From Gaiellales bacterium (lineage in GTDB: Bacteria; Actinomycetota; Thermoleophilia; BMS3ABIN01): a stretch of 64,000 nt of DNA. Below are positions 1 to 64,000 of the stretch, in pieces. The DNA is taken from assembly GCA_003599855.1 (NCBI GenBank), contig QZKG01000070.1, positions 5,698 through 69,697 of the forward strand, given 5' to 3'. The translations under genes were made by a program, and so were the position numbers. Each line of letters begins with the position of its first letter. Within the stretch, counting starts at the first letter, position 1. Under the pieces are notes generated by a model. That model was given only the letters and a program-made list of their open reading frames with translations, was not told the origin of the DNA and made no database searches.

Positions 1-2
1 CT

Positions 3-1148
3 CAAACAGGCGGCAACACGGCATCTGACGCGGCGATCATCGAGGCGATCAGCGACGCCCGCGCCCGTGGCATGAAGGTCATGCTCAAGCCCCACGTCGA
101 TGTGCTGCGAGAGGATGTCTGGCGCGGCGAGATAACGCCTTCGGACAAGGCGGCCTGGTTCGCGAGCTACCGGCAGTTCATCAACCACTATGCCGAGTTG
201 TCACAGCGTTACGGCGTGGACGTGCTCGTGGTCGGCAGTGAGCTCGCCAGCATGAGCGGCGGTGAGAACTACGCGGAATGGCAGCGCACGGTGGCTGAGG
301 TGCGCGCCCGCTACAGCGGCAAGCTCACCTATTCAGCCAGCCTCAACGAATATGGGTACGCCTGCCTCTGGGGCTGGATGGACTATCTTGGTTTCAACTT
401 CTATTTCCCCTTGAGTGAGAGCCAGGACCCGCCGGTCGAAGAGCTCATGCGGGGCTGGTACGACTACAACGGCCGTTATTCCCCGGCTAACTGGCTGGAG
501 AGGATACGCGCCTGGCAGGCCTACTGGAACAAGCCTGTCATCTTCACCGAGATCGGCTACCGTTCGATCCTCGGCACGGCCGTCTCGCCCTGGGATTACT
601 GGACGCCTGGTGTTTACAGCGGCCAGGCCCAGGCCAGGGCCTACGAGGCAGCGTTCCGCGTGCTCGCGAACGAGCCTTACGTCATCGGCGCCTTCTGGTG
701 GAACTGGACATCCGGCGACATCTACCGCAATCCGGTCAACACGGAATATTCCATCGCCGGCAAGCCCGCTGAGGCCGTGGTGGCCGACTGGTACACGAAC
801 CGCAGCAGTTCAGCGCCGAGGGTGCAGATGGACCTGTCTGCGGTCGTATGGGAGAGCTACGAGAATTACCGCGAGCGGCGATTGAGCGTGTTCTTCAGCG
901 TGTCCAACGGGGGCGGGGATACCGCCCGTGAGGTCCAGGTCATGGTATCCGGAGCGTCGAACAACGTGTCAGCGCTGTCTCCGACAGAAACGATGCTGGG
1001 CGATATCGCCGCAGGTTCGAGTATGCTCTACAAGGTCGTCTACCTGGTGCCGCAGGGGACGTCGTCGTTCCGCGTCAATAATTATGCGTCCTGCCGGGAC
1101 GCCAGCGGCACGCGCTTCTATTTCCCTGTAACACCGCCCGCCTATTAA
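3..1148 (+). CDS. Glycoside hydrolase, clan GH-A TIM-barrel (GH5/GH113-like) with C-terminal beta-sandwich domain; 5' end lies outside the window
   Basis: The frame is open from window position 3, with no stop before M72. Contains an NEY acid/base-like motif and a nucleophile motif VIFTEIGYR plus AFWWNW, typical of clan GH-A. The C-terminal ~100 aa is a separate domain. Confidence 0.6.
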   Translation, partial: QTGGNTASDAAIIEAISDARARGMKVMLKPHVDVLREDVWRGEITPSDKAAWFASYRQFINHYAELSQRYGVDVLVVGSELASMSGGENYAEWQRTVAEVRARYSGKLTYSASLNEYGYACLWGWMDYLGFNFYFPLSESQDPPVEELMRGWYDYNGRYSPANWLERIRAWQAYWNKPVIFTEIGYRSILGTAVSPWDYWTPGVYSGQAQARAYEAAFRVLANEPYVIGAFWWNWTSGDIYRNPVNTEYSIAGKPAEAVVADWYTNRSSSAPRVQMDLSAVVWESYENYRERRLSVFFSVSNGGGDTAREVQVMVSGASNNVSALSPTETMLGDIAAGSSMLYKVVYLVPQGTSSFRVNNYASCRDASGTRFYFPVTPPAY

Positions 1149-1172
1149 CAGCGCCGGCGGTGCTGCCTCCCG

Positions 1173-2489
1173 TCAGGCGTTCTCCACGAAGATGGGCATC
1201 GAGTCGAGTTCGATGCCGTCTGTCTCCCGGCTCTGGCCCATGAAATCGGTGATGCTCAGGCGCTCTCCCAGCTCGGGCGGCAGCGGGGCGTCTGCTTCAG
1301 CCCAGAGCAGGTATACGGGCTCCCGCCCGTCGGGGAACTCATACCGGAACTGCCCTGGCGCCAAACGGGTCACCAGGGAGTAACCGTCGGTCTTGCGGAC
1401 CAGCGTCGCATAGGCGAAAAAAGCCTTCTTCTTCGTGCCTGCGGGGGTGCCGGAGGCGGCTTCCGCGCCAAGGCCGTTGTAAACCAGGCCCGTGTTGTCG
1501 AAGTAGCCGTTGGCGCTCTCCCCGTACTGATGATTCTCATAGAAGCGGTTCCAGGAGATCCTTTCCGCCCCTTCCGCAGCAGCGGTCGCAAAGCGCTTGA
1601 GGAGCTCGGCCGCCTGCTCCTCCTCCGTCTGCGGGGGATAATCCGGCGGCTGGGACGGGGCGCCGGTGTAGGTGGCGCACTCGGTGAACCAGATGGAGAT
1701 GTCGCCATCGAAGCCGTTCGCATCGAACAGGCGCCGGTAGTCGTCCATCAGGCCCGGGATGGTCACGTAGTTGCCGGCGCGGCCGTAGAGGTGCAGGTCC
1801 ACTATGTCGAAGGGCCTGGACTCGCCCGTCCTGGCCGCGATGCCGCTCATGACCTGGCTGAAATACTCCCGGTCGCGGGTGCCGCCATTGAAAGGTACGG
1901 CAGCGCCGGCGAGGGCGATGCGGCATCCCGGGCAGACATCGCGCACCGCGTGCTCCATGGCGATGAAGACTTCGACATACTCTGCAGGTGGGTACTTGTA
2001 GAGGTCGGGCTCGTTGTCCATCTGCCAGACCTCGACATCATCGTGCTCGGCCACCAGTTGCCTCACATCGGCCTCGAACTCCGCCATCTCCGCAGTTGCC
2101 ACCGGGAAGGCCGGCCGTATGCAGCCGGCGACGCTGATGCCCCGGTCATGGAGCTTCTGCATGTAATCCGGGTATTCGATGAACTCTGAGTCGATGTAAT
2201 AGAAATCGATGCGGACCCAGGAGATGCCCAGGTCGTCGATGAGGCCGAGGGTGTAGTCCTGGAACTGCTCCAGGCTTTCAAGGCCAAGCTGGGCATAGAT
2301 GAGGTCTACGTTCTCAAACGAGGTCTGTTCAAACGTGCCCGGGGCGTAGAGGCCGTAGGGAGCGGATCCGGCCGCATGATCGTCAGCCTCGTCGTTGCCG
2401 GGCTCTGCGCAGGCGACTAGCGGCGCAGTCAACAGGAGGACTGCAGCAAGACAAGCCAGATATGCTGAAGCAGCAGGTTTCATCTTCAT
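1173..2489 (-). CDS. Secreted lipoprotein glycoside hydrolase, clan GH-A (catalytic motifs NEP...TE)
   Basis: N-terminal signal peptide with lipobox LVAC. WQMDNEPD (acid/base) and IWFTECATY (nucleophile) are GH5-like catalytic motifs. 438 aa. Confidence 0.6.
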   Translation of the reverse strand: MKMKPAASAYLACLAAVLLLTAPLVACAEPGNDEADDHAAGSAPYGLYAPGTFEQTSFENVDLIYAQLGLESLEQFQDYTLGLIDDLGISWVRIDFYYIDSEFIEYPDYMQKLHDRGISVAGCIRPAFPVATAEMAEFEADVRQLVAEHDDVEVWQMDNEPDLYKYPPAEYVEVFIAMEHAVRDVCPGCRIALAGAAVPFNGGTRDREYFSQVMSGIAARTGESRPFDIVDLHLYGRAGNYVTIPGLMDDYRRLFDANGFDGDISIWFTECATYTGAPSQPPDYPPQTEEEQAAELLKRFATAAAEGAERISWNRFYENHQYGESANGYFDNTGLVYNGLGAEAASGTPAGTKKKAFFAYATLVRKTDGYSLVTRLAPGQFRYEFPDGREPVYLLWAEADAPLPPELGERLSITDFMGQSRETDGIELDSMPIFVENA

Positions 2490-2610
2490 GAGCCAGGATT
2501 CACCGACATCTCGGAGCTACGCGTATCGCTCGGGATCGCCCCTGGGCGATGCCCCCCCAGGAAATCTGTTGGACGACCTTGGTCATCCTGCGCCACTCCC
2601 GTTAGTCTAC

Positions 2611-2657
2611 CCAAAAATAATAATCTGCCTGCAGATTCATAACAGGCAGATTATTAA
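2611..2657 (-). terminator. Rho-independent terminator downstream of the small membrane-peptide gene
   Basis: Perfect 13-bp inverted repeat AATAATCTGCCTG / CAGGCAGATTATT (2619-2631 and 2643-2655) with an 11-nt loop. On the minus strand it is followed by a T-run (complement of A-run 2613-2617). Confidence 0.6.
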
Positions 2658-2678
2658 AAGGTGCTACTGAAACAATGG

Positions 2679-2933
2679 CTAGCTTGCCTTCGCGCGGCGA
2701 AGCAGGTAGCCTGCGCCGACCAGAGCGGAACCGATGCCGCCCAGTATCAGCAATGGGCTGCCGGTGGTGCCGCCGGTGGTGCCTCCGGTCTGCGGACCGG
2801 TACCACCACTCTCTACAACAGTCGCGAAAGAAAGCTGCGCGAAAATCATCATGACGCAGATAGCCAAAACCGTCGTTATCAAGAACAGGTAAGCCTTCTT
2901 CTTCAATTGATTCACCTCCCTCTGGATTCCCAT
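2679..2933 (-). CDS. Small Thr/Gly-rich bitopic membrane protein: N-terminal signal/TM, GGTGPQTGGTTGGTTGS linker, C-terminal TM plus RRAKAS tail
   Basis: 84-aa ORF. It has its own perfect -35 TTGACA with a TAGATT -10-like element upstream (minus strand, ~2934-2990) and the strong terminator downstream. The C-terminal hydrophobic segment followed by basic residues resembles a sorting-signal tail, but there is no LPXTG. Confidence 0.5.
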   Translation of the reverse strand: MGIQREVNQLKKKAYLFLITTVLAICVMMIFAQLSFATVVESGGTGPQTGGTTGGTTGSPLLILGGIGSALVGAGYLLRRAKAS

Positions 2934-2991
2934 CTTCTTTCAGTTAATCTACTTTAGGTACTATGCGCATGTCAATAATTCCTGCATTTAT

Positions 2992-4710
2992 TTAGGGATA
3001 AAAGCGGGAGAAGGGCCAGGAGACCCCCGCCATCCGCAAGACGGCTGAGTTCGACAGCCTGTCCGGTTCTGCCACCCTGTAGATGTAGAGTATGTCCCGG
3101 TTGTCTCCCAGGAATCCGTAGGGGATGACCATGCCGATCCGTCCCAGCCAGGATGTCCTGTTCTCCAGGTATTCCGTTACCAGCGGCCACTCCTGAGGGT
3201 AAACCACCTCCTCGACGAGCTCCAGCCTGTATGTGAAGCTCTTATTGAAGTACCAGCGGTTGTTTCTCGATTCGATGATATAATCCCCGGTTTCGATGCC
3301 TTCGCCGTCCACCATCGCCATCCTGTATCCTTCCTGCTCCATGTAATACTGGAAGCCCAGCCCCCCGAGGAACCAGACATGGCCGTCGGGTGGATAATTC
3401 TCCAGCGCCCATTCCGTCTCCACCGGGTGGACGTTGGCCCGCTGATGCTCGCCGATGGCTATGCCCAGGGAGAGCGCCAGGGTGAGCCCCGCGACGACGG
3501 CTGTCCCTGTCCGCATCCTCTTTCTGCTGTCCCCCCATAGTTTTTCCATCTCCCGGACGGCGTAGATGACCACCGGCGCCAGCAGCGGGAGGATGAACCG
3601 CGACGATGAGTATGGCAGCAGGATGCTGTTGTAAAAGAAGACCCCCAGGAACCAGAGGCCGAGGAATACGTCGTCACCGCCGCCGGCGTCGACCAGCGTG
3701 AGCGGCAGGGCGTTGAAGAACCTTCGCAGGATGTAGAGCAGGATCGCCGTCCCGGCGGCCATCAGCCAGGGGAGCAAGAGGACGTTATCCGCCGAATAGG
3801 AGCCGTTGAGGTAATTGACCGCCGCCCAGGCGCCGGTGACCACGAGGACGCCGGCGCTCGCCAGCCTGATCCATCTGCGGCCGGTGAAGACAAGCAGCGC
3901 CGCGAGGGGGAAGATGATGACGCCGCCCACCAGCGTGATGGCGCCCCTTATCCTGACCAGGATGGAGTCAAGGTCCATCGGCTGCACAACCGTGTTGTAG
4001 GTGAACCGCGGCGGCGCGCCATAGTAGGCGTAGTGCGCCGAGGCAAAAGCGAGGAACACGACAACAGGTATGGACAGTGCGATGATCGTCTTGGGGCTGA
4101 TCCTCCTGGACAGCAGCAGGTAAACGAAAAGGAGAGGGAGGAGCGACAGGTCCTGGTAATAGGTGAGCACGCCCAGGGAAAGGCATAGCGCTCCCGCCAG
4201 CAGGTATGCCAGCCTGTCATCGTCGATGCCCTTGAGATAAAAGGCTGTCGCTAGCAGCCAGAATGTCGTCCCCGGCACGTCGATCATGATCAGGTGATTC
4301 GCCACCAGATAAGCCGGCGCCAGGATGAAGAGCAGTGTGGCGATGAACGCGTTCACGCCGAAGCGCCTTGCGATAAAATACATGGCCAGCACGGCAAGCA
4401 GCGGGAACAGCAGCATTTCCAGGTGAAGCGCGGTCTCGGCGAGGCTTCCGGTTATTGCCAGCCACATGCTCAGGTACAGCGAATGCAGTCTCGGGTGAGT
4501 GTCGTGGTAGCTGTTTTCCGGATAGTTCACTCCGAAATAGTCGTAATCCGGTATGTGATGCCAGAGCGGATGCTCGAGGCCCTGCTTGGCGAAGTGGACC
4601 CACTGGTGGGCGTCATGATGGACGGCCTGGCCGATGAACGGCAGCGTCACCGCCAGCAGCACCCCGATCAGTATCACCAGCTGGAAACGCTTGAAAAAAG
4701 CGGACTTCAT
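2992..4710 (-). CDS. GT-C fold membrane glycosyltransferase, PMT/ArnT-like (GT39/GT83-like), paralog 1
   Basis: ~10 TM helices. First-loop motif DAHQWVHFAKQG resembles the PMT loop-1 DE(V)HFGKFA motif, and HPRLHSLYL resembles the HPPLGKLL motif of PMT/ArnT. C-terminal soluble domain present. The start was moved to MKSAFF (ATG 4708-4710), which overlaps the upstream gene's TGA as ATGA. Confidence 0.55.
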   Translation of the reverse strand: MKSAFFKRFQLVILIGVLLAVTLPFIGQAVHHDAHQWVHFAKQGLEHPLWHHIPDYDYFGVNYPENSYHDTHPRLHSLYLSMWLAITGSLAETALHLEMLLFPLLAVLAMYFIARRFGVNAFIATLLFILAPAYLVANHLIMIDVPGTTFWLLATAFYLKGIDDDRLAYLLAGALCLSLGVLTYYQDLSLLPLLFVYLLLSRRISPKTIIALSIPVVVFLAFASAHYAYYGAPPRFTYNTVVQPMDLDSILVRIRGAITLVGGVIIFPLAALLVFTGRRWIRLASAGVLVVTGAWAAVNYLNGSYSADNVLLLPWLMAAGTAILLYILRRFFNALPLTLVDAGGGDDVFLGLWFLGVFFYNSILLPYSSSRFILPLLAPVVIYAVREMEKLWGDSRKRMRTGTAVVAGLTLALSLGIAIGEHQRANVHPVETEWALENYPPDGHVWFLGGLGFQYYMEQEGYRMAMVDGEGIETGDYIIESRNNRWYFNKSFTYRLELVEEVVYPQEWPLVTEYLENRTSWLGRIGMVIPYGFLGDNRDILYIYRVAEPDRLSNSAVLRMAGVSWPFSRFYP

Positions 4711-6494
4711 CGCTCTTCCAGATCCTCGATCCAAGTGATGCCTACCTCCCTGTACAGCTCGTATTGCGACTCATCCAGCGGGTTGGGCTCATCGTCGATG
4801 CGCCATGTCCTTACTGTATCAGCCCGCTCTCCCAGGGTATCGATCCTGAAGGGCAGGAACACCGAATTCCACCAGCAGGTGTCCGAGCCGGCGCACGGCA
4901 TGAAAAAGATCTGATCGTTGTAAAGAACCAGGGTCTGGTCGCGCCTAAGTCTCTGCATCACCGAGGGATACGGCACCCAGGCGCCGTCCTTGACTGAATA
5001 AGCCACGTAGTCACCGGGTCGCGGTTCCTCTAACGGAAGGGATCTTGTCGTTTGCGCGTACAGCTCGTTTTCCACGCTCGGCACAAGCCTGAAGCCGGCC
5101 CGCTCCAGGTAGTAGCCGAACCCGAAGGTGCCATTATACCAGGCGCCGCCGGTGCCGTCGTAATTCTCGATCGCCCATTCTGCGGCGACCTTGCCGTTTC
5201 TGGCGGCGGTGTATGTCGTCAGGCTGAGCAACGTTGAAAAGACCAGCGTCAGGGCCAGGGCGCTCCCGGCCAGGGAGGGTCTCAGCCATCGGGTTCGGAT
5301 ATGTGCGCGCCATATCGTCAGCAGGCCGAGGATCGCGGCAGGGACGATGGCCAGCAGGTAGCGCGGCGCCGGGTAGGGGAGCAGGATAGTCGTATATGCC
5401 AGAACGCTGAAGAACCAGACGGCCAGGAACAGCGCATCCCTGCCCGCGCGTGAATTCCGGTTTTCCCTGCTGGAAAGCGCCGCCGCGGACCTCTCTATCA
5501 TCAGGTACGTGATCGTGATGCCCACGGGTAGCATGACCGACAGCAGCAACATGTCCGAGAGACCGTAGTCGCCCAGCACGTACTTGACCACCGACCATGA
5601 CCAGGTGATCATCGAAGATGACACGAAAACGAGTATGCTCGTCCAGCGCGTGAGAAACCCCGCCACCGCAACCAGGGGGAATAACAGAGTTCCCCCCAGC
5701 ACGGTCAGGTTGGCGCGCAGGAAAGCAAGCGCGGAAGTCGGTTGCATGGTGTTCAGCCGGGACCTGTAGGAGAGGCGTGGCAACTGGCCATATGCGGCCA
5801 CGACCGCCAGCAGGTAGGCTCCAAAAAAGATCCCGGCTGCTGCGATGGGGACGAGATTCCTGATGCGGAACTGTCGATGGATGACCAGGTAAGCCAGCGC
5901 CAGGGGCAGCACCACCAGCCCCTGGAAGAACGTCTGGCTGGCGAGGATCATCAGCAACGCCGACAGGCTCAAAAGCCATCTGCCCCGCTGCCTTTCCACG
6001 GCGGCGATGAACACAGCCAGGGCGGCGATCGAGAGAGACACGCCCGGCACGTCCACCATCTCCGTATGCGAGCTCACCATCAGCATGGGGCTGGCCAGGA
6101 AGAACAGCGCGGCCGCGAGGCCGCTGACCCGGAAGCGGCGGCCAAGGAAGTACATGCCCACTGCGCCGATGAAGGGGAAGATCGCGAGCGAGAGGTGGAG
6201 CGGCACCTCCGATGGCTCGCCGGTGGCCCGGATGACGAGGCTCAAATACAGCGGCAAAAATTTTGGATGGGTTTCGAGATAGCTGTCAAAAAAGATGCCC
6301 CTGTTGCTGAAATGGCTGGGAAGGTCCTGCGAGAAGGGCTGCTCTATCTGCCTCTCGGCGAAGGCGATGGTCTCGGGCCCGTCAATAGAGAAAGGCTGGG
6401 CGGCAAAGGGAACGGTTATCACAAGGGTGGCCAGGGCGATGACAGCCAGCGCAAGAGCAGTCTGATGCTTTTGAGATATTCTCATAGGAGTCAC
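4707..6494 (-). CDS. GT-C fold membrane glycosyltransferase, PMT/ArnT-like, paralog 2
   Basis: 595 aa with the same architecture and conserved blocks (HPKFLPLYLSL, MVDVPG versus MIDVPG) as the downstream paralog. Stop/start overlap with paralog 1 suggests translational coupling. Confidence 0.55.
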   Translation of the reverse strand: MTPMRISQKHQTALALAVIALATLVITVPFAAQPFSIDGPETIAFAERQIEQPFSQDLPSHFSNRGIFFDSYLETHPKFLPLYLSLVIRATGEPSEVPLHLSLAIFPFIGAVGMYFLGRRFRVSGLAAALFFLASPMLMVSSHTEMVDVPGVSLSIAALAVFIAAVERQRGRWLLSLSALLMILASQTFFQGLVVLPLALAYLVIHRQFRIRNLVPIAAAGIFFGAYLLAVVAAYGQLPRLSYRSRLNTMQPTSALAFLRANLTVLGGTLLFPLVAVAGFLTRWTSILVFVSSSMITWSWSVVKYVLGDYGLSDMLLLSVMLPVGITITYLMIERSAAALSSRENRNSRAGRDALFLAVWFFSVLAYTTILLPYPAPRYLLAIVPAAILGLLTIWRAHIRTRWLRPSLAGSALALTLVFSTLLSLTTYTAARNGKVAAEWAIENYDGTGGAWYNGTFGFGYYLERAGFRLVPSVENELYAQTTRSLPLEEPRPGDYVAYSVKDGAWVPYPSVMQRLRRDQTLVLYNDQIFFMPCAGSDTCWWNSVFLPFRIDTLGERADTVRTWRIDDEPNPLDESQYELYREVGITWIEDLEER

Positions 6495-6703
6495 AAGCGA
6501 TCATGATTCATAGGAAAGCGGTGCTCGTGGCAAGCCGGCGCTCACAGGAACCACTCTTCATCCAGGCGCTTGTTCACGAATAGATTACACTTATTCATCC
6601 CTGTTGAAAAGAAAAACCAGGCTGGCTCCGCAGTTGCTGATAGGATACGGTCAGGGCCGCCGGGGGCGGCCGGCCATCCGGCATCCAGCATAACGGACCG
6701 TAC

Positions 6704-8146
6704 GTGAAAAACGACAACCACCAGGGAACGAGCGGCTTCTGGGCGCGGCGCGCCCGGCGCGCTGTTTTGATAACGGCGGAGGCGACCATCGCCGCTGTGA
6801 TGGCGTTTCTCACCATGATCCTGGTGGCGCCCACCGAGGTGCAGGTCGGCCCCGTGCTCATCGGGTTCGAGGCGAGGCCGTCCTGGGGCGGCCACACCGT
6901 GGTTGAACTGCCGCCGGCGGGATCGCTGCATGCCCAGACCCATCGCGCCCCGGTGGAGCTGGTATTCACGCTCAAGGAGATAGCGGTGGACCAGGCGGCT
7001 GACCTCACGCGGGAGGGCTCCGCCGCCAGGGAGGAGCTGCGCATGTGGCGTGAGCCCGTCACGGGCGCGGCGCGCATGCTGTTGCTCAGGACGGCGGTTG
7101 CCGCGGCGCTGGCGGCGGGGTCGATAGCATGGCTGGCCAGGCGCCGCTGGGCATGGGTAGCAGCGGGAATGGCCCTGGGCCTGACTGTCGCGGCAGGGTT
7201 GTCACTGCTTGTCTGGTACTCCTACGACCTGGATGCCTTCTCCCAGCCGGAGTACACCGGCAACCTGGCGCGGGCGCCGGAGATCGTCGGCTTCTCCCAC
7301 GAGTTCCTGGCGAACCTTGAGACCTATTCCGACCAGGTGCCGCGCATCGCCGAGAACCTCTACCGGACCGTGAACGAGCTGCAACGGCTCCCGGACGGCA
7401 TGCCGCTGGAGGATTCCATCAGGGTGCTGCACGTCTCAGACCTCCACAACAGTGAAGCCGGGGCCGCGCTGCTGCAGCGCGTGACAGGGCTTTACGACAT
7501 CGACTTCGTGATAGACACAGGCGACATCAGCGAGCTCGGCACCCCCTTTGAGCTGGGTTACCCCGGAACATTCCTGCCACTCGAAGTTCCTTACCTGTGG
7601 ATTGCGGGGAATCATGACAGCGGCCTGGTGAGCGAGACTATGGCGGAGATAGATGGGGTCACGGTGCTCGACGGTGACTTCAGGACTGTCGAGGGGCTGA
7701 CGGTGGGGGGCTTCCCCGACCCTTCCGCCGCTTCGCTCATACCCAGGGTGGCCACCGGAAGCGAGCTGGAAGAAGACAGCCGGATGATACTGGCGGCGGT
7801 CAGGGAGGCTAAGCCTGCCCCCGACATCATCGCTGTCCATGATCCCGGGCAGGCCCGCAGGCTTACCGGGGTCGTCCCGGTGGTGCTGAGCGGCCATGTC
7901 CACCGGGATTCCATCGATGTGACGGACGGCACGGTGCTGATCAACGCCGGCAGCACGGGCGGCGGCGGCCTGCGGGGCTTCGAGGCGGAGGGGGAGACCC
8001 CCAGCTCCCTGCAGGTGCTGTATTTCAACCGCTCCACTCATAAGATCATGGCGGCCGACACCATAGTGATCTACGGTTTCAGCCAGGAGTACACGGTTGC
8101 CCGGCAGATCTTCAGCGGCACTGATGCACCGGTCCCCGTCGCATGA
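6704..8146 (+). CDS. Membrane-anchored calcineurin-like metallophosphoesterase
   Basis: N-terminal TM segments followed by a metallophosphoesterase domain with motifs VLHVSDLHN, DTGDISELG and IAGNHD. Confidence 0.65.
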   Translation: MKNDNHQGTSGFWARRARRAVLITAEATIAAVMAFLTMILVAPTEVQVGPVLIGFEARPSWGGHTVVELPPAGSLHAQTHRAPVELVFTLKEIAVDQAADLTREGSAAREELRMWREPVTGAARMLLLRTAVAAALAAGSIAWLARRRWAWVAAGMALGLTVAAGLSLLVWYSYDLDAFSQPEYTGNLARAPEIVGFSHEFLANLETYSDQVPRIAENLYRTVNELQRLPDGMPLEDSIRVLHVSDLHNSEAGAALLQRVTGLYDIDFVIDTGDISELGTPFELGYPGTFLPLEVPYLWIAGNHDSGLVSETMAEIDGVTVLDGDFRTVEGLTVGGFPDPSAASLIPRVATGSELEEDSRMILAAVREAKPAPDIIAVHDPGQARRLTGVVPVVLSGHVHRDSIDVTDGTVLINAGSTGGGGLRGFEAEGETPSSLQVLYFNRSTHKIMAADTIVIYGFSQEYTVARQIFSGTDAPVPVA

Positions 8147-8268
8147 GCCGGCGCCAGGGCCGGGCGCCCTTCCGGCACGTTGCATGGAAGCCGAGATGAT
8201 AGTATTTTTCGATCGAGCAGCGTAATTATTCTGCCCGCGGCCCGTCATATGGGCAGAGAGGGCAAGGA

Positions 8269-9711
8269 ATGATGATGGAGCTTACTGACAGTCAGCTGGC
8301 GCTGATGGCGGGCCGGGGTGATGCGGACGCCTGCCGGCGGCTGTTCGAGCGTTACCAGCATCCGGTCTACAATTTCGTGTACCGGATGGTGGACAACGCC
8401 GAGGACGCTTCCGACATCGTCCAGGACGCCTTCATCAAGGTATATAACGTCCTCGGGCGGCAGGAAGTCCGGAACTTCTCCGCTTACCTCTACCGCACCG
8501 CCAGGAACCTCGCCTACGATGAGATGAGGCGCCGGTCCCGCTTCGCCGATGTCGACCAGGAACTGCTGGCGCCGGAGGACCCGAACATCTACGCCGACCC
8601 CCAGCGGGCCCTGCTCCTCGCCGAGCAGATGCAGAAGGTACGGCAGGCTGCGGGCGGTCTCAGCGAGAACCAGCGGGCGGCGCTCGTCCTGCGGGAGCTG
8701 GAGGGGTTGGACTACGACCAGATGGCGGAGGTCATGGAATCCAACCGCAACGCCGTCGGGGCACTGCTGTCGCGGGCGCGCCTGAAGTTCAGAGAGGAGC
8801 TCAGGATGGCTCAGGTAAGAACAGACATGGCACCGGAAGAATGCGAGGAGGCCATCGCCCTGCTTTCTCCCTACATTGATGGCGAGCTTGCCGGTGAGGA
8901 CATCGCTTACGTCGAGCGCCACCTGGAGCAGTGCGGCTTCTGCGCGGCTGCGTTTGAAGAGATGCGCGAGGCTTCGCGTTCCTTCAGGGTGCTGATACCG
9001 GTCATACCGCCGGCCGACATGGCCGAGGCCTTCACGCGCAGGCTCCGTGAGGCGGGCGACGCTGCTGCGCAAACTGCCGGCGGGCAGGCAACGGACACCG
9101 CCCCCGCGGGCAGCCGTTCCCTTGCGTCCAGGTTCATGGCCAGCAGGATCACCTGGGCCGTTACGGCTCTCGTGGCAGCCGCCGGCCTGGGTTTATTCCT
9201 TATCGCGGGCGAGGTGGGGCGCGATCGGGACGTGGCTGCGACCCGGACGGGGGAGGGGGGAGCGGCGGGTCAGCGGGATGACACAAACGACGGTCTGCGG
9301 GAGATGCCCGGCGTCGGACCGGCCCACGGTGACGGCATCGACCTCCAGGGCGCCCAGGATGGCCAACCCGGGGCGGACGGCCGGGCAGAGCCAGGCCAGG
9401 ATGATCCGGGTGAGACGGCGGCAGGCATGGTCGTATCCGGGTACGCCACCCCAAACCCGGTAAAACAGTACTCGCGGGTGACGGTCACCGTGGAAGTGAC
9501 CGGCAGCCCCGGTTCGGTCTCGGTGGCCATCGGCGACGCCATGACCGTGAAGCTGGCCAGGCAGTACGCCACCCCGGACGGCGAAGTCTGGAGCTGGGCC
9601 GGGAATGCACAGGCGCCCGGCTATTACGTCATGACCGCCTCGGCCGCCTATCCCGGCGCTACCGCAGAGGCGATGATCGGCGCCCTGGAAGTCGTCTACA
9701 CCCTCTACTGA
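8269..9711 (+). CDS. ECF sigma factor fused to ZAS-type (zf-HC2) anti-sigma domain, one TM helix and an extracytoplasmic C-terminal domain (ECF52-like architecture)
   Basis: Sigma-70 region 2 (DIVQDAFIKVY...YLYRTARNLAYD) and region 4 (LSENQRAALVLRELEGLDYDQMAEVM...LSRARLKFREEL) continue without a stop into an anti-sigma zinc-finger (LSPYIDGELAGEDIAYVERHLEQCGFC). This is followed by a TM helix (ITWAVTALVAAAGLGLFLIAG) and a ~170-aa C-terminal domain. One uninterrupted 480-codon ORF. Confidence 0.7.
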   Translation: MMMELTDSQLALMAGRGDADACRRLFERYQHPVYNFVYRMVDNAEDASDIVQDAFIKVYNVLGRQEVRNFSAYLYRTARNLAYDEMRRRSRFADVDQELLAPEDPNIYADPQRALLLAEQMQKVRQAAGGLSENQRAALVLRELEGLDYDQMAEVMESNRNAVGALLSRARLKFREELRMAQVRTDMAPEECEEAIALLSPYIDGELAGEDIAYVERHLEQCGFCAAAFEEMREASRSFRVLIPVIPPADMAEAFTRRLREAGDAAAQTAGGQATDTAPAGSRSLASRFMASRITWAVTALVAAAGLGLFLIAGEVGRDRDVAATRTGEGGAAGQRDDTNDGLREMPGVGPAHGDGIDLQGAQDGQPGADGRAEPGQDDPGETAAGMVVSGYATPNPVKQYSRVTVTVEVTGSPGSVSVAIGDAMTVKLARQYATPDGEVWSWAGNAQAPGYYVMTASAAYPGATAEAMIGALEVVYTLY

Positions 9712-9840
9712 CAAGCCCCTCCGGCTCGCAGCGGTTATCAAAAGCAGCCGCGCTTTCCTGCCCCTGCGTAATTCCTGAGCCTTTTCTGCGTCATAGAAGT
9801 GGCGACCAGATCAGAGCCGCGTCAGGGAAAGGGAGGACGG

Positions 9841-10584
9841 ATGCCATCCGCCGATTACACCAGGTACAGAAGCAGCAGGTTCGTCCGCCGCAGGCCGTTG
9901 ATGAGTCCAGGGCAACATGCGCCAGGCTGCGGCGGGGCCGGAAGCGAGCGTTTTTCCTGGGGGTGGTTCGTGAGAAAAGCGCTGGCCTTGGTGATCCTGG
10001 CCGGCATCGCCCTGTTCCTCTATGCCTGCTGGACCTTCGGCTACGGCTATTACCGGGCGAAAGTCGGACAGGGCGAACTGCGCTCGCTGTTCTCGTTCAC
10101 CGGAGACGGGTCGGTGGACGCCGGTTACGTGCGCGGCGAGGCGGAAGCCATAGCGGCCGGTCTGGCTTACCTCGATCCTGTCGGGGAGATCTCGATACCG
10201 TCCATCAATTGCGACTGGATGATCGTCGAAGGGTCCGACGACGGAGCGCTGTCCCGCGGTCCAGGGCATATCCAGGAGACCCAGCTGCCGGGGATGGGCG
10301 GCAACTTCGCCGTTGCGGGCGACCGCGTGCTCTACGGCGCCCCCTTCCTCGACCTGGATGACGTCGTGGTCGGCGACGAGGTGACCGTACGGATGCCATA
10401 TGCCACCTTCGTGTACCGCGTCAATGAGACCTTCATCGTCACCCCTGACGACACGAGTGTCCTCAGGCCGGTGGGCTACGATGCCATCACCCTGCTCACC
10501 TGCGACCCGCCCTGGGACGTCAAGCAGCGGATCGTGGTGAGGGGAGAGCTCACAGATATCCTCCCGGCCGGGACGGGCGCCTGA
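9841..10584 (+). CDS. Sortase (transpeptidase), TLxTC catalytic motif; class E-like
   Basis: N-terminal TM anchor, catalytic motif ITLLTCDPPW, conserved His region (GPGHIQETQLPG) and a downstream Arg. The start was placed at the ATG preceded by RBS GGGAGG (MPSADY...). Confidence 0.7.
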   Translation: MPSADYTRYRSSRFVRRRPLMSPGQHAPGCGGAGSERFSWGWFVRKALALVILAGIALFLYACWTFGYGYYRAKVGQGELRSLFSFTGDGSVDAGYVRGEAEAIAAGLAYLDPVGEISIPSINCDWMIVEGSDDGALSRGPGHIQETQLPGMGGNFAVAGDRVLYGAPFLDLDDVVVGDEVTVRMPYATFVYRVNETFIVTPDDTSVLRPVGYDAITLLTCDPPWDVKQRIVVRGELTDILPAGTGA

Positions 10585-10613
10585 CCGGATGCAGCCGGGA
10601 CGGGCCGAAAAAA

Positions 10614-13307
10614 CTAACGCCCGTTGCCTGTCAGTCGCACCACCAGCAGGGCGATGTCATCCCTGAGCGCCCCTCCCGCATATTCGATGGCCTCGTCGAT
10701 GAGCGCCTGGGCGATGGACTGGGATGCCTCATCGCCATTCCTGTCGACGCAGTCCAGTATCCGCTGTTCGCCGAAGGGCGCGTCGTCGGACTGCCTCGCC
10801 TCGAGCAGGCCATCGGTATACATCACCAGCACGTCCGACGGGGATACCGGCGCCTGCGTGGACAGGAATTTCTGGTCCGGGATGACCCCCAACGGCACTG
10901 CCGGCTCAGAGAGAAGCAACGACGCCTTGCCCCTGCGCGTCAGGACCGGCGGCGGGTGCCCGGCCGAGGAATAATACATCTGTGACGAGCTGTTATCGAT
11001 GAGCGCCAGGCCGACGGTGACGAATTTCTCTATCGACACCTGGTTATGGATGTTGTGGTTGAGCCGGGTGAGGCAGTCGCCGGGATGCATCCCTTCGCCG
11101 AGGTAGGCGCGCAGCATGTACTTGATCATGGCGGTATAGGTGGCGGCGGCGAGCCCCTTGCCACAGACGTCGCCGACGACCAGGGCGATCCGGCCCTGGT
11201 CCAGCTCGATGAAATCATAGAAGTCGCCGCCGACCTTGCCCAGTTGCCCCGCAGACTGGTACAGAAGACCCACGTCGATGTCGTCGCGAGACGGCGGCTC
11301 CGGCAGCAAAGCGTCCTGGAGCGTCTCGGCCACGACGTGCTCCCGCTCGAAGTTCTCGGCGCTCACGAGGGCGACGGAGCTCTGGGCCGCCAGCAGGGAG
11401 ATGATCTCCTCGTCGCTGCTCGTGAACTCCGAGCCCTCTGCCTTGTCGCTGAGCATGAACAGGCCCCGGGCCCGCCCCTTGGTATCACGGATGACGCCGG
11501 CCAGCAGGCCGCGCAGGCCGATATGCCCTGCCGGCAGCCCTTCGAAGGCATGGCCGGCATCCAGCCTCACTGTGCTGGTCTCCCTGTCGGCAAGCAGGCG
11601 GGAAAAGCGCTGATGCAGGCTGGAAGCGTCGGTCTCGACGGCGCACCGCTGGCTGTTCCAGGGCGCGTAGTGGCTGGAGACGATGGTCGATTTCCCCTCT
11701 TCTGTCAGGGTCATGATCCCGAAACCGGCGGCGGTCAGCTCGGCAGCCGCTTTGAGCACCGTCCGCAATAGCTTGTACTTGTCTGTCTCGCGGTTGAGGG
11801 ACAGCCCGACGTCGTGGAGGACCGAGAGCTGGTTGGCGTAATTCTGGCAGATGCTCCTGCTCTCGAGTTCGTCACTGAAGAGCGCGGCGTTCTTCAGTGA
11901 GAGGGAGACGACCGTGGCCAGCTTCCCGGCGAAATCCAGTTCAGCAGGGAACAGGGACCTGCCGCTCTCCCTGTAGCCGACTGCCAGCACGCCCATGACC
12001 TCATCCTGCGCGTGCAGGGGGATGAGCAGCAGCGACCCCAGCCCCATCGATTCGATGTTGTCCAGGCTTGCCTGGGCCGGGGGGGACGCTACCCTCGGAG
12101 CGCCGCCGGCCATGGCTTCGTCGAAGAGGGCAGCCTCCTCGCGGTTCAGGAGGGTCCCCCTGTAGCTGGCAGCCACACCGTAGACATGGCTGACGGACCA
12201 CCCCTGAGCGTCACTGCTGGCCACAAAGGCCTGGCCGGAACCCAGGGCGCGGGACGCCTCCACCATCGTCGCATCGATGATGCGCTCGATCTCCAGGGAG
12301 GACCCGATGATCCCGTAGATGCTGTTGAGAGCGTCGCTGAGCTGCTCGTATCGCCTGCGGCTGGTGATGTCGCGGATGATGCCGGTGAAGAAGGTTCCCT
12401 CCATCGTCTTCCAGTAAGAGAGTGACAGTTCCAGGGGGAACTCGCTGCCGTCCTTGCGGAGGCCGTGCATCTCGACGGTCCTTCCGATGACCCGGGGCAC
12501 GCCGGTCTGAAGGAACTCCCGCATGGCGCGCTGGTGGACGTCGCGGTACAGCTCGGGCATCAACATCGTGAGGTCCTGGCCGAGCACCTCAGCTTCCTCA
12601 TAACCGAAGATCTGGCGGGCGCCGTTGTTCCAGGAAACCATGCGGCCCTTCTCGTCAGCAGATATGATCGCGTCGTTGGCCGACTGGGCCAGGGACCGGA
12701 AACGCTCCTCGCTTCTCTCCAGAGACTTGACCGAGTAGTCATTGGCCAGCGCCACGGCGGCGAGTTCACCAAATACCGTAGCCAGCCTGGCATCGTTGTC
12801 GTTGAAGCCGTCCGGCTTGTTGGCGAGGCCCATCAGGCCCACCACCCGGTCATCCAGCATCAGCGGCGCGAACATCACGTTTTGCAGGTCCACATGGCCG
12901 GCAGGCATGAACTCCTGCCAGGGGCTGCCGGCGAAATCGTTTTCGTAGGCGACCCTGCCGCTGGCATACACCTCCCCGCGCAGGCCGCGGAAAGGCATGG
13001 GCAGCTCCGGGTCGACGGTGCAGGGCAGGCCGCCGGAATCCAGGAATACGACATCGACATCAGCACCGTCTTCGCTGACCAGGGCGACATAACCGCTGGT
13101 CGCGCCTGTGAGTTCCCTGGCGATGTCGAAGATTGAGTGCGCCGCGTCGCTGAAACTCTTGAATTCGGAGACAGACCGGGAGGCCGTGAGCAGCGCCGCT
13201 ATCTCCAGGTCGTGCTGACTTATCTCGCGGGCGAGTTTTTCTGTCTGCTCCCGGGATTCGCGGAGCTGCTCCAGCAGTTGCCGGCGTGTCCTGAGCCTGT
13301 CGATCAT
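10614..13307 (-). CDS. Multidomain signalling phosphatase: coiled-coil, GAF, PAS, GAF, C-terminal PP2C/SpoIIE serine phosphatase (RsbU-like)
   Basis: PAS block (DAIISADEKGRMVSWNNGARQIFGYEEAEVLGQDLTMLMP). C-terminal PP2C motifs (GGDFYDFIELDQGRIALVVGDVCGKGLAAA ... MYTDGLLEAR). 897 aa. Confidence 0.7.
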   Translation of the reverse strand: MIDRLRTRRQLLEQLRESREQTEKLAREISQHDLEIAALLTASRSVSEFKSFSDAAHSIFDIARELTGATSGYVALVSEDGADVDVVFLDSGGLPCTVDPELPMPFRGLRGEVYASGRVAYENDFAGSPWQEFMPAGHVDLQNVMFAPLMLDDRVVGLMGLANKPDGFNDNDARLATVFGELAAVALANDYSVKSLERSEERFRSLAQSANDAIISADEKGRMVSWNNGARQIFGYEEAEVLGQDLTMLMPELYRDVHQRAMREFLQTGVPRVIGRTVEMHGLRKDGSEFPLELSLSYWKTMEGTFFTGIIRDITSRRRYEQLSDALNSIYGIIGSSLEIERIIDATMVEASRALGSGQAFVASSDAQGWSVSHVYGVAASYRGTLLNREEAALFDEAMAGGAPRVASPPAQASLDNIESMGLGSLLLIPLHAQDEVMGVLAVGYRESGRSLFPAELDFAGKLATVVSLSLKNAALFSDELESRSICQNYANQLSVLHDVGLSLNRETDKYKLLRTVLKAAAELTAAGFGIMTLTEEGKSTIVSSHYAPWNSQRCAVETDASSLHQRFSRLLADRETSTVRLDAGHAFEGLPAGHIGLRGLLAGVIRDTKGRARGLFMLSDKAEGSEFTSSDEEIISLLAAQSSVALVSAENFEREHVVAETLQDALLPEPPSRDDIDVGLLYQSAGQLGKVGGDFYDFIELDQGRIALVVGDVCGKGLAAATYTAMIKYMLRAYLGEGMHPGDCLTRLNHNIHNQVSIEKFVTVGLALIDNSSSQMYYSSAGHPPPVLTRRGKASLLLSEPAVPLGVIPDQKFLSTQAPVSPSDVLVMYTDGLLEARQSDDAPFGEQRILDCVDRNGDEASQSIAQALIDEAIEYAGGALRDDIALLVVRLTGNGR

Positions 13308-13510
13308 GCTTGCGCTGCCTTCCAGGGGCAGAACCCTGGCCAGCTTACCGGCTGGTTCTCCAGCAGATCGGCATCCAGTCGCGCTTCCCCTGTGACGATC
13401 CTGACCCTCATCGAGCCTCCTGTTCGCGATGTCATATCATTGTATGCGCGGCCGCGCTTCGGCTCAAATCGGCAGGGATGGCAATGGCGGCGGCGTTCCC
13501 CGGCTGGCAT

Positions 13511-13550
13511 AAAAAAGCCCCTGCCGCGCTCCGCCCAGGCAGGGGCTTTT
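13511..13550 (-). terminator. Rho-independent terminator downstream of the superoxide reductase gene (potentially bidirectional)
   Basis: Stem GCCCCTGCC (13517-13525) / GGCAGGGGC (13538-13546), flanked by an A6 run upstream and T4 downstream. Confidence 0.55.
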
Positions 13551-13606
13551 GCCCTGACGGGCAAACCCGGTACCCCGCAGGCGCAGCCGCAGGGGCCGCC
13601 GCGCCG

Positions 13607-13966
13607 TCAGAGCGACAGTTCGACGCTGTTGGTCCAGTCGCCGTGCAGGTTGCAGCGCTCATACGCCCTCAACCTGCCGGGACCATCGACCCTGACGGAA
13701 AAGGTAACCTTGGGGTCGGTGTAGCCCCAGGTGAGGTCACACCTGCTCAGGAACCTGTCATCCAGGTAGAGGTCGATGAACTCGATGTGGTGTTCCGCTT
13801 CGTTGGGATGGGCCATCTGCTCGCCGACCCAAACCGTCACCTCGAAGAACTCGCCCGCCCTCGGCGTGCCGCCGATATGGATCATCGGCACGTGCTTCTT
13901 CTCGAGGTCAGTCATGTTGGCGAAATCCTTCACCTCGTTGATGCTGGTGGCTTGCTCGATACTCAT
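13607..13966 (-). CDS. sor: Superoxide reductase (desulfoferrodoxin/neelaredoxin family, 1Fe-SOR type)
   Basis: KKHVPMIHIGG...AHPNEAEHHIEFIDLYLDD matches the SOR ferrous-iron-binding domain (KHVP...H..E.H.I..I.L). The start was placed at the second ATG (MSIEQ), which has RBS GGAGGAG 4 nt upstream. Confidence 0.65.
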   Translation of the reverse strand: MSIEQATSINEVKDFANMTDLEKKHVPMIHIGGTPRAGEFFEVTVWVGEQMAHPNEAEHHIEFIDLYLDDRFLSRCDLTWGYTDPKVTFSVRVDGPGRLRAYERCNLHGDWTNSVELSL

Positions 13967-14121
13967 ATGCTCCTCCATTCAGCCTGTTTTGTTCCCCTTG
14001 ATACGTTGCTTGTAATAACCGGTTACCCTTGAGCTGGTCCGTTGAAACCGGTGATTCCGGTTAAAAATCACGGCGATGGGTAAAAAAGTAGTCAGACTGA
14101 CAACGAACAGGGAGGAATTTG

Positions 14122-14616
14122 ATGCAAAGGTGTACCGTGTGCGGCCAGATCATGCTACCGGGGCAGGACCCCGACAAGTGTCCCATGTGCGGCGCCCCCA
14201 GGACCAAGTTCGAGCCGTTCAGCGGCGTCGAGGGGATCGCCGGGACGAAGACGGAGGAGAACCTCAAGGCGGCCTTCGCCGGCGAGTCCCAGGCTAACCG
14301 GCGCTACCTCGCTTTCGCCCAGGCGGCCCGGGCGGCCGGAGCCGACGACATCGCCGCCATCTTCGAGGAGGCGGCGTCCGACGAGACGCTCCATGCCCAC
14401 GCCCATCTGGCTTATCTGGGCGGCATCGGTGAGTCTGCTGACAACCTCAAGGCAGCGCTGGCAGGGGAGACCTACGAGAAGGAGAGCATGTACCCCGAGT
14501 TCATCGCCACGGCTGAGGAAGAGGGGTTCGACCAGGTGGCTCAATACCTCAAGTCGGTGGCCGGCGACGAGGGGCGCCACGCGCTCAAGTACCAGAAGAT
14601 GCTCGAAGGGAGCTAG
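14122..14616 (+). CDS. rbr: Rubrerythrin-family protein with N-terminal rubredoxin-like Cys4 domain (reverse-rubrerythrin arrangement)
   Basis: N-terminal CTVCG...CPMCG zinc/iron ribbon followed by a ferritin-like di-iron domain (E..H motifs: EENLKAAFAGESQANRRY ... ETLHAHAH ... GETYEKESMYPEF ... DEGRHALKY). RBS GGGAGGAA lies upstream of the ATG. Confidence 0.65.
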   Translation: MQRCTVCGQIMLPGQDPDKCPMCGAPRTKFEPFSGVEGIAGTKTEENLKAAFAGESQANRRYLAFAQAARAAGADDIAAIFEEAASDETLHAHAHLAYLGGIGESADNLKAALAGETYEKESMYPEFIATAEEEGFDQVAQYLKSVAGDEGRHALKYQKMLEGS

Positions 14617-14645
14617 GCGCGGGGCTGAAGCTCCCGCGCGCGGCT

Positions 14646-15263
14646 TCAGTGGTGCGGGCCGGCCACCTGGATCATGGCCTCGGCTGTCAGTATCAGCGTC
14701 GCCCAGATGGCGTCCACGGGGAAGTGCTCCGGGGCGGTGTCGTCGATCAGCATCTGGCAGCGGGCCGGGAACTCCAGGTCGCCGACCCAGAGGATGATAG
14801 TGACCGGCATCCGCGGCAGCGTGGGGACCCGCACCGCGGCATCACCCTGCTCAACCTTCTCGGCCTGCAGTTCCTTCCCCGCGCGCAGGAAGTTGTCAGG
14901 GTTTGAGCCGAAATGGTGGGCCAGGACTTCGAGGGGCAGCTCGTGCGGCCCCTTGAAGAACGCCTGTCCTCCCGGAACGGATTGGGGCGCGATCAGCCTG
15001 CCGCTGGGGATGACGTCGCGGCATGACGCCACGTAGAGCGGGGCGATCAGGCTGAAGTGGGTGGAATCACCGGCATGGAAGTGGTGGTGCGGGCCGATCT
15101 CGCGGACCTGCCGCTGCTGGATGTCGACCACGAAGGGAGCCTTGAACACCTCCAGCACGAAGGCGTCCTCTTCCTCCCAGTATTCCAGGTCGCAGCGTTC
15201 GGCGATCTCCTGCGGGTCCATCGCCTCCAGCTTCTCCCATGCTGTCTTTTCACCGGCAAGCAT
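14646..15263 (-). CDS. Hypothetical protein (205 aa), His-rich termini
   Basis: Uninterrupted ORF with coding-like composition. No motif I can assign with confidence. Confidence 0.35.
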   Translation of the reverse strand: MLAGEKTAWEKLEAMDPQEIAERCDLEYWEEEDAFVLEVFKAPFVVDIQQRQVREIGPHHHFHAGDSTHFSLIAPLYVASCRDVIPSGRLIAPQSVPGGQAFFKGPHELPLEVLAHHFGSNPDNFLRAGKELQAEKVEQGDAAVRVPTLPRMPVTIILWVGDLEFPARCQMLIDDTAPEHFPVDAIWATLILTAEAMIQVAGPHH

Positions 15264-15356
15264 GGGGACAGGATATCACAGCGCGGCCGCGGCGGCTGAC
15301 GGTCGCGGGCGGCTGTGATAGATTTGCATCGTCCAACGGCTGAAGGAGATGGCTCG

Positions 15357-16022
15357 ATGTCGCTGCTGACCCGAAACCTCGACCTGTTCGACCCCCTGGA
15401 CGCCGAGATCGGCGAGCGGGGCGAGATGGCCGGACAGCTGGAGGTCATCGCTGGCCACGTCAAGCGTTGCCAGGACTGTGGCCTGCACCGCACGCGGACG
15501 CATGCGGTGCCCGGGGAGGGGGACGCGTCGTCGGGCCTGATGATCGTGGGCGAGGGCCCGGGGGAGAACGAGGACCTGCAGGGCAGGCCGTTCGTCGGCA
15601 AGGCGGGGGAGATGCTGGACCGGATACTCGTCGCCGCGGAGATAGAGCGACCGTCGGTCTTCATCACCAACGTGGTGAAATGCCGCGCCTGCGAGATGGT
15701 GGAGGGGCGGCTGCAGAATCGCGCCCCCCACATGAATGAGATCAACGCCTGCCGCCCCTACCTGGTGCGCCAGGTGGAGGTCATCCAGCCCCGGGTCATC
15801 CTCTGCCTGGGGGCGCCCGCGGGCCGGTCGGTCATCGACAGCGGCTTCAACATCACCGAGCAGCGGGGCCAATGGTTCGAAGGGCCTTACGGTTCGCGCA
15901 TCATCGCCACCTTCCATCCCGCATTCATACTGCGTCGCGGCGGCGCCGGCTCGGGCGCCAGGGACCTCAAGAAGATGGTCTGGGAGGATATCCAGAAGGT
16001 GCTGGCTTACCTTTCAGGCTGA
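15357..16022 (+). CDS. udg: Uracil-DNA glycosylase, family 4 (Fe-S cluster type)
   Basis: GEGPGENEDLQGRPFVGKAG motif (family-4 signature GEGPG..ED..G.PFVG.AG), Cys residues for a 4Fe-4S cluster, and HPAF near the C-terminus. Start placed at MSLLTRN with RBS GAAGGAG upstream. Confidence 0.7.
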   Translation: MSLLTRNLDLFDPLDAEIGERGEMAGQLEVIAGHVKRCQDCGLHRTRTHAVPGEGDASSGLMIVGEGPGENEDLQGRPFVGKAGEMLDRILVAAEIERPSVFITNVVKCRACEMVEGRLQNRAPHMNEINACRPYLVRQVEVIQPRVILCLGAPAGRSVIDSGFNITEQRGQWFEGPYGSRIIATFHPAFILRRGGAGSGARDLKKMVWEDIQKVLAYLSG

Positions 16023-16246
16023 CCGCTTTCCCCGGCCTCTTCTTCCAGGCCTTCGCCTTCCTTGAGCCGGCGCTCCTCTTCCCGTTCGCGCATCTTCCTG
16101 ATCAGCTGCTGGCGGTCACGCTGGCCTTCATGCCCGCCCTCGCCCTTCCTGTTCGCGGCCGCCTTCTCCGAGGGCGGTTGCTGGAAACCGTGCTGCTCGC
16201 TCTGGGCCGCGCGGTTCCTCTTCTTTCCCGCTGCCTTGCCGCTCAT
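16007..16246 (-). CDS. Small, highly charged Lys/Arg/Glu-rich protein (79 aa), hypothetical
   Basis: Strong RBS GGGAGGT 5 nt upstream of the ATG. Composition is low-complexity and basic. Overlaps the udg 3' end by 16 nt. Confidence 0.3.
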   Translation of the reverse strand: MSGKAAGKKRNRAAQSEQHGFQQPPSEKAAANRKGEGGHEGQRDRQQLIRKMREREEERRLKEGEGLEEEAGESGQPER

Positions 16247-16307
16247 TACTACCTCCCGGGATAGTATGACGCTCCCTGCTGATACTATTTCCGGAAACGG
16301 GGTTTTT

Positions 16308-16562
16308 CTACCAGCCCTTCAGCCCGCGGAGGAAGTCGTCGACCTTGCCGTCCAGCTGGCTCAGGTCGGCCTGGGCCTGGCTGATCCTGTGGCTGAGCTG
16401 CCGGCGCCAGTACTCGACGAACTTGCGGAAGTCGGGCAGGTCGATGGAGATCTCGTGCATCAGGCTGCCTCCGAGGTGGATGTTCTCCTCATCCATGAAG
16501 GCGAACACCTCTTCAGCCCGGATGTCGAACTCCTTGCAGATCGATTCGACGGTTATCTTCAT
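16308..16562 (-). CDS. Hypothetical small protein (~84 aa; MKITVESICKEF...)
   Basis: The ORF track extends to 16685, but the N-terminal 40 aa look non-coding. An internal Met start is more likely. No SD sequence is evident. Confidence 0.3.
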   Translation of the reverse strand: MKITVESICKEFDIRAEEVFAFMDEENIHLGGSLMHEISIDLPDFRKFVEYWRRQLSHRISQAQADLSQLDGKVDDFLRGLKGW

Positions 16563-16684
16563 GTGTGATGGTTTTGATGGTTTCCAGGGATGTACCATTA
16601 TAATGTATGAGCACACGCGCGTTTCAAGAGGAGAAACGTGGCTGCGGACATCAGCGGTTCGTGCCGGAAGGGAGCTGAGGGTCA

Positions 16685-17350
16685 ATGTGCGGTCGTTTCA
16701 CGCCGATCCCCAGGCCTCAGGTCCTGGAGGATATCAGCAGGGAGCTGGGTATCGATGTGGCCGAAGCGGTGGGCGCTCCCCCGGAACCGGAGGGCGATAT
16801 TCTCGGCCCCGGCCAGTGTCTGCCGTTCCGGGATATCGACGCGCTCCACGCCGCGGACGACGGCCGCATCATCCTGCGCCCGATGCAATGGCAGCTGATC
16901 CATGGCTGGAACCGCGAGTTCAGGTCCGACTACACCAGCTTCAACACCCGCGTCGAGAAGCTTGACAGGCCGCACAACCGGGAGCTCCTCATCCACCGGC
17001 GCTGCATCGTGCCCGTGCGGGAGTTCTTCGAGAACCGCAAGGAGGGAGGCCGTGCGGTGAGGCCGAGGGAATCCTACCATTTCACGCTCAAGGGCCGGGC
17101 GATGATCCCCCTGGGCGGCATCTATTCCATCTGGACCAATCCCGAAGACGCGGACGACCGGCGCTATAGCTGCAGCGTCATCACCATGGAGCCCAACGAG
17201 CTGATCGCGGAGATACACAACCGCATGCCTTTCATATTGCCACGCGAGGACGTCGCGACCTGGCTGGACCCCGGGATGACGGATTTCGGGGTCCTGCTGG
17301 ACATGATCGGACCATATGACCCGCAGAAGATGTCGCGCGAGCGGGAGTGA
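16685..17350 (+). CDS. SOS-response-associated peptidase (SRAP/YedK/HMCES family abasic-site processing protein)
   Basis: N-terminal MCGRF (catalytic Cys2 immediately after the initiator Met) is the SRAP hallmark. Length (221 aa) and conserved His region are consistent. Confidence 0.7.
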   Translation: MCGRFTPIPRPQVLEDISRELGIDVAEAVGAPPEPEGDILGPGQCLPFRDIDALHAADDGRIILRPMQWQLIHGWNREFRSDYTSFNTRVEKLDRPHNRELLIHRRCIVPVREFFENRKEGGRAVRPRESYHFTLKGRAMIPLGGIYSIWTNPEDADDRRYSCSVITMEPNELIAEIHNRMPFILPREDVATWLDPGMTDFGVLLDMIGPYDPQKMSRERE

Positions 17351-17399
17351 GGCGCAGCCAGGGCCGCTGCCCTGGCAAGGTTCCTGTTAGCCAAGCGAG

Positions 17400-18161
17400 T
17401 TGAAGGAGAGTTCGATGAGGAAATACAGCTGGCAGCTGACCCTGGGCGCGGGGCTGGTCGCCCTTTCCGCCCTGCTCTACTTCATCCACTACCTCATCTT
17501 CAGGGATACGCATCATATCGCCATCTACTTCCTGGGCGACGTGGCCTTTGTGCCCATCGAGGTGCTGCTGGTGACGCTCATCATCGAGGAGGTTCTCAGC
17601 AAGCGGGAGAAACGGATCAGTGACCGCAACCTGCAGATGATGGTAGGTGTCTTCTACCACGAGGTCGGCGCCAGCCTGCTCAAGCTGATGCGCCATTACA
17701 TGCCGGCGGCAGCGGAGCTCAACCGCCACCTGGAGCCCGCGGCGATGGTCGAATGGAGCGAGACGGACTATGCTCGCAAGATCAGGGAGGTGGAGGGCAT
17801 AGATACCACTTTCCTCTGCGAGGGATGCGACCTGACCCCGCTGAGGGATTTCCTCAACCGCAACCAGGAACTGCTGCTGCGCATGCTGGAGAACCCCAAC
17901 CTGTCGGGCAACGACGAGCTGGCCAGTATGCTATGGGCGATCACGCACATCTCGGACGAACTCCACGTGCGGCCTCATATCGAGAACCTCGGACACGAGG
18001 ACGCCCAGCATGTTAAGGGTGACTTCTCCCGTGCTTACGACCTGCTGCTGGTAGAGTGGTTGAAATACGTGGTGCACCTGAAGCGGGAGTACCCCTTCAT
18101 GTACCTGGCGGCATTGCGCTACGGCCCGTTCGCTCCCGGGGAAGACGACCGGCCTGCCTGA
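17400..18161 (+). CDS. Hypothetical membrane-associated protein
   Basis: Two N-terminal TM segments followed by a ~180-aa soluble domain. No recognised motif. Confidence 0.4.
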   Translation: MKESSMRKYSWQLTLGAGLVALSALLYFIHYLIFRDTHHIAIYFLGDVAFVPIEVLLVTLIIEEVLSKREKRISDRNLQMMVGVFYHEVGASLLKLMRHYMPAAAELNRHLEPAAMVEWSETDYARKIREVEGIDTTFLCEGCDLTPLRDFLNRNQELLLRMLENPNLSGNDELASMLWAITHISDELHVRPHIENLGHEDAQHVKGDFSRAYDLLLVEWLKYVVHLKREYPFMYLAALRYGPFAPGEDDRPA

Positions 18162-18210
18162 ACGGGCCGATGTCAGCCGCGGGGGCCGCCCGGCCGCAGG
18201 TGGAACGCAA

Positions 18211-18774
18211 TCAATCCAGGTAACCTGAATGGACGAGTCGCCTGGAGTAGATCGTGGCTACCACCAGGATCAGCAGGTCCGGGAGGTAGAAGAGCAGTTG
18301 GTCCGGGTCCAGATGCCAGCTCCTCGTGACGATGGCGAAGAGCGCATGAGCCGCTACCAGCAGGCCGGTGGCGGCCAGGAAAAGCACATAGCTGTACTTG
18401 CGGTAGCGCAGCAGGGATATGCCGCCGATGACAGCCAGGGCGCTGACCGCCCGGTACAGGGCGCTGAACAGGTAATCTGCCGCAGTGAGGTCCTCTTCCA
18501 GCGCAATCAGGCCAGAGAGGAGCATGATTGTGAGGACGATGGCGTAGGCGCCGTTAAGGATGAGGTAGATGCTGATTATCCAGACCAGGAACGGGCGAGC
18601 GGGCCTGTCGCCGGCCTGCCCGGTGTCTGTCTCAGCCATGCTCGAAGCCTCCGTGTCCGGGTGTCGGTCGCCGGCCGGCGCCGCCGCGGCGCGCCGCTTT
18701 CTTGCGGCAATCTTCTTCCTGGCGCGTTTATTGCTCATAAACGGGAATATTAGCAGCTTGGGCGCGCCACGCAT
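18211..18774 (-). CDS. Hypothetical integral membrane protein (4 TM), basic N-terminus
   Basis: Hydrophobic helices (FLVWIISIYLILNGAYAIVLTIMLL, LYRAVSALAVIGGISLL, YVLFLAATGLLVAAHALFAIV, LLILVVATIY). Confidence 0.4.
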   Translation of the reverse strand: MRGAPKLLIFPFMSNKRARKKIAARKRRAAAAPAGDRHPDTEASSMAETDTGQAGDRPARPFLVWIISIYLILNGAYAIVLTIMLLSGLIALEEDLTAADYLFSALYRAVSALAVIGGISLLRYRKYSYVLFLAATGLLVAAHALFAIVTRSWHLDPDQLLFYLPDLLILVVATIYSRRLVHSGYLD

Positions 18775-18863
18775 AACCGCCGGCTTTCCTGCCGCCTTGA
18801 TAAACTGCTGTCGCCCGGCGCGGCTCTTGCGTATTATTGAACAAAACAGTGAGGAGAAGGCCG

Positions 18864-19289
18864 ATGAAGAGCTATCGCAAGGAACTGTTGTTCGAGGTGC
18901 CGGCCCGGCGCGCTTTCATCAACATCACCGGCGAGGTGGAAGCCGCCGTCAGCGAGTCCGGGGTTAGCGAGGGTTTGGTGCTGGTGAACGCCATGCACAT
19001 CACGGCATCCGTTTTCATCAACGACGACGAGCCAGGCCTGCATCAGGACTATGACGACTGGCTGGAGAGGCTGGCGCCCCACGAGCCGGTCGACCAGTAC
19101 CGGCACAACCTCAACGCGGCGCGGGAGGACAACGGCGACGCGCACCTCAAGCGCCAGATAATGGGTCGTGAGTCTGTGGTGGCCATCACGGGCGGGCGGC
19201 TCGACCTGGGCACGTGGGAGCAGGTCTTCTACGGTGAGTTCGACGGACGCCGGCCCAAGCGGGTGCTGATAAAGGTGATCGGGGACTAG
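18864..19289 (+). CDS. yjbQ: YjbQ/UPF0047 family protein (secondary thiamine-phosphate synthase-like)
   Basis: ITGEVEAAV...[38 protein letters not shown]...[12 protein letters not shown] matches the YjbQ family. Start placed at MKSYRK with RBS GAGGAGAAGG upstream. Confidence 0.6.
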
Positions 19290-20251
19290 CCCCAGGTCTG
19301 CTCGTTGATCCTGACCCGCTCCACGAGGATTATCTCGCAGGCGCCGTCGCCCTGGTCGGTGCGGCTCTTGCTGCTGGCGACCGTGTAGAGCTGGTTGCCG
19401 TCGATCATGCGGATGTCCACGAGCCTGCCCTCGATGCGCACCACATCACCGGCCTTGATGGTGGCCAGCGCTGCGGCGATGTTATTATCGGCGGCGATGA
19501 CATGGCTGTTGCTGACGTGGCTGATGACGTAGGCCGCGTCGATGTCACGCCCCGTCGCCTCCAGCGAGCCCGATACGGTGCCGCGGCGGTCTGACTGCTC
19601 CCAGGTCAGCTTGCTGTCGACGTCAGCATCCGCCAGTTCACCCCAGGCGAGCAGCAGGTCATAGGTCATGAACTCGCCCATGACGTCGTCATAGGCGGTC
19701 ACGCTCTCTACCTTGGCGCTGACCGAGTAGGCCATATCGCTGAACAGCGACACCTCCGCGCCTGAACTCGTGCCGAAGGTGGAGTGGAACACGGAAGACT
19801 GTTTCTGCACAGGGTCGGCGGCCGAGTTGATGCCGTAGGTGACGAAATGGTCTTCCTCACCGTAACCCGGGCTGTCGAAAGCGAAGGTAAGCAGGGCCCA
19901 CAAGGCGCCTGCCAGCATCAGTGTCGTCAGCAGCGACTCGATGATGACCCGCTGGCTCAAGGGGCGGTGGCGGCTGTGGCCCGGGTGGGCGGCCGTGGCC
20001 CCGTGGTGCGCCATCATCATGTGGTTGTGCCGCGCGACTGTTTCGCGCTGCTCAGCGCATTCGCGACAGAATATTCTTGAGCTCGAACACTTGCGGCAGA
20101 AGAACGTGCCACAGCCGCAAAGCCCGGTAACGGGCTCGTCGGGGTGCAGAGCGCATCTATTTTCAGCTGGCGGCCCAGGTAGACCAGACACTTGCTTCCT
20201 CCCAGGCCTCCCCCTCAAGTTCTGTATCGGCGGCGCTGCAGGTTTTCGCAA
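19286..20251 (-). CDS. Membrane protein with N-terminal cytoplasmic B-box-like Cys/His zinc finger, His-rich linker, one TM helix and an extracytoplasmic domain
   Basis: [36 protein letters not shown] (C-x2-H-x8-C-x-C-x4-C-x2-C...), then [20 protein letters not shown], then a ~200-aa C-terminal domain. Confidence 0.4.
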
Positions 20252-20360
20252 GCCGCTCCCCGAAATGTGGTTACATCCTCGCTGTTCGTGGTAGGAATAA
20301 CCTGTTTCGCGAGGTCATCATCAACCGAAGCACAGGCAGTTCGAAGGGAGGAAAGGGTCT

Positions 20361-20852
20361 TTGCTGCTGCGGGACGAGGTCGATATCATCTGCACCCCGG
20401 CCGATGTGTTCGCCTGGCTCGACGAACTGGACCGCCATTACCTCCTGTGGCATCCGGACCACATCTCCTGCAACTACATCCAGGGTGATTCGATGGCTCC
20501 GGGAGCGGTCCTCTTTTGTCAGGAATACCTGCATGGCAGGCCACACAGGTTCAGGATGAAGGTGACTCGGGTGGTTGATGGTTCAAGGATCGAGTACAGC
20601 ATAGGACCGGGGATGGCCGGCTCTTTCAGCGTCCGGCCCGCGGGCCAGGGGGTTCGTTTCACCGCGGAGCTGCGCCTGGGCCTGGCGCTGCCCCTGCTGT
20701 CGAGGGCGCAGGACGCCGTCATCAGGCGCCTGGCAGACTGGAGGATCGGGGCGCTGAAGCGCCACATGGCCGAAGAAGGCAGAAACCTCAAGGCGATGAT
20801 CGAGGCGTCTCGTCCTCTGCATCATCGCCGTCGTTCCCCAGTTCACGCTTGA
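20361..20852 (+). CDS. SRPBCC (START/Bet v1/polyketide-cyclase-like) family protein
   Basis: 163 aa. The pattern of conserved aromatics (DVFAWLDELDRHYLLWHPDH) is typical of the SRPBCC ligand-binding fold. The 3' end overlaps the convergent acyl-CoA synthetase by ~60 nt, so the exact stop or frame is uncertain. Confidence 0.4.
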   Translation: MLLRDEVDIICTPADVFAWLDELDRHYLLWHPDHISCNYIQGDSMAPGAVLFCQEYLHGRPHRFRMKVTRVVDGSRIEYSIGPGMAGSFSVRPAGQGVRFTAELRLGLALPLLSRAQDAVIRRLADWRIGALKRHMAEEGRNLKAMIEASRPLHHRRRSPVHA

Positions 20853-22488
20853 GCACCTTGCGCAGGATGTTACGCGGCAGCTCGCTGCGGAACTCGATCC
20901 TGTTGGGGACCTTGTAGCCGGCGAGCTTCTCCTGGGCGAAATTGCGGATCTCGCTGGCGGTGGCCTTCTCGTTGTCCTTCAGCACGATGTAAGCCTTGAC
21001 GATCTCTCCCTTGAGCTTGTGCGGCACACCCTTGACCGCTACCTCGCTGATCTTGTGGAACTGACCCAGCACCTCCTCGATCTCGCGCGGGTAGACGTTG
21101 AGGCCGCCGGTTATGATCAGGTCCTTCCTGCGGTCGGCGATGAAGTAAAAGCCGTCTTCGTCGACGCTGGCCATGTCGCCGGTCCTCAGCCAGTCGCCGT
21201 CAGCGAAGGCATCCTCGCTCAGGGCGGCCTGGCCCCAGTAGCCTCTCATCACCTGGGGGCCGCGCACCAGCATCTCGCCGATCTCGCCCGTGGGCAGGTC
21301 CTCGCCGGTCTCGATATCGACTATCCTGACCTCAGTGTTCGGCAACGGCAGGCCGATGCTGCCGGTCTTGCGCATCCCGGCAATGGGGTTGACGTGGGTC
21401 ACGGGGGAGGCCTCGGTCAGGCCGTAACCTTCCACCACCCTGCCGCCCGACAGCTCCTCGAACTCCTGCTGGATCTCCCTGGGCAGCTTGTCCGCCCCGC
21501 TGACGCAGGTATGGATGGAGCTCAGGTCGATCTTCTTTCTGCCGTCTGCCCGGTCCCGTTCCAGGGAGTGGTTGATGGCGGCGTACATGGCCGGGATTCC
21601 GGGGAAGAGCGTAGGCCTTTCCCTGTCGATGGTCTTGAGGACTTCGGCCAGGTCGAAGCGGGGCAGCAGGATGAGGCTGGCGGCGCGGCTGATGGCGAGC
21701 ATGCAGCTGGTGAGCGCATAGACGTGGAACAGCGGCAGGACTACCAGGACGCGCTCGCGGGCGTCCACCATGTTATGGAGCCAGGCGCGGGACTGGAGGG
21801 CGTTGGCGACGAGGTTGCGATGGGTCAGCTCCGCCGCCTTCGGCAGCCCCGTGGTGCCGCCCGTGTATTGCAGCAGGGCGGCCGAACCGGCATCGATCCG
21901 CACGCCCGGGGTCTCATCGGGCTTCCGTTCCAGGACGGATTCGAACCAGACCTCCCCCCTGGCGGCGTCCAGCTCGGCCCGATGCCCTTCCTTCTTCTCC
22001 TTGAAGAGGGTGAACAGCAGGCGCATGGACGGGGAGAAACAGTCCTTGATGCTGGTGACGATGAGGCGCTCGACGGACGAGTCTTCGCGCGCAGCCCGGG
22101 CCCGCTTCAGGATGTCCCTGCGGCTGAGGGTCACCAGCACGCGGGCCCCGGAATCGTTCAGCTGGTACGCAAGCTCACGGACCTCGTGGAGCGGGCTGGC
22201 CAGCGTGGCCACGGCGCCGGCCTTGAGCGTGCCGAACAGGCAGATGAGGAACTGGGGCGAGTTGGGCAGGTGGATGGCGACGCGGTCTCCCGGGGCCACC
22301 CCCATGTCGATGAGCCCGTGCGCGAAGCGGTTGGCTTCCTGTTCCAGGCGGGAGTAAGTCATGGTGGCGCCGAAGAAAGTCGTGGCGACGGCATCAGGAT
22401 GCTGACAGGCTGCGCTCTCCAGCAGGTGCTGCAGGGGGTAGTCAGGGATCTCTATCTGTCTGGGCACCTCCGGGGGATAGTAGGTCAT
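20788..22488 (-). CDS. fadD: AMP-dependent acyl-CoA synthetase (long-chain fatty-acid-CoA ligase-like)
   Basis: AMP-binding signature [75 protein letters not shown]. Confidence 0.75.
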   Translation of the reverse strand: [566 protein letters not shown]

Positions 22489-22509
22489 GAGAGCTCCCGG
22501 TCCCGGCTC

Positions 22510-23502
22510 TTACTGGAGCGAAGCCAGCGCTTCCCGGGCCCAGTCCGGGTTCTTCAGCAGTTCCCTGCCCACAGCCACCAGGTCAGCCCGGCCATCCTCG
22601 ATCACGCTGTTGGCGAACGATGCTTCCCTGATGCCGCCCACGGCTATGACAGGCACATCCACAACTGACTTGATGCTCTCCGCCAGGGGTACGTAGAAGC
22701 CCTGGACGCCGGAGAGGTCCTTCGGGCGTGAGCCGCAGAGGCCGCCGGAGACGTCGAGGATGTCGATGCCCACCCCGACTAGGCGCGGCGCCGCCTCGCG
22801 CGCCTCGTCGAGGGCCAGCCCTTCCTGCATGAAATCGCTGGCGCCGAAGCGGTAGAGGAGCGGGTAGTCCGGTCCTGCCACCTCGCGCACGGCGGTTATC
22901 ACCTCGAGGGGGAAGCGCAGGCGGTTCTCCAGGCTGCCCCCGTACTCATCCGTCCTCCGGTTGGTGTAGGGGGAGAGGAACTCGCTGAGCAGGAAGCCGT
23001 GGGCGCCGTGTATCTCGATGGCGTCGAAACCCGCCTCGATCGCCCGCCTGGCGGCGTCGCGGTACAGACCGATGAGCTCGCTGAGCTCGTCAGCAGAGAG
23101 GGGCCTAGGCTCGACGCCCCGGCCGGGCACGGCGACGTCCGCCGGCCCCACGGGCTGGCAGCCGATGATCTCCGCAGTGGTATTGGCTCCCGCATGGGTC
23201 AGCTGGATGGCGCTGGCCGCGCCGCCGGCGCGGATGGTGTCGGCAAGCCCCCTGAGGCCGGGCACAAGTCCGTCATCATGGATGCCAAGCTGGGGCGCCG
23301 TCATCTTGCCGCGGGGCGTGATATAGCTGTGCTCGACGATAATCAGGCCGACCTCAGCCTCGGCTCGCGCCCGGTAATGGTCCAGATGCCTGCTGGTGAC
23401 TGCGCCGGATTCATCGGAAAGGTCGTTGGCCATGGGGGGCATCACGATGCGGTTTCGCAGGGTGACGCCTTTTATCGTGAGGGAATCGGAAAGCTTTGGC
23501 AT
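22510..23502 (-). CDS. NADH:flavin oxidoreductase, Old Yellow Enzyme family
   Basis: OYE TIM-barrel motifs (VMPPMA, GLIIVEHSYITPRG, IQLTHAG, IEIHGAHGFLLSEFLSPYTNRRTDEYGGSLENRLRFPLEV). Confidence 0.7.
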   Translation of the reverse strand: MPKLSDSLTIKGVTLRNRIVMPPMANDLSDESGAVTSRHLDHYRARAEAEVGLIIVEHSYITPRGKMTAPQLGIHDDGLVPGLRGLADTIRAGGAASAIQLTHAGANTTAEIIGCQPVGPADVAVPGRGVEPRPLSADELSELIGLYRDAARRAIEAGFDAIEIHGAHGFLLSEFLSPYTNRRTDEYGGSLENRLRFPLEVITAVREVAGPDYPLLYRFGASDFMQEGLALDEAREAAPRLVGVGIDILDVSGGLCGSRPKDLSGVQGFYVPLAESIKSVVDVPVIAVGGIREASFANSVIEDGRADLVAVGRELLKNPDWAREALASLQ

Positions 23503-23552
23503 AATTCCTCCTCAAATCAAGTTGGAAGAATAATAGCCGATTAAAAATCCAC

Positions 23553-25124
23553 TTGAAAGGGCAATCCCTATCGGTCACTGAAGGCTCTGGTATCATAGGG
23601 CGACCGCATGACGACCAGGCCGGGCCAGGGTGGCGCATGAAAAAAGACTGGCACATATTCGCAATCTGGGCAGCCGTATCCGCGCTGTTGGTGTTCGGCC
23701 TGCTGGCCATGGAGCAAAGCGGCTGCGATACGCGCACCTCACGCTCGGCTGGAAGTGGCGATGGCGCCAGCGTCGACAGCGACGATGACTCAGCGGATGG
23801 TATTGGGGCCGGGGGCAGGAAGAAGGACAGGGACAGGAAGTCCCAGGATGATCCCGGCAGCGAGGATGGCGGGAGCAGCGACGACTCCGCCCGGGCTAAC
23901 GGCCTGCCGACGGTGGAATCGATTGCCGCGGCAGTATCCGCTCTCAGGGGGCTGCCGCTGAACGCCGCCATCGAGGTCAGTTACATCGACCGTGAAGAAC
24001 TGCAGGAGCGGATCGAGGAGGACTTCGCCGAGGAGTATCCTCCCGGGGAGCTGGAAGCCCAGGGGCAGGCGCTGGCGGCGCTCGACCTGATCCCGCCGGG
24101 CACGGACCTGCGCGAGGAGCTGGAAGAGCTCATGGTCGATCAGATCGCCGGGTTCTACGACGACGAGACCAAGGAGCTGGCGCTCGTCAGCGACAGCGAC
24201 GAGCTCGACGTCATGAACGAGGTGACCCTGGCCCATGAGGTGACCCACGCCCTGCAGGACCAGAGTTTCTCGCTGGCCGGCCTGTATCCGGTCGAGGGCC
24301 CGGGAATGGCGGACGTCAACATGGCCCGCCTGGCCCTGGTGGAGGGGGACGCCTCCCTGGCGATGACAGAATATGTCGAGGCCGAGCTCTCACTGATGGA
24401 CATGTTCAACCTGGGGATGTCCGGGGGCGGCAGCCTGCTCGGGACCTCGCCTTACCTGGACGATTCCCTCCTGTTCCCGTACCTCGCCGGCGAGGAGTTC
24501 GTGGCGCAGGTCAAGGAGAAGGGTGGCTGGGAGCTGGTCAATGCCGTCTATGCCTCCCCGCCGGAATCCACCGAGCAGATCATCCATCCGGAGAAGTATT
24601 TCGAAAAAGACCATCCCGTCTTCCTGGCGCTGCCGGACCTGCTGCCGGTAGCCGGAGCCGGCTGGGAGGCCGTTTATGACGACTCTTTCGGCGAGTTCGA
24701 CGTGCGCCAGCTGCTGGCTGAGGGGCTGCGCTACCGGCAGGCCTCGGAGGCGGCGGCGGGTTGGGACGGCGGGCGCTACAGCTATTACGAGCGCAGCGAC
24801 GGGGCGCCCATGGCCGTCATCCTGCTGGCCTGGGACAGCAACGAGGAAGCCGCGGAGTTCACCCAGGCGATGGCGGAGTACCTTGCATATTCCTACTGCT
24901 CGGAGTTCGAGTTCGCCGAGCGCCAGTTCCCCATCCTCGAATCCTGTGACGGTGACTACTGGGTCATGGTCAAGAAGGGCGCCGCCGTACTGGTGGCGAG
25001 GGTGCCGGACAGGACGCTGGCGAACCTGCTGCCGCCGGCCGTCCTCGGCGTGCGCCCGCCGGAACCGGGATTCGCTGACAACATCCAGCCGGGCAACGTC
25101 CTTGCCGCCCATCAGGGCGGTTAA
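23553..25124 (+). CDS. Putative secreted zinc metalloprotease-like protein (HExxH), acidic Asp/Ser-rich linker
   Basis: Signal/TM (IFAIWAAVSALLVFGLLAM), low-complexity acidic region, and LAHEVTHALQD carrying HExxH. The true start is probably the internal MKKDWH (~23638). Confidence 0.45.
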   Translation: MKGQSLSVTEGSGIIGRPHDDQAGPGWRMKKDWHIFAIWAAVSALLVFGLLAMEQSGCDTRTSRSAGSGDGASVDSDDDSADGIGAGGRKKDRDRKSQDDPGSEDGGSSDDSARANGLPTVESIAAAVSALRGLPLNAAIEVSYIDREELQERIEEDFAEEYPPGELEAQGQALAALDLIPPGTDLREELEELMVDQIAGFYDDETKELALVSDSDELDVMNEVTLAHEVTHALQDQSFSLAGLYPVEGPGMADVNMARLALVEGDASLAMTEYVEAELSLMDMFNLGMSGGGSLLGTSPYLDDSLLFPYLAGEEFVAQVKEKGGWELVNAVYASPPESTEQIIHPEKYFEKDHPVFLALPDLLPVAGAGWEAVYDDSFGEFDVRQLLAEGLRYRQASEAAAGWDGGRYSYYERSDGAPMAVILLAWDSNEEAAEFTQAMAEYLAYSYCSEFEFAERQFPILESCDGDYWVMVKKGAAVLVARVPDRTLANLLPPAVLGVRPPEPGFADNIQPGNVLAAHQGG

Positions 25125-26152
25125 GGAGCTTTTCTTCTCACCTGCTTCTTCTCCCCGGAGAACAGCATGCGCGCTTCAGTCCAGTAGGCGGCGAAGTACG
25201 TGTTCAGCGCTGCTGTGAAGAGCAGGCCGGTTACCAGCGGCGGCAGGGTAAGCAGGCTGGCGATGACGACGCCCCCCGCACTCCAGCCCGAGGTGTAGAC
25301 GTGGCTCCAGGCCAGTACAGCCGGTATGGCCGTCAGCAGTCCGGCGAAAGCCGCCACGATGGTGGCGCCGATGCTGATGCCGACGCTGATGGCGAAGAGC
25401 ATGAGTGAGCGGCTGAGGTTGTCGAGCAGCAGGGAGGTTGCGTTCCTGAGGGCTGCAAGGGGCCGCAGACCATCCAGCACCACGGCGCGGCTGCCGAGGC
25501 TGAAAAGGAGGAAGGCGCCCACAGCCAGCACCGGCCAGAGGCCCAGCGCCGCGAGAAACCCCAGGGTCGAGACCGTTGCCGCCAGCGCCGCCAGGGCAGC
25601 GAAGCCGATGAGCAGCGCCCCTGCGAGCTCGGTGGCATCATGGCCGGTCGACAGCAGCAAAAAAGCAAGCGCGCCCAGGGCTGCCAGTGCCAGCGCGGCG
25701 AGGAGAGGGATGGCGGCTGCGAGCAGCATGTAGGGGAGCAGTAGTCTGAAGTTCCTCCTGCCATGGGACAGGGCGGAGCGGAAACCGGCGGGCCGGCCCA
25801 GGCTGATGTCGCGCACGGTGGCGATGGCGGCGCCGTGGCAGAAGACTGACCAGAGCCAGAGGATGACACCCAGGACGATAAGGGAGACGGCTATGGTTAT
25901 CACGAGCGCCAGGTGGTCCTGCAGCCAGGCGACGATGGCGCCGGCGACCTCGTCAGCCGAGGAAGCTTCATCGTCCCCCGCAGCCGTTACGTAGGAATTG
26001 TAATCGCAGCTCCAGCCACCGAAGGCGCTGGTGGTGCCGGCGAAAAGGCCGAAGAACCAGAGGAACCTGTTGCGCCAGACCAGCGATGCGCTGTCCTTGA
26101 TCACCTGGCCGTAATCGAACTCCCCGCCCGGTGGCTGGTAGATACGCGTCAT
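25121..26152 (-). CDS. Hypothetical polytopic membrane protein (~7 TM)
   Basis: Ala/Leu-rich TM helices throughout. No catalytic motif recognised. Confidence 0.4.
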   Translation of the reverse strand: MTRIYQPPGGEFDYGQVIKDSASLVWRNRFLWFFGLFAGTTSAFGGWSCDYNSYVTAAGDDEASSADEVAGAIVAWLQDHLALVITIAVSLIVLGVILWLWSVFCHGAAIATVRDISLGRPAGFRSALSHGRRNFRLLLPYMLLAAAIPLLAALALAALGALAFLLLSTGHDATELAGALLIGFAALAALAATVSTLGFLAALGLWPVLAVGAFLLFSLGSRAVVLDGLRPLAALRNATSLLLDNLSRSLMLFAISVGISIGATIVAAFAGLLTAIPAVLAWSHVYTSGWSAGGVVIASLLTLPPLVTGLLFTAALNTYFAAYWTEARMLFSGEKKQVRRKAP

Positions 26153-26231
26153 AACCTCACCGCACCTCGCTATCAGGACCGAAAACGGTCGTCATTGGCC
26201 ACTGCATGTCTTCATATTATTTAATAGAATC

Positions 26232-27431
26232 ATGACCATGGAAAGAAAGACCCTGTTCATAGACTGTTTCTCCGGCGTTTCCGGGGACATGTTCGTGGCG
26301 GCGCTGCTGGACCTGGGTGTCGGCTCCATCGACATGCTCAGGGAGGAGCTTGGCCGGCTGGACCTCGAGGGCTGGGAGGTGGAGCTGGAGCGGGTGCGCC
26401 CTTCGGGCATCGCCGCCAGCCGCTTCATCGTGCGGGTCGCCGGTGAGAAGCAGGAGCCGCGCAGCCTTTCGGACATCAACGACCTGATTTCATCCAGCAG
26501 GCTGTCCGAGAACGTCAAGTCCCGCTGCCTGGCGATCTTCAGCCGGGTGGGGCGGGCCGAGGCCGAGGCTCACGGCCACTCGCTGCAGGAAGTCCATTTC
26601 CACGAGGTGGGCATGGTGGACAGCATCATCGACATCGTCAGCGCCTGTCTCCTCATGGAGGAGCTTGCCCCGGCTGAGGTAATCTGCTCGCCGGTGGAGA
26701 TGGGCTCGGGCATGGTGGACACCAAGCACGGGCTGATGCCGGTGCCTGCTCCGGCGACGGAGATCCTGCTCAGGGGGGTGCCGGTTGCCCACGGCGGCGA
26801 GGAGTGTGAATTGACCACACCCACCGGGGCCGCCCTGGTGGGATTCTTCACGGACTCGTTCGAGCCATTGCCGGCGATGCGGATCGAGGCGATAGGTTAC
26901 GGCAGCGGCACGCGGGAGACGCAACGGCCCAACGTGATCCGTTTCCTCCTGGGCGAGCGCGCCAGCGGCGACGGCGGCGCCGAAGAAGTGGAGCACATGG
27001 TGCAGCTGGAGACGAACATAGACGACAGCACCCCCGAGCTGCTCGCTTCGATGGTCGAAGAGATGATGGCCCAGGGGGCCAACGACGCCTGGCTCACGCC
27101 GGTCATAATGAAGAAGGGACGGCCCGGGGTGCAGGTATCCGTCCTCTGCCCGCGCGGCGCCCTCGACCGCTTCATGGACCTGTTCTTCAGTCAGTCTTCT
27201 ACCTTCGGCGTCAGGGTGCGCGAGGTGGAGCGCCACTGTCTCGAACGCCGCCTGGACACTGTCGGGACCGACTACGGGTTCATCAGGGTGAAGAAGGGCC
27301 TGCGCCGCGGCAGGGTCGTCACTGCCGCGCCGGAGTACGAGGATTGCCGCCGGGCAGCCCGGGAGCATGGGGTGCCGCTCAAAGTGGTATACGAGGCCGC
27401 GCTGGTGGCCGCTGTCCGTCCGCACCACTGA
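26232..27431 (+). CDS. larC: LarC-family nickel insertion protein (nickel-pincer nucleotide cofactor biosynthesis; DUF111)
   Basis: N-terminal KTLFIDCFSGVSGDMFVAALLDLG matches the LarC/DUF111 signature (FSGISGDM..GALLDLG). 399 aa. Confidence 0.65.
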   Translation: MTMERKTLFIDCFSGVSGDMFVAALLDLGVGSIDMLREELGRLDLEGWEVELERVRPSGIAASRFIVRVAGEKQEPRSLSDINDLISSSRLSENVKSRCLAIFSRVGRAEAEAHGHSLQEVHFHEVGMVDSIIDIVSACLLMEELAPAEVICSPVEMGSGMVDTKHGLMPVPAPATEILLRGVPVAHGGEECELTTPTGAALVGFFTDSFEPLPAMRIEAIGYGSGTRETQRPNVIRFLLGERASGDGGAEEVEHMVQLETNIDDSTPELLASMVEEMMAQGANDAWLTPVIMKKGRPGVQVSVLCPRGALDRFMDLFFSQSSTFGVRVREVERHCLERRLDTVGTDYGFIRVKKGLRRGRVVTAAPEYEDCRRAAREHGVPLKVVYEAALVAAVRPHH

Positions 27432-27566
27432 GGAATGATGCCTGCCTGATGGCCGCCGGGCTGCCAGGAGGGGCCGGGCTCCCGCGGGCGCGTTCATGCC
27501 ATCCATCACGAATTCTTATGGTCGAAGCCGTATCAATCGTTTCGATTGGCTCCCGCCCTGCCCGTG

Positions 27567-27595
27567 TTGACGGCAACTATCCAAATGAATATAAT
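27567..27595 (+). promoter_or_regulatory. Sigma-70-type promoter upstream of fhs: TTGACG-N17-TATAAT
   Basis: Near-consensus -35 TTGACG (27567-27572), a 17-nt spacer and a consensus -10 TATAAT (27590-27595), ~50 nt upstream of the fhs start. RBS GGAAAGGAG follows. Confidence 0.6.
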
Positions 27596-27648
27596 GCGGT
27601 TTCCTAGCTTGTTCAATAATTCACAAACTCGAAGTGGAAAGGAGCACC

Positions 27649-29355
27649 TTGGCATCTGAAACCAAAACACCGCCTGATATCGACATAGCGCAGGCAGCGG
27701 AGATGAAGCACATCACCGAGATCGCGGCGGCAGCCGGGATCCAGGAGGACGAGCTCGAGCTGTACGGCAACTACAAGGCCAAGATCGACTACATGAAGAT
27801 ACTCGAACGCCTCAAGGACGAGCCGGACGGCAAGCTCATCGACGTCACCGCCATCACGCCGACCCCCTGGGGCGAGGGCAAGACCGTCACCTCGCTGGGC
27901 CTGGCCCAGGCGCTCAAGAAGATCGGCAAGAACGTCATCCTCTGCATCCGCGAACCGTCCCTGGGTCCCGTGTTCGGCATCAAGGGCGGGGCGGCCGGCG
28001 GCGGCTACGCCCAGGCGATACCCATGGAGGACCTGAACCTGCACTTCACCGGCGACATCCACGCCGTGAGCGCCGCCAACAATTTGCTGGCTGCCATGAT
28101 CGACACCGAGCTGATGCAGGGCCGCAACAGGCTCAACATCAACCCGCTGACGGTGAGCTGGCGCCGCGTCATCGACATGAACGACCGTGCCATGCGCCAC
28201 ATCGTCTGCGGGCTGGGCGGCTACCTCAACGGTTCGCCGCGCGAGACCGGCTTCGATATCGCCGTGGCTTCCGAGGTGATGGCCATCCTGGCGCTGGCCA
28301 CCGACCTCAAGGACCTGCGCGAGCGCATGGGCCGCATCGTCTTCGCCTACGACAACGACGGCAACCCGCTCACCGCCGAGGATATCGGCGCCGCCGGGGC
28401 CATGACCGTCCTAATGAAGGACGCCTTGAAGCCCAACCTGATCCAGACGCTGGAGCACGGCCCGGTCTTCATGCACGCCGGCCCCTTCGCCAACATCGCC
28501 CACGGCAACAACTCGGTGCTGGCCACCAAGGTCGCCCTCAAGCTGGCGGACTACGTCGTCACGGAGTCCGGCTTCGGCGCCGACCTGGGCGCGGAGAAGT
28601 TCATGAACATCACCTGCCGCGCCGGCGGTTTCGCCGCCAGCGCCGTGAACATCACCTGCACCATCCGGGCGCTGAAGATGCACGGCTACGGCCGCACCTG
28701 CACCCGCGAGGAGCTCGAGGTGGAGAACCTGGAGATGCTGGAGGAAGGCTGCCAGAACCTCGCCAAGCAGATCGAGAACATGAAGCACTTCGGCATCCCC
28801 GTGGTGGTGACGGTGAACCGCTTCGCCAGCGACACCGATGCCGAGGTGGAGCTGGTGCAGAAGAAGGCAGTGGAGTTCGGGGCCGAGGCCTGCAACCCCA
28901 TCACCGTCCACCGCGACGGCGGCGACGGCGCCATCGAGGCGGCCAACGCCGTGGTGGAGGCCTGCGACCGGCCGAGCGACTTCCAGTTCCTCTATCCGGA
29001 TGAAGCCTCCATCAAGGAGAAGATCGAGACCATCGCCATGAAGATGTACGGCGCTGACGGCGTCGACTACATGCCTGAGGCGGAGCAGAAGATCGAGGCC
29101 TTCACCAGGGCGGGCTACGACAAGCTGCCCATCTGCATGGCCAAGACCCACCTGTCGCTCTCGCATGACCCGACGCTCAAGAACCGTCCGAGCGGTTTCC
29201 GGGTGCCGATCCGCGACATCCGCCCCTCCATCGGCGCGGGCTTCCTCTACCCGCTGCTGGGCACCATGAGCACCATGCCCGGCCTGCCGGAGCGCCCGGC
29301 TGCCGTGGACGTCGACATCGACGTCGAGACCGGGAGGATCAAGGGGCTGTTCTAG
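27649..29355 (+). CDS. fhs: Formate--tetrahydrofolate ligase (formyl-THF synthetase)
   Basis: PTPWGEGKTVTSLGL P-loop and full-length (~569 aa) similarity pattern to Fhs. Start assigned to TTG 27649 after RBS GGAAAGGAG (the track's GTG 27634 lies inside the RBS). Confidence 0.85.
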   Translation: MASETKTPPDIDIAQAAEMKHITEIAAAAGIQEDELELYGNYKAKIDYMKILERLKDEPDGKLIDVTAITPTPWGEGKTVTSLGLAQALKKIGKNVILCIREPSLGPVFGIKGGAAGGGYAQAIPMEDLNLHFTGDIHAVSAANNLLAAMIDTELMQGRNRLNINPLTVSWRRVIDMNDRAMRHIVCGLGGYLNGSPRETGFDIAVASEVMAILALATDLKDLRERMGRIVFAYDNDGNPLTAEDIGAAGAMTVLMKDALKPNLIQTLEHGPVFMHAGPFANIAHGNNSVLATKVALKLADYVVTESGFGADLGAEKFMNITCRAGGFAASAVNITCTIRALKMHGYGRTCTREELEVENLEMLEEGCQNLAKQIENMKHFGIPVVVTVNRFASDTDAEVELVQKKAVEFGAEACNPITVHRDGGDGAIEAANAVVEACDRPSDFQFLYPDEASIKEKIETIAMKMYGADGVDYMPEAEQKIEAFTRAGYDKLPICMAKTHLSLSHDPTLKNRPSGFRVPIRDIRPSIGAGFLYPLLGTMSTMPGLPERPAAVDVDIDVETGRIKGLF

Positions 29356-29385
29356 CGAAGGCCGAATGTATGCGCAAAACCAAAG

Positions 29386-29416
29386 GGGGACACGGGAGCC
29401 CGTGTCCCCCTTTTTC
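29386..29416 (+). terminator. Rho-independent terminator after fhs
   Basis: GGGGGACACGG-gagc-CCGTGTCCCCC hairpin followed by TTTTT. Confidence 0.7.
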
Positions 29417-29533
29417 CATGCTCGCTGCCTTAGTCATCTGGTTATCCAGAAGGGGGTTTTACAGCGGCAGGTTTGAAGTCGGAACTGCAAGACAATAACA
29501 TGGCGTCAACCTGTTCTGACGAAGGAGGCTTCG

Positions 29534-30016
29534 ATGAGAATGAAGCATGTATCTTTACTGACAGTCGTTTTCCTGGTGGCCGCTGCTGTCGCCGCCGGAA
29601 CGGTCAGCGCATGCCTGCTTGCGAATCTGACGCTGACCCCCAACAGCGGTCCTGCCGGCACAATGGTGACAGCTGAAAGCACCGGCGGTACCCCTGACAC
29701 AGCCTACAATCTTTACTGGGATGGGGCCTTGATCGCTTCCGGAACAAGCGATTCAGGAGGCAATGGCACCGCTTCCTTCATGGTGCCCGCGGACGCGTCG
29801 GTGGGCGGACACCTGGTCGAGTACGAGGAGGGCCAGACAGTGATGTGTTCGGCAGGATTCACCGTGACGGCTGCCACGGCGGACACGGGCGTCCAGCCGG
29901 ACGCTTACGTCTCTGTATCGAGCCTGCCGGCTACCGGGCTGGTGCTGCTGGTACCTGCCGCTGGCCTGGCTCTTGCCGGTGCGGGCCTGTGGTACCGGCG
30001 CAGGCGCGATCGATAG
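29534..30016 (+). CDS. Small LPXTG-anchored surface protein (sortase substrate), paralog A
   Basis: Signal peptide, ~110-aa Thr/Gly/Ser-rich beta-domain, C-terminal LPATG + hydrophobic stretch + RRRRDR. Shares motif LTLTPNSGPAGTMV with paralog B (YTLTPDSGPAGSTV). RBS GAAGGAGG. Confidence 0.65.
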   Translation: MRMKHVSLLTVVFLVAAAVAAGTVSACLLANLTLTPNSGPAGTMVTAESTGGTPDTAYNLYWDGALIASGTSDSGGNGTASFMVPADASVGGHLVEYEEGQTVMCSAGFTVTAATADTGVQPDAYVSVSSLPATGLVLLVPAAGLALAGAGLWYRRRRDR

Positions 30017-30138
30017 CGCAACCGTGATCAGTCAGCGGTGTGGCTGTAACAACGCCTGTCTTAAGGGCAGTGCCCTCTGAATCCTTCATCGATGGCAGTA
30101 TTCTAAAACGCTGATGCCAACTCCGATATAATGACCGC

Positions 30139-32091
30139 ATGAACGGATCCAGTACACATACAGTCACTTTCCAGCCCGGCGACATCGTCTGTGAGGGCGT
30201 GCCCCACGGCGCCAACCTGCTGCGCGTCGCCCTGCTGGAGGGAGTGCACATCAACGCCTCCTGCGGCGGTACCGGCGGCTGCGGCAAGTGCAGGGTACGC
30301 ATCGTCGAGGGCAAGTACGAGGGAGGCAAGTCGGCCAAACTCTCGGACGAGGACTACGAGGCGGACCTGAGGCTCGCCTGCCGGGTCACCATCCTCGGCG
30401 ACCTGGAGGTGCAGATTCCGGAAGAGTCGCGCATGGGCGACGCCGTGGCGCTGACCCACGAACGGCGCCCCGGTCCGGGGCGGGTGCTCACCGCCCAGGA
30501 CCTGGAGCAGCTGGTGGAGGGCTGGAGCGTCGACCCGGTGGTCAAGAAATACGCCTTGAAGCTCGATGAGCCCGACGCCGCCAACAACATCAACGACCTC
30601 GACCGTCTGAAGCTGGCCCTCAAGGCCCAGCACGGCATCGGGGACGTCTCGGTGGATTTCCATGCGATCCGCGACCTGCCGACGGCGCTCCGCTATCAGG
30701 ACTGGTCGGTGACGGTGACCGTGGTTGAGACCGCCCGCGGCCCCAAGGTCATCCAGGTTTCCCCGGGCGACCTGACCTCCCAGGACTACTCCATAGTGCT
30801 CGACATCGGGACTACGAGCATCTACGCGCAGCTCTTGGACCTGAACCGGGGGGAGACCGTCGCCCAGGCGTCGGACTACAACGGCCAGATAAGTTTCGGT
30901 GACGACGTCATCACCCGTATCGTCCGCTCCCAGAAGCCCGGGGGGCGCAAGGAGCTGCAGCAGGCGGTGGTGACCACCATCAGCGGCGTCATCGAGAAGG
31001 TGCTGGAGAAGAGCGGCATCGACCGTTGCCAGGTATCCCACATGGTCGCCGCCGGCAACACCACCATGACCCATCTGCTGCTGGGGGTGGACCCGAAGGA
31101 GATCAGGATAGCTCCGTACGTCCCGGCAGCCGCTTTCCTGCCGCCGGTGCGGGCCGCCGACCTGGGCATCGACGTCTGCGACCATGTTCATCTCTATACT
31201 TTTCCCTGCGTTTCGAGTTATGTCGGGGGCGACATCGTCAGCGGCATCATCGGCTCGGGCATCTTCCAGACCGACAAGGTGACCCTCTACGTCGACATCG
31301 GCACCAACGGCGAGGCGGTGGTGGGGAACCGGGAATGGCTGGTGGCGACCTCCTGCTCGGCGGGCCCCGCCTTCGAGGGCGGCGGCATCAAGCACGGCAT
31401 GCGAGCGACCCGGGGCGCCATCGAGGCGGTGCAGGTGGACCCGGCCACGGGTGAGCCCAACATCCTCACCATCGGCGGCAAGAAGCCGCTGGGCATCTGC
31501 GGCTCCGGCATCATCGACGCCGTCGCCGAGCTGCTGGAGGCGGGCTACCTGGAGCAGAACGGCAAGTTCAACCGCGACCGGGCGGGGGAGTGGCTCAGGG
31601 AGGACGAGGACGGCCTCTGGGAATACGTGCTGGTCAAGGAGGAGTTCACCGCCAGCGGCATCCAGGACATCGTCATCACTGAGCCGGACGTGGACAACCT
31701 GATGCGGGCCAAGGGCGCCATCTTCGCCGGCATCACCACGCTGCTCAACAGCGTCGGCATGGACCTGGAAGCGGTGGAGCAGATCTATATCGCCGGCGGT
31801 TTCGGCAAGTACCTGCAGATCGACCGGGCCGCGGCCATCGGCCTCTTCCCGGAGATGGACCCGGAGAAGTTCACTTTCGTCGGCAACGGCTCGCTGCTGG
31901 GGGCGCGGCTGGTGTCCTTCTCCAAGGACATGCTGGAGGCGGGCGAAGAGGCGGCCAGGATGATGACCAACGTCGAGCTGTCCGACAACCAGTTCTTCAT
32001 GGATGAGTACATGGCATCGCTCTTCTTCCCCCACACGGACATGAAGTGGTTCCCGCGCATGGCGGAGATACTGGGGAAGATGGAGCATTAG
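30139..32091 (+). CDS. acsV: Corrinoid activation/regeneration protein (RACo / AcsV): N-terminal 2Fe-2S ferredoxin + ASKHA ATPase (DUF4445)
   Basis: N-terminal plant-type ferredoxin Cys motif (CGGTGGCGKCRVRIVEG...LACR) followed by a ~500-aa ASKHA-fold domain, matching RACo architecture. A TATAAT lies 8 nt upstream of the ATG, so the transcript may be leaderless. Confidence 0.7.
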   Translation: MNGSSTHTVTFQPGDIVCEGVPHGANLLRVALLEGVHINASCGGTGGCGKCRVRIVEGKYEGGKSAKLSDEDYEADLRLACRVTILGDLEVQIPEESRMGDAVALTHERRPGPGRVLTAQDLEQLVEGWSVDPVVKKYALKLDEPDAANNINDLDRLKLALKAQHGIGDVSVDFHAIRDLPTALRYQDWSVTVTVVETARGPKVIQVSPGDLTSQDYSIVLDIGTTSIYAQLLDLNRGETVAQASDYNGQISFGDDVITRIVRSQKPGGRKELQQAVVTTISGVIEKVLEKSGIDRCQVSHMVAAGNTTMTHLLLGVDPKEIRIAPYVPAAAFLPPVRAADLGIDVCDHVHLYTFPCVSSYVGGDIVSGIIGSGIFQTDKVTLYVDIGTNGEAVVGNREWLVATSCSAGPAFEGGGIKHGMRATRGAIEAVQVDPATGEPNILTIGGKKPLGICGSGIIDAVAELLEAGYLEQNGKFNRDRAGEWLREDEDGLWEYVLVKEEFTASGIQDIVITEPDVDNLMRAKGAIFAGITTLLNSVGMDLEAVEQIYIAGGFGKYLQIDRAAAIGLFPEMDPEKFTFVGNGSLLGARLVSFSKDMLEAGEEAARMMTNVELSDNQFFMDEYMASLFFPHTDMKWFPRMAEILGKMEH

Positions 32092-32195
32092 CAGTATTGT
32101 CACTCTGGGGAGCCGCGGGCGACAAAGGGTCCGGTTGACCGAAAGCAGGAATCCTTCGCTTCGCTCGGGGACAATCAGACAGGAGGGAAGAACTC

Positions 32196-32957
32196 ATGGC
32201 GACGGTGGCTGTGGCAGGCAAGGGGGGGACGGGGAAGACGACGATAGCTTCCCTGGCGGTCAGGTATCTCATCAGCAAGGGCGAGACGCCGGTGCTGGTG
32301 GTGGACGCCGACCCGAACGCCAACATGGGCCAGACCCTGGGCATCCCGGTGCCCATAACCGTGGGCGCCGCCCGCGAACAGGGCTTCGCCGGCGACCGCG
32401 ACATCCCCGGCGGCATGACCAAGGACCAGTATGTCGAGTACAAGATGCAGGAGGCGCTGGCCGAGGGCGACGGCTTCGACCTGCTCACCATGGGCCGGCC
32501 CGAGGGCGCAGGCTGCTACTGTTTTGCCAACAACATCATCCGCCGCTACATGGACGAGCTGGCGGGCGATTACCCCCATGTGATCATGGATAACGAGGCG
32601 GGACTGGAGCATCTCTCGCGGCGCACCACCCGCAGGACCGACGTGCTGCTGGTGGTATCCGACGCGGGCGTGCGCGGGCTGGGGGCCGCCCGCAATGTCC
32701 TCGACCTGGCCGCGGAGATGAAGGTGGACGTCGGCGAGTACATGTTCGTGCTCAACCGCGCCACCCCCGAAGCAGCCGCAGCGCTCATGCCGGAGATCGA
32801 GCGGCTGGAGCTGCCGCTGGTGGCAACCGTCCCCGAGGACGCCGGCCTCTTCGACGCAGAGGTCGCCGGCAGATCGCTGATCGGGATGCCGGAAGGCTCT
32901 CCCGCTGTTGACGGCACCACACCCCTTTTTGATAAGATTTTCGCTGCGCAAACCTAG
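32196..32957 (+). CDS. cooC: CODH/ACS nickel-insertion accessory ATPase (CooC/AcsF, MinD/ParA family)
   Basis: Deviant Walker A VAGKGGTGKTT, ~250 aa, located in the acs cluster. Confidence 0.75.
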   Translation: MATVAVAGKGGTGKTTIASLAVRYLISKGETPVLVVDADPNANMGQTLGIPVPITVGAAREQGFAGDRDIPGGMTKDQYVEYKMQEALAEGDGFDLLTMGRPEGAGCYCFANNIIRRYMDELAGDYPHVIMDNEAGLEHLSRRTTRRTDVLLVVSDAGVRGLGAARNVLDLAAEMKVDVGEYMFVLNRATPEAAAALMPEIERLELPLVATVPEDAGLFDAEVAGRSLIGMPEGSPAVDGTTPLFDKIFAAQT

Positions 32958-33128
32958 GGGGGACGTTGTTTCCTAAGTTTCCTAAGGCACGTGCAATCTC
33001 ATAGGGACGTTGTTTCCTGAGTTTCCTATCAGCAGGAATGCATCAATCTCAGCTGAAAATGTGTGTCCAGATTATTGCAAGCTGCTTTGTGGATCATTTT
33101 AGGAAACATAGGAAACAACGTCCCCTAG
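32955..33128. repeat. MITE-like / structured intergenic element: two tandem ~47-bp direct repeats and one inverted copy (~30-bp terminal inverted repeats CTAGGGG(G)ACGTTGTTTCCTAnGTTTCCTA)
   Basis: R1 32955-32987 and R2 33003-33052 both contain GGGACGTTGTTTCCT(A/G)AGTTTCCTA...CAATCTCA. R3 33097-33128 is the reverse complement (TAGGAAACATAGGAAACAACGTCCCCTAG). The element fills the whole cooC-folD intergenic region. Confidence 0.55.
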
Positions 33129-33156
33129 TGTTAACCGGATGGGAAAGGAATGAATC

Positions 33157-34008
33157 ATGGCAGCAGAGGTAATCGATGGCAAGCAGATATCCGCGGACAT
33201 CCGCGCCGAGGTAGCCGAGGAGACGAAGAAGCTGATCGCCGGGAAGGGCGTGACACCGGGGCTGGCGGTGGTGCTGGTGGGCGAGGACCCGGCATCCCAG
33301 GTCTACGTCAACAACAAGGAGAAGGCCTGCCAGGAGATCGGCTTCAACTCCTTCAAGCACGTGCTGCCCGCCGACACCAGCGAGGACGACCTGATGAAGC
33401 TGGTTGATGAGCTCAACGGCCGTGACGACGTCCACGGCATCCTCGTGCAGCTGCCCCTACCGGACCATATCAACGAGGAACGGGTGCTCCTGAACATAGA
33501 CCCGGACAAGGATGTGGACGGGTTCCACCCCATGAGCGTCGGCAAGCTGGTCGTGGGCGCCGAGACCTTCGTCGCCTGCACCCCCGCCGGCGTCATCGAA
33601 CTGCTCAAGCGCAGCGGCGCCGAGCTTGAGGGAGCCAACGCCGTGGTCGTCGGCCGCAGCAACATCGTCGGCAAGCCGGCGGCGCTGCTACTGCTCTCCG
33701 AGAACTGCACGGTGACCGTCTGCCATTCCCGCACGAAGGACCTGGGCGCCGTGACCCGCGCGGCTGACGTGCTGGTGGTGGCCGTGGGAGTGCCCGAGAT
33801 GATAAAGGGCGACATGGTCAAGGAGGGGGCGACGGTCATCGACGTGGGCATCCACCGCACCGACGACGGCCTGGTGGGCGACGTTGCCTACGAGGAGGCG
33901 GCCGCGAAGGCCCGCGCCATCACGCCGGTGCCCGGAGGCGTCGGTCCCATGACCATCGCCATGCTGATGAGGAACACGCTGGAGGCGGCGCGGCGGAAGG
34001 CTTCATAG
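33157..34008 (+). CDS. folD: Bifunctional 5,10-methylene-THF dehydrogenase / 5,10-methenyl-THF cyclohydrolase
   Basis: [14 protein letters not shown]...[23 protein letters not shown]...GILVQLPLP...[12 protein letters not shown] are FolD signatures. Confidence 0.85.
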
Positions 34009-34160
34009 ATCGGCCAAGGAACAACATCTGATGCCTACCCCGGGAGCTGATGCCGGGACGCCGTTTGTGAGAATGCGCTTTCATTCCAGGGACGGCAGAC
34101 GTATGATGCGTTTGTGCTCAAGTAGAGCCGATATCATGCATCTTGAAAGAGGAGGGAGAG

Positions 34161-34745
34161 ATGGCTGAAAGCGGTTGGCTTAGAGTGGGATGGACGACCC
34201 TTTCGTTGCTGCTGTCCGCCGTCATCGGGCTGGTCCTTCCGGCAGCGGCTTTTGCCCAGACGCCGCCGCCCGGAGAATGCAACGGCGAGATGTCGCTCCA
34301 CGGCACCTACACGCTCACGCCTGACTCCGGCCCGGCTGGCAGTACCGTGGCATTGAACGGCTCATTCCCCTTGTTCACCGGCATCCAGGATGCCACTCAG
34401 ATCATGGGGCCGCCGCTGGAGGCCTGGTGGTTCACGGGGCCGGGCGACGCCACTTTCCTGGGCGAGCTGCCCACCGACTTCAATGAGGTGGACACGGCCT
34501 ATGTCAGCGGCAACATCACGATACCGGCAGGCGCGGCCCCGGGCCCCCATAACGTGGCGCTGGACATCGCCGGCGGCACCGACCCCGATTGCGTAGTCTT
34601 CACCGTGACCGAGCCGGTTCAGGCGGATGCATATCCTCAGACTGGTGCGAACCGGCTGCCCGATACAGGATACGCCCCATTATTGCCGCTGGCGGGAGCA
34701 GCCGCGGCGGGTGCGTTGCTGACGGCCTGGAGGCGTCGTTCGTAG
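34161..34745 (+). CDS. Small LPXTG-anchored surface protein (sortase substrate), paralog B
   Basis: Signal peptide (MAESGWLRVGWTTLSLLLSAVIGLVLPAAAFA), beta-rich domain, C-terminal LPDTG + hydrophobic stretch + WRRRS. Strong RBS GGAGGGAGAG upstream. Start placed at ATG 34161. Confidence 0.65.
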   Translation: MAESGWLRVGWTTLSLLLSAVIGLVLPAAAFAQTPPPGECNGEMSLHGTYTLTPDSGPAGSTVALNGSFPLFTGIQDATQIMGPPLEAWWFTGPGDATFLGELPTDFNEVDTAYVSGNITIPAGAAPGPHNVALDIAGGTDPDCVVFTVTEPVQADAYPQTGANRLPDTGYAPLLPLAGAAAAGALLTAWRRRS

Positions 34746-34778
34746 GACCTTCATGCCGGCCCGCTCCGTCATCGCCGG

Positions 34779-35108
34779 TTAACGCTTCAGGTAAGAGACT
34801 ACTTCCTCGCCCGGGTTGGCCAGGCCCGCGATCTTCCAGGCTGACAGCGGGTCGATGAACTCCTCGTTGACGCACTCCTGGGGCTGGTGCACGTTCTTGC
34901 AGACGGCATTGAGGATAGGGAATGAATGGTAGTTCTTGTAGTACGAGCGCATGAAATTGATGACATCCATCATGTCGCCGGTGAGCTCCCCGACCCCTTC
35001 ATTCTCGGAAATGGCCCGGGCCACGTCCTCGTTCCAGTTTTCCGGTTCTGCAAGATATCCGTCATCGTCGATGGCTACACTTACACCCTGGTATTCGATC
35101 ACTGCCAT
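34779..35108 (-). CDS. TusE/DsrC/DsvC-family protein lacking the conserved C-terminal arm cysteines
   Basis: ISENEGVGELTGDMMDVINFMRSYYKNYHSFP...KIAGLANPGEE aligns with the DsrC/TusE core (KIAGLPKP motif). The C-terminus ends ...VVSYLKR with no penultimate Cys. Confidence 0.5.
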   Translation of the reverse strand: MAVIEYQGVSVAIDDDGYLAEPENWNEDVARAISENEGVGELTGDMMDVINFMRSYYKNYHSFPILNAVCKNVHQPQECVNEEFIDPLSAWKIAGLANPGEEVVSYLKR

Positions 35109-35144
35109 GGTATCCTCCTGTCCTGACTCTCTTTCCGACGCTCT

Positions 35145-35414
35145 CTACTTGCCGGCGATCTCGTTTTCCAGGTCGCGAATGTACTGCTCCACGAGCACAC
35201 CCAGGTAGATGCACTGGGTTCCGTCCATGCAGGCATCCGCGTCCTTCCTGTCGAGGAAGGCATAACGGGTGTGTCCGCTCTTCTCAAAATTTATCACCCA
35301 GGCGTCCCGCTCCTCGTCGAATGACAGGCTCAGGTGGATACCGCTCGCGGAGATCTCCGGGTACATCTCCATCAGCTTGTCCTCGAGAGCGACCAGTGTA
35401 TAACCCATCTTCAA
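35145..35414 (-). CDS. Hypothetical small protein (89 aa)
   Basis: Uninterrupted ORF with balanced composition, co-oriented with the DsrC-like gene. No assignable motif. Confidence 0.35.
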   Translation of the reverse strand: MKMGYTLVALEDKLMEMYPEISASGIHLSLSFDEERDAWVINFEKSGHTRYAFLDRKDADACMDGTQCIYLGVLVEQYIRDLENEIAGK

Positions 35415-35548
35415 CCTCCTGTTCGTCTTGCCGGCAGAGCGCCGGCCGGATATGCTTCATACATCCCCCCAAAGCGCGAATATTAAGCATTTACCGGGCC
35501 TGGGCGAGGGTGGCGGAAAAAGAAGACATGACTAATCCGGTTTGCTTA

Positions 35549-35578
35549 TTGACGCTGGCCGTAAAAGGGTGGTATGAT
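35549..35578 (+). promoter_or_regulatory. Sigma-70-type promoter of the cdhD-cooS-acsB-acsC operon: TTGACG-N18-TATGAT
   Basis: -35 TTGACG 35549-35554, 18-nt spacer, -10 TATGAT 35573-35578. Followed at 35607-35630 by the palindrome TGTACAGGTT-gcgga-AACCTGTAC. Confidence 0.5.
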
Positions 35579-35741
35579 GCATCCTTATTAAGAGCTTGTG
35601 AAAAAATGTACAGGTTGCGGAAACCTGTACTGGCGGGAATGTTGGCATGACCGGTATGGAGCTCGCCAGGGCCGATCCGGTCAGTCGCTCTTGATAAGGG
35701 AATTTCGGAAGTCAAATCCCAAAGCGAAGGAGAGGGTAGTC

Positions 35742-36701
35742 TTGTCATTCACAGCCCCGATAGAGAAGACAAAAGGACAGATCCGCGAAGTCGAGATCGG
35801 AAGCAGCAGCAAGGTGGGGGGAGAGTCCACCTTCCCGTTCCACCTCTGGGAGGGGGAAATGCCCAACTCCCCGATGGTCGCCATGGAGGTCTACGACGAG
35901 CCCCAGCCGGAATGGCCCGAGGCGGTGCGCAAGGTATACGAAGATGTGATGGACGACCCTGTGGCCTGGGCGAAGAAGTGCCAGGATGAGTTCGGCGCCG
36001 ACGCCATCGTGCTGCAGCTCAGGAGCACCGACCCCAACGGCACAGACGCATCCCCGGAAGCGGCGGCGGAGACCGTGAAAAAGGTGGCTGAGGCTATCTC
36101 CATACCGCTCCTGGTCAACGGCACCGGCTCGCCGGACAAGGACGCCGAGGTGCTCAAGAAGGTCGCCGAGGCCATGCCGGATAGGAACATCCCCATCGGC
36201 CCTGTCGATGACGCCAACCACCGTCTCATAGGGGCCGCGGCCATGGGTTACAAGAAGCCAGTGGTGGCTTTCACCTCCATGGACGTGAACCTGGCCAAGC
36301 AGCTCAACGTGCTGCTCTCCCAGCTGGGCGTCCCCGAGGACAAGATCATCATGGATCCCACTACGGGAGCCCTGGGATACGGACTCGAGTATTGCTATTC
36401 TATTATGGAAAGGGACAGGCTGGCTGCGCTTGTGCAGAACGACGGCAAGATGCAGATGCCGATCCTCAACAACCTGGCGCCCGAGACCTGGAAAGCGAAG
36501 GAGTCAAGGGTCACCGAAGCAGAAGAACCCACCTACGGCGACGTAGAGACCAGGGGCATCCTCTGGGAGGCTATCACCGCTACCGCGTTGCTGCTGTCCG
36601 GCACAGACATCCTGGTAATGCGCCATCCGCAGGCTGTAGAGCTTGTGCGCTCGGCCATCGATGGGCTGCAGGCCCAAGCTAAGGAGAAAATCGCATCATG
36701 A
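35742..36701 (+). CDS. acsD: Corrinoid iron-sulfur protein small subunit (acetyl-CoA decarbonylase/synthase delta; AcsD/CdhD)
   Basis: TIM-barrel CFeSP small-subunit pattern (IVLQLRSTDP...ISIPLLVNGTG...PVVAFTSMDVNLAKQL...IIMDPTTGALGYGLEY). Start moved to TTG 35742, which follows RBS AAGGAGAGGG. The track's upstream extension (MKKCTGCG...) runs through the promoter. Confidence 0.7.
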   Translation: MSFTAPIEKTKGQIREVEIGSSSKVGGESTFPFHLWEGEMPNSPMVAMEVYDEPQPEWPEAVRKVYEDVMDDPVAWAKKCQDEFGADAIVLQLRSTDPNGTDASPEAAAETVKKVAEAISIPLLVNGTGSPDKDAEVLKKVAEAMPDRNIPIGPVDDANHRLIGAAAMGYKKPVVAFTSMDVNLAKQLNVLLSQLGVPEDKIIMDPTTGALGYGLEYCYSIMERDRLAALVQNDGKMQMPILNNLAPETWKAKESRVTEAEEPTYGDVETRGILWEAITATALLLSGTDILVMRHPQAVELVRSAIDGLQAQAKEKIAS

Positions 36702-38662
36702 GTGAAGAAAAAGCCAAGAAGAAAAAGGACGAGACGCCGCGAGTCCATAGTATCGACCCGGCAGCCGTCGAAGTTCTGAAGAAGGCTGAAGACGAGGGCA
36801 TCAGCACCGTCTTCTCCCGCGTGGAGGAGATGAAACAGTGCCCCATCGGAGCCGCAGGGTCATGCTGCGCTTACTGCGCCATGGGGCCCTGCCGCCTGGT
36901 GGGCAAGGGCGCCGAGGAGAAGACCGGCATCTGCGGCGCGACCCACGGCACCATCGGCGCCCGCTTCATCCTGAGGGCGTGTGCCACGGGCACCTCTGCC
37001 CATGCCGACCACGGCCGCGACATAGCCCAGACCCTCAAGGCGGTCTCCGAGGGGCGCGCCACCAGTTATTCGATCCGCGACCCGGAGAAACTGATGAAGG
37101 TGGCGGGCTACATGGGCGTTCCCACCGAAGGCAGGGAGATCCTCGAGATCGCCGGGGATGTCGCCGACATCGCGCTGGCGAATTACAACGGGACCGTGGC
37201 AGGCGGCGAGTTGACCTATGCCGCCCGCGCGATCGGGAAACGTCAGGAGCTCTGGCGCAAGACGAAGCTGATGCCCCGCGGCATCGACCGCGAGGTCGTG
37301 GAGAGCATGCACCGGACCCACGTGGGCGTCGACCAGGACGCCGAGCACCTGCTGGACCAGGCTATGCGCGTGTCTCTCTCCGACGGCTGGGGCGGCGCCA
37401 TGCTGGCGACCGACCTGTCCGACGTGCTGTTCGGCACGCCTGAGCCGCTCACTTCGAAGGCGAACCTGGGTGTACTGAGGACGGATGAGGTTAATATCAT
37501 CGTCCACGGCCACGAGCCGACCCTGTCGGAGATGATCGTGGCGGCGTCCCAGGACCCCGAGCTCATCGAATACGCCAGGAGCAAGGGCGCCCAGGGCATC
37601 AACCTCGCCGGCATCTGCTGTACCGCCAACGAGGTCCTGATGCGGCACGGCATCTCGCCTGCCGGCAACTTCCTCCACCAGGAGCTGGCTATCATCACCG
37701 GCGCCGTGGAGGCGATGGTGGTGGACGTCCAGTGCGTCATGCAGGCGCTGCAGCCGCTGGCCGAGAAGTACCACACGAAACTGATAACCACCTCTCCCAA
37801 GGCCAAGATACCCGGAGCGACCCATGTCGAGTTCGACGAGGAGCACGCCCTGGATATCGCCAAGGAGATCGTGAAGATGGCAGTCGACAACTACGAGAAG
37901 CGCGGCGAGACGGCCATCCCGGAACATACCGGCGACATGATCGCCGGGTTCTCCCACGAGTATATCGAGTACATGCTGGGCGGCCGCTACCGCGCCTCGT
38001 TCCGGCCCTTGAACGACAACATCATCAACGGCAAGATCCAGGGCGCGGTGGCCATCGTCGGCTGCAACAACCCCCGCGTGACCCAGGACGAGGGCATCAC
38101 CTGGCTCATCAAGGAGCTGATCAAGCGCGACGTGCTGGTGGTAGTCACGGGCTGCGCCGCCCATGCGGCGGGCAAGCATAGCCTGATGATCCCCGAGATG
38201 ATGGAGAACGCCGGCCCCGGCCTGCGGGAGGTGTGCGAGGCGGTGGGCATGCCGCCGGTGCTGCACCTGGGGAGCTGCGTGGATAATTCGCGCATCCTCA
38301 CCATCCTCACGCACGTCGTCGAGGAAGGCGGCCTGGGCGAGGACATCTCCGACCTGCCCGCAGCGGCGATCTGCCCCGAGTACTACTGTGACAAGGCCAT
38401 CGCCATCGGCACTTACGCGGCGGCTTCGGGCGCCTACGTGGTGTTCGGCGTGCGCTCGCCCATCGAGGACTGCTCCGAGGTGACCGAGCTGATGACGACC
38501 GGTTGGGAAGAGAAGGTCGGCGGCCAGCTGCTCTGGGAGCCGGAGAAGGAAAAGATACTGGAAAAGGTCTGGAACCGCATCCAGGAGAAGCGGGAAGCGC
38601 TCGGCATCAACGAGGAAAAAGAGCGTGTGCTGCTTGACATGGCCGCCAGGCGAGAGTTGTAG
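36698..38662 (+). CDS. cooS: Anaerobic carbon-monoxide dehydrogenase catalytic subunit (CODH; AcsA/CooS)
   Basis: N-terminal B/D-cluster Cys motifs (CPIGAAGSCCAYCAMGPCRL), C-cluster ligand regions, 654 aa. ATGA start/stop overlap with acsD. RBS AAGGAGAAAA. Confidence 0.85.
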   Translation: MSEEKAKKKKDETPRVHSIDPAAVEVLKKAEDEGISTVFSRVEEMKQCPIGAAGSCCAYCAMGPCRLVGKGAEEKTGICGATHGTIGARFILRACATGTSAHADHGRDIAQTLKAVSEGRATSYSIRDPEKLMKVAGYMGVPTEGREILEIAGDVADIALANYNGTVAGGELTYAARAIGKRQELWRKTKLMPRGIDREVVESMHRTHVGVDQDAEHLLDQAMRVSLSDGWGGAMLATDLSDVLFGTPEPLTSKANLGVLRTDEVNIIVHGHEPTLSEMIVAASQDPELIEYARSKGAQGINLAGICCTANEVLMRHGISPAGNFLHQELAIITGAVEAMVVDVQCVMQALQPLAEKYHTKLITTSPKAKIPGATHVEFDEEHALDIAKEIVKMAVDNYEKRGETAIPEHTGDMIAGFSHEYIEYMLGGRYRASFRPLNDNIINGKIQGAVAIVGCNNPRVTQDEGITWLIKELIKRDVLVVVTGCAAHAAGKHSLMIPEMMENAGPGLREVCEAVGMPPVLHLGSCVDNSRILTILTHVVEEGGLGEDISDLPAAAICPEYYCDKAIAIGTYAAASGAYVVFGVRSPIEDCSEVTELMTTGWEEKVGGQLLWEPEKEKILEKVWNRIQEKREALGINEEKERVLLDMAARREL

Positions 38663-38670
38663 GAGGAGAC

Positions 38671-40875
38671 ATGAGCAAACTAATCGCAATATCAGTAATC
38701 GCCGGGGCCAGGCAATGGGTGAACGAGGCCGAGGAATCACTGCAGCTCGCCATCGACAACTTCGGCCCCGAGCAGGATATCGAGCTGCCCAATACCGGCT
38801 ACTACCTCCCGGTCATCTACGGCCTCACCGGCATCAAGGTGGAGAAGATCAAGGACATGGAGCAGGTGCTCGACCACGCACGCGAGCTGCTCCCCGGAGA
38901 TATCAGTGACAGCATCTGGACCCCGTACCTGGGCAACGCCCTCGACGCGGGTGTCGCCACGCTGTTCTCCCAGGAGATCATCGAGTCGCTGAGGTACCTG
39001 CATGAGCCGGGCTTCTATACCGGCACCGACACGCCCACCGATGACAACCTCTGGCTGGGCGCGGCGGATGACGTCATCATGCGCGAGCGCGGCGTCGAGT
39101 TCGTCGACGGCACGGCTCCCGGCTTCGCCGCCATCACCGGTTCGGCTCCCGATGTGGAGACCGCCGTCAAGCTGGCCCAGGAGCTCAAGGAGAAGATGCT
39201 CTACGTCTTCATCGCCGGCAAGAACCAGGTAACCAAGGTGAGCTTCGCCGAGCAGCTGGTGGAAGGCGGCATGGAGCTGGGCTGGAACACCCGCCTGGTG
39301 CCCTTCAGCCCCTACGTTTCCGGCCACATCTTCAGCCTCGGCTTCGCCACCAGGGCCGCGCTGGCCTTCGGCGGCGTGCAGCCGGGCGACTACCGGAACG
39401 TGCTCAAGTACAACAAGGACCGCGTCTTCGCCTTCGTGCTGGCGCTGGACGAGGTCTCGGACAAGAAATACGCGACGGCCGCCGGCGCCATATCTTACGG
39501 CTTCCCGACCATCGCCGACACGCCGATACCGGAGATCCTGCCCACGGGCGTCTGCACTTACGAGCACGTGGTCAGCAGCGTCCCCCATGATGAGATGGTC
39601 CAGCGCGCCATCGAGGTGCGCGGCCTCAAGGTGGTCGTCACCGAGGTGCCGGTGCCGGTAGCTTACGGCCCCGCCTTCGAGGGCGAGCGCATCCGCAAGG
39701 GCGAGTACTGGGTCGAGATGGCCGGGCCGAAATCGGCCGGTTTCGAGCTTACCGAGATAGCCGACAACGTCGAGGACGGCAAGGTTACCGTGGTCGGCCC
39801 CGAGATGGACGAGGTGGAGGCGGAATCCACCATACCCTTCGGCATCCATGTCGAGGTAGCCGGGCGCAAGATGCAGAAGGACTTCGAACCTATCCTCGAG
39901 CGCCAGGGCCACTCGTTCTTCAACGAGGCCGAGGGCGTGCTGCACATGGGCCAGCGCGACACCATCTGGTTCCGCATCAGCAAGCGGGCCCACGACGCCG
40001 GCCTCACCTTCGAGGACCTGGGCAAGATCATCCACGCCCGCTACCACGGGGAGTTCGGCGAGGTGGTGGACAAGGTGCAGGTGACGATCTACACCAACCA
40101 GGAGGACGTCGACCGGCTGATGGAGAAGGCCCGCGAAGCCTATGCCGAGCGCGACGAGCGCCTGGGGAGCCTCACCGACGAGAGCGTCGATACGTTCTAC
40201 TCCTGCATCCTCTGCCAGAGCTTCGCGCCGACGCACGTCTGCGTCATCACGCCGGAGCGTCCGGGCCTCTGCGGCTCGTACAACTGGCTCGACGGCAAGG
40301 CAGCTTACGAGATCAACCCCACCGGCGGCAACCAGCCGGTGCCCAAGGGCGAGACCGTGGACGACGACCGCGGCCAGTGGAGCGGCGTCAACGAGTACGT
40401 CAGGGAGCATTCCCAGGGTCAGGTGGAGGCGTTCAACACCTACTCGATGATGGAGAACCCCATGACCTCCTGCGGCTGCTTCGAGGTCATCAGCTGCGTG
40501 TTGCCGATGTGCAACGGCATCATGACGGTCAACCGAGAGTACAAGGGCGACACGCCTTCGGGCATGAAGTTCTCGACCCTGGCCGGTTCCGTGGGCGGCG
40601 GCGTGCAGAGCCCCGGCTTCCTGGGCCACTCCAAGTTCTACATGGGCTCGCCCAAGTTCATCTCGGCGGACGGCGGCATCAAGCGCCTCGTCTGGATGCC
40701 CAAGGAGCTCAAGGAAGAGATGCGCGACCTCCTCACCAAGGCCGGCGAGCGCGTCGGCGACCCCGGGCTGATCGACAAGATCTGCACGGAGGAGGAAGCG
40801 GTGGAGGAGTCGGAAGTGCTCGAGTACCTCCAGAAGGTCGGCCACCCGGCCCTGGAGATGGAGTCGCTGTTCTAG
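38671..40875 (+). CDS. acsB: Acetyl-CoA synthase (CODH/ACS alpha subunit; AcsB/CdhC)
   Basis: A-cluster motifs CILCQSFAPTHVCVITPERPGLCGSYNWLD and SCGCFE. 734 aa. RBS GGAGGAG. Confidence 0.85.
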   Translation: MSKLIAISVIAGARQWVNEAEESLQLAIDNFGPEQDIELPNTGYYLPVIYGLTGIKVEKIKDMEQVLDHARELLPGDISDSIWTPYLGNALDAGVATLFSQEIIESLRYLHEPGFYTGTDTPTDDNLWLGAADDVIMRERGVEFVDGTAPGFAAITGSAPDVETAVKLAQELKEKMLYVFIAGKNQVTKVSFAEQLVEGGMELGWNTRLVPFSPYVSGHIFSLGFATRAALAFGGVQPGDYRNVLKYNKDRVFAFVLALDEVSDKKYATAAGAISYGFPTIADTPIPEILPTGVCTYEHVVSSVPHDEMVQRAIEVRGLKVVVTEVPVPVAYGPAFEGERIRKGEYWVEMAGPKSAGFELTEIADNVEDGKVTVVGPEMDEVEAESTIPFGIHVEVAGRKMQKDFEPILERQGHSFFNEAEGVLHMGQRDTIWFRISKRAHDAGLTFEDLGKIIHARYHGEFGEVVDKVQVTIYTNQEDVDRLMEKAREAYAERDERLGSLTDESVDTFYSCILCQSFAPTHVCVITPERPGLCGSYNWLDGKAAYEINPTGGNQPVPKGETVDDDRGQWSGVNEYVREHSQGQVEAFNTYSMMENPMTSCGCFEVISCVLPMCNGIMTVNREYKGDTPSGMKFSTLAGSVGGGVQSPGFLGHSKFYMGSPKFISADGGIKRLVWMPKELKEEMRDLLTKAGERVGDPGLIDKICTEEEAVEESEVLEYLQKVGHPALEMESLF

Positions 40876-41084
40876 GCAGGCGATAACAGCCACCCGGCGG
40901 CGTCAGGAGCTGCTGCCGGTGGCTGACTCACATATCAGCCGGCCCGAGCCGGCACCCCAGGGAAGCGGTCCGGCAGGGCCGCTTCCCGGGTGAGATTGCG
41001 GCCCGGAGCGATTTGATATTTACTATTAGTCCAGCGTCAAGGTATCCGGTATCTGTTGTCAGACCGAGAAGGGAGTGTAGTTAA

Positions 41085-42431
41085 GTGGCTCTAAGTGGAT
41101 TGCAAATATTCAAGCTGCTTCCCAAGACCAACTGCAAGGAGTGCGGCTTTCCTACATGCATGGCCTTTGCCATGCAGCTCGCCGCCGGCAAGGCGGAGCT
41201 CGATCAGTGTCCCTACGTGACCGAAGAGGCGAAGGCGGAGCTGGGAGCCGCCTCGGCCCCTCCGATCCGCAAGGTGATCATAGGCGCCGGCGACATGGCG
41301 GTGACCGTTGGTGAGGAGACCGTTCTCTACCGGCACGAGAAGCGTTTCGAACACATGCCGGGCCTGGGCGTCCTGATCACGGAGGACATGGACGACGCCA
41401 CCGTCGACAAGCTGCTCGGCCAGCTGAAGGACATGGAGTTCAATTATGTGGGCCAGAACCTGCGGCCGCGGGTAGCGGCCATCAGGGCTGCAGACCCTGC
41501 TAAACTGGCCGCACTGGCAGCCAGGGCGGACTCGGCCGCGGGCGCCGCGCTGGTGCTCATCAATGACGACGCCGGGGCCCTGAAGGCGGCAGCAGAACCG
41601 CTCAAGGACAAGAAGCCGCTGCTCTATGCCGCCACGGAGGAAAACTTCGACGCGGTGGCGGCGGTAGCCGGTGAGCTCGGCGTTCCCATGGCCATCAAGG
41701 CTGATTCCCTGGAAAAACTGGCAGAGCTGGGGCAGAAGGCGGTGGATGCCGACCTCAAGGAGGTCGTGCTGGACCCGTCCTCGGCGACGCTGGGGGACGT
41801 GCTGATGGACCAGACGCTCATCCGCCGCGCGGCGATCAAGCAGACCTTCCGGCCGCTGGGCTTCCCCACGATCGGCTTCCCCTGCGACATGACCGATGAC
41901 CCCATGCTCGAGGCTGTTTACGCCTCGGTGTTCGTGGCCAAGTACGCCGGCATCGTCATCCTTTCGGACCTCGACCCGGCGCGGGTGCTGCCGCTGTTGT
42001 ACCTCAGCCAGAACATCTACACCGATCCGCAGAAGCCCATGCAGATGGAGCAGGGCATCTATCCGATCAACGAGCCAACCGAAGACTCGCCGATCCTCGT
42101 GACGACGAACTTCTCGCTGACGTATTTCACGGTCTCTTCGGAAGTAGAGGCCAGCAAGGTCCCCGCCTGGCTCTGCATCATGGATGTCGAAGGCCAGTCG
42201 GTGCTGACCGCCTGGGCGGCGGGCAAGTTCGTCGCCGACGCCATCGCTCCCTTCCTCAAGAAGAGCGGCATCGATGAGAAGGCGCCGCATAAGAAGGTCA
42301 TCATCCCGGGTTACGTCGCCCAGATATCCGGCGAGCTCGACGAGGAGCTGGGGGACGGCTGGGAAGTGCAGGTAGGAGTGCGTGAGGCCGCCGACATCCC
42401 CAAGTTCCTGCGGCAGTGGAGCGCGAATTAG
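41085..42431 (+). CDS. acsC: Corrinoid iron-sulfur protein large subunit (AcsC/CdhE)
   Basis: N-terminal 4Fe-4S motif TNCKECGFPTCMAFAMQLA...CPYV, followed by TIM-barrel and B12-binding regions. 448 aa. Confidence 0.8.
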   Translation: MALSGLQIFKLLPKTNCKECGFPTCMAFAMQLAAGKAELDQCPYVTEEAKAELGAASAPPIRKVIIGAGDMAVTVGEETVLYRHEKRFEHMPGLGVLITEDMDDATVDKLLGQLKDMEFNYVGQNLRPRVAAIRAADPAKLAALAARADSAAGAALVLINDDAGALKAAAEPLKDKKPLLYAATEENFDAVAAVAGELGVPMAIKADSLEKLAELGQKAVDADLKEVVLDPSSATLGDVLMDQTLIRRAAIKQTFRPLGFPTIGFPCDMTDDPMLEAVYASVFVAKYAGIVILSDLDPARVLPLLYLSQNIYTDPQKPMQMEQGIYPINEPTEDSPILVTTNFSLTYFTVSSEVEASKVPAWLCIMDVEGQSVLTAWAAGKFVADAIAPFLKKSGIDEKAPHKKVIIPGYVAQISGELDEELGDGWEVQVGVREAADIPKFLRQWSAN

Positions 42432-42652
42432 GGCACCGGCGGCGGTTTGCGGAACCGGACGAGGATCAGCAGGGGTGCGGGCAGCGAGCGCTCCCGTTTG
42501 AGCCCTGCTTCAGGAAGCACCCCGGGCAGCCGGCGGCGCAGTCAGCCTGACGCCCGTGGGGCAGGCGTGACGCGGGCCAGGGATACGTCCGGCGTCGCGG
42601 GCGCCTCGATCAGCCGCCGGCTCCGGCGATAACAACTCGATTTCAATTGATT

Positions 42653-44650
42653 ATGGCTCAGGACCAGACGATAACCAGGCATTTCTTCCGTCCCGGCACG
42701 GGTGATGACGGGCTGCGCCCGCCCTGCGAGGTAGCCTGCCCGATCCACACCGATGCCCAGCGCTATATCCAGCTCGTCGCGGCGGGGAGGTATGCCGACG
42801 CCCTGGAGGTGATCCGGGATACCAACGCCCTGCCCCAGTCCATCGGGCGCATCTGCGCGCACCCCTGCGAGGATGCCTGCAGGCGCGGCCAGGTGGATGA
42901 ACCGATAGCCATCTGCAACATCAAGCGGGAAGCCAGCGACGGCGCCAAGGCCGAGGGCCGAGGTTACGACCCGCCCCGCCCCCAGTTCGGAGACAGGAAA
43001 GTGGCGATCATCGGTTCCGGACCTTCGGGTCTGGCGGCCGCCCATGACCTCGCCCTGATGGGGATCAGGCCGGTGGTCTACGAGCGTCAGCCGGAGGCTG
43101 GCGGCTTCCTGAGGACGGGAATCCTCAACTACCGGCTGCCCAAGGATATCCTGGACGAGGACATCGCATACATAACCGGCATGGGTGTGGAGATCAGGAC
43201 CGGCGTCGCCATCGGGGAGGACGTCGGTTTCGACGAGCTGGCTGCTGAGCATGACGCGGTGCTCATAGCCGTGGGGCTCTCCGAGAGCCGATCGCTCCCC
43301 GTCGCGGGGGTCGACAACAGGGGCGTCCTGCTGGCTGTGCCCTTCCTCGAGGCGGTCAACGCCGGCAGGGAGGTCCCGGAGCTGGGCAAGGAGATCATCG
43401 TCATCGGCGGCGGCAACGTCGCTATCGACGTGGCTCGTTCTGCCAGGCGCGTTTCCGGCGGCGACGTGACCATGGTCTGCCTCGAGGCAGACCACGAGAT
43501 GCCTGCCCACGACTGGGAGGTCAGGGACGCAGTTGCAGAAGGAGTGAAGATAGTCTGCAGCCAGGGCCCTAACGCCATAGTCGGCGACGGACAGGTAGAG
43601 GGGCTGGAGATGAAAAGGTGCGAGTCGGTCTTCGACGAGCAGGGCCGCTTCGCGCCGACCTTCTGCGAGACAGAGCTTTCAACGCTGCCCGGCGACACCG
43701 TGATCATCTCCATCGGCCAGATGTCCGACATGTCTTTCCTGGGTGGTTCCGGGCCGGAGCTGGACGGGCGGGGCATACTCGTGTTCGACCGGGAGCAGTG
43801 CGCTACGACCCGGCGGGGTGTGTTCGCCAGCGGTGAGGTCGTCACCGGCCCGGGGGCCGCGGTGAGCGCCATGGCCAGCGGCAAGCGGGCCGCCATCGCC
43901 ATCGGCAAGTTTCTGGGCGTGGACGTGGATTTTCCCGCCGAGCCACGCGCTGTCAACGAATTGCCCGGTTACGTGGCCGGCATGATAAACAAGGGCGCCC
44001 GGCGCTCCGTGCCGGCGCGGCCTGAGGACGAGCGCGTCAGGGACTTCGGCGAGGTGGAGCTGGGGCTGGGCGAGGTGGACGGCCGCTGCGAGGCTTCGCG
44101 CTGCCTGCTCTGCGCCGCGGGCGCGCGCTATTCGGAGACCAGATGCATCTCCTGCCTCACCTGCGTGCGAGTCTGCCCCTACGCGGCGCCGGAGGCTGAC
44201 GGGAACGGTCTCCTGAAGATCGATCCCGACAAGTGCCAGGCGTGCGGCATCTGTTTCACCCAGTGTCCGGCCAAGGCGATCGACCTGGCTGTGCTTTCAG
44301 AGGACGACATCCGCGCTGCCGTAGACGCGGCGCTGGAGGGTAGCGGGGAAGTGGAGTTCGGTTGCTGGTATCCCCAGACGAGGGTCGCGGCTGAAGCCGG
44401 CGCAGTGATGCTGCCCTGCACCGCGCGCCTGAGCCTCGGCCTGGTGCTCTACGCCTTCGAGGCCGGCGCCGGGCGGGTACACGTGGCCGTCTGCAGCGAG
44501 GACGACAACGGCCGCTTCGTCACGGGGCATCGTCAGACCAGGGCGGTGGTCGAAGAGGGCCGCAGGGCATTGCAGGAGATCGGCCTGGACCCCGAGGCCC
44601 TGGTGTTGACCCTGGTCAAGGAGAAGAAATGCCTGAAACCGCAGCAATGA
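42653..44650 (+). CDS. HdrA-like electron-bifurcation candidate: GltD/NfnB-like FAD/NAD(P)H oxidoreductase fused to 2x[4Fe-4S] ferredoxin and a C-terminal MvhD-like domain
   Basis: GltD N-terminal Fe-S region (CEVACPIHTDAQRYI...CAHPCEDACRRG), dinucleotide fold (KVAIIGSGPSGLAAA), ferredoxin motifs (CISCLTCVRVCP, CQACGICFTQCP), and a C-terminal MvhD-like block (FGCWYPQTRVAAEAGAVMLPCTARLS...VAVCSEDDNGRF). Located immediately upstream of metV-metF. Confidence 0.6.
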   Translation: MAQDQTITRHFFRPGTGDDGLRPPCEVACPIHTDAQRYIQLVAAGRYADALEVIRDTNALPQSIGRICAHPCEDACRRGQVDEPIAICNIKREASDGAKAEGRGYDPPRPQFGDRKVAIIGSGPSGLAAAHDLALMGIRPVVYERQPEAGGFLRTGILNYRLPKDILDEDIAYITGMGVEIRTGVAIGEDVGFDELAAEHDAVLIAVGLSESRSLPVAGVDNRGVLLAVPFLEAVNAGREVPELGKEIIVIGGGNVAIDVARSARRVSGGDVTMVCLEADHEMPAHDWEVRDAVAEGVKIVCSQGPNAIVGDGQVEGLEMKRCESVFDEQGRFAPTFCETELSTLPGDTVIISIGQMSDMSFLGGSGPELDGRGILVFDREQCATTRRGVFASGEVVTGPGAAVSAMASGKRAAIAIGKFLGVDVDFPAEPRAVNELPGYVAGMINKGARRSVPARPEDERVRDFGEVELGLGEVDGRCEASRCLLCAAGARYSETRCISCLTCVRVCPYAAPEADGNGLLKIDPDKCQACGICFTQCPAKAIDLAVLSEDDIRAAVDAALEGSGEVEFGCWYPQTRVAAEAGAVMLPCTARLSLGLVLYAFEAGAGRVHVAVCSEDDNGRFVTGHRQTRAVVEEGRRALQEIGLDPEALVLTLVKEKKCLKPQQ

Positions 44651-44660
44651 GGCGGCAACG

Positions 44661-45329
44661 ATGATAACCGCTGAACGAAAACCTTTTGAACAGATAAGGG
44701 CGGTCACCGACCAGTTCGGGAAAGTGCTGGTGGTGGGCTGCAACACCTGTGTAGCCGTCTGCCTGACCGGCGGTGAGAAGGAAGCCGAGGTGCTGGCGTC
44801 CCAGCTCAGGATCGCCCGCGGTCAGGACGGCATCGCTGGCAGCGTCGAGACCGTGACGGTGCTGCGCCAGTGCGAGAACGAGTATCTCGATGCCATCAGC
44901 GAGCAGGTGAAGGCTGCCGACCTGGTGCTCTCCACCGCCTGTAGCATCGGACCACAGGGCATCGCCGAGCGCTTCCCTGGCGTGCGGGTGGCCCCGGCGA
45001 TGAACACCAACATGATGGCGGTGGTCAAGGGGCACCACCACTGGGCTGAGTACTGTGTCGCCTGCGGTGATTGCGGCATCTTCAACACCGGCGGGATCTG
45101 CCCCATCGCCCGCTGCGCCAAGACGCTCATCAACGGGCCCTGCGGCGGCTCCCAGGGCGGCAGGTGCGAGATCTCCCCGGACGTCGAGTGCGTCTGGCAG
45201 CTCATCCATGACCAGCTGGTCTCCCTGGGGCTCGAGGAGAACCTCCGCAAGATCAGCGGCCCCAAGAAGTGGTCCAGCGCCAATACCGGTGGGCCCCGGT
45301 CGATGAAGAAGGAAGGGTTCAAGCCATGA
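44661..45329 (+). CDS. metV: Methylene-THF reductase small subunit MetV (MTHFR C-terminal-like zinc-ribbon protein)
   Basis: Cys-rich blocks GCNTCVAVC, CVACGDCG and NGPCGGSQGGRCE, typical of acetogen MetV. ATGA overlap with metF. Confidence 0.6.
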   Translation: MITAERKPFEQIRAVTDQFGKVLVVGCNTCVAVCLTGGEKEAEVLASQLRIARGQDGIAGSVETVTVLRQCENEYLDAISEQVKAADLVLSTACSIGPQGIAERFPGVRVAPAMNTNMMAVVKGHHHWAEYCVACGDCGIFNTGGICPIARCAKTLINGPCGGSQGGRCEISPDVECVWQLIHDQLVSLGLEENLRKISGPKKWSSANTGGPRSMKKEGFKP

Positions 45330-46246
45330 AGTCGGGCTCGATACTGGAAAAAACCCTGGAATCCGGGGCTTTCGCAGTGACTGGAGAGCTGGGGCCGCCC
45401 AAGGGCGCGGACGCCGGCGTCATCACCAGGAAGGCCAACATCCTCAAGGGGCATGTGGACGCGGTCAACATCACCGACAACCAGACCGCCATCTCCCGCA
45501 TGGCCAGTATGGCGGCAGCGAAGATCGCCCTGGATGAGGGCCTGGAGCCGATCATGCAGATGACCTGCCGCGACCGCAACCGCCTGGCGATGCAGGCCGA
45601 CATCCTCGGGGCCGCGGCCCTGGGCATCAGGAACCTGCTCTGCCTGACAGGCGACCATCAGAGCTTCGGCAACCATCCGGACGCCATGGGGGTCTTCGAC
45701 CTTGACTCCGTGACGCTGATCAGGATGGTGAAGGACATGCGCGACGTGCCCGCCTTCCAGTGCGGCGAGGAGATAACGAAAGCGCCGGAGCTCTACATCG
45801 GCGCTGCCGCCAACCCTTACGCCGACCCGTTCCCGTTCCGCGCCATCCGCCTGGCCAAGAAGGTCGACGCCGGCATCGACTTCTGCCAGACGCAGATAAT
45901 CTTCAACGTGGACAAGTTCGACCAGTTCATGGCCCAGTGCCGCGAGCTGGGGGTGACCGAGCGCTGCCGGATACTCGCCGGGGTCGCGCCGCTCAAGAGC
46001 GCCGGCATGGCGAAATACATGAAGAACCGCGTGGCTGGCATGGACGTGCCCGAGGAGGTCATCAGCCGCATGGAGGGGGCGGCGGACGCCCAGGACGAGG
46101 GGATCCAGGTCTGTGTCGACGTGATAGACCGGGTCCGGGAGATAGAGGGCGTCGCCGGGGTGCACATCATGGCTGTCGAGTGGGAAGAGGCGGTGCCCGA
46201 GATCGTCAGCCGCGCCGGCCTCAGGCCTGGATCGGCACGGTCTTGA
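45326..46246 (+). CDS. metF: 5,10-methylenetetrahydrofolate reductase (acetogen type, MetF)
   Basis: FAVTGELGPPKG...VDAVNITDNQTA...MQMTCRDRNR...LCLTGDHQ are MetF motifs. Start ATG 45326 overlaps the metV stop. The track's upstream extension was rejected. Confidence 0.75.
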   Translation: MKSGSILEKTLESGAFAVTGELGPPKGADAGVITRKANILKGHVDAVNITDNQTAISRMASMAAAKIALDEGLEPIMQMTCRDRNRLAMQADILGAAALGIRNLLCLTGDHQSFGNHPDAMGVFDLDSVTLIRMVKDMRDVPAFQCGEEITKAPELYIGAAANPYADPFPFRAIRLAKKVDAGIDFCQTQIIFNVDKFDQFMAQCRELGVTERCRILAGVAPLKSAGMAKYMKNRVAGMDVPEEVISRMEGAADAQDEGIQVCVDVIDRVREIEGVAGVHIMAVEWEEAVPEIVSRAGLRPGSARS

Positions 46247-46413
46247 GGGAGGCGCCGCCGGTTTTAAGTTTTGGCCCTGTCCGGATAAAATAGATGAGTT
46301 TGGATCAGGTCCTGGCCCTGGACTCCAGGAAAGTGACAGTTCTTTTCGCAGAACCCAAGCCGGAGAGCCCGCGCGGGCCCGGCAGACCGTAAATCGTATC
46401 TACAGGAGGCTGG

Positions 46414-47202
46414 ATGAAGGCGATAGCAGAGAACATCAACGTGATGTCGAAGAGCATAGGCGCGGCCATGGCCGAACGCAACGCCGAACCGATACAGCAG
46501 CTTGCCCAGGAGTGCACCGAGGCCGGCGCTGACCTGCTGGACATCAACCTCGGCCCGGCGCGCAAGGGCGGCCCGGAGCTCATGGAGTGGGTCGTCAACG
46601 CCGTGCAGGAGGCTTCCGACCTCCAGCTCTGCCTTGATACCAGCAACCACGAAGCGATGGAGGCCGGCATCAAGGCCTGCAAGAAGCCACCGCTCCTCAA
46701 CTCCTTCAGCGCCCAGCCGGACAAGCTGGAGAACATCCTGCCGCTGGCGGCCAGGTACGACTGCGAGATCATCGGACTGACGATGTCGACGCACATACCC
46801 CTCGATGCCGACGAGCGCATCGCCGTGGCCTACGAGATCGTCGCCGCCGCCAACGAGCTGGGCATCACCAACGACCGCATCTGGATCGACCCGATCATCC
46901 TGCCCATCGGCGTCGAGGTGGGTCAGGCCCACGCGGTGGCGGTGCAGGAGGTGCTCAGGATGCTGCCCGAGGTCTTCGACCCCAACGTCCAGACGACCTG
47001 CGGCCTCTCGAACACCTCCAACGGCGCGCCCGATGAGCTCCGGGGCGTGATCGAACAGGCTTTCGTACCGATGCTGGCCGCCTGCGGCATGACCTCGGCC
47101 ATAGTCAATGCCAAGGACAAGGAGCTGATGCGCACGATCAGGCTCATCAAGGACTTCAAGAACGAGGCGCTGTACTCGGTTTCAGACGCGGAGCTCAAGT
47201 AA
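46414..47202 (+). CDS. acsE: Methyl-THF:corrinoid/iron-sulfur protein methyltransferase (MeTr; AcsE)
   Basis: Pterin-binding DHPS-like domain (AIAENINVMSKSIG...GADLLDINLGP...LCLDTSN...LNSFS...IDPIILPIG...TCGLSNTSNG). 262 aa. RBS CAGGAGG. Confidence 0.8.
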   Translation: MKAIAENINVMSKSIGAAMAERNAEPIQQLAQECTEAGADLLDINLGPARKGGPELMEWVVNAVQEASDLQLCLDTSNHEAMEAGIKACKKPPLLNSFSAQPDKLENILPLAARYDCEIIGLTMSTHIPLDADERIAVAYEIVAAANELGITNDRIWIDPIILPIGVEVGQAHAVAVQEVLRMLPEVFDPNVQTTCGLSNTSNGAPDELRGVIEQAFVPMLAACGMTSAIVNAKDKELMRTIRLIKDFKNEALYSVSDAELK

Positions 47203-47244
47203 GCAGGCTCCCGCAGGGGGCTAGCCCGTACCAGGCAGGAGACA

Positions 47245-48642
47245 TTGGACACTTACGTAACGACAGTTGAAAGGGACGGCGTCGATGACGCTGTCGCGGC
47301 GATAATAGCCCGTCATGCGACGCTGCCGCTGGTGGCTGTCCTGCGGGCGCTCATGCAGGAGTACGGTCATTTGAGCGAGGGCGCCCTCAGGGCGCTGGCT
47401 GCCGACCGGCTCGTATCCTTGAGCCGCCTGTATTCGCTGGTGTCGTCGTATGACGACCTGAGGCTCGAGCAGCAGTACGAGGAGGCCCTTCCTGCCGGGA
47501 AGGCAGCGCCCCTCCCCGAGCAGCTGGAGGAGAGCGCCAGCGGGGCGACGGGACTGTTGCAGGGCGGTCCCATCACCGCCAGGTTCGAGGCGCCCGCCCG
47601 CAGTCTCGAAGAATACCGGGCCGCCGGCGGGATGAAAGCCTGGAAGCGGGCGCGGGACCTGGGTTCCAGCAAGCTCTTCTCGGAGATAGTGCTCGGCCCC
47701 ATCACTCGTCAGCCGGATGCCTGGCAGAGGGTCGCCAGCGCCGGCGGCGATGCCGTCATCGTCGCCAACTGCCATGGCGGCGACCCGCTGGCCCGCCAGG
47801 AAGACCTGCTCCTTGAGAGGGACCCCTACTCCATCGTCGAGGGCGTCATGGTGGCCGGCCAGGCCATCAGCGCCAGCCGGGGCTTCATCTACACGAGGCC
47901 CCTGCCCGGGCAGGAGGTCGAGCGCCTTCAGGCCATCGTCGCGGAGATGACGGCCCTGGCTGATTCAGGAATAGCCATCGAGGTGATCGCCGGGCCCGCG
48001 AGCCTGGTGGCGGCGGAGAGCTCGGTGGTCGTGGCGGTGATCGACGGCCTGCGACCGGTGCCGAACGTGAGCGACTTCTCCGCCAGGGGCATCTGGGGGA
48101 GGCCCACCCTGGTGGACACGGGTGAGTGCTTCGCGGCGATCGCTGCGGTCATCGGTGGCGAGGAGGAGGTAAACACGCGCCTCTACCAGTTGACCGGAGC
48201 TGTCGAGCGTGCCGGCATCATCGAGGCCGAGGCGTCGTCGAGCGTGCGCGACCTGATGGAGATCGCCGGGGCGCGCCCGGGGGCGGAAGCGCTGGTGGGC
48301 GGCCTCTCCGGACGTTTTCTTACCGAGGGCGAGGTCGACCAGGAGATGCTGCACCTGAAGCCGGCGATCGGACCGCGCTGGCGGCTGATCCATGTGCTCG
48401 AGGACCCCCGCGACATCTACCCCATGGCGGTGCAGACAGCCGCCTACAACGCCGCCAGCCTGTGCGGCGCCTGTGTGCCCTGCCGCATCGGTTCGGTGCG
48501 CATGGCGGAGATGATCCCGGAATACCTGGTGGATTTCGACAAGCTCGAAGAACTGGCGCGCACGCTGGAACTGACAGGCCTCTGCCTGACCGGCCGCGGC
48601 GCAGCGGCCATGATATCTTCCGCGCTGAGGTACGTCTCCTGA
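47245..48642 (+). CDS. NuoF-like (51-kDa subunit-like) protein with a divergent/degenerate FMN-NADH site and a retained C-terminal 4Fe-4S motif
   Basis: Aligns to NuoF/HydB (EEYRAAGG..., ...VIVANCHGGDPLARQEDLLLERDPYSIVEGVMVAG versus ICNADESEPG...DPHLLIEG, and C-terminal CGACVPCRIGS). The Gly-rich FMN loop (GRGGAGFPTG) is replaced by GPITRQPDAWQ, and the NADH-site glutamates are not conserved. Confidence 0.55.
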   Translation: MDTYVTTVERDGVDDAVAAIIARHATLPLVAVLRALMQEYGHLSEGALRALAADRLVSLSRLYSLVSSYDDLRLEQQYEEALPAGKAAPLPEQLEESASGATGLLQGGPITARFEAPARSLEEYRAAGGMKAWKRARDLGSSKLFSEIVLGPITRQPDAWQRVASAGGDAVIVANCHGGDPLARQEDLLLERDPYSIVEGVMVAGQAISASRGFIYTRPLPGQEVERLQAIVAEMTALADSGIAIEVIAGPASLVAAESSVVVAVIDGLRPVPNVSDFSARGIWGRPTLVDTGECFAAIAAVIGGEEEVNTRLYQLTGAVERAGIIEAEASSSVRDLMEIAGARPGAEALVGGLSGRFLTEGEVDQEMLHLKPAIGPRWRLIHVLEDPRDIYPMAVQTAAYNAASLCGACVPCRIGSVRMAEMIPEYLVDFDKLEELARTLELTGLCLTGRGAAAMISSALRYVS

Positions 48643-48726
48643 AACGGGGCGGCCTCTTGAAAGATACCGGCCCGGCGTAACGCGGGCCAGCAGTCACTGG
48701 ACAACACTACAGACATCGAGGAGGCC

Positions 48727-49572
48727 ATGTACAAGATACTCGAAAAAGAAGACTACTCGGATGACACATACATGCAGGTCATCGAGGCTCCCGCCGTGGC
48801 GCAGAGCTGCCAGGCGGGGCAGTTCGTCATCCTCAGGCTGCACGAGGAGGGGGAGCGGATCCCGCTCACCATCGCTGACTTTGACCGCGAGAAGGGCACC
48901 ATCACCATCGTGGTCCAGGCGGTGGGCAAGACCACCCGCGAGCTGCAGACCTACGGCAAGGGCGACAGCATCGCCAACTTCATCGGCCCCCTGGGTGAGC
49001 CCAGCGAGATCGAGAAGGTGGGCACGGTCATCTGCGCCGGCGGCGGCGTGGGCGTGGCGCCGATCTTCCCCATCGCCCGCGAGCTCAAGAACGCCGGCAA
49101 CAAGGTGATCTCCATCGTGGCGGCGCGCACCGAGAGCCTGCTGCTATGGGAGGACAAGATGCGCGAGGTCAGTGACGAGGTCATCGTCACCACCGACGAC
49201 GGCACCTGCGGCCGCCAGTGCCTGGTGACCGACCCGCTCAAGGAGATGTGCGAGGCCGGCGGCATCGACCTCGTGTACGCCATCGGACCAGCCATCATGA
49301 TGAAATTCTGCTGCAAGACGACGGAGCCGTTCGGCGTCAAGACCATCGTCAGCCTCAACTCGATAATGGTGGACGGCACCGGGATGTGCGGCGCCTGCCG
49401 CGTCAGCGTCGGCGGCGAGACCAAGTTCGTCTGCGTCGACGGGCCGGAGTTCGACGGCCATGAGGTGGATTTCGACCTGCTGATGTCGCGCCAGCGGCAG
49501 TACCTGGAGCAGGAGAAGATCGCGTACGACTATTACTTGGAATGCCGGGGTGATAAAGCATGTCTGACGTAG
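48727..49572 (+). CDS. nfnA: NfnA/SudB-type subunit: FAD/NAD-binding ferredoxin-reductase-like protein with C-terminal 2Fe-2S
   Basis: ICAGGGVGVAPIFPIARE, LVYAIGPAIMMKF and C-terminal CGACRVSV...FVCVDGPEF match the DHOD-electron-transfer-subunit / NfnA family. Confidence 0.65.
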   Translation: MYKILEKEDYSDDTYMQVIEAPAVAQSCQAGQFVILRLHEEGERIPLTIADFDREKGTITIVVQAVGKTTRELQTYGKGDSIANFIGPLGEPSEIEKVGTVICAGGGVGVAPIFPIARELKNAGNKVISIVAARTESLLLWEDKMREVSDEVIVTTDDGTCGRQCLVTDPLKEMCEAGGIDLVYAIGPAIMMKFCCKTTEPFGVKTIVSLNSIMVDGTGMCGACRVSVGGETKFVCVDGPEFDGHEVDFDLLMSRQRQYLEQEKIAYDYYLECRGDKACLT

Positions 49573-51056
49573 AGAAAAATGAGGAAAAAACCGAGGGAGG
49601 CCTGACGCGCAAGGAGCGCATGAAGATACCGCGCACGCCCATCCCCGAGCAGGACGCCAAAGAGCGGGCGAAGAACTTCGACGAGGTCGCCCTGGGCTAC
49701 AGCGCCGACCAGGCGCAGATGGAGGCCCAGCGCTGCCTGCAGTGCAAGAACCCCAAGTGCATCGCCGGCTGCCCGGTGGGGATCGACATCCCCGCCTTCA
49801 TCAAGGCGATCGAAGAGGGCGACCCCGCTGCCGCCATCGCCAAGCTCAAGGAGACCACCAGCTTCCCGGCCGTCTGCGGCCGCGTCTGCCCGCAGGAGGA
49901 GCAGTGCGAGCTGGTCTGCATCGTCGGCAAGAAGAACGACCCGGTGGCCATCGGCCGCCTGGAGCGCTACGCCGCCGACTGGGAGGCTGAGCAGGGGACG
50001 TCCAGCAAGCCCGAGATAGCTGCCAGCAAGGGCAAGAAGGTCGGCGTCGTCGGCTCCGGGCCCGCGGGCGTCACCTGCGCCGGCGAGCTGGCCAAGATGG
50101 GTTACGAGGTCGTCATCTACGAGGCCCTGCACAAGCCGGGCGGCGTGCTGACCTACGGCATCCCCGAGTTCCGCCTGCCCAAGGCGATAGTCTTCCGCGA
50201 GTGCGAGTACGTGGAGAGCCTGGGCGTCGAGATCAAGACCGATTACGTCATCGGCAAGACCATGACCGTCAACGACATGCTGGCCAACGGCCATGACGCC
50301 GTCTTCATCGCCAACGGCGCCGGCCTGCCGGTGTTCATGAACATCCCCGGAGAAAACCTGAACGGCGTCTTCTCCGCCAACGAGTTCCTGACCCGCGCGA
50401 ACCTGATGAAGTCCTACAGGTTCCCCGAGTTCGACACTCCCATCAAGGTCGGCAAGAAGGTAGCCGTTGTGGGCGGCGGCAACGTCGCCATGGATGCGGC
50501 GCGCACCGCCCTGAGGCTGGGCGCCGACGTGCACCTCATCTACCGCCGTTCCCGAGAGGAGATGCCCGCCCGTGCCGAGGAGATCCACCATGCCGAGGAG
50601 GAGGGCATCCAGTTCCACCTGCTCACCAACCCGACGCAGATCATCGGCGACAACGAGGGCTGGGTCGAGGAGATCGAGTGCATCCAGATGGAGCTGGGCG
50701 AGCCCGACGATTCCGGGCGGAGGCGTCCGGTGGCGGTGGCCGGCTCCGAGTACCGCATACCCATCGACGTGGTCATCATGTCTATCGGCACCGGTTCGAA
50801 CCCGATCCTGACCCAGGCTACCCCCGAGCTGGAGCTCAACAAGTGGGGCAACATCGTGGCCGACGAGGAGACCGGCGCCACCAGCATGGAGGGCGTGTTC
50901 GCCGGCGGTGACATCGTTACCGGCGCGGCCACGGTCATCCTCGCCATGGGCGCGGGCAAGATCGGCGCGCGCTCGATCGACCGTTACCTGCAGGGGCTGC
51001 CGCTCAAGCCGGAGCCGGAAGCCGCTGAAGCGGAAGTGGAAGAGACCACAGCCTGA
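49560..51056 (+). CDS. nfnB: NfnB/SudA/GltD-type subunit: NAD(P)H-dependent oxidoreductase with N-terminal Fe-S domain
   Basis: CLQCKNPKCIAGCPVGIDIP, VGVVGSGPAGVTCAGEL, AVVGGGNVAMDAARTA and FAGGDIVTGAATVILAMGAG are GltD-family signatures. 13-nt overlap with nfnA. Confidence 0.7.
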   Translation: MSDVEKNEEKTEGGLTRKERMKIPRTPIPEQDAKERAKNFDEVALGYSADQAQMEAQRCLQCKNPKCIAGCPVGIDIPAFIKAIEEGDPAAAIAKLKETTSFPAVCGRVCPQEEQCELVCIVGKKNDPVAIGRLERYAADWEAEQGTSSKPEIAASKGKKVGVVGSGPAGVTCAGELAKMGYEVVIYEALHKPGGVLTYGIPEFRLPKAIVFRECEYVESLGVEIKTDYVIGKTMTVNDMLANGHDAVFIANGAGLPVFMNIPGENLNGVFSANEFLTRANLMKSYRFPEFDTPIKVGKKVAVVGGGNVAMDAARTALRLGADVHLIYRRSREEMPARAEEIHHAEEEGIQFHLLTNPTQIIGDNEGWVEEIECIQMELGEPDDSGRRRPVAVAGSEYRIPIDVVIMSIGTGSNPILTQATPELELNKWGNIVADEETGATSMEGVFAGGDIVTGAATVILAMGAGKIGARSIDRYLQGLPLKPEPEAAEAEVEETTA

Positions 51057-51077
51057 CAATCAAAAGAGAAGGGGCAG

Positions 51078-54000
51078 ATGGAAGCGACAACGAGGAAAAG
51101 ACTGGAAGCGGTGAACCTTACCATAAACGGTGAGGCGGTGCGCGCGCTGGCCGGCCAGAGCATCATGCAGGCCGCGCTGGACGCCGGGATCCGCATCCCC
51201 AACCTGTGCAGCGACGGACGTATCGAGCCGGTGGGCTCCTGCCGCCTCTGCATCGTCGAGATCGACGGCGTCAAGGGGTTCCAGACTTCCTGTTCGACTC
51301 CCGTCGCCGAGGGCCAGGTGGTCCAGACGGATACAGAGCCGCTCCGTGACGCCCGCAGGTTGATCCTGGAGCTGATGCTCTCGGACCATAACGCCTACTG
51401 CCTGCCGCCCTGCCAGAGCGGCTGCCCCGACAACCTTGACATCCCGGGTTACGTCGGCGCCATCGCCGACGACAACCCGCGGGAGTCCGTGCGCATCATC
51501 AAGCAGCGGCTGCCGTTCCCCCGCATCCTGGGCCGGGTCTGCCCACGCCCCTGCGAGGACGTCTGCCGCCGCGGCGAGAACGACCAGCCGATCTCCATCT
51601 GTTCCATTAAGCGCTTTGCTGGCGATGCCGCCGCGGAGATGGGCTTCTCCGACCTGCCGTTCCCGCAGGCAGAGCCTACGGGCAAGCGCATCGCGGTGGT
51701 CGGTTCCGGCCCGGCCGGGCTCACCGCTGCCTATTACCTTGCGCTCAAGGGGCATGCGGTTACCATACTCGAATCGCTGCCGGAGCCGGGGGGCATGCTG
51801 CGCTACGCCATCCCGGCCTTCCGCCTGCCCACCGATGTCCTCAACGAGGAGCTGGAAGAGCTCTGGTCGCTGGGGGTCGAGCTCAAGACCAACACGGCCA
51901 TGGGCGAGGACTTCGACATCGACGACCTGCTGGAAGAAGGGTATGACGCTGTCTTTTTGGGCCTGGGCGCTCATGGCGACCACCAGATGATGATCCCGGG
52001 CGAGGAGCTCGACGGGGTAGTCTCATCGGTGGATTTCCTGCGCCGCGTGCGCGCCGGCGAGAAGGTGGACGTGGGCAAGCGGGTGGTGGTGGTGGGTGGC
52101 GGCTTCACGGCCATCGACGCTGCCAGGACCGCGGTGCGCCTGGGCGCTGAAGAATCGACTATCGTCTACCGCCGCGGTCGCGATGAGATGCCGGCCCACG
52201 AATCAGAGGTGGAGGAGGCTGAGGCGGAAGGGGTGCGGCTGCAGCTTTTGGCCATCCCTGAGAAGATTGAGGGTTCCGGCGGCAGGGCCACCGGCCTTAC
52301 CAGCCTGAAGGCCGAGCTGGTCCGGTCGGAGAAGGGCGGCCGGCCGCGGCCGACGGCGATCAAGGGCTCGGAGTTCACCATCGAGGCGGACACCATCATC
52401 GTCGCCATCGGACAGAAGCCCAAGCTCTGTTACGAGGAGGAGGGCCGGCGCGTCCTGTTCCTGCCCGAGAGGGAGGGTGTGAGAACGACGAAGTGGGGCA
52501 CCATCGAGGCTGATCCGGACACGCTGCAGACAGCGCGTCCGCAGGTATTCGCCGGAGGCGACGTAGTTTCCGGCGCGGCGACCGTGATCGAGGCGGTGGC
52601 CGCGGGCCGCAAGGCCGCGAGCACCATGGACGCTTACCTGAAGGGAGAGGATGTCGTCCGGGCGGCTGCCAGGCTCCAGGAAGAGCAGCCGGTCTTCCTC
52701 GACATCAAGCAGGAGCCGGTGGAGAAGGCTTCGCGCCAGCCCATGCCGGTGCTCTGCATCGAGAACTGTTGTGACGATTTCACCGAGGTCGAGCTGGGGT
52801 ACGCCCACGACAAGGCGATCCTGGAGTCATCGCGCTGCATGCAGTGCGTCTGCCAGGCTGAGGCTAGTTGCGCCCTCAGAAGCCTGGGCATAGAGTACGG
52901 CGTCACCGAGAACCGCTTCGAGGGCCGCATGCACCCGGTGCCGGCGCTCGACGACTCCAACCCGGTCATCTCGCGCCAGTACGAAAAATGCATCGTCTGC
53001 GGCGCCTGCGCCAGCATCTGCGACCAGCTTCCTGCCGCCCAGGCGGTGGAACTGTGCGGCACCGGCATGGACACACACGTCGAGGGCGCCTTCAACCGTG
53101 GCCTGGAGGAGACTACCTGCGTCTTCTGCGGGCATTGCGTCGACACCTGCCCTACGGGGGCGCTGGACAACAGGATGAGCATGGATCTCAGGACCCTGCC
53201 GCTGCGCGCCGGCCCGGAGGGGCCGCAGGAAGTACGCCGGGTGAACACCGTCTGTTGCTACTGCGGCGTCGGCTGCTCCCTGACCCTGCACGTCGCCGAC
53301 GGCCGGGTGATAGAGGTTTCCGCAGACGATCACAGCGGCACCAACCTGGGCATGCTCTGCGTCAAGGGACGCTACGGTTTCGATTTCATCCATCACCCTG
53401 ACAGGCTGACGCAGCCGCTCGTCCGCCGCGACGGCGAGCTGGTGCCGGCATCATGGGATGAGGCGCTCAAGGAGGTGAGCGGCGCTCTCCTGCGCATCCG
53501 CGAGGAATACGGCTCCGAGGCTCTGGGCACCATGGCTTCCGGCCGCTGCACCAATGAGGACGACTACCTGATGCAGAAGTTCGCGCGGACGGTCTTCGGC
53601 AACAACAACGTCGACCATTGCGCCCGATTATGACACGCTCCTTCGGTCGCCGGTCTGGCGGCAGCGTTCGGAAGCGGTGCGATGACCAACTCGGTGGGGG
53701 ATCTCACCGAGGCTGACGTCATCCTCCTGATAGGCTCCAACACCACGACGGCCCATCCGGTGATCGCCATGCAGCTCAACCAGGCCCTGAGGCGCGGCAT
53801 GAAGCTGATCGTGGTGGACCCGCGCAGGACTACCCTGGCGCGCAAGGCGGACATCCACCTGCAGATACGCGGCGGCACCGATATCGCCCTGCTCAAGGGG
53901 CTGGCGCGCGTGGTCGCCGACGAGAACCTCCAGGATGACGGCTTCATCCGCGACCGTACCGAGGATTACGAGGAGATGCTGGCCGGGCTCGGCGAGATGA

Positions 54001-55259
54001 CGGTGGAGGAGTACGCCGCCACCTGCGGCGTCGACCCCGAGGATCTGGCCGCGGCGGCGCGGCTCTATGCCGGTTCGGATCACGGCGCCATCGCCTACTG
54101 TCTCGGGGTAACCCAGCATTCCCACGGTACTGACAACGTACGCTGCATCGCCAACCTGGCCATGATGACAGGACACATCGGCCGCCCCGGCACCGGCGTT
54201 AACCCCCTGAGGGGCGCCAACAACGTCCAGGGCTGCTGCGACATGGGCGGCCTGGTGAACGTGCTGCCGGGTTACCAGCCGGTGGAGTCGGACGAGGCCC
54301 GCGCCCGCTACGAGGAGGCCTGGGGCGTCGAGCTCAGTCCCGTGGTCGGCAAGACGCTCACCGAGATGATCGACGCCGCCAACGAGGGCAGTCTCAAGGC
54401 CATGTACATCATGGGCGAGAACCCGATGATGTCCGACCCCGACGGCAACCACGTCCGCTCTGGACTGGAGAACCTGGAGTTCCTGGTGGCGCAGGACATC
54501 TTCCTCACCGAGACGGCCCAGCTGGCCGACGTCGTGCTGCCCGGCGCCACTTTCGCCGAGAAGGACGGCACCTTCACCAATACCGAGAGGCGCGTCCAGC
54601 GCGTGCGCCAGGCCATCGAGCCGTTGGGTGAAGCGCGGCCGGACTGGATGATACTGCGCGACGTCGCCAACCTCATGGGGGCACGCTGGGACTACGACAG
54701 CCCGAAAGACATCATGGATGAGGTCAACAGCCTGGTGCCCCAGTACGGCGGCGCCAGCTACGAACGCCTGGAGGCATGCGGCCTGCAGTGGCCCTGCCCC
54801 GACGCCGACCACCCCGGCACGAGGATCCTCCACATGGAGAACTTCATCTGCGGCAAGGGCAAGATGAAGGATGTCAGCTTCCGCGAAGCGGATGAGCTTC
54901 CCGACGAGGAGTACCCCTTCGTCTTCAACACGGGCAGGCACCTGATGCACTTCCACACCGGCAGCATGTCCAGGCGCTCACGCGGCCTCGACGCGCTGGA
55001 CCCGGAGCCGCTGGTGGACCTCAACCCCGAGGACGCCCGGCGCCTGGGGGTAGCCGAGGGTGAGCTGATCAGGGTCACCAGCAGGCGAGGTGAGATCACG
55101 GCCAAGGCGATGCTTACCGTGCGCACCGCTCCCGGGACGGCGTTCCTGCCCTTCCACTACGTCGAGGCGGCCGCCAACCTGCTGACTAATTCGGCTCGGG
55201 ACCCAGTCTGCAAGATACCTGAATTGAAGGTATGCGCGGTGCGGATAGAGAAAGTCTGA
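51078..55259 (+). CDS. fdhA: Selenocysteine-containing formate dehydrogenase catalytic subunit (FdhA/FdhF-type molybdo/tungstopterin enzyme) fused N-terminally to a 2Fe-2S ferredoxin and a GltD-like NAD(P)H oxidoreductase module. One 1393-codon ORF with an in-frame UGA (Sec) at 53631-53633.
   Basis: Track ORFs 51078..53633 and 53682..55259 are in the same frame, separated only by the TGA. Context [27 protein letters not shown] matches the FDH-H active site (..CARV-U-HGPSVAGL..). A SECIS-like hairpin lies just downstream. Upstream: NuoG-like 2Fe-2S (CSDGRIEPVGSCRLC), GltD module (RIAVVGSGPAGLTAAY, VVVVGGGFTAIDAARTA), 2x4Fe-4S, and the MopB N-terminus (VCCYCGVGCS). Confidence 0.75.
53634..53670 (+). 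ncRNA. Bacterial SECIS element (mRNA hairpin directing Sec insertion at UGA 53631)
   Basis: Stem GUCGCC (53646-53651) pairs with GGCGGC (53657-53662), including one G-U wobble. The apical loop GGUCU is identical to the conserved fdhF SECIS apical loop, and it starts 12 nt after the UGA. Confidence 0.6.
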
Positions 55260-55297
55260 TGACAGGTCGCGCACGCGCGCGGCCACGGTCTTGAAAA

Positions 55298-56593
55298 ATG
55301 GATACCCGGAGCGAATTGTCCCCAGAAGAGGCAGGTCCGGCAGCGAGGACCGATCTGCTCAGGCGCGCTGCGCTGGCGTTGCTGATGGCTGTGGTGTTCG
55401 TGGCCGTCATCTACCCCGAGACCTTCATCACCAGCTTCCCCCTGATCGGCAGCGAATGGACCAGCCCGATGACGCTGCTGATGGCCCCCGTCATCCTGGT
55501 GACCGCGGCCATCGTCTGGCGTGAGCGGGGCCGGATCGGTTTCGCTCCCGCGGACGCCCTGCTCTTGCTGTTCTTCGCATATGTCCTGGCCAGGAACGTA
55601 TCCGGGCTCCCTCTGTTCACGGTCAAGTACGTGGTATATGGCGTCGCCCTCTACTACCTGGCCGCCGCGCTATCCGCGCGGGTTCGCGACCTGCGGCGGA
55701 TCCTGGTGTTCGTATCGCTCCTGGTCGCAGTGACGGCGGTCTACGGGCTCGCTGAGTACGCGGCGCAGGCAAATTTCCTTTACCGTGACGTGATCTCGGT
55801 GATCGTGCCTAAAAACGCCACCCACCGCGTCAGCTCCTTCCTGGCCCATCCGGTGGTGTTCGCCGCCTTCATAGTGCAGGCGCTGCCGTTCACTTTCCTG
55901 CTCTGGGTCAGGGGCTGGAACCGCTGGGCCGCCCTGGCGGGCGCCGCCTCTTCGCTCATGGCCGTCGCCTGCCTCTTCCTGACGTCATCCAAGGGGAGCT
56001 GGATCACGGCTTTCGCGGCAGGGGTGGTGGTTGCCGTGTATTTCATCAGGACGCGGGGCAAGAAGAGCATGTTCATCATGCTGGCAGTGTTCCTGCTTGC
56101 GGCGCTGACCGCCGGCATGTACCTGAGCCGCTCCTCCCTGGACGAGATCTTCCGCACCAGCACCAGCGTCGACGTGCGTGTCGCCAGCTGGGAGGCCGCG
56201 GTCAAGGGCATCAAAGAGAACCCGGTTTTCGGGGTCGGCCTCAAGCAGGGGGAAGAGGAGGTCGTCGAGCAGCTCCCTGACTGGTGGAAGAAGCTGACCG
56301 GATTCGAGCCGCCGGTGGATAATTATTACCTCAACGTCGTCCTTGAAGAGGGGATCGTCGGCGGCGCCCTCTGGCTGGCGCTGATGGTGATGATCCTTTA
56401 TGGAGGCTACCGGGCCGTGGGGCTCAACAGGGAAGGGCGCTTCATTTTCGTGGCGGCCTACCTGAGCATCATCGTGCTGGCGCTCAACATGCTCACCTTC
56501 GATGCCCTCCTGATAGCCCCCAACCGCGTCCTCTTCTGGGTGGCGGCCGGCATCCTGCGGGCTACATATCCTTACGACGCCCGGACCGGCTGA
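55298..56593 (+). CDS. O-antigen ligase / Wzy-like polysaccharide polymerase family membrane protein, paralog 1
   Basis: ~10 TM helices, a large periplasmic loop, and a Wzy_C-like region (SSKGSWITAFAAGVVVAV). 431 aa. Confidence 0.55.
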   Translation: MDTRSELSPEEAGPAARTDLLRRAALALLMAVVFVAVIYPETFITSFPLIGSEWTSPMTLLMAPVILVTAAIVWRERGRIGFAPADALLLLFFAYVLARNVSGLPLFTVKYVVYGVALYYLAAALSARVRDLRRILVFVSLLVAVTAVYGLAEYAAQANFLYRDVISVIVPKNATHRVSSFLAHPVVFAAFIVQALPFTFLLWVRGWNRWAALAGAASSLMAVACLFLTSSKGSWITAFAAGVVVAVYFIRTRGKKSMFIMLAVFLLAALTAGMYLSRSSLDEIFRTSTSVDVRVASWEAAVKGIKENPVFGVGLKQGEEEVVEQLPDWWKKLTGFEPPVDNYYLNVVLEEGIVGGALWLALMVMILYGGYRAVGLNREGRFIFVAAYLSIIVLALNMLTFDALLIAPNRVLFWVAAGILRATYPYDARTG

Positions 56594-56653
56594 ACCCCGG
56601 CAAAGCAGGTAGTGAACGGCAAGGGCGTATTGTTAACTAAGTTAATCATATTG

Positions 56654-56682
56654 TTGAAAATATTTGATACCTGATGTATAAA
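56654..56682 (+). promoter_or_regulatory. AT-rich promoter island for the polysaccharide operon: TTGAAA-N17-TATAAA, preceded by the palindrome TTAACTAAGTTAA
   Basis: Local AT-rich stretch (56630-56690) in a 65% GC background. -35 56654-56659, -10 56677-56682. The 6-1-6 palindrome at 56633-56645 sits just upstream of the -35. Confidence 0.45.
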
Positions 56683-56923
56683 GAAAAAGCGCGGTGAGGA
56701 GTGAATCAGGCTTGGTTGCAGGGTGGTTTGCGCCCATGCCAGGTCAGCCCCCGTAACTGCTAGCGCCGCGAATGACACTAGATGCCCGTGTCACACCACC
56801 AGGGAATTGATTTTGGCGCAGACAGACGACCACATACTTGCTTCGAATGACAGCCGCCGCGAGGACAAATGGAGTTTCCTGCCCTATGAACAGGAGCGGG
56901 AGATCCCCCGGCGCGAAGTGCAG

Positions 56924-58369
56924 ATGCTGCGCGCCGTCCATGCGGTAGTAATACCGCTGGTCGACATGGTGACGCTGACGCTGGCCGTGGTGGTCTCATA
57001 CCTGCTGGTCAAGGACTGGGTCAACAGCGGCCAGCTGGAGGGGCTTTTGGGCAGGAGTCTCGGCGTCATCGACATCAAGGTCCTTTGGATCGGGCTGGCG
57101 ACCGTCCCCCTCTGGATGCTGGTTTTCGTCTATTACGGCGTCTACAGGCGCGAGACGCGGCGCCTCTCCATCTCCACATTCGACGAGCTGCCGCAGACCA
57201 TAGGGGCCATTGCCGTGGGAGCCTGGGTGATGTTCTCCTTCCTGGCGCTCATCAGCAAGGGCAGTCCCACCGGGCGCGCCCTCTGGGCTTTCGTCGCCGT
57301 CGTCTGGCTCCTGCTCATGATCCTGGTGCCCACCGGCCGCGCGCTGCTCAGGGTAGGGCTGTCATTCTATAACCCCTTCCGCTCCAGCACCCTCGTGGTC
57401 GGCGCCGGCGAGGTGGGGCGCAGCCTCATCGGCCGGCTGCAGCGCCACAAGGAATACGGACTACGTGTCGTCGGATTTCTCGACACATCGCCGCCGGGCG
57501 AGGGGGAAGATGCGTCGCAGGTGGAGATCCTCGGGCGGCCGTCCGACCTGATGTCCATCGTCGACCGCTTCGGCATCAGCCGGGTGATAATAGCTTTTTC
57601 AAGGACGCCCCACCCGCAGATGCTTGATATAATACACCAGTGCCAGGAGATGAAAGTCGACGTCAGCGTCGTGCCGCGTTTCTTCGAGGCGCTTTCGCCG
57701 AACGTGGAGATGGAGGATATCGAGGGGCTTCCGGTCATCAGCCTGCCCCGATACGCACGGCACGGGAGGATTCACCGGGCAGCGAAGCGGCTGATCGACC
57801 TGCTGGTAGCTTCCCTGGCGACGATCCTGCTCTCCCCCGTGCTGTTGCTGGTGGGGACGCTGATCAAGCTGGACTCACCCGGAACCGTCTTTTTCAAACA
57901 GGAAAGGATGGGCAGGGACCGCAAGCGGTTCATGATGTACAAGTTCCGCTCGATGAAGGTCGGAGCTGAAGGCGAGAGGGAACTGCTGGCTGACAGGAAC
58001 GAGACCACCGGGCCGATCTTCAAGATGAAGGACGATCCCCGGATAACCCGCGTCGGGCGGATCATAAGGCGTTTCAGCATCGACGAGCTGCCGCAGGTGA
58101 TCAATGTCTTTCGGGGCGAGATGAGCATCGTCGGGCCGCGTCCGCTGCCCGTGCATGAGGCAGAGCAGTGCACCGGCACCGCCGACATGAGGCACATGGT
58201 CCAGCCCGGGATAACCGGTCTCTGGCAGGTACTGGGGCGCAGTGACATCCCCTTCGAGGAGATGGTCCAGCTCGACTACCTCTACGTCACCAACTGGACG
58301 TTGAGGTGGGATATCAAGATAATACTCAGGACGTTTATCGCGATCGTGCGGAAGCGGGGGGCTTACTGA
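56924..58369 (+). CDS. Polyprenyl-phosphate glycosylphosphotransferase (bacterial sugar transferase, WbaP/EpsL-like priming enzyme)
   Basis: N-terminal TM helices, then the C-terminal catalytic domain KRLIDLLVASLATILLSPVLLLVGTLIKLDSPGTVFFKQERMGRDRKRFMMYKFRSM...DELPQVINVFRGEMSIVGPRP. Start moved to the internal Met (MLRAVHAVV), since the upstream track extension looks non-coding. Confidence 0.7.
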   Translation: MLRAVHAVVIPLVDMVTLTLAVVVSYLLVKDWVNSGQLEGLLGRSLGVIDIKVLWIGLATVPLWMLVFVYYGVYRRETRRLSISTFDELPQTIGAIAVGAWVMFSFLALISKGSPTGRALWAFVAVVWLLLMILVPTGRALLRVGLSFYNPFRSSTLVVGAGEVGRSLIGRLQRHKEYGLRVVGFLDTSPPGEGEDASQVEILGRPSDLMSIVDRFGISRVIIAFSRTPHPQMLDIIHQCQEMKVDVSVVPRFFEALSPNVEMEDIEGLPVISLPRYARHGRIHRAAKRLIDLLVASLATILLSPVLLLVGTLIKLDSPGTVFFKQERMGRDRKRFMMYKFRSMKVGAEGERELLADRNETTGPIFKMKDDPRITRVGRIIRRFSIDELPQVINVFRGEMSIVGPRPLPVHEAEQCTGTADMRHMVQPGITGLWQVLGRSDIPFEEMVQLDYLYVTNWTLRWDIKIILRTFIAIVRKRGAY

Positions 58370-58453
58370 CGGACAGTCGAGCTGAGCCACTGTGACGGCG
58401 GTCGAGCGGTGCGGATAACGGGTTTTGGCCCACAGATGAGGCGGTAGGCGAAA

Positions 58454-59752
58454 TTGACTGAGAGCAAAGCAGGCAAGGGCGGGCAGACGGTTGTGATCGG
58501 ACTCGACGGGACTCCGTGGAGTTTTCTCAGCAAGGAGATGGAAGAAGGCAACCTGCCGCACCTGGCGGGCATCTTCTCGCGGGGCGCGTTCAACCGGATG
58601 ACGACCGAGATCCCGACGATATCATCCGTGGCCTGGGCCTCCTTCATGACCGGCAGGAACCCGGGCGAGCACGGCATCTACGGCTTCACTGACCGCAAAC
58701 CTGGGACCTACGACCTTTACTTCCCCAACTACAGCCATCTCAAGAGCGAGCCGCTCTGGGAGACTCTGGGCCGTAAGGGCAAGCGCTGTTGCGTGCTGAA
58801 TGTGCCCTCCACCTACCCCGCGCGACCGCTCAACGGTGTTCTCGTCTCTGGATTCGTGGCGCCCGACCTGGCGCGCGCGACCTATCCCGTCGAAGCGCTG
58901 GAATACCTGGAGAAGAGCGGCTACCGCATCGACGTCGACGCCGCCAAGGGGCGCGAGTCGCTGGACCTCCTGATCGATGATCTCCACGAGACCATGGAAA
59001 GGCGGCGGGACGCCATCCTGCATTTCTGGAACCAGGAAGCCTGGGACCTGTTTGTAGCTGTCTTCACCGGCACTGACCGGCTGCACCATTTCATGTGGCG
59101 GCATTACGATGAGGGGGACGGCGTATACTCGCGGGAGTTCCTGCATTACTACCGGCGCCTGGATGAGATCATCGGCGAGTTCGCCGCCGGCCTTCCGGAA
59201 GAAACCAGCCTCTTCATGCTATCGGACCACGGGTTCTGCTCCATCCGCTCCGAGGTCTACCTCAACTACTTCCTGAGGGAGATGGGCTATTTGTCCCTGA
59301 GGGAGGGGCGGGCGGTGACCATCGCCGACATGGATCCGGCCGGTACGCGCGCATACTGCATGGACCCCGGGCGCGTCTACGTTAACCTGCAGGGGCGGGA
59401 ACCGGGGGGGACGGTGCCCGAGAGCGCGTACGACGCCGTCCTGGACGAGCTGACCGAAGCGCTCCTGGGGATCACCGACCCCGAAACCGGGGAGCGTGTG
59501 GTGGCAACGGTGCACCGGCGGGACGAACTCTTCCATGGACCGCTGCTGGAGTCAGCCCCGGACCTGGTGGCCATGCCCGCGCAGGGTTACGACATCAAGG
59601 GCGCCATCGGCAGGCCGAAGGGCCTGGACCGCGGCCACCTGACGGGCATGCATACCCACGATGACGCCTTCTGGTACGCCTCTCCGGGAGCGGGAGCGAC
59701 TGTCAGCCACATCAGGGAAGCGGCTGCCGTCATCGCGGGTCAAGTCTCCTAG
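58454..59752 (+). CDS. Alkaline-phosphatase-superfamily protein (type I phosphodiesterase / nucleotide pyrophosphatase family), paralog 1
   Basis: VVIGLDGTPWSF...PTISSVAWASFMTGRNPGEHGIYGF matches the metal-site/nucleophile region of the Phosphodiest family. No TM segments. 432 aa. Confidence 0.55.
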   Translation: MTESKAGKGGQTVVIGLDGTPWSFLSKEMEEGNLPHLAGIFSRGAFNRMTTEIPTISSVAWASFMTGRNPGEHGIYGFTDRKPGTYDLYFPNYSHLKSEPLWETLGRKGKRCCVLNVPSTYPARPLNGVLVSGFVAPDLARATYPVEALEYLEKSGYRIDVDAAKGRESLDLLIDDLHETMERRRDAILHFWNQEAWDLFVAVFTGTDRLHHFMWRHYDEGDGVYSREFLHYYRRLDEIIGEFAAGLPEETSLFMLSDHGFCSIRSEVYLNYFLREMGYLSLREGRAVTIADMDPAGTRAYCMDPGRVYVNLQGREPGGTVPESAYDAVLDELTEALLGITDPETGERVVATVHRRDELFHGPLLESAPDLVAMPAQGYDIKGAIGRPKGLDRGHLTGMHTHDDAFWYASPGAGATVSHIREAAAVIAGQVS

Positions 59753-59781
59753 AAAAAGAATCATTGCCACAGGAACCGGAC

Positions 59782-61062
59782 ATGCGCACACCAGAGACGG
59801 CAAGCCCCGTCGAGAAAGCCGCCTTTGCGTGCCTGCTGCTGGCCCTGGCTCTCGCTTTGTTCTATCCGGAGTCGTTCATCCTGCCCCAGCCCGAGATCGC
59901 CGGCTTCAGGGTCGTGCCGCTGACTTGGGTGACGCCGATCATCGCCCTGGTCACCGTAGTGAGCCTTTTCATCCGCAGGAAGTCGCTGCGTTTCGCATGG
60001 ACAGATGCGGCCATGCTGGCTTTCTTCGCGTTCGTGATCGTGCGCACGGCGGTCTCCGGCTTCGAACTGCCTGGCGCTTTCAAGTACTTCATACTGGGCG
60101 CCGGGGCCTATTACCTGGCTGCGGTATCGTTGTCGAAGCCGCGGCTGCGCGAGGCGTTCCTCTGGTTTATCGCGGTCATCGTGCTCATCATCGCAGCATA
60201 TGGTTTTTTGGAGTTCGCGCTGCAGAAGAACCACCTGTTCCATGACCACATCGCCAGGATAGTCGTGGAGAGAGAGGACGGTGTGCACCGCAGCGGCTCC
60301 ACCCTGGCTCATCCCGTTGTCTACGGGGCGGTCCTGGTGCAGATCATACCGCTGCTGGCGCTGATGTGGCTGCGAGCCGGCAGCCATGCGGGCAGGGTGG
60401 CCGGGGGCATCGCTTCGATGGTCTCCATCACCGCGGTGGTGCTCACCTTCTCGAAGGGCAGCTGGATCGCGGTATCGTTTTACGGGGCCGCGCTGCTGCT
60501 GACCCTGCTCTACCGCAGGCCGGCTGGCGGGCTGAAGGTGATCATCGCCTCCCTGGCTGTTGCGATCACAGCGCTGGTTGTCTTTTGGAGGCAGATCTAC
60601 CAGGAGACGCTGGTGCGTTCCGAGGAGAGCGCGCTGGTCAGGCTGGCTACCTGGCAGGGAGCAGTCGAGGCCATCCGCGAGAGGCCCTGGATCGGGTACG
60701 GTTTCCGCCAGGGCAGGAAGAAGCTGGAGATGATGGATGTCGGCCAGAAATACTACGAGATGACATCCAGGGCCATACCGGTGGACAATAACTACCTCAG
60801 CCTGCTGCTCGACCTGGGTGTAGCCGGATTCATCCTGTGGCTGGCGTTCCTGGGCGCTGTCGCCGCTTCAGCCATCGGCGGCATGCTGTCGGGGAGACAT
60901 GACGAGTACTGGCTGGCTGCGATCCTGGCGTCCATGGTGGGCCTGGCGGTCACAGCGCTGACTTTCGAGGCCTGGATCTCCTGGCCGACGTTCATGCTGT
61001 TCATGGCTTGTGCCGGCACGGTCTCCGCCATTGTCCGTTCAGATCCTCCGGATCGACGGTGA
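59782..61062 (+). CDS. O-antigen ligase / Wzy-like membrane protein, paralog 2
   Basis: Topology and blocks equivalent to paralog 1 (AHPVVYGAVLVQIIPLLALMWLR versus AHPVVFAAFIVQALPFTFLLWVR; SKGSWIAVSF versus SKGSWITAFA). Start at ATG 59782. Confidence 0.55.
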   Translation: MRTPETASPVEKAAFACLLLALALALFYPESFILPQPEIAGFRVVPLTWVTPIIALVTVVSLFIRRKSLRFAWTDAAMLAFFAFVIVRTAVSGFELPGAFKYFILGAGAYYLAAVSLSKPRLREAFLWFIAVIVLIIAAYGFLEFALQKNHLFHDHIARIVVEREDGVHRSGSTLAHPVVYGAVLVQIIPLLALMWLRAGSHAGRVAGGIASMVSITAVVLTFSKGSWIAVSFYGAALLLTLLYRRPAGGLKVIIASLAVAITALVVFWRQIYQETLVRSEESALVRLATWQGAVEAIRERPWIGYGFRQGRKKLEMMDVGQKYYEMTSRAIPVDNNYLSLLLDLGVAGFILWLAFLGAVAASAIGGMLSGRHDEYWLAAILASMVGLAVTALTFEAWISWPTFMLFMACAGTVSAIVRSDPPDRR

Positions 61063-61189
61063 AGATACGGTTTTACGAGCACATCTGCTGCTCAGGCAGG
61101 GATATTCCCATGGTCATAAGCTATAATTATTATCAGGCAAGCTGGAATTTCATGCTGCTCACACGCTATGGGAAAGGGGTTACCCGGAT

Positions 61190-62845
61190 TTGGCCAGCAA
61201 GGTCGTTGTAATCGGAATCGACGGGGGGACGTTCGATCTGTTCATCCCGTGGATGGAGGCAGGCCATATGCCGGTGCTGGCTGAGCTCGTCCGGCAGGGG
61301 GTGCGCTCTGAACTGGCGACCACCTATCCTCCACTGACGTGTCCCGCATGGTGGTCCCTGTCCACGGGCAAGAACCCTGCCCGTTTCGGCTCCTACCATT
61401 TCTGGCAGATCGCCCCCGGCAGTTACGAGATCCGGCGGTCGAAGTCTTACGGACCCGGGAAGAACATGGAGTTGTGGAACCTCCTGAACGATGCCGGTTT
61501 CCGCTGCGGGATCATCAACAACCCGATAATGTTCCCCCCGGCCAGGATAGATGATTATGCGGTGGCCGGCTGTTTTGCCAGCGTGAAATCCGATTACACC
61601 TGGCCCAGGGAGTTCCGGAAGACGCTGGACGAGATCGCCGGCCCTGGCGGCTACGAGCTGGATTCCCTCACGGGGGAGAGCAAGTCAGACGAGGACACGA
61701 CCAGGGATTGCCTGAGGGTGCTCGAAAAACGCAGAAGGGTGATGACCCATCTTCTGGCTGCCGAAGACCGGCCGGACTTCTTCCTCGGCGTCATCACCGA
61801 GTCGGACCGGATGTGCCACCGGCTGCTGAATCGCGTCGGCAAGGGCGGGGAGCTGGCGGAGAGCTCGGAGCGGATGCTGATTGAATTCTTCCGCGCCATG
61901 GACTCGGCCATCGGCGACATGGTGGATGCGATCCACGAAGACGACTACCTGATAGTCATGTCGGACCACGGGTTCGGCAGGCGCGACCGCGGCTTCTACA
62001 TAAACGAGTGGCTGCGGCAGGAAGGGTACCTCGCCGTCCGGACGGGGTCGGTAGCCGGCAGGATCAAGAGCTCTGCGCGGCGCGGCGTGAACTCCGCCCT
62101 CAACAGGCTCGGCCTGCGGGACTTCATCAAGGCGAAGGTGCCCAGGAGCATCCTTACCAGGCTGGCGCCCGCGGGGGATGTCGAAGGAGAGGGGAAAGCC
62201 ATCTACGATTTCATCCAGAACGGGATGGTGGACTGGTCCAGGACCAGGGCCATCGCGCTCCAGGATGGCCTGATCTATTTCAACACCACCGACCGGCCCG
62301 AGGGCATCGTGCAGCCGGGCGAGGATTACGAGAGGTTCCGCGAGGAGCTGATCGAGAAGCTCGGCAATCTCACTGACCCGGATACGGGTGAGAGGCTGGC
62401 GACGGAAGTCCGGCGCAAGGAGGATATCTACCAGGGGGACTACATGGCAGAGGCGCCGGATGTCTACCTGGCTATCGAGGGCTACAGCATCGCGGCGTTC
62501 CCCAATATCCGGACCGACGGCAGGCTGATGGGCGAACTGGCCCTTGCCGGCCACAGGCAGGATGGCATGCTGATAGTGAGAGGACCCAACATCAGGGTCG
62601 GCGAGGAGATCGGCAAGGCCAACATAATAGACCTGGCGCCGACTGTCATGCATATCATGGGCGTCCCCGTGCCGGACGACATGGACGGCCGCGTGATCAG
62701 GGAGCTGTTCGTACCCGGGACCGGTCTTGCGGAGGCCGATGAAGCCTACCAGGAGGCAAGATATTCTGAAAAGGAAAGCGTCGAAGCGGACGCGGATGAA
62801 GACGAAGAGATACGCAAGCGTCTTGAAGAGCTTGGCTACCTGTAA
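61190..62845 (+). CDS. Alkaline-phosphatase-superfamily protein (type I phosphodiesterase family), paralog 2, with acidic C-terminal tail
   Basis: VVIGIDGGTFDL...PPLTCPAWWSLSTGKNPARFGSYHF and MSDHGF blocks are shared with paralog 1. 551 aa. C-terminal EADADEDEE tail. Confidence 0.55.
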   Translation: MASKVVVIGIDGGTFDLFIPWMEAGHMPVLAELVRQGVRSELATTYPPLTCPAWWSLSTGKNPARFGSYHFWQIAPGSYEIRRSKSYGPGKNMELWNLLNDAGFRCGIINNPIMFPPARIDDYAVAGCFASVKSDYTWPREFRKTLDEIAGPGGYELDSLTGESKSDEDTTRDCLRVLEKRRRVMTHLLAAEDRPDFFLGVITESDRMCHRLLNRVGKGGELAESSERMLIEFFRAMDSAIGDMVDAIHEDDYLIVMSDHGFGRRDRGFYINEWLRQEGYLAVRTGSVAGRIKSSARRGVNSALNRLGLRDFIKAKVPRSILTRLAPAGDVEGEGKAIYDFIQNGMVDWSRTRAIALQDGLIYFNTTDRPEGIVQPGEDYERFREELIEKLGNLTDPDTGERLATEVRRKEDIYQGDYMAEAPDVYLAIEGYSIAAFPNIRTDGRLMGELALAGHRQDGMLIVRGPNIRVGEEIGKANIIDLAPTVMHIMGVPVPDDMDGRVIRELFVPGTGLAEADEAYQEARYSEKESVEADADEDEEIRKRLEELGYL

Positions 62846-62887
62846 TTCCCCACTGACGGCAATCTGCGATTGAAAGCAACGGAAACA

Positions 62888-64000
62888 ATGGATTCTGCCG
62901 CGCCCGGAAGCAGCGATAAACTGACCAGCATGGCGACTGGCGCCGGCATCAATTTCGCCGGCACCTTCCTGCGCGCCCTGCTTGGTTTCGGCTTCAGCTT
63001 CATGATCTCGCGGGTCTTGACGCTGTCGGACCTCGGCCTTTTCACGCTGGGCTCCACCATCGTGATCGTCCTCTACTATTTTTGCGTCATGGGCACCGAC
63101 TCAGGATTATGGCGCTATGTATCCGCATACCGCGCGAAGGGCGACATCGCCCGGGCCAACGGCGCCATCGCGGGCGCGTTATATCTTGCCTTGCCATTGA
63201 GCCTGGTTATGACCGTGGCGCTCCTGGTTGCGGCCGGCCCGGTCGCCACGGGCATTTTCAAGGAGCCCGACTTCACCGGCGCCCTGCGGGCATTCGCCCT
63301 GACTATCCCTTTGCTGGTGGCCGCGCGGATCTTCAACGCGGCCACCCAGGGCTTCCAGCAGATGAGGTATTCAGCCTATCGGGAGATGTCCGAGCAGGGC
63401 TTGCGGCTCCTGTTCACGGCGCTGCTGTTCATCGCGGGCTTCAGGCTCGGTGGAGCCCTGGCTGCCAACCTTGCCGCGGTGCTGGTGATAACAGTGATGT
63501 CGTTCATGTTCCTGGAGCGCGTAGCCCCCTCTGTGATGCGGAGGCACAACCACGTCTTCGAGCTGAAGACGCTCATGAGCTTCTCCATCCCCATGGGCGC
63601 TTCCCTGATCCTGACGCACATGATCCTCTGGAACGATACCATCCTCCTCGGGTATTTCGGGACGTCATCCGACGTCGGACTCTACAGTGTCGCCATCAGG
63701 CTCATCGTCGTGGCCGCCATCATGCAGACATCATTCAACACGATGTTCGCGCCCGTCATCTCAGACCTGCATACGCGGGGTCTGCATGAGGACCTCGAAG
63801 AGATGTTCAAACGCGTGACGCGCTGGGTCGTGACCCTCAGTTTGCCGATCTTCCTGCCGTTGATGCTGTTCGGCTCGAACGTGCTGCTCATCTTCGGCGA
63901 GCGTTTCACCGTGGTATACCTGAGCCTTGCCATATTATCGCTGGGGCAGCTCGTCAACGTCTCCACGGGGCCGGTCGGCGGCATGATCTGCATGTCAGGG
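62888..64000 (+). CDS. Wzx-like polysaccharide flippase (MOP superfamily); 3' end lies outside the window
   Basis: Translated from ATG 62888 to the window end with no stop (not in the track, which lists a wrong-frame ORF 63082..63789). Multi-TM protein with Wzx-like hydrophobic periodicity. Confidence 0.55.
   Translation, partial: MDSAAPGSSDKLTSMATGAGINFAGTFLRALLGFGFSFMISRVLTLSDLGLFTLGSTIVIVLYYFCVMGTDSGLWRYVSAYRAKGDIARANGAIAGALYLALPLSLVMTVALLVAAGPVATGIFKEPDFTGALRAFALTIPLLVAARIFNAATQGFQQMRYSAYREMSEQGLRLLFTALLFIAGFRLGGALAANLAAVLVITVMSFMFLERVAPSVMRRHNHVFELKTLMSFSIPMGASLILTHMILWNDTILLGYFGTSSDVGLYSVAIRLIVVAAIMQTSFNTMFAPVISDLHTRGLHEDLEEMFKRVTRWVVTLSLPIFLPLMLFGSNVLLIFGERFTVVYLSLAILSLGQLVNVSTGPVGGMICMSG

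Follow-up and report, generated by a model that had tools for sequence, protein, structure and literature searches.

A possible dedicated O-glycosylation module in Gaiellales: two GT-C glycosyltransferase paralogs encoded beside a small Ser/Thr/Gly-rich membrane peptide

The closest described counterpart of the locus considered here is the Pgf operon of Streptococcus mutans, cnm-pgfS-pgfM1-pgfE-pgfM2, which combines two GT-C paralogs, an epimerase and a GT-A enzyme with co-encoded Ser/Thr-rich substrates: the GT-A polyprenyl-phosphate-sugar synthase and the 4-epimerase supply the donor, the GT-C enzymes act sequentially, and the substrate gene lies in the cluster with its own terminator and promoter signals (PMC5856776, PMC12041528). 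The GtrB/PgtC2 system of S. pyogenes and S. pneumoniae is related. There is experimental evidence that bacterial GT-C enzymes O-glycosylate extracytoplasmic, disordered, Ser/Thr-rich regions (PMC12041528, PMC5856776). The protein O-mannosyltransferases (PMTs, GT39; fungal Pmt1-Pmt2, actinobacterial Pmt with Ppm1) also use Ser/Thr-rich acceptors, and their paralog pairs are dimeric (PMC7759382, PMC12705809). Further comparisons are with ArnT (GT83, undecaprenyl-phosphate-L-Ara4N:lipid A transferase), an enzyme of similar size with a transmembrane domain and a C-terminal periplasmic domain, and with the small LPXTG/sortase and PEP-CTERM/exosortase proteins, which share with the peptide described below a signal peptide, low-complexity Ser/Thr/Gly sequence, a motif, a helix and a basic tail, and likewise sit in glycan-related loci.

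The window (the whole 64,000-nucleotide stretch analysed, from a Gaiellales assembly) encodes two tandem GT-C paralogs and, contiguous with them on the same strand, a very small membrane peptide (Table 1). Our preferred reading is a tentative one, with a little less than an even chance of being right: that the locus serves extracytoplasmic O-glycosylation as a dedicated module, with its substrate encoded beside the enzymes, the tiny anchored peptide probably being their own sugar acceptor. By analogy the module may resemble the streptococcal Pgf system with a minimal substrate. Both have two GT-C paralogs, and relatives of the window locus (given as L numbers) have genes recalling PgfS and PgfE beside module genes: a polyprenyl-phosphate-hexose-synthase-like GT2 with a sugar-1-phosphate nucleotidyltransferase (L007, L008, L115), or a GalE-like epimerase (L004, L012, L015). 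The window shows no GT2 synthase gene beside the pair within the 13 kb annotated, and the L007 GT2 had no tblastn match anywhere along it. The experimentally studied Pgf enzymes are of the YfhO type and from Firmicutes, whereas those of the window are PMT_2 (PF13231) and from an actinobacterial lineage; the putative substrate, rather than a large LPXTG adhesin, is a protein of ~45-50 aa with no folded domain and a conserved helix as anchor.

Table 1. Features of the locus and its immediate surroundings, in window coordinates.
Feature	Position	Strand	Details
GH113-family glycoside hydrolase	1..1148	+	Pfam GH113 1e-39; N-terminus cut by window edge
Lipoprotein, 438 aa	1173..2489	-	lipobox LVAC; recurrent neighbour
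Intrinsic terminator	2613..2656	-	15-bp hairpin 2656-2618, then TTTTT 2617-2613
Small-peptide gene	2679..2906	-	75 aa from probable TTG start at 2906; annotated 84 aa from ATG
Shine-Dalgarno sequence	2913..2920	-	GGGAGGTG, 6 nt upstream of TTG start
Putative small-gene promoter	2946..2975	-	-35 TTGACA (2975-2970), 18-nt spacer, -10 TAGATT (2951-2946)
GT-C glycosyltransferase paralog B	2992..4710	-	572 aa; Pfam PMT_2, AlphaFold model
GT-C glycosyltransferase paralog A	4707..6494	-	595-aa ORF; Pfam PMT_2
Membrane metallophosphoesterase	6704..8146	+	Pfam Metallophos/Metallophos_2; 3 predicted TM segments
ECF sigma fused to zf-HC2 anti-sigma domain and one TM segment	8269-9711	+	context only
Class-E-like sortase	9799-10584	+	context only

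The tandem arrangement reported in the first-pass annotation holds up. The paralogs are 29% identical over their full length (E 3e-76), and within the ORF listed for paralog B (2992-4734, minus strand) the ATG at 4710 and the TGA that ends paralog A, upstream, overlap as ATGA, making paralog B 572 aa; the two are translationally coupled. A TM scan of paralog A predicts ~11 segments and a C-terminal extracytoplasmic domain. The likeness to PMTs that had been proposed is true only at the broad PMT_2/GT-C clan level: both proteins exceed the PMT_2 gathering score of 26.1 bits (paralog A, 37.6 bits, 3.2e-9; paralog B, 48.1 bits, 2e-12), and in the same profile searches neither matched Pfam PMT (PF02366), MIR, PMT_4TMC or YfhO, or the NCBIfam ArnT model, although some homologs carry the automatic label “ArnT family”. 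Like PMTs, the enzymes have a GT-C fold, an acidic residue in the first outer loop and, by homology, a polyprenyl- or dolichyl-phosphate-sugar donor. The Asp of this loop (D33 in paralog B) is invariant and, with other residues, is kept across both paralog lineages; its motif is D-A, D-G or D-D, in place of the D-E of PMTs.

The AlphaFold model of paralog B (pLDDT 87, pTM 0.89) has ArnT as its best Foldseek match (5ezm, E 2e-7, TM-score 0.51-0.54), followed by STT3/AglB/PglB, ALG9/12 and Pmt4; TM-scores of ~0.5 do not separate protein-acting from glycan- or lipid-acting GT-C enzymes. PMT structures are weak matches, covering about half of the model at TM-scores of 0.29-0.43. With PMT_2 as the only domain, no PMT or MIR domain and ArnT as the closest structure, the enzymes are not canonical PMTs and are best described as having a generic GT-C fold. 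That the closest solved fold acts on a lipid acceptor counts against a protein-glycosylating module; identity to ArnT is only 14%, no arn pathway genes lie near the window pair and lipid A is not known to be made by Actinobacteria.

The small ORF had been annotated as 84 aa from an ATG at 2933 (2679-2933, minus strand). It is present, and its true start is probably the TTG at 2906-2904. Every homologous locus keeps this Shine-Dalgarno/start layout, with GGGAGGTG or GGAGGTG ahead of a TTG or GTG. The perfect -35 element noted earlier is also there; as a lone site it is not significant, since the region has four promoter-type sites against 1.5 expected from shuffles, but TTGACA/TTGACT-N17/18-TAnnnT recurs at the equivalent place in six diverged lineages (L001, L009, L010, L004/L011, L006, L012). 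The terminator hairpin is strong (-24.8 kcal/mol, z = -7.0), with a stem two base pairs longer than the 13 first counted, and is kept in L001, L009 and L010. Synonymous exceed nonsynonymous differences in five pairs of peptide genes, and the gene, as read from these codons, is under purifying selection. Neither a Pfam nor an NCBIfam family matched the peptide, and the region had no Rfam match. Judged by its sequence, the gene is real and selected, and its own promoter and ribosome-binding site, conserved across loci, are in line with the high, independent expression that had been suggested.

Conservation of the ORF, on which the earlier proposal depended, extends to ~30 homologs (19 database proteins plus members derived from loci), all from metagenome assemblies of uncultured Thermoleophilia/Gaiellales; the window peptide is 100% identical to “hypothetical protein C4534_10455 [Gaiellales bacterium]”. 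It consists of a signal peptide ending AQLSFA|TV, the ectodomain TVVESGGTGPQTGGTTGGT, TGSP, the membrane helix LLILGGIGSALVGAGYLL and the tail RRAKAS. In each family member a predicted signal peptide with a cleavage site precedes a disordered ectodomain, whose length varies; an invariant TG[AGS][PE], a membrane helix rich in glycine and a basic tail come after it. In the canonical small members Ser+Thr make up on average 46% of the ectodomain and Gly 30%, while Cys, Trp and Phe are absent and Tyr is occasional. Tandem repeats lengthen the ectodomain: three of GGSTGAAQTG in L026, two in L098 and five of TGGGGA in L082. Such a disordered, repeat-expanding ectodomain fits a glycosylation target. 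The L114 homolog has a folded-looking insert within its stalk, as surface proteins also do.

Co-occurrence with the enzymes, one of the checks proposed with the original idea, is complete where it can be seen: every homolog with enough flanking DNA adjoins a GT-C gene of the window pair's family, as do, given enough flank, the eight further members recovered by a metagenome DNA-pattern scan with the peptide C-terminus. The genes for GT-C A, GT-C B and the peptide follow one another in this order, uninterrupted and on one strand, in the window and in L001-L004, L006, L009-L013, L015 and L016. Judged by this gene order, the two enzymes and the peptide are a conserved unit. Against the module reading, no peptide gene turned up in the roughly 12 kb available for L007 and L008, and a 28%-identical relative (L117) lies in a polysaccharide-type cluster without pair or peptide.

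Of the flanking genes expected from the first reading, the metallophosphoesterase and GH113 are as described, and the second glycosidase is less certain: the 438-aa lipoprotein matches Pfam Glyco_hydro_cc below threshold (E 0.006). It has an 81% identical ortholog at the equivalent position in L001, and in L115 a 439-aa gene adjoins GH113. GH113 orthologs lie near the pair in L001, L004, L007, L008, L015, L016, L063, L072 and L115. The metallophosphoesterase, whose catalytic domain would face outward, is a frequent fourth module member, and its gene is the next one downstream from that of the peptide in L006, L012, L015, L016, L020, L026, L038, L041, L072, L082 and L098; inversion of the three-gene unit relative to L012/L015 leaves it diverging from GT-C A in the window. 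GT4, GH113 and the glycosidase-like lipoprotein, all recurrent here, are typical neighbours in polysaccharide loci and as such also argue against a module acting on a protein.

If the locus is an O-glycosylation module, the small gene would be strongly transcribed from a sigma-70-type promoter of its own, with read-through from the two GT-C genes as a second source, and translated from the TTG behind a near-perfect ribosome-binding site. The peptide would be exported by Sec and cleaved after the AxA site, leaving a mature form of ~45-50 aa anchored by its C-terminal helix, the basic tail being cytoplasmic and a short, flexible stalk pointing outward. Both paralogs would move sugars from polyprenyl-phosphate-sugar donors to stalk Ser/Thr, perhaps sequentially (initiation, then extension, like PgfM1/PgfM2) or alternatively as a heterodimer like Pmt1-Pmt2; TG[AGS][PE] and the helix probably dock the peptide so that the stalk meets membrane-proximal active sites. 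The product we infer is an abundant membrane-anchored mini-mucin coating the cell, possibly wall-linked, which GH113, the lipoprotein and the metallophosphoesterase may trim or remodel. A glycopeptide natural product, also floated at first, is a misfit with a predicted Sec-exported, membrane-anchored protein.

Another possibility, unlikely but the best-surviving of the alternatives, is that the peptide serves as a single-pass subunit, accessory or regulatory, in a GT-C A/B complex whose true acceptor is a polysaccharide, a lipoglycan or other proteins. Ost4 and PIG-X are small subunits that pack against enzymes; here the glycine-rich helix would do so, the stalk being merely a spacer. Motif, helix and tail are the best-conserved part of the peptide (mean identity 0.57, versus 0.35 for the ectodomain), with G68, L71, G73, G75 and L77 invariant, which would fit a partner subunit or a sorting signal as well as docking; the ArnT-like fold, the polysaccharide-type neighbours and L117 lean the same way. 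A spacer, however, needs neither conserved Ser/Thr richness nor tandem-repeat expansion, is at odds with the L114 insert, and a stoichiometric partner needs no consensus promoter and terminator of its own beyond operon read-through.

It is quite improbable that a sortase acts on the peptide through a degenerate signal, cutting at the invariant T-G to place a ~20-aa fragment on peptidoglycan, a reading compatible with the O-glycosylation module whether or not the fragment is glycosylated. The tripartite C-terminus, with TG two residues before the helix and then a basic tail, has the right form; L114 carries a canonical LPITGAP at exactly the homologous position, L013, L115 and L041 have xPxTG (TPSTG, TPATG, TPGTG), and a class-E-like sortase lies 7 kb off in the window and, with the ECF sigma/zf-HC2 gene, close to the enzyme-peptide unit in L010, L012 and L015. 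Yet the window peptide has GGTTGSP, without Leu and without Pro or Ala at key positions, whereas the lineage's proven-type substrates are strict LPXTG, including LPNTG beside the sortase in the same three loci and LPATG and LPDTG within the window; this weakens the sorted-protein idea raised initially. No sortase was found near the module in L001, L004, L006 or L013. Sorting-signal helices are usually not conserved in sequence, unlike the helix of this peptide, and its C-terminal domain occurs only in its own small family and did not turn up as a tag on diverse proteins of the lineage. The peptide also differs from PEP-CTERM proteins in lacking a PEP motif, and the locus showed no exosortase; PEP-CTERM tails (L076, L105) were also recovered by the pattern scan because their glycine-rich helix and RR are similar.

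Least probable of all is that an unrelated small membrane protein is adjacent by inherited synteny: part of the adjacency could be inherited, since all loci come from one narrow Thermoleophilia/Gaiellales lineage with much surrounding synteny, including the functionally unrelated SpoIIE phosphatase, desulfoferrodoxin and DUF3786, and no peptide gene was found next to the pairs of L007 and L008, but no family member was located away from these enzymes among database homologs or in the metagenome scan, the peptide gene stays beside a GT-C gene through repeated rearrangement (the inversion in the window, divergent and upstream of the GT-C in L115, sandwiched by two GT-C genes in L082), and the linkage persists in the L015 group, whose enzymes are only ~30% identical to those of the window.

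A pair of GT-C paralogs (GT-C A and GT-C B) and, after them, a small gene for a Ser/Thr/Gly-rich, membrane-anchored peptide form a conserved unit. In linkage data drawn from gene-context look-ups, a genome-collection scan, a six-frame motif scan and a tblastn synteny matrix, the three genes are contiguous and on the same strand in the window and in L001-L004, L006, L009-L013, L015 and L016 (L numbers denote homologous loci on other assemblies or metagenome contigs), and linkage is kept at enzyme identities as low as about 30% (L015 group). For the reverse test, metagenome contigs were scanned with a manually built degenerate DNA pattern that targets the C-terminal helix of the peptide. This gave 97 matches, with true members in L020, L021, L026, L038, L041, L063, L072, L082 and L098; those with enough flank all adjoin a GT-C gene of the same family. 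A profile search with the peptide alignment found 19 proteins, all small; the contigs of several of them match in length contigs on which GT-C B homologs occur. The arrangement can vary: the peptide gene is shifted upstream of GT-C A and divergent in L115, two GT-C genes flank it in L082, and the whole unit in the window is inverted relative to the metallophosphoesterase-sigma-sortase block. L007 and L008, which come from the MAGs GCA_054606915.1 and GCA_054605215.1, are the only cases in which no peptide gene was found, within roughly 12 kb of each. The conservation and GT-C linkage of the small ORF, on which the first-pass annotation had made its proposal of a glycosylation module depend, are thus borne out. 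Synonymous differences outnumber nonsynonymous ones in five close peptide-gene pairs (14:7, 25:16, 9:2, 17:9 and 12:4), a pattern of coding selection; together with the absence of any Rfam match to the region, this disposes of a non-coding RNA in place of the ORF.

The gene layout is as originally described, apart from the start codon of the small gene and the label “PMT-like.” The start ATG of GT-C B overlaps the stop TGA of GT-C A (ATGA), and the TTGACA of the small gene begins 15 bases past the GT-C B stop. An 84-residue product had been proposed, starting from an ATG at 2933; that ATG lacks a ribosome-binding site. An exact database look-up of the 84-residue product returned no record. Because every homologous locus has the same Shine-Dalgarno sequence followed by a TTG or GTG placed as in the window, the product is most likely the 75 residues read from the TTG at 2906; the window peptide matches “hypothetical protein C4534_10455 [Gaiellales bacterium]” at 100% identity. 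Six lineages share the promoter pattern (TTGACA/TTGACT-N17/18-TAnnnT); conservation of the terminator hairpin extends to the closer ones. The TTG itself is kept in most lineages (window 2904-2906, L001, L004, L006, L009, L010, L012, L013), although the ribosome-binding site before this weak start codon is strong and near-perfect, which is an odd combination.

Positions of features in the window and in homologous loci
Feature	Locus	Position	Strand	Remarks
GT-C A	Window	4707-6494	-	595-aa ORF
GT-C B	Window	2992-4710	-	572-aa ORF
Small-gene promoter	Window	TTGACA 2975-2970; TAGATT 2951-2946	-	18-nt spacer
Small-gene Shine-Dalgarno	Window	2920-2913	-	GGGAGGTG
Small peptide gene	Window	TTG start at 2906, end 2679	-	Predicted 75 aa
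Terminator	Window	2656-2618	-	15-bp hairpin plus T-run; -24.8 kcal/mol, z = -7.0 versus shuffles
GH113 enzyme	Window	Window start		Truncated by window edge
Lipoprotein	Window			438 aa; glycosidase-like match sub-threshold only
Metallophosphoesterase	Window			Three predicted membrane segments (TM scan)
ECF sigma/zf-HC2 anti-sigma fusion	Window	8269-9711	+	One 480-aa ORF, with one membrane segment and extracytoplasmic tail
Class-E-like sortase	Window	9799-10584	+	Score below NCBIfam class cutoffs
Desulfoferrodoxin, DUF3786	Window	13610-13966, 14646-15263	-	Syntenic with module
Rubrerythrin	L001	2058-2552		Syntenic with module
LPATG-ending protein	Window	29534-30016	+	Small canonical substrate
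LPDTG-ending protein	Window	34143-34745	+	Small canonical substrate
LPNTG protein	L015	14856-15410		Directly beside sortase
LPNTG protein	L010	4129-4689		Directly beside sortase
LPNTG protein	L012	16691-17167		Directly beside sortase
Repeat-expanded peptide gene	L026	11840-12154		GGSTGAAQTG, 3x
Repeat-expanded peptide gene	L098	2193-2480		GGSTGAAQTG, 2x
Repeat-expanded peptide gene	L082	1456-1824		TGGGGA, 5x
Peptide variant	L114	7857-8282		141 aa
Split GT-C A	L006	6221-8004		Two gene calls (343 aa, 169 aa) separated by a gap
84-aa gene	L001	786-1040		From gene calling; no Pfam match; few kb from module
84-aa gene	L004	16897-17151		As above
84-aa gene	L006	16737-16991		As above

The two enzymes share 29% identity over their full length (E 3e-76), and both match Pfam PMT_2 (PF13231; GT-C B 48.1 bits, GT-C A 37.6 bits, gathering cutoff 26.1), as do the distant L015 orthologs. 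The label “PMT-like” therefore stands at clan level and no further: PMT_2 is the sole family reported at E<=1, PMT (PF02366) and PMT_4TMC are absent, there is no Pfam match to MIR, the luminal beta-trefoil domain of eukaryotic PMTs, and the GT-C B model lacks a beta-trefoil insert. Pfam gave neither enzyme a match to YfhO or to any other glycosyltransferase family; no NCBIfam model, ArnT included, matches either, and arn genes are absent from the neighborhood. The AlphaFold model of GT-C B (pLDDT 87, pTM 0.89) was compared with the PDB by Foldseek, and all 23 matches listed at E<=1e-3 are GT-C enzymes, led by ArnT (TM 0.51-0.54) and followed by STT3/AglB/PglB oligosaccharyltransferases, ALG9/12, Pmt1/2/4, AftB and DPY19; for the modeled structure these matches confirm the GT-C fold but do not reveal the acceptor class. 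Searching PDB sequences with a profile of the enzyme alignment gave no meaningful match. The TM scan places 9 segments in GT-C B and 11 in GT-C A. D33, in the first extracytoplasmic loop (loop-1), is invariant in 26 homologs and also in 22 A-type and B-type sequences, where H96, H139, Q186, Y197 and R371 are invariant too; with all six residues retained in both paralog lineages, both enzymes are probably catalytic.

The nearest homologs of the enzymes are in Thermoleophilia metagenome assemblies. A word-indexed search recovered only 31 homologs of GT-C B; exhaustive HMMER searching recovered 2243 cluster representatives at E<=1e-3 and 145 at E<=1e-30, numbers that point to membership in a sizeable, uncharacterized PMT_2 subfamily. 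At L117, a 696-aa PMT_2 relative with 28% identity belongs to a cluster of polysaccharide type that has neither the pair nor the peptide; gene order there (contig of P0072) is two B12-binding radical-SAM genes, GT2, GT1, the PMT_2 relative and an ABC2 membrane protein, a different setting for the wider enzyme family. The split GT-C A of L006 may reflect a frameshift, a pseudogene or an assembly error; the other two genes of the unit are intact there.

The N-terminus of canonical peptides is rich in Lys/Arg; a hydrophobic core and an AxA cleavage site come next, with (T/S)V usually after the site and, in most members, a G(P/A)QTG-like motif beyond it. Q48 is invariant in the nine-member alignment A2, not in every family member. 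Beyond this motif lies low-complexity sequence that differs in length between members, then an invariant T-G with [AGS][PE], a helix rich in glycine whose G..L.G.G.L pattern is invariant, and a basic tail. The ectodomain, the extracytoplasmic part between signal peptide and helix, averages 46% Ser+Thr and 30% Gly, and in canonical small members Cys, Trp and Phe are absent and Tyr is occasional; in the window peptide, the putative glycopeptide stretch is TVVESGGTGPQTGGTTGGTTG. Tandem repeats expand it in three loci. Mean pairwise identity is 0.57 for motif, helix and tail versus about 0.35 elsewhere, the automatic region split being approximate. The L114 variant retains the signal peptide, a GTGPQTG stretch and the C-terminus around a Cys-bracketed, Asp-rich insert, DRNGDGVMDAWDVNNDGIVDRWD, with weak EF-hand matches only. 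Soil metagenome contigs of other organisms (L028, L033, L034, L068, L070, L074, L088) encode Pro/Ala-rich proteins, 300-440 aa long, that end in a very similar helix and tail (LLIAVLGVGLVGAGYLLRRR); no GT-C gene was detected on them, and the resemblance may be chance or a shared anchor type.

The reading that fits the data best, offered tentatively as a serious candidate that falls a little short of probable, is that the three genes form a dedicated extracytoplasmic O-glycosylation unit with a co-encoded minimal putative substrate. The original proposal of such a module is partly supported, by the conserved, linked Ser/Thr-rich peptide and GT-C pair; specific PMT membership is not. In the main rival reading, a GT-C complex would modify a glycan and the peptide would be one of its small subunits: its helix is conserved, the fold of GT-C B is ArnT-like and the neighbors are of polysaccharide type, all of which would suit a subunit, whereas a stalk that is Ser/Thr-rich and repeat-expanding, that accommodates an inserted domain in L114, and that is encoded by a gene with strong expression signals of its own would not be expected of one.

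Could the peptide instead be sorted to the cell wall? The window peptide has an N-terminal signal peptide, a C-terminal hydrophobic segment and a basic tail, and the genome encodes a sortase. The LPNTG proteins directly beside the sortase in L015, L010 and L012 (no such gene adjoins it in the window) carry a helix and basic tail after the motif, and with the LPATG and LPDTG substrates they indicate that the lineage's sortase signal is canonical LPXTG, which the window peptide lacks: neither LPXTG nor LAXTG precedes its helix, which follows GGTTG and then SP. A canonical substrate is ruled out for the window peptide by this GGTTGSP versus the strict LPXTG of the lineage. A degenerate sorting signal is possible but unlikely, given some encouragement by the invariant T-G two residues ahead of the helix, by xPxTG variants in L013, L041 and L115, and by LPITG in L114 (RLPITGAP at the family's xxxTG[AGS][PE] position); alternatively, the invariant Thr may be an acceptor site at a fixed distance from the membrane.

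A more elaborate and rather improbable idea is that the peptide is an encoded primer or “core peptide,” with the GT-C pair building a glycan polymer on the Ser/Thr stalk. The product would be a bacterial mini-proteoglycan, a peptide-anchored counterpart of actinobacterial lipoglycans; the TG[AGS][PE] signal could pass it on to the cell wall, and its length or release would be set by GH113, the glycosidase-like lipoprotein and the ecto-phosphoesterase. A general, PEP-CTERM-like sorting tag was rejected: the C-terminal domain is found solely in the small peptide family, the peptide has no PEP motif or NCBIfam PEP-CTERM match, and the genes of the loci include none noted as exosortase-like. A RiPP or glycocin-type secreted glycopeptide was also rejected, given the Sec signal, the membrane anchor, and the lack of Cys, of a cytoplasmic GT and of a protease/exporter set.

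The flanking GH113, lipoprotein and membrane metallophosphoesterase genes are all present as originally noted; by the positive-inside rule, the catalytic domain of the last is predicted to face outward. Recurrent neighbors on one side of the unit are glutamine amidotransferase-like, GyrI-like, GT4, GH113, small lipoprotein and GalE/TviC-like epimerase genes, and on the other the metallophosphoesterase (in most loci the next gene after that of the peptide), the ECF sigma/anti-sigma fusion, the class-E-like sortase, SpoIIE phosphatase, desulfoferrodoxin and DUF3786. Two genes converge on GT-C B in L007, L008 and L115: one for a sugar-1-phosphate nucleotidyltransferase, the other for a GT2 of 240 aa. 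The best matches of this GT2 are AglJ, dolichyl-P-hexose transferase and ArnC; it is of a generic polyprenyl-phosphate-hexose-synthase type (AglJ, DPM or ArnC-like), which fits a polyprenyl-P-sugar donor and does not name the sugar. A mannose-specific reading of these two neighbors was rejected, their matches being of generic hexose and sugar-1-P types.

In the streptococcal Pgf operon, the nearest experimentally studied analogue, two GT-C paralogs that act one after the other are encoded with an epimerase, a GT-A polyprenyl-P-sugar synthase and Ser/Thr-rich substrates; in the related GtrB/PgtC2 system, the targets of glucosylation are Ser/Thr-rich disordered regions of membrane proteins (PMC5856776, PMC12041528). 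Pgf uses YfhO enzymes, whereas those of the module belong to another GT-C family, PMT_2, in an actinobacterial host, and the putative substrate is a peptide of about 45-50 aa whose anchor is conserved. Nearly all loci have the pair together with a Ser/Thr-rich gene; an epimerase adjoins the unit in L004, L006, L012, L015 and L016, and a GT2 in L007, L008 and L115. All five Pgf-like components were not seen together in any single locus, and neither epimerase nor GT2 was found beside the pair in the window. A literature search found no publication describing the module. Assuming the peptide is the acceptor, no smaller natural substrate would be known for any bacterial GT-C protein glycosyltransferase, and this one would have a built-in membrane tether: a convenient minimal system for how GT-C enzymes select Ser/Thr-rich disordered acceptors, a possible glycoengineering tag, and a first glimpse of surface chemistry in uncultured Thermoleophilia/Gaiellales. 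Extracytoplasmic O-glycosylation of Pgf/PgtC2 type would then extend from YfhO enzymes of Firmicutes to actinobacterial PMT_2 enzymes.

An ECF sigma/zf-HC2 fusion of about 500 aa also occurs in L010, L012, L015, L114 and L116, usually beside a sortase. The synteny of desulfoferrodoxin and DUF3786 with the module, and of rubrerythrin in L001, is a hint of an anaerobic or microaerophilic host.

Follow-up and report, generated by a model that had tools for sequence, protein, structure and literature searches.

A conserved ECF sigma/anti-sigma fusion and its putative promoter link to an adjacent sortase gene in a Gaiellales genome

The stretch of Gaiellales DNA analysed here (the window, 64 kb) encodes an ECF sigma factor, a ZAS-type anti-sigma domain, a transmembrane helix and an extracytoplasmic domain in one polypeptide, next to a sortase gene, and an identical ECF-type promoter motif lies before each of the two genes (Table 1). 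The favoured reading, to which a probability of about 0.7 is attached, is that the protein is a tethered sigma factor, inhibited in cis and released on an outside cue, that drives its own gene and the sortase gene. The fusion itself is genuine and conserved; what is new is the conserved promoter that links it to the sortase.

Table 1. Positions of the features discussed in the text, numbered along the window
Feature	Position	Strand	Details
Possible housekeeping-type promoter, upstream of P1	8180..8208	+	TTGCAT-N17-TATTTT; tentatively read from the sequence
ECF-type promoter P1	8221..8249	+	CGTAAT-N16-CGTCATA; 21 nt upstream of the fused gene; PWM 33.0 bits
Fused ECF sigma / ZAS anti-sigma / TM / Ig-like gene	8269..9711	+	480 aa; single ORF, no internal stops; three consecutive ATGs as candidate starts
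Sigma-70 region 2, aa 25-91	8341..8541	+	Pfam PF04542 Sigma70_r2, 8e-18; pLDDT >90
Sigma-70 region 4, aa 122-173	8632..8787	+	Pfam PF08281 Sigma70_r4_2, 2e-11; pLDDT ~90 (cytoplasmic model)
Class I anti-sigma domain, ZAS motif, aa 190-270	8836..9078	+	zf-HC2 match; four predicted helices
Single transmembrane helix, aa 293-315	9145..9213	+	Kyte-Doolittle and predicted helix
Extracytoplasmic low-complexity linker, aa 316-385	9214..9423	+	pLDDT <50; composition; alignment
Extracytoplasmic Ig-like seven-strand beta-sandwich, aa 386-477	9424..9699	+	pLDDT ~97
ECF-type promoter P2	9767..9795	+	CGTAAT-N16-CGTCATA; upstream of the sortase gene; PWM 28.2 bits
Sortase gene	9841..10584	+	247 aa from ATG 9841; RBS AGGGAGG; Pfam PF04203 Sortase, 7e-30
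LPATG sorting-signal ORF	29534-30016		hydrophobic stretch and Arg-rich tail after the motif
LPDTG sorting-signal ORF	34161-34745		hydrophobic stretch and Arg-rich tail after the motif

A genuine sigma/anti-sigma fusion

The domain order originally predicted, running from sigma regions 2 and 4 through zf-HC2 and a transmembrane helix to an extracytoplasmic domain, is found in full. Sigma70_r2, Sigma70_r4_2 and zf-HC2 each exceed their Pfam gathering score within the one chain, the last at aa 192-223 (5e-9; 36.5 bits against a cut-off of 22.2). The sigma part consists of regions 2 and 4 only, in a core of ~180 aa, as in the ECF family (group 4) of sigma-70 factors, and scores 95 bits with the NCBIfam model TIGR02937 (sigma70-ECF), for which the cut-off is 42.9. 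The HLEQCGFC motif, at aa 218-225, provides H218-x3-C222-x2-C225, which together with the upstream C192 is characteristic of the ZAS subtype; these four residues (C-x25-H-x3-C-x2-C), invariant in 37 aligned sequences, are candidate ligands through which the domain may bind zinc. Its helices are predicted at aa 190-203, 210-221, 223-242 and 249-270.

Hydrophobicity on the Kyte-Doolittle scale reaches its maximum of 2.17 at aa 294-312, and the alignment shows that the Ala-rich character of this helix in the window protein (VAAAG) is not conserved. A single transmembrane helix suggests an N-in/C-out topology. The part beyond it, expected to be ~170 aa, has 165 residues, made up of a ~70-aa disordered linker and a ~92-aa seven-strand beta-sandwich. 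The linker contains 16 Gly, 11 Asp, 10 Ala and 5 Pro among its 70 residues; in homologues it is rich in Thr, Ser, Gly and Asp, and variable in length and sequence. Conservation of the C-terminal extension is borne out by the Ig-like domain, kept in 33 of 37 homologues with P395, G412 and W441 at 90% or above, and by an equivalent hydrophobic segment in all homologues. This domain is presumed to be a sensor or interaction domain. Pfam finds no match C-terminal to zf-HC2 in the window protein, and in 25 C-terminal domains gives weak, scattered Ig-like matches (Big_13, FlgD_ig, CARDB) with CBM_6 weakly present in two; Foldseek matches to the full-length model are dominated by generic Ig-like, CARDB and sulfite-oxidase dimerisation domains, and offer no functional lead. 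No sorting motif is conserved in the fused protein or its homologues, a few of which have sporadic chance matches.

A sigma gene followed by a separate anti-sigma gene is the commonest ECF layout, and an assembly or sequencing error, such as a frameshift or lost stop, could have merged two such genes; one metagenomic relative does have an in-frame stop two residues past C192. Nevertheless, this explanation is extremely improbable. In approximately 40 homologues with 46-64% identity, assembled independently of one another (NCBI, JGI, ENA and Logan), one chain carries regions 2 and 4 and zf-HC2, and retention of the fusion in so many sequences means that it is not a frameshift artefact. The junction sequence REELRMAQ..T...P.ECE is nearly invariant among them. 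A frameshift at this point, which the original prediction had marked for checking, is not indicated by the DNA either: the junction has no homopolymer runs, GC3 is continuous (0.74-0.96 per domain-sized segment and 0.65 in a 20-codon window spanning the junction), the other two frames contain 12-14 stops, and the ~10 residues separating sigma-4 from the first anti-sigma helix leave no space for an RBS or start codon. Furthermore, a search of 1.84 billion proteins returned hundreds of single-chain sigma-ZAS proteins. Scanning a genome collection with the single fused protein returned only an unrelated Verrucomicrobia ECF. The homologues are labelled as Thermoleophilia or Actinomycetota MAGs, and an identical database protein (RJQ42327.1) as a Gaiellales bacterium MAG; all sequences of the family derive from uncultured MAGs.

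Shared promoters and the sortase cassette

An alignment of six orthologous regions upstream of the fused gene yields a conserved ECF-type promoter, CGTAA(G/T)TT-N14-CGTCATA. An exact search of the 64 kb gives two matches, against 0.10 expected, both on the coding strand and directly upstream of the ECF and sortase genes, and a PWM scan of the window reveals no further site of at least 8 bits. Real sites in the family, of which there are two to four per locus, score 28-43 bits, whereas control ECF loci, 200 kb in all, reach 15.5 bits at best. That these conserved motifs are read by the fused sigma factor, and not by another ECF, is suggested by their position, their conservation and the parallel change of promoter and sigma factor between clades; P1 would then be autoregulatory. 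AT-rich TTGACA/TTGATA-like boxes are present in two relatives at the place equivalent to the possible housekeeping-type promoter, but a consensus promoter scan of positions 8000-10700 reported no sigma-70-type site, this one included. The only terminator-like site found across the same interval lies inside the sortase gene and is at chance level, with none convincing between the two genes.

The second gene is the TLxTC sortase that had been anticipated: besides the Pfam match, the catalytic H143, C221 (within TLLTC) and R230 are invariant in seven orthologues. An N-terminal YTRY motif is conserved in the alignment, and a hydrophobic segment spans aa ~45-70. The mechanically called reading frame begins at GTG 9799, but this lies too near the -10 box of P2, and ATG 9841 is probably the true start. 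The best NCBIfam model is that of class E, whose enzymes prefer LAXTG, although its score of 116 bits falls below the cut-off of 160, and in a ranking of PDB sequences class C and D enzymes stand above SrtE1.

In six relatives, as in the window, the sortase gene adjoins the fused gene, whereas approximately 40 ordinary, unfused ECF loci retrieved by the same scan lack one. In clade 1 the promoter precedes the ECF gene at 14 of 14 loci and the sortase gene at all seven loci that have one; it is also present before the LPNTG gene or an RNA-like element in 5/5 cases, and before an acidic protein lacking LPXTG in 2/2. In a second clade (five loci; 40-56% identity) the genes are arranged substrate-sortase-ECF and follow a single related promoter, TGTAAT-N16-AGTTGTA. 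Judged by the shared promoter and by an adjacency that recurs in two clades with different gene orders, sortase and fused ECF are genuinely linked, and the link is regulatory. The regulator does not strictly depend on a sortase, since a subclade represented by two loci has none. A literature search on ECF-sortase links found nothing relevant.

The cognate substrate in relatives appears to be a small acidic LPNTG protein encoded directly beside the sortase and preceded by the same promoter; across these cassettes the sorting motif is LPNTG, LPKTG, LPFTG or LAYTG. Some relatives also have, behind the same promoter, a conserved RNA-like element of ~95 nt, for which Rfam gave no match at the gathering threshold or at E values up to 10. 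Comparison of the loci therefore suggests a three-part family unit of fused sigma/anti-sigma factor, dedicated sortase and small acidic LPXTG surface protein. The window holds a reduced version, in which regulator and sortase are kept and the adjacent substrate gene is absent; a displaced copy of that gene was sought in the 810-bp gap (13308-14118) that follows the phosphatase gene, which contains only a desulfoferrodoxin-like ORF.

The original prediction extended ECF control to a sortase/surface-protein set that included LPXTG genes ~20-25 kb away in the Wood-Ljungdahl cluster. Two such ORFs, the only canonical LPXTG ORFs in the window, do lie 19-24 kb from the sortase amid genes for formate-THF ligase, RACo, a CooC-like ATPase, FolD, CdhD and CODH. 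The expected shared motif stands before the sortase gene, as P2, but is absent upstream of both LPXTG genes even at three mismatches or a PWM threshold of at least 8 bits, so that the proposed control is supported for the sortase and not for these genes, whose products are also unrelated to the acidic LPNTG-type substrates of relatives. It could be argued that the adjacency of the sortase is coincidental, the gene answering to another regulator, and that the fused ECF has its targets elsewhere, these two genes among them; the window has no cassette substrate of its own, and the LPATG gene is preceded by an ECF-like box, GGAAC-N18-CGTC. This box does not share the promoter motif, however, and would suit another ECF, the Ig-like ectodomain has no homology to either LPXTG protein, and the restriction of the identical promoters to the ECF and sortase genes, together with adjacency kept across two clades and two gene orders, makes this reading very unlikely.

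Autoinhibition and modes of release

The earlier suggestion of a membrane-tethered, autoinhibited sigma factor is compatible with structure prediction. An AF2 model of residues 1-262, built from a shallow alignment of 36 sequences, is compact (pLDDT 86.7, pTM 0.80). Superposition of its sigma part gives a TM score of 0.82-0.85 with SigW of SigW-RsiW and 0.84 with CnrH-CnrY, but only 0.33-0.44 (rmsd >20 A) with sigma factors in RNAP initiation complexes. The closest solved anti-sigma factor by sequence is RsiW (E=5e-4), and the closest PDB sequences to the sigma core are AlgU, RpoE and SigW. The model thus predicts a closed, SigW-RsiW-like state, in which a four-helix anti-sigma fold would occlude the core-binding surfaces of sigma-2 and sigma-4.

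Under the favoured model, the resting anti-sigma domain would clamp sigma-2 and sigma-4 in cis, keeping the protein in a closed form unable to bind RNA polymerase, until an extracytoplasmic cue acted on the ectodomain and the anti-sigma part was in consequence removed or inactivated. The likeliest route would be regulated intramembrane proteolysis, by analogy with RsiW/SigW and the fused IutY, and comparison with other systems suggests that envelope stress may be the signal. The freed sigma domain would then direct RNA polymerase to the conserved promoter, with positive autoregulation of its own gene and transcription of the adjacent sortase gene as the outputs in the window, to which some relatives may add the ~95-nt RNA-like element. 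The cassette contains no site-1 or site-2 protease gene. Processive degradation from the cleaved transmembrane end would have to halt before the sigma domain, a difficulty common to fused ECFs.

Other modes of activation can be envisaged. Were the ZAS domain a thiol/redox switch like RsrA or RslA, oxidation would free the zinc and open the cis-clamp without proteolysis. The protein would then sense redox state at the membrane, and the sortase would be induced as one element of the response to oxidative stress. Such a switch would be consistent with the invariance of the full ligand set, with SigW-RsiW having been crystallised in an oxidised and a zinc-bound state (5wur, 5wuq), and with the acetogen-like, anaerobe-type character of the MAG, in which rubrerythrin and desulfoferrodoxin genes lie a few kb from the fused gene, as they do in relatives. 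Against this, the conservation of the transmembrane helix and of an Ig-like domain beyond it suggests that the signal comes from outside, and the nearby oxidative-stress genes have no copy of the promoter. RsiW is under proteolytic rather than redox control, and most ZAS proteins are not redox-sensitive, which makes this reading unlikely. It is a little harder still to accept that the sigma factor is never released and works while tethered, as ToxR/CadC-type activators do, a transmembrane conformational change turning it into a one-component system that brings RNA polymerase to membrane-proximal DNA. No protease would then need to stop at the sigma/anti-sigma boundary, a cytoplasmic tether of ~30 residues and variable sequence (aa 261-292) joins the anti-sigma domain to the membrane helix, and the extensions of ECF41 and ECF238 act through conformational change (PMC8999054). 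Yet a class I anti-sigma domain must leave the surfaces of both sigma-2 and sigma-4, which is hard to achieve via a single transmembrane helix. We know of no precedent for an active membrane-tethered sigma factor, and IutY, the one fused membrane ECF to have been studied, is released by proteases.

Release of the sigma domain might, alternatively, be governed by the sortase reaction itself. In such a closed surface-display circuit the Ig-like ectodomain would monitor anchoring status, rather than generic envelope stress, for instance as a partner of the sortase or through an interaction with the acidic LPXTG protein as precursor or product, and the ECF-dependent ~95-nt structured RNA of relatives would form a post-transcriptional arm. 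This proposal is speculative and rather improbable; if true, ECF signalling would have an input of a new kind, and a sortase/substrate pair would take on a regulatory role that is new as well.

Comparison with known systems

An ECF core with a C-terminal zf-HC2 domain, transmembrane helix and extracytoplasmic extension is also found in the actinomycetotal ECF52 (SCO4117 of Streptomyces coelicolor), ECF48 and ECF53, which share the fused ZAS and transmembrane layout (PMC8999054). The original description of the protein as ECF52-type is apt for this architecture and for its actinobacterial origin, ECF52 being described as restricted to Actinobacteria (Huang et al. 2015, quoted in PMC5826349). 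The features that define ECF52 in the same quoted account are a Pro-rich extension and a carbohydrate-binding module (smart00776/NPCBM). Compared with these published descriptions, the window protein has a Gly/Asp-rich linker (P 5/70) and an Ig-like sandwich with only weak generic Ig-like matches, and membership of ECF52 is not supported because both the Pro-rich region and the carbohydrate module are missing. The 64 matches of the homologue search include no Streptomyces-labelled protein, which is weak negative evidence. Positive autoregulation and activation by proteolytic release have been proposed for SCO4117-type factors, and truncated SCO4117 shows autoregulation (PMC5826349, PMC8999054). 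The motif reported for SCO4117 is CSGYN-17-SRHA, unlike the promoter here (CGTAAGTT-N14-CGTCATA), and while SCO4117 adjoins atrA and has pleiotropic developmental targets, the family described here forms a tight sortase/substrate cassette.

The resemblance to SigW-RsiW of Bacillus subtilis lies in the sequence similarity of both partners, the predicted closed arrangement, and a single-pass, N-in anti-sigma factor with an extracytoplasmic domain. SigW and RsiW are nonetheless two proteins, the ectodomains are unrelated, and the SigW regulon comprises membrane and antimicrobial stress genes instead of a sortase cassette. SigW-RsiW is controlled by regulated intramembrane proteolysis, and PrsW- or RasP-type cleavage of the fused protein is conjectural. 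IutY of Pseudomonas putida (ECF243) is the only membrane-spanning sigma/anti-sigma fusion to have been dissected experimentally: site-1 (Prc) and site-2 (RseP) proteolysis releases its sigma factor, and truncation to the sigma domain makes it constitutively active (PMC8999054). It belongs to an unrelated ECF group, however, with a FecR-type rather than a ZAS anti-sigma domain, and serves Gram-negative cell-surface signalling with a TonB-dependent receptor.

An actinobacterial ECF and membrane anti-sigma factor tied to surface proteins are also known in Streptomyces, where Sigma-BldN, paired with RsbN, directly activates chaplin genes, the long chaplins being sortase substrates (PMC4255298). 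There the two regulators are separate proteins and the sortase genes lie outside the cassette, and the substrates are hydrophobic amyloid proteins, unlike the acidic low-complexity proteins of the relatives studied here. The cassette's combination of a specialised sortase, a single substrate and an adjacent signalling system has a parallel in srtC-basI of Bacillus anthracis with the sctRS two-component system. The regulator of dedicated sortase operons is, though, a two-component system or a sporulation sigma factor, and not a fused ECF/anti-sigma protein as found here.

The activation of ECFs that carry a membrane anti-sigma domain of their own is poorly understood, IutY alone having been dissected. 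The exhaustive protein search indicates a large group of single-chain sigma-ZAS-TM proteins, 'one-component' sigma factors whose ectodomains are interchangeable (PD40, PASTA, Ig-like, BNR) and which have received little experimental study. In place of the diffuse, pleiotropic regulon of SCO4117, the fused-ECF/sortase family offers a minimal system, with one regulator, a sharply defined promoter and a regulon of two or three genes, and is therefore readily testable by a reporter in a heterologous host. The cell-surface biology of the Thermoleophilia is essentially unstudied; if the promoters are used as proposed, a dedicated sortase, in relatives together with its acidic substrate, can come under the control of an ECF switch in these deep-branching Actinomycetota.

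The fused gene and its relatives

The fused gene (8269-9711, forward strand) is an open reading frame of 480 codons without internal stops, and everything originally described from the sequence (fusion, motif, transmembrane (TM) helix, ectodomain, sortase and LPXTG ORFs) is present in the window. The product matches both sigma regions and zf-HC2, and reaches 95 bits with TIGR02937, the NCBIfam ECF superfamily model (cut-off 42.9). Beyond sigma region 4, four helices are predicted (residues 190-203, 210-221, 223-242 and 249-270), with the HxxxCxxC motif (HLEQCGFC, residues 218-225) placed at the junction of helices II and III; as modelled, this layout is that of a class I ZAS anti-sigma domain. 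The top hydrophobic segment is at residues 294-312, and AlphaFold2 predicts a helix at 293-315, followed by disorder (316-381) and a seven-strand beta-sandwich (386-477, pLDDT ~97). No function could be assigned to this ectodomain, for which Foldseek gave generic Ig-like folds only (CARDB, sulfite-oxidase dimerisation domain, LAIR-1) and Pfam nothing beyond weak Ig-like matches; nor was any relationship with the window's LPXTG proteins found.

An assembly or sequencing artefact joining two genes can be rejected, because sigma regions 2 and 4 and zf-HC2 lie on a single chain in all of approximately 40 homologues (46-64% identity, from a search of 5.8 billion proteins) in independent NCBI, JGI, ENA and Logan assemblies. 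The identical NCBI protein is RJQ42327.1, from a Gaiellales bacterium MAG (class Thermoleophilia, phylum Actinomycetota). Across 37 aligned sequences, conservation is very strong over the cytoplasmic 255 residues, including the junction, REELRMAQ-x-T-x3-P-x-ECE, and the candidate zinc ligands C192, H218, C222 and C225. With only ~10 residues between sigma region 4 and the first anti-sigma helix, a second gene could not start there. The possibility of a frameshift at the junction, raised in the original prediction, finds no support: no homopolymer was seen there, GC3 is 0.74-0.96 in all segments of domain size and 0.65 in a 20-codon window over the junction, and the alternative frames contain 12-14 stops. 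Furthermore, when 1.84 billion representatives were searched exhaustively by HMM, 374 clusters scored E<=1e-30; of the best 150, nearly all align from sigma region 2 through the ZAS motif as a single polypeptide of 400-1040 aa.

In a single case, the metagenomic relative L014 (5001-5777), an in-frame stop occurs two residues after the first zinc-ligand cysteine, C192 (DECE, stop, IVALLSPYIDGEL). Its origin may lie in a sequencing error, or the locus may be a pseudogene or a naturally occurring constitutive variant; a genuine stop would leave the sigma domain free of its inhibitor.

Fused ZAS-TM extensions are the hallmark of the actinobacterial groups ECF48, ECF52 and ECF53 (PMC8999054), and ECF52 has a proline-rich region and a carbohydrate-binding module as further defining features (PMC5826349). 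The fused protein has neither, such that 'ECF52-type architecture' is an acceptable description whereas membership is not established. Ectodomains of sampled distant superfamily members (among proteins P0103-P0126 of the exhaustive search) comprise PD40 beta-propellers, PASTA, BiPBP_C/Big_7 and BNR, with NPCBM in none of the ten sampled. Judged by domain composition, single-chain sigma-ZAS-TM proteins are a large superfamily with interchangeable ectodomains, a modular 'one-component sigma' repertoire whose experimental characterisation is scant.

Coordinates of features in the window and in related contigs (L numbers)
Feature	Source	Position	Strand	Remarks
Sigma70_r2	fused protein	aa 25-91		Pfam, above gathering score
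Sigma70_r4_2	fused protein	aa 122-173		Pfam, above gathering score
zf-HC2	fused protein	aa 192-223		Pfam, above gathering score
Tiny 73-78-aa protein	window	~2685-2900	-	
TM-anchored metallophosphoesterase	window	6704-8146	+	upstream of cassette
ECF-type promoter, fused gene	window	8221-8247		exact pattern, 21 nt before ATG
ECF-type promoter, sortase gene	window	9767-9793		exact pattern, just before gene
GAF-PAS-GAF-SpoIIE (PP2C) phosphatase	window	10614-13307	-	convergent, downstream of cassette
LPXTG ORF	window	29534-30016		LPATG, complete sorting signal
LPXTG ORF	window	34161-34745		LPDTG, complete sorting signal
Tiny 73-78-aa protein	L002; L003; L005; L009	3733-3969; 3911-4135; 4003-4224; 5592-5819		
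Acidic secreted protein	L063; L064	9654-10223; 7096-7671		after fused ECF gene, behind cassette promoter
RNA-like element	L002; L003; L005; L006; L012	9226-9325; 8575-8674; 8606-8705; 9085-9184; 3880-3979		L003 element also in L004, L010

Promoters and partners of the cassette

An alignment of the 220-nt regions preceding six orthologous fused genes revealed a single conserved block just 5' of the Shine-Dalgarno sequence, CGTAA(G/T)TT-N14-CGTCATA. Its geometry is that of an ECF promoter: the -35 box ends in AA, 16 nt separate the hexamers and the -10 box reads CGTC. The pattern CGTAA-N16-18-CGTCA has two exact matches in the 64-kb window, against 0.10 expected, and two were reached in none of 100 shuffles. 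One precedes the fused gene; the other precedes the sortase gene and counts as independent, since it was not used in defining the motif. A weight matrix found no third site of at least 8 bits in the window, and allowing three mismatches added one chance-level match, at 16265.

In clade 1, the close family including the window, the matrix locates the promoter upstream of all 14 fused genes, all seven sortase genes (as a CGTTATA variant in L003), all five LPNTG genes or RNA-like elements and both LPXTG-less acidic genes. These sites are always on the coding strand and most score 28-43 bits, compared to a maximum of 15.5 bits across 200 kb of control ECF loci. Clade 2, a more distant sister clade, has one related promoter, TGTAAT-N16-AGTTGTA(C/G)GAGTAG, before the first gene of its substrate-sortase-ECF operon. 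Promoter and sigma factor thus change together between clades, which is the best available argument for what we infer, that the fused sigma factor reads the cassette promoters. The proposed control of the sortase by the fused ECF is supported by the conserved promoter before both genes, in the window and across clade 1.

The sortase (PF04203, 7e-30; TLLTC present) is likely to start at ATG 9841, which follows AGGGAGG and introduces the N-terminal YTRY motif common to all orthologues; the mechanical ORF start, GTG 9799, cannot be used because the promoter -10 box ends at 9795. Its best NCBIfam class model is class E, at a score below the cut-off (116 vs 160), and ranking of PDB sequences favours class C and D enzymes. 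It lies directly downstream of the fused gene in all close-homologue contigs (L002, L003/L004/L010, L005, L006, L009 and L012), and no sortase was found in ~40 ordinary unfused ECF loci (23-37% identity) from the same metagenome scan. In L002, L003, L005, L006 and L012 a small gene follows (158-192 aa), encoding a signal peptide, an acidic, proline-rich low-complexity region, LPNTG or LPKTG, a hydrophobic segment and an arginine-rich tail, by sequence a textbook sortase substrate. This gene is absent next to the sortase in L009 and in the window, where the sortase stop (10584) is 30 nt from that of the convergent phosphatase gene. The clade 2 loci (L007/L021, L017, L018, L019 and L020; fused proteins 40-56% identity) are ordered substrate-sortase-ECF, with acidic substrates bearing LPFTG or LAYTG, none being detected in L020. 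L063 and L064, a subclade of the close family with the ZAS motif HCA(A/D)CTFC, have no sortase; their acidic protein keeps the C-terminal TM segment and basic tail without an LPXTG motif. This suggests that the most constant cassette partner is the acidic anchored protein rather than the sortase.

Several relatives, though not the window, also contain a ~95-nt RNA-like element with near-invariant nucleotides GGGGAAAGCACGAGTACCCGCCGG...GCTTAAACT...GACCAGTCACTGG...CTCCATTTGACGGATGGAG. In every instance an ECF promoter copy is found 60-100 nt upstream of the element, which either forms the leader of the acidic LPNTG gene or stands as a unit of its own behind that gene. ORFs crossing it have inconsistent starts and stops, RNAalifold predicts four helices, the closing stem showing compensatory changes, and Rfam gave no match. 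The element may thus represent a new structured RNA under ECF control.

Two PMT_2 glycosyltransferases, the metallophosphoesterase and the phosphatase are found in some members of the family only and do not belong to its core. The latter two flank the cassette in the window, L002, L003, L005, L009, L063 and L064, one sometimes missing (the phosphoesterase in L009, the phosphatase in L063/L064); neither is found at the cassette in L006 or clade 2, and neither gene carries a cassette promoter. A link with the fused sigma factor is conceivable by analogy, as SCO4117 is reported to be phosphorylated (PMC5826349). Adjoining the paired PMT_2 (protein O-mannosyltransferase-like) genes are those for tiny conserved proteins, each consisting of a signal peptide and a Gly/Ser/Thr-rich stretch ahead of a C-terminal TM helix with an RKAKA tail; this C-terminus resembles a sorting signal without LPXTG, and the proteins may be glycosylation substrates.

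LPXTG genes in the Wood-Ljungdahl cluster

The two LPXTG ORFs of the window sit among genes for formate-THF ligase (FTHFS), RACo, CooC-like, FolD, CdhD and CODH. Their earlier designation as co-regulated substrates is not upheld: they have no cassette promoter, are of another kind than the relatives' cassette substrates, and nothing linking them to the fused sigma factor was found. They may still be anchored by the cassette sortase, the sole sortase in the window. The two proteins are weak paralogues (34% identity over 156 aa, E=0.011) that start alike, 'LTP(N/D)SGPAG'. An ECF-like GGAAC-N18-CGTC box (~29481-29508) upstream of the LPATG gene is unlike the cassette promoter and would fit a different ECF sigma factor.

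Predicted tethering and proposed release

Among solved anti-sigma factors RsiW is closest by sequence (E=5e-4); for the sigma part, the nearest are AlgU, RpoE and SigW. AlphaFold2 modelling of residues 1-262 with a more diverse alignment gave a compact, confident structure (pLDDT 86.7, pTM 0.80). Its sigma part fits SigW from the SigW-RsiW complex (TM 0.82-0.85), CnrH-CnrY (0.84) and RpoE-NepR (0.72-0.74), and fits sigma factors in RNA polymerase initiation complexes poorly (TM 0.33-0.44, rmsd >20 Å). The predicted resting state is consequently an inhibited sigma factor clamped in cis and anchored in the membrane N-in/C-out.

RsiW is removed by site-1/site-2 proteolysis, and release of the fused sigma factor would by analogy be proteolytic. 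The fusion protein IutY is liberated through Prc and RseP, and autoregulation is seen with a truncated SCO4117 (PMC8999054, PMC5826349). The cassette itself encodes no protease, and degradation would have to spare the sigma domain. A redox switch, with the ZAS domain as thiol sensor, seems improbable as an alternative to such release, as does, to a similar degree, a tethered activator from which the sigma factor is never freed. Envelope stress, originally suggested as the signal, is an assumption.

The original interpretation is supported in part. In sharper form, the locus is probably an autoregulated, membrane-tethered sigma/anti-sigma fusion whose local regulon would be itself and its dedicated sortase. 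Sigma-BldN/RsbN and the chaplins are a precedent for an ECF sigma factor controlling surface proteins that are anchored by sortase (PMC4255298); no literature report was found of a fused ECF sharing locus and regulation with a sortase. From gene content, the window holds a reduced copy of a regulator-sortase-acidic-substrate cassette conserved in MAGs of Thermoleophilia and other Actinomycetota, a minimal, cleanly defined system in which to study the activation of fused ECFs.

Follow-up and report, generated by a model that had tools for sequence, protein, structure and literature searches.

The question raised by this locus is whether a CO2-fixation gene cluster ends in two adjacent genes, as annotated, or in a single formate dehydrogenase (FDH) interrupted by a UGA codon, and what would drive such an enzyme. 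The window, which is the whole stretch of DNA analysed (64,000 nucleotides), was read for its coding frame, its RNA structure, its domains and its neighbours. We propose that the gene encodes a cytoplasmic, single-chain Mo- or W-pterin FDH with selenocysteine (Sec), acting as a CO2 reductase, driven by NADPH and carrying a self-contained electron path, and we put the probability of this reading at about 0.8. This means that the annotation is to be corrected from two adjacent genes to one FDH of 1393 residues read through UGA.

Translation gives 1393 codons in one frame with a sole internal stop, the TGA, which sits in the FDH active-site motif (Table 1). The ORF lister cuts the gene into two pieces of the same frame, 51078-53633 (851 aa) and 53682-55259 (525 aa); the 16 codons from the TGA to the called ATG specify active-site residues that are conserved, the catalytic His among them. 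Seven distinct orthologous proteins, drawn from 9 independent assemblies, share both the TGA and the in-frame run of ~541 codons downstream of it, and both are likewise kept in two fused relatives that are 48% identical (L003 and L004). In the orthologues, tblastn alignments continue unbroken through the TGA, and identity is at least as high in the C-terminal part (68-85%) as in the N-terminal part (60-84%). Cys occupies the Sec position in every aligned full-length homologue cluster (~85), and all of these Cys-type clusters retain the His and the Arg of PLRGQNNV. The single frame and the alignments crossing the TGA bear out the claim of one polypeptide, made in an earlier sequence-only reading of this DNA. 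Its second claim, that the UGA is read as Sec, is supported by the TGA kept in the orthologues, the Cys in the homologues and a covarying SECIS, and Sec is probably inserted at this codon.

Table 1. Features of the FDH gene and of its upstream neighbours (window positions)
Feature	Position	Strand	Basis
Predicted Sec FDH gene with on-board NADPH module	51078..55259	+	Single frame, one internal TGA
Putative UGA selenocysteine codon, residue 852	53631..53633	+	Motif HCARL-U-H; Cys in homologues
[2Fe-2S] ferredoxin domain, aa 11-86	51108..51335	+	Pfam Fer2_4, E = 2.3e-22, 79.3 bits vs cut-off 22.8
GltD/NfnB/SfrB-like module, aa 103-525	51384..52652	+	Fer4_20 76.8 bits, Pyr_redox_2 115.8 bits
Second junction motif C587-x2-C-x-C-x5-C598, then 2x[4Fe-4S] domain, aa 637-695	52836..53165	+	Fer4_7, Fer4_Nqo3
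FDH catalytic part	53238..55238	+	Molybdop_Fe4S4 aa 721-773, Molybdopterin 776-1198, Molydop_binding 1281-1387
SECIS apical hairpin	53646..53662	+	5' arm GUCGCC 53646-53651, loop GGUCU 53652-53656, 3' arm GGCGGC 53657-53662
Rfam SECIS_3 (RF01989) match extent	53628..53686	+	E = 1.9e-10, 301-nt search; score in text
NfnA-like	48727..49572	+	NF004862 420 vs cut-off 220
NfnB-like	49560..51056	+	TIGR01316 624 vs cut-off 471.75
NuoF-like ORF	47245-48642		Two genes upstream of the FDH gene, nfnAB between

The paradigm of the fdhF-type bacterial SECIS is E. coli fdhF. Like the fdhF type (SECIS_3), the 6-bp hairpin lies within the coding sequence immediately 3' of the UGA, carries a G-rich, GGUC-containing apical loop from 18 nt after the UGA and overlaps the conserved peptide H-x-x-S/T-V-x-G-L; it differs in that its loop is a GGUCU pentaloop on a perfect 6-bp stem, whereas the Rfam consensus register has a bulged U. 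Both the loop and the position, beginning 12 nt after the TGA, are exactly as the earlier reading had described them. Among 45 distinct Sec-type sequences, 98.1% of the stem cells are paired versus 87.3% in shuffles, and double-change cells number 27 versus 7.0; in neither measure did any of 500 shuffles reach the observed value. Stem pair 18:30 occurs as GC (23), CG (12), UA (6) and AU (4), slid controls reach 17-67% pairing, and the full stem is possible in only 4 of the 54 Cys-type homologues. In the 30 nt beginning at the TGA, 8 of the 10 third codon positions never vary, compared with 0-3 of 10 in bins at least 60 nt away. The check by folding and covariance model went both ways: SECIS_3 was matched, but at 48.7 bits, below the family gathering score of 63 and hence unlisted at that threshold, and the folding energy shows no advantage over shuffled sequence (z = +1.16). 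Loss of the hairpin in orthologues had been set beforehand as a refuting test, and the hairpin was found conserved. Judged by covariation and by the contrast between Sec-type and Cys-type sequences, this is a genuine SECIS of the fdhF type, as had been claimed. The recurrence in orthologues and the covariation rule out chance as the source of the TGA, the frame and the hairpin together.

The domain order given by the sequence-only reading is correct by Pfam search. Its N-terminal "2Fe-2S plus GltD" are both present; what it described is in fact a complete module of ~657 aa that includes a 2x[4Fe-4S] domain. Residues 10-654 match the whole NCBIfam PRK12814 profile (2Fe-2S, GltD and 2x[4Fe-4S]), with scores for the N-terminal half below the equivalog cut-offs (PRK12814, 644 vs 916; TIGR01316, 362 vs 471.75). 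The ~657-aa module also exists as a standalone protein (PRK12814). The GltD-like part (Fer4_20, aa 108-189; Pyr_redox_2, aa 204-510) matches NfnB in the PDB (5jca_L, 4ylf_B; E ~1e-90). It holds the junction motif H104-x3-C-x3-C-x3-CP, two [4Fe-4S] sites in Fer4_20, the FAD motif GSGPAG, the nucleotide motif G340-G-G-F-T-A345 and the pair Arg365-Arg366, and its motifs are conserved in homologues. A GxGxxA motif is an indicator of NADP(H) (PMC7483475), and an Arg-Arg pair binds the 2'-phosphate (PMC8965080); thus, these short motifs suggest that the physiological partner is NADPH and not NADH. The second junction motif resembles the CxxCxCxxxxC described for GltD integrated in a NuoG-like protein (PMC7483475), with the last gap one residue longer.

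In the catalytic half, the Molybdopterin domain contains Sec852-His853 and Arg1045. Residues 724-1390 pass the equivalog cut-off of NCBIfam TIGR01591 (Fdh-alpha; 838.7 bits vs 666.25), and the best PDB relatives are FdhF of HDCR (7qv7_S) and an F420-dependent FDH (9t1s_L), both at E ~6e-222. The passed cut-off and the retained motifs support a catalytically intact FDH fused to a GltD-like NAD(P)H module, as had been predicted. The fusion had also been called unusual, which does not hold: among the best 120 database clusters, ~85 are Cys-type fusions, 1300-1450 aa long, that share this domain set, have Cys in place of Sec and carry the source name "formate dehydrogenase subunit alpha". In Methylocystis, Thermoleophilia and Fibrobacteria, such homologues have no redox partner genes nearby, so the fused protein appears self-sufficient and further FDH subunits are probably absent.

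The FDH gene forms the end of a Wood-Ljungdahl cluster (27.6-55.3 kb) that encodes Fhs, FolD, MetFV, AcsABCDE, CooC and RACo, which agrees with the pathway position and the three neighbours (NfnA-like, NfnB-like and NuoF-like) named in the earlier reading. The NfnA-like and NfnB-like genes lie directly upstream of the FDH gene and are separate from its polypeptide; the order nfnAB-FDH is common to loci L081, L085, L086, L087 and L089, and the NuoF-like ORF holds the same position in L081, L086, L087 and L089.

Two readings would deny the locus a working Sec enzyme. If the TGA were a real stop or a sequencing error, the locus would be either a pseudogene or the source of two proteins, one a GltD-like Fe-S flavoprotein with a truncated MopB stub and the other a 525-aa piece of MopB. 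The gene is indeed split by gene callers and in public annotations, the N-terminal product in BMS3Abin01 being named "glutamate synthase [NADPH] small chain", and neither the 64-kb window nor 10 orthologue loci yielded selA, selB, selD or tRNA-Sec. However, the identical TGA in 9 independent assemblies excludes a sequencing error, and a single internal stop, followed by a covarying SECIS and by a part as conserved as that upstream, argues against a true stop. A split would also cut the [4Fe-4S] domain off from the catalytic His and the remainder of the MopB fold, leave the active-site residues of the 16 codons unread and not account for the Cys in homologues; this reading is largely refuted and scarcely credible. 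It is also very improbable that the protein is an NADPH oxidoreductase of the Stn/Sfr type, in which the MopB-like domain would be no more than a scaffold for Fe-S clusters. StnC is annotated as an FDH yet does not oxidize formate (PMC7483475), and both it and 9bov_A can be aligned with residues 11-1075 (E ~1e-207 to 1e-221). The inactive relatives (~1200-1275 aa; P0098, P0101-P0120), however, are without the Cys/Sec-His motif, and their precomputed Pfam lists hold no Molydop_binding, whereas the window protein retains Sec-His, Arg1045 and Molydop_binding and scores as an FDH equivalog. The costly upkeep of a Sec codon and a SECIS is sensible only for a working active site.

Granted an active FDH, it may still be the large subunit of a multi-subunit bifurcating or confurcating CO2 reductase, docked through its NuoG-like clusters on the NuoF-like protein, as StnC is on StnAB, perhaps with NfnAB, and driven by NADPH plus reduced ferredoxin or NADH. 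Indeed, StnC (8oh5_C) and NfnA (9n5u_A) share the N-terminal architecture and are described in complex with NuoF-like and NuoE-like proteins (PMC10482914, PMC9304861), and 9bov_A is deposited with a NuoF-like chain, 9bov_B. A larger complex is conceivable given the conserved position of the NuoF-like ORF, whose best PDB relatives are 9n5u_B, HydB and StnB (E = 1e-25 to 1e-28), and extra driving force would be useful, as NADPH-driven CO2 reduction is near equilibrium (PMC13040438). Against this, a NuoE/BfuC-like gene was not found among the cluster's genes, and the NuoF-like ORF, at 89.8 bits, falls far short of the NuoF cut-off (558.65); by Pfam it has neither the N-terminal 2Fe-2S nor the C-terminal 2x[4Fe-4S] domain described for StnB and HydB (PMC7483475). 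With nfnAB lying between it and the FDH gene, the ORF adjoins metVF and acsE, so it may belong to a methylene-THF reductase. RnfC2 of Acetobacterium woodii belongs to the methylene-THF reductase. Since the fused Cys-type homologues also stand without such neighbours, the suggestion of a possibly bifurcating enzyme finds no support, and we regard the multi-subunit complex as unlikely.

The most likely function of the single-chain Sec FDH is NADPH-driven reduction of CO2 to formate for the Wood-Ljungdahl cluster, with NADPH from the adjacent NfnAB. SelB, the Sec-specific elongation factor, would bind the hairpin that begins 12 nt downstream of the UGA and deliver Sec-tRNA, so that the ribosome reads on through the last 541 codons. 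Once the protein is complete, its on-board GltD/SfrB-like module would take up electrons from NADPH at the FAD. These would then pass singly to the two [4Fe-4S] clusters of that module, to the NuoG-like set, made up of the [2Fe-2S], the junction cluster and the 2x[4Fe-4S] domain, to the [4Fe-4S] of the catalytic domain and to the Mo/W-bis-pterin, an order modelled on the cryo-EM structure of StnC, aligned over residues 11-1075 (PMC10482914). At this pterin centre, Sec852, His853 and Arg1045 would convert CO2 to formate, reversibly, with CO2 reduction as the probable direction in vivo, and the formate would go to the formyl-THF synthetase of the same cluster. NfnAB would remake NADPH out of NADH and reduced ferredoxin; its role as supplier is suggested by the gene order and by Moorella, in which Nfn feeds an NADPH-dependent FDH (PMC6405883).

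A characterised enzyme of this fused type was not found in the literature searched; the fused Sec FDH represents a variation on an established enzyme type and no new one. The closest known enzymes are the two-subunit NADP-FDH of Moorella, Fdh3 of Thermococcus and the catalytically dead StnC. The W-Se enzyme of Moorella thermoacetica is encoded by Moth_2312-2314, with sfrB2 as beta and sfrA2 plus fdhF3 as alpha (PMC13040438). It is likewise a cytoplasmic Sec FDH performing NADPH-dependent CO2 reduction as the first Wood-Ljungdahl step, and NADPH, supplied by NfnAB, enters through an SfrB/GltD-type subunit (PMC13040438, PMC6405883, PMC5736913). As here, annotation divides its alpha gene in two, probably owing to a UGA codon. 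Compared by description, the Moorella enzyme has two polypeptides of 96 and 76 kDa in an alpha2beta2 arrangement, unlike the one chain of 1393 aa here. Fdh3 of Thermococcus onnurineus NA1 (catalytic Fdh3A, NfnB-like Fdh3B and Fe-S subunits) reduces CO2 with NADPH and is a biochemically proven, reversible NADP-dependent FDH, in which an NfnB/GltD-type FAD subunit feeds a Mo/W-pterin FDH by way of Fe-S clusters (PMC8965080). Its Arg-Arg 2'-phosphate site is present in the window protein as R365-R366, whereas Fdh3 is archaeal, multi-subunit, Cys-type and tungsten-dependent, with no Wood-Ljungdahl context.

StnC of Sporomusa ovata and NfnA of the Bfu-type NfnABC (PDB 8oh5/8oh9, 9n5u, 9bov) share with the window protein the order [2Fe-2S], GltD, clusters and FdhF-like domain. 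The GltD part is placed inside the NuoG-like cluster motif (PMC7483475), inserted at HxxxCxxxCxxxCP and followed by a CxxCxC...C-type motif, [4Fe-4S] and the FdhF-like domain (PMC7483475, PMC10482914), and StnC thus offers a structural template for a linear path from FAD to the clusters (PMC10482914). The alignment of StnC (1172 aa; 8oh5_C, E = 2.5e-207) stops at residue 1075, before Molydop_binding, and its FdhF-like domain is dead, unlike the window protein with its Sec-His-Arg. StnC needs StnA and StnB in order to work, the three forming a bifurcating transhydrogenase, whereas the window cluster is without a NuoE-like partner. The same design recurs in the composite NADP-dependent [FeFe]-hydrogenase ACL20074 of Desulfitobacterium hafniense, which stands alone without Hnd partner subunits (PMC9888536) and differs in having an [FeFe]-hydrogenase as catalytic module, not a Mo/W-pterin FDH, and no selenocysteine.

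The fused formate dehydrogenase (FDH) is read in a single frame of 1393 codons, and the sole internal stop in its translation is a TGA at codon 852 (peptide around the TGA, [29 protein letters not shown]; peptide spanning the UGA site, [16 protein letters not shown]). A mechanical ORF list divides the gene into two ORFs of identical frame. Four lines of evidence lead us to assign this UGA, on sequence grounds, as a selenocysteine codon. In protein databases, HCARL-C-H or a near variant occupies the Sec position in every aligned full-length homologue cluster of at least 1300 aa (~85 of the best 120), and the same clusters retain the downstream Arg in PLRGQNNV. In eleven clusters, one of them containing the window product, lengths are 842-876 aa and the match is limited to the first 61% of the query; ...HCARL is the C-terminal end in all six of the sequences read among them.

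At the DNA level, we compared seven distinct UGA-truncated orthologues (60-84% identity) drawn from nine independent assemblies, among them bacterium BMS3Abin01 (GCA_002897715.1) and an 'Actinomycetes bacterium' MAG (GCA_021790075.1). The stop is TGA in all seven, and the tblastn alignments continue directly across it, with 68-85% identity after the TGA versus 60-84% before. With the exception of one orthologue locus, L085, the alignments contain exactly one internal stop, and ~541 in-frame codons follow the TGA wherever the contig extends far enough; the contig of L089 ends before this frame is complete. TGA is also present in L003 and L004 (Rokubacteria MAG), distant fused relatives at 48% identity. 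Within L085 (GCA_024275795.1, 5054-6631), the post-UGA part is broken by a second stop 379 codons past the TGA and is called as a 363-aa and a 97-aa gene, which points to an assembly error or gene decay in that MAG. No tRNA at all, and hence no tRNA-Sec, was found in the 64-kb window or in 10 orthologue loci, and no Pfam family of SelA, SelB or SelD was found among the 40 window ORFs scanned.

Features of the window and their coordinates
Feature	Position	Strand	Remark
DUF3786 protein gene	14646-15263	-	
Ni_insertion family gene	26232-27431	+	
Wood-Ljungdahl cluster	27.6-55.3 kb		complete
GltD-like-2x[4Fe-4S]-MvhD fusion	42647-44650	+	667 aa
Divergent NuoF-like gene	47245-48642	+	465 aa
NfnA-like gene	48727-49572		
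NfnB-like gene	49560-51056		
Fused FDH gene	51078-55259	+	1393 codons
First ORF of mechanical list	51078-53633	+	851 aa
Second ORF of mechanical list	53682-55259	+	525 aa
In-frame TGA	53631-53633	+	predicted Sec852
Rfam SECIS_3 (RF01989) match	53628-53686		below gathering score
Hairpin, 5' arm	53646-53651	+	GUCGCC
Hairpin, loop	53652-53656	+	GGUCU
Hairpin, 3' arm	53657-53662	+	GGCGGC
Cell-envelope polysaccharide genes	55298-64000	+	3' of FDH gene

The sequence-only reading had placed an fdhF-like hairpin 12 nt past the UGA, and this location is borne out. Its stem columns are +16..+21 and +27..+32, enclosing the loop GGUCU. We assembled a panel of 63 nt from the Sec/Cys codon, with 45 distinct Sec-type and 54 distinct Cys-type sequences drawn from the orthologues and from FdhA genes of a metagenome scan; the matches listed in that scan were mostly non-fused FdhA genes and were used as a Sec-versus-Cys panel, not for fusion counts. 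The full 6-bp stem is present in 40/45 Sec-type versus 4/54 Cys-type sequences, five of the six pairs in 5/45 versus 4/54, and the loop GGUCU in 43/45 versus 5/54. Among the Sec-type sequences, 98.1% of stem cells are paired, compared with 87.3 +/- 1.2% in shuffles, and double-change cells number 27 versus 7.0; neither value was reached in any of 500 shuffles. When the 3' arm is slid by 1-3 columns, just 17-67% of cells pair. Columns 18:30 occur in all four Watson-Crick types (G:C 23, C:G 12, U:A 6, A:U 4), with C:G in the window versus G:C in L003 and L004 via two synonymous codon changes. Synonymous sites are under constraint as well: over the 30 nt that start at the TGA, the eight closest sequences show no variation at 8/10 third-codon positions, versus 0-3/10 in bins at least 60 nt off. 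Folding of the 60 nt past the UGA is energetically not better than in shuffles (z = +1.16); since folding energy by itself says nothing either way in a gene this rich in GC, the hairpin is judged on comparative evidence. A permissive Rfam search of 301 nt returned SECIS_3 at 48.7 bits (E = 1.9e-10; gathering score 63), and gathering thresholds gave no match in the window, nor in seven orthologue loci. We thus call the hairpin fdhF-like in its predicted function, not a scored member of RF01989.

Two observations from the metagenome scan concern the Sec and Cys forms. One Cys-type FdhA locus, L157, can still form all six pairs of the stem below a GGUCU loop (GTGGCC-GGTCT-GGCCGC), the pattern that a recent change from Sec to Cys should leave. 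TGA-type and Cys-type DHCxRL-x-H motifs lie on the same strand within ~9 kb in 12 loci (L108, L109, L115, L129-L131, L133-L136, L140 and L144), which suggests neighbouring Sec and Cys FDH paralogues.

The C-terminal half is predicted to be an intact formate dehydrogenase alpha subunit of FdhF type. Residues 724-1390 span positions 1-672 of the 672-position NCBIfam Fdh-alpha equivalog TIGR01591, with 838.7 bits against a cut-off of 666.25, and Molybdop_Fe4S4 (56.6 bits), Molybdopterin (291 bits) and Molydop_binding (105.1 bits) are all above their Pfam cut-offs. A Cys-His-Arg triad is the active-site criterion for FDH (PMC8965080); here, U852-H853 lies within [11 protein letters not shown] and R1045 within NPLRGANNVQG. 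Among solved structures, those most closely related are FdhF of the hydrogen-dependent CO2 reductase (7qv7_S) and an F420-dependent FDH (9t1s_L).

The N-terminal half is organized as a [2Fe-2S] domain, a GltD/NfnB/SfrB-like unit (Fer4_20 with two [4Fe-4S] sites, 76.8 bits, then the FAD/NAD(P)H domain Pyr_redox_2, 115.8 bits) and 2x[4Fe-4S]. Residues 10-654 span the whole 657-position PRK12814 profile at 644.3 bits, below the cut-off of 916, and TIGR01316 (NfnB/gltA) is matched at 362.4 bits, below 471.75; NfnB structures are matched with E = 4e-92 (4ylf_B) and 2e-90 (5jca_L). By profile score this half is a relative of both families and an equivalog of neither. Where GltD is integrated into a NuoG-like protein, the junctions carry HxxxCxxxCxxxCP and CxxCxCxxxxC (PMC7483475). 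The first junction of the window protein, H104NAYC108LPPC112QSGC116P, is an exact match, and the second, C587MQC590VC592QAEASC598, is approximate, with a last gap of five residues, not four. The GltD-like module is also predicted to use NADP(H): a GxGxxA second glycine motif indicates NADP(H) (PMC7483475), an Arg-Arg pair is assigned to the NADPH 2'-phosphate in the NfnB-like Fdh3B (PMC8965080), and the window protein contains G340GGFTA345 and Y364RR366. The Arg-Arg pair is found in 120/120 of the best homologue clusters and the glycine motif in 119/120, the exception being cluster P0097 (GGVNAA).

Among the matches listed from the genome-contig scan, only L001-L004 are true fusions, and most are ~700-aa proteins matching the query only to ~696-699 (L005-L080). 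These proteins, from 76 species-representative genomes, mostly Limnocylindria/Chloroflexota, consist of 2Fe-2S + GltD + 2x[4Fe-4S] without the MopB part, are 42-49% identical to the window N-terminal part, and have no FDH-like MopB sequence within 10 kb of their genes. One MAG, GCA_021790075.1, has both a standalone protein of this N-terminal type (L006) and the Sec-type fused FDH (L086).

The FDH gene is the last of a Wood-Ljungdahl cluster that begins with formyl-THF synthetase, RACo, CooC and FolD and continues with AcsD, CooS/AcsA, AcsB and AcsC, the GltD-like-2x[4Fe-4S]-MvhD fusion, MetV, MetF and an AcsE-like methyltransferase, the divergent NuoF-like protein, and NfnA-like and NfnB-like proteins that both exceed their NCBIfam cut-offs. 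The order NuoF-like, NfnA, NfnB, FDH is kept in L081, L086, L087 and L089, that is, in all orthologue loci with enough upstream sequence; the contig of L085 starts at nfnA and shows NfnA, NfnB and FDH. Only one relative bears a taxonomic label, Actinomycetes. For the actinobacterial clades UBA1414 and RBG-13-55-18, published figures of Wood-Ljungdahl neighbourhoods in single-cell genomes name gltD, fdh, nuo and met genes in their legends (PMC7325909). Enrichment of the related UBA1414 populations has been reported for Hakuba H2/iron cultures. The GltD-like-MvhD fusion, the second GltD-module fusion of the cluster, comprises Fer4_20 + Pyr_redox_2, 2x[4Fe-4S] and a C-terminal MvhD/FlpD; its gene is directly upstream of metV-metF, also in BMS3Abin01 (L081), and its product may be an NADPH-linked electron-input subunit for methylene-THF reductase, replacing HdrABC-MvhD. 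The NuoF-like gene, which keeps its place between acsE and nfnA in four relatives, encodes a protein with weak Complex1_51K and NADH_4Fe-4S matches, the first ~160 residues of which match no family. It could be a methylene-THF reductase component (RnfC2-like) or a partner of FDH.

We propose the following as the most likely mechanism, by analogy with four precedents. NADPH would reduce the FAD of the GltD-like module, and the Fe-S clusters would relay electrons from FAD to the Mo/W-pterin centre; there, CO2 would be reduced to formate with the participation of Sec852, His853 and Arg1045. The formate would be consumed by the co-encoded formyl-THF synthetase and NADPH regenerated by NfnAB. The cryo-EM structure of StnC, the GltD-containing NuoG-like large subunit of Sporomusa ovata, shows a linear FAD-to-cluster path (PMC10482914), and StnC aligns to residues 11-1075 of the window protein. 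In the Moorella NADP-FDH, the beta subunit comes from sfrB2 and NADPH from Nfn (PMC13040438, PMC6405883), and Thermococcus Fdh3 carries out NADPH-driven CO2 reduction via an NfnB-like subunit (PMC8965080). The fused chain appears self-sufficient, since three fused Cys-type homologues (Methylocystis, Thermoleophilia and Fibrobacteria) stand without redox partner genes. In cells, CO2 reduction by NADPH operates close to equilibrium (PMC13040438); thus, the in vivo direction is deduced from the pathway context.

Other explanations of the same gene deserve consideration. One is that the TGA is a true stop, or the gene a pseudogene. The TGA is kept in the orthologues and in L003 and L004, so that a sequencing error or pseudogene is excluded for the window TGA and this explanation is essentially refuted, with hardly any probability left to it. 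It is also very improbable that the FdhF-like domain is dead, as in the Stn type, where this domain is degenerate and inactive. The window protein has its active-site residues and Molydop_binding intact and scores above the TIGR01591 cut-off, unlike relatives of 1200-1275 aa, in which the Cys/Sec-His motif has been lost.

A catalytically competent FDH could still work in a bifurcating complex with the NuoF-like protein, as StnC-type proteins do in theirs, and the NuoF-like gene is conserved near FDH in the relatives. However, this gene adjoins metVF and acsE, not the FDH gene, and its product reaches 89.8 bits against a NuoF cut-off of 558.65, with none of the Pfam extra-cluster domains seen in StnB and HydB. 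The Stn/Bfu type has the partner genes BfuB (NuoF-like, with extra clusters) and BfuC (NuoE-like), a set that the window cluster does not present: no NuoE-like gene was found among its genes by Pfam scan. We therefore regard such a complex as unlikely. Somewhat less likely again is that, in this lineage of uncultured bacteria, the fused Sec-FDH, together with the divergent NuoF-like protein and/or NfnAB, forms an undescribed confurcating CO2 reductase; if true, it would couple NADPH with reduced ferredoxin or NADH to drive CO2 reduction at very low H2 or CO2, and would match neither the HylABC-FdhF2 nor the Bfu type. We favour the self-sufficient NADPH-dependent chain.

Much of this design is already described: the recoding mechanism is textbook knowledge, FDH wired to a GltD-type NADPH module is known from Moorella and Thermococcus, and GltD occurs in NuoG-like proteins. 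The window protein shares the GltD insertion motifs with the StnC and Bfu-type NfnA large subunits (the second one approximately), and a GltD insertion is found in a Desulfitobacterium hydrogenase as well (PMC9888536). The fusion had been thought unusual from the sequence alone, a view that does not hold, as databases contain many such proteins, usually named formate dehydrogenase alpha (or major) subunit where named. We found no account of a catalytically intact FDH with a single-chain GltD insertion in the limited library of literature searched, which is not proof of novelty. We regard the protein as a fused variant of a known enzyme type, modest in interest and useful as a correction to the annotation; current understanding is not overturned.

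The correction matters in practice. Gene callers and the public record of BMS3Abin01 split the enzyme at the UGA, the first half being named 'glutamate synthase small chain', and as a result metabolic reconstructions of uncultured Wood-Ljungdahl bacteria can overlook the enzyme that opens the pathway or give it a wrong name. The alpha subunit of the Moorella NADP-FDH is given as two genes (PMC13040438), probably a UGA-split annotation artefact rather than two polypeptides. Judged from their genes, these organisms appear to use selenocysteine and to feed CO2 reduction from an NADPH pool that NfnAB regenerates, which would set limits on models of how they conserve energy. As a biocatalyst, a single-chain, self-sufficient NADPH-dependent CO2 reductase or formate:NADP+ oxidoreductase would be attractive, and expression would be easier with the large set of Cys-type fused homologues, one of them a 1404-aa protein of Methylocystis hirsuta, than with the Sec form.

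Both flanks of the cluster show further genes. Downstream of FDH are cell-envelope polysaccharide genes, with a Wzy_C O-antigen ligase-like protein, a Bac_transf sugar transferase and several Phosphodiest-family proteins. A similar set follows FDH in L081-L089, with Polysacc_synt flippases in six of the seven loci with called downstream genes; thus, the Wood-Ljungdahl cluster ends at FDH across the lineage. Directly upstream of the formyl-THF synthetase gene is the Ni_insertion family gene, which we take to be LarC-like, and the DUF3786 protein gene lies farther upstream.
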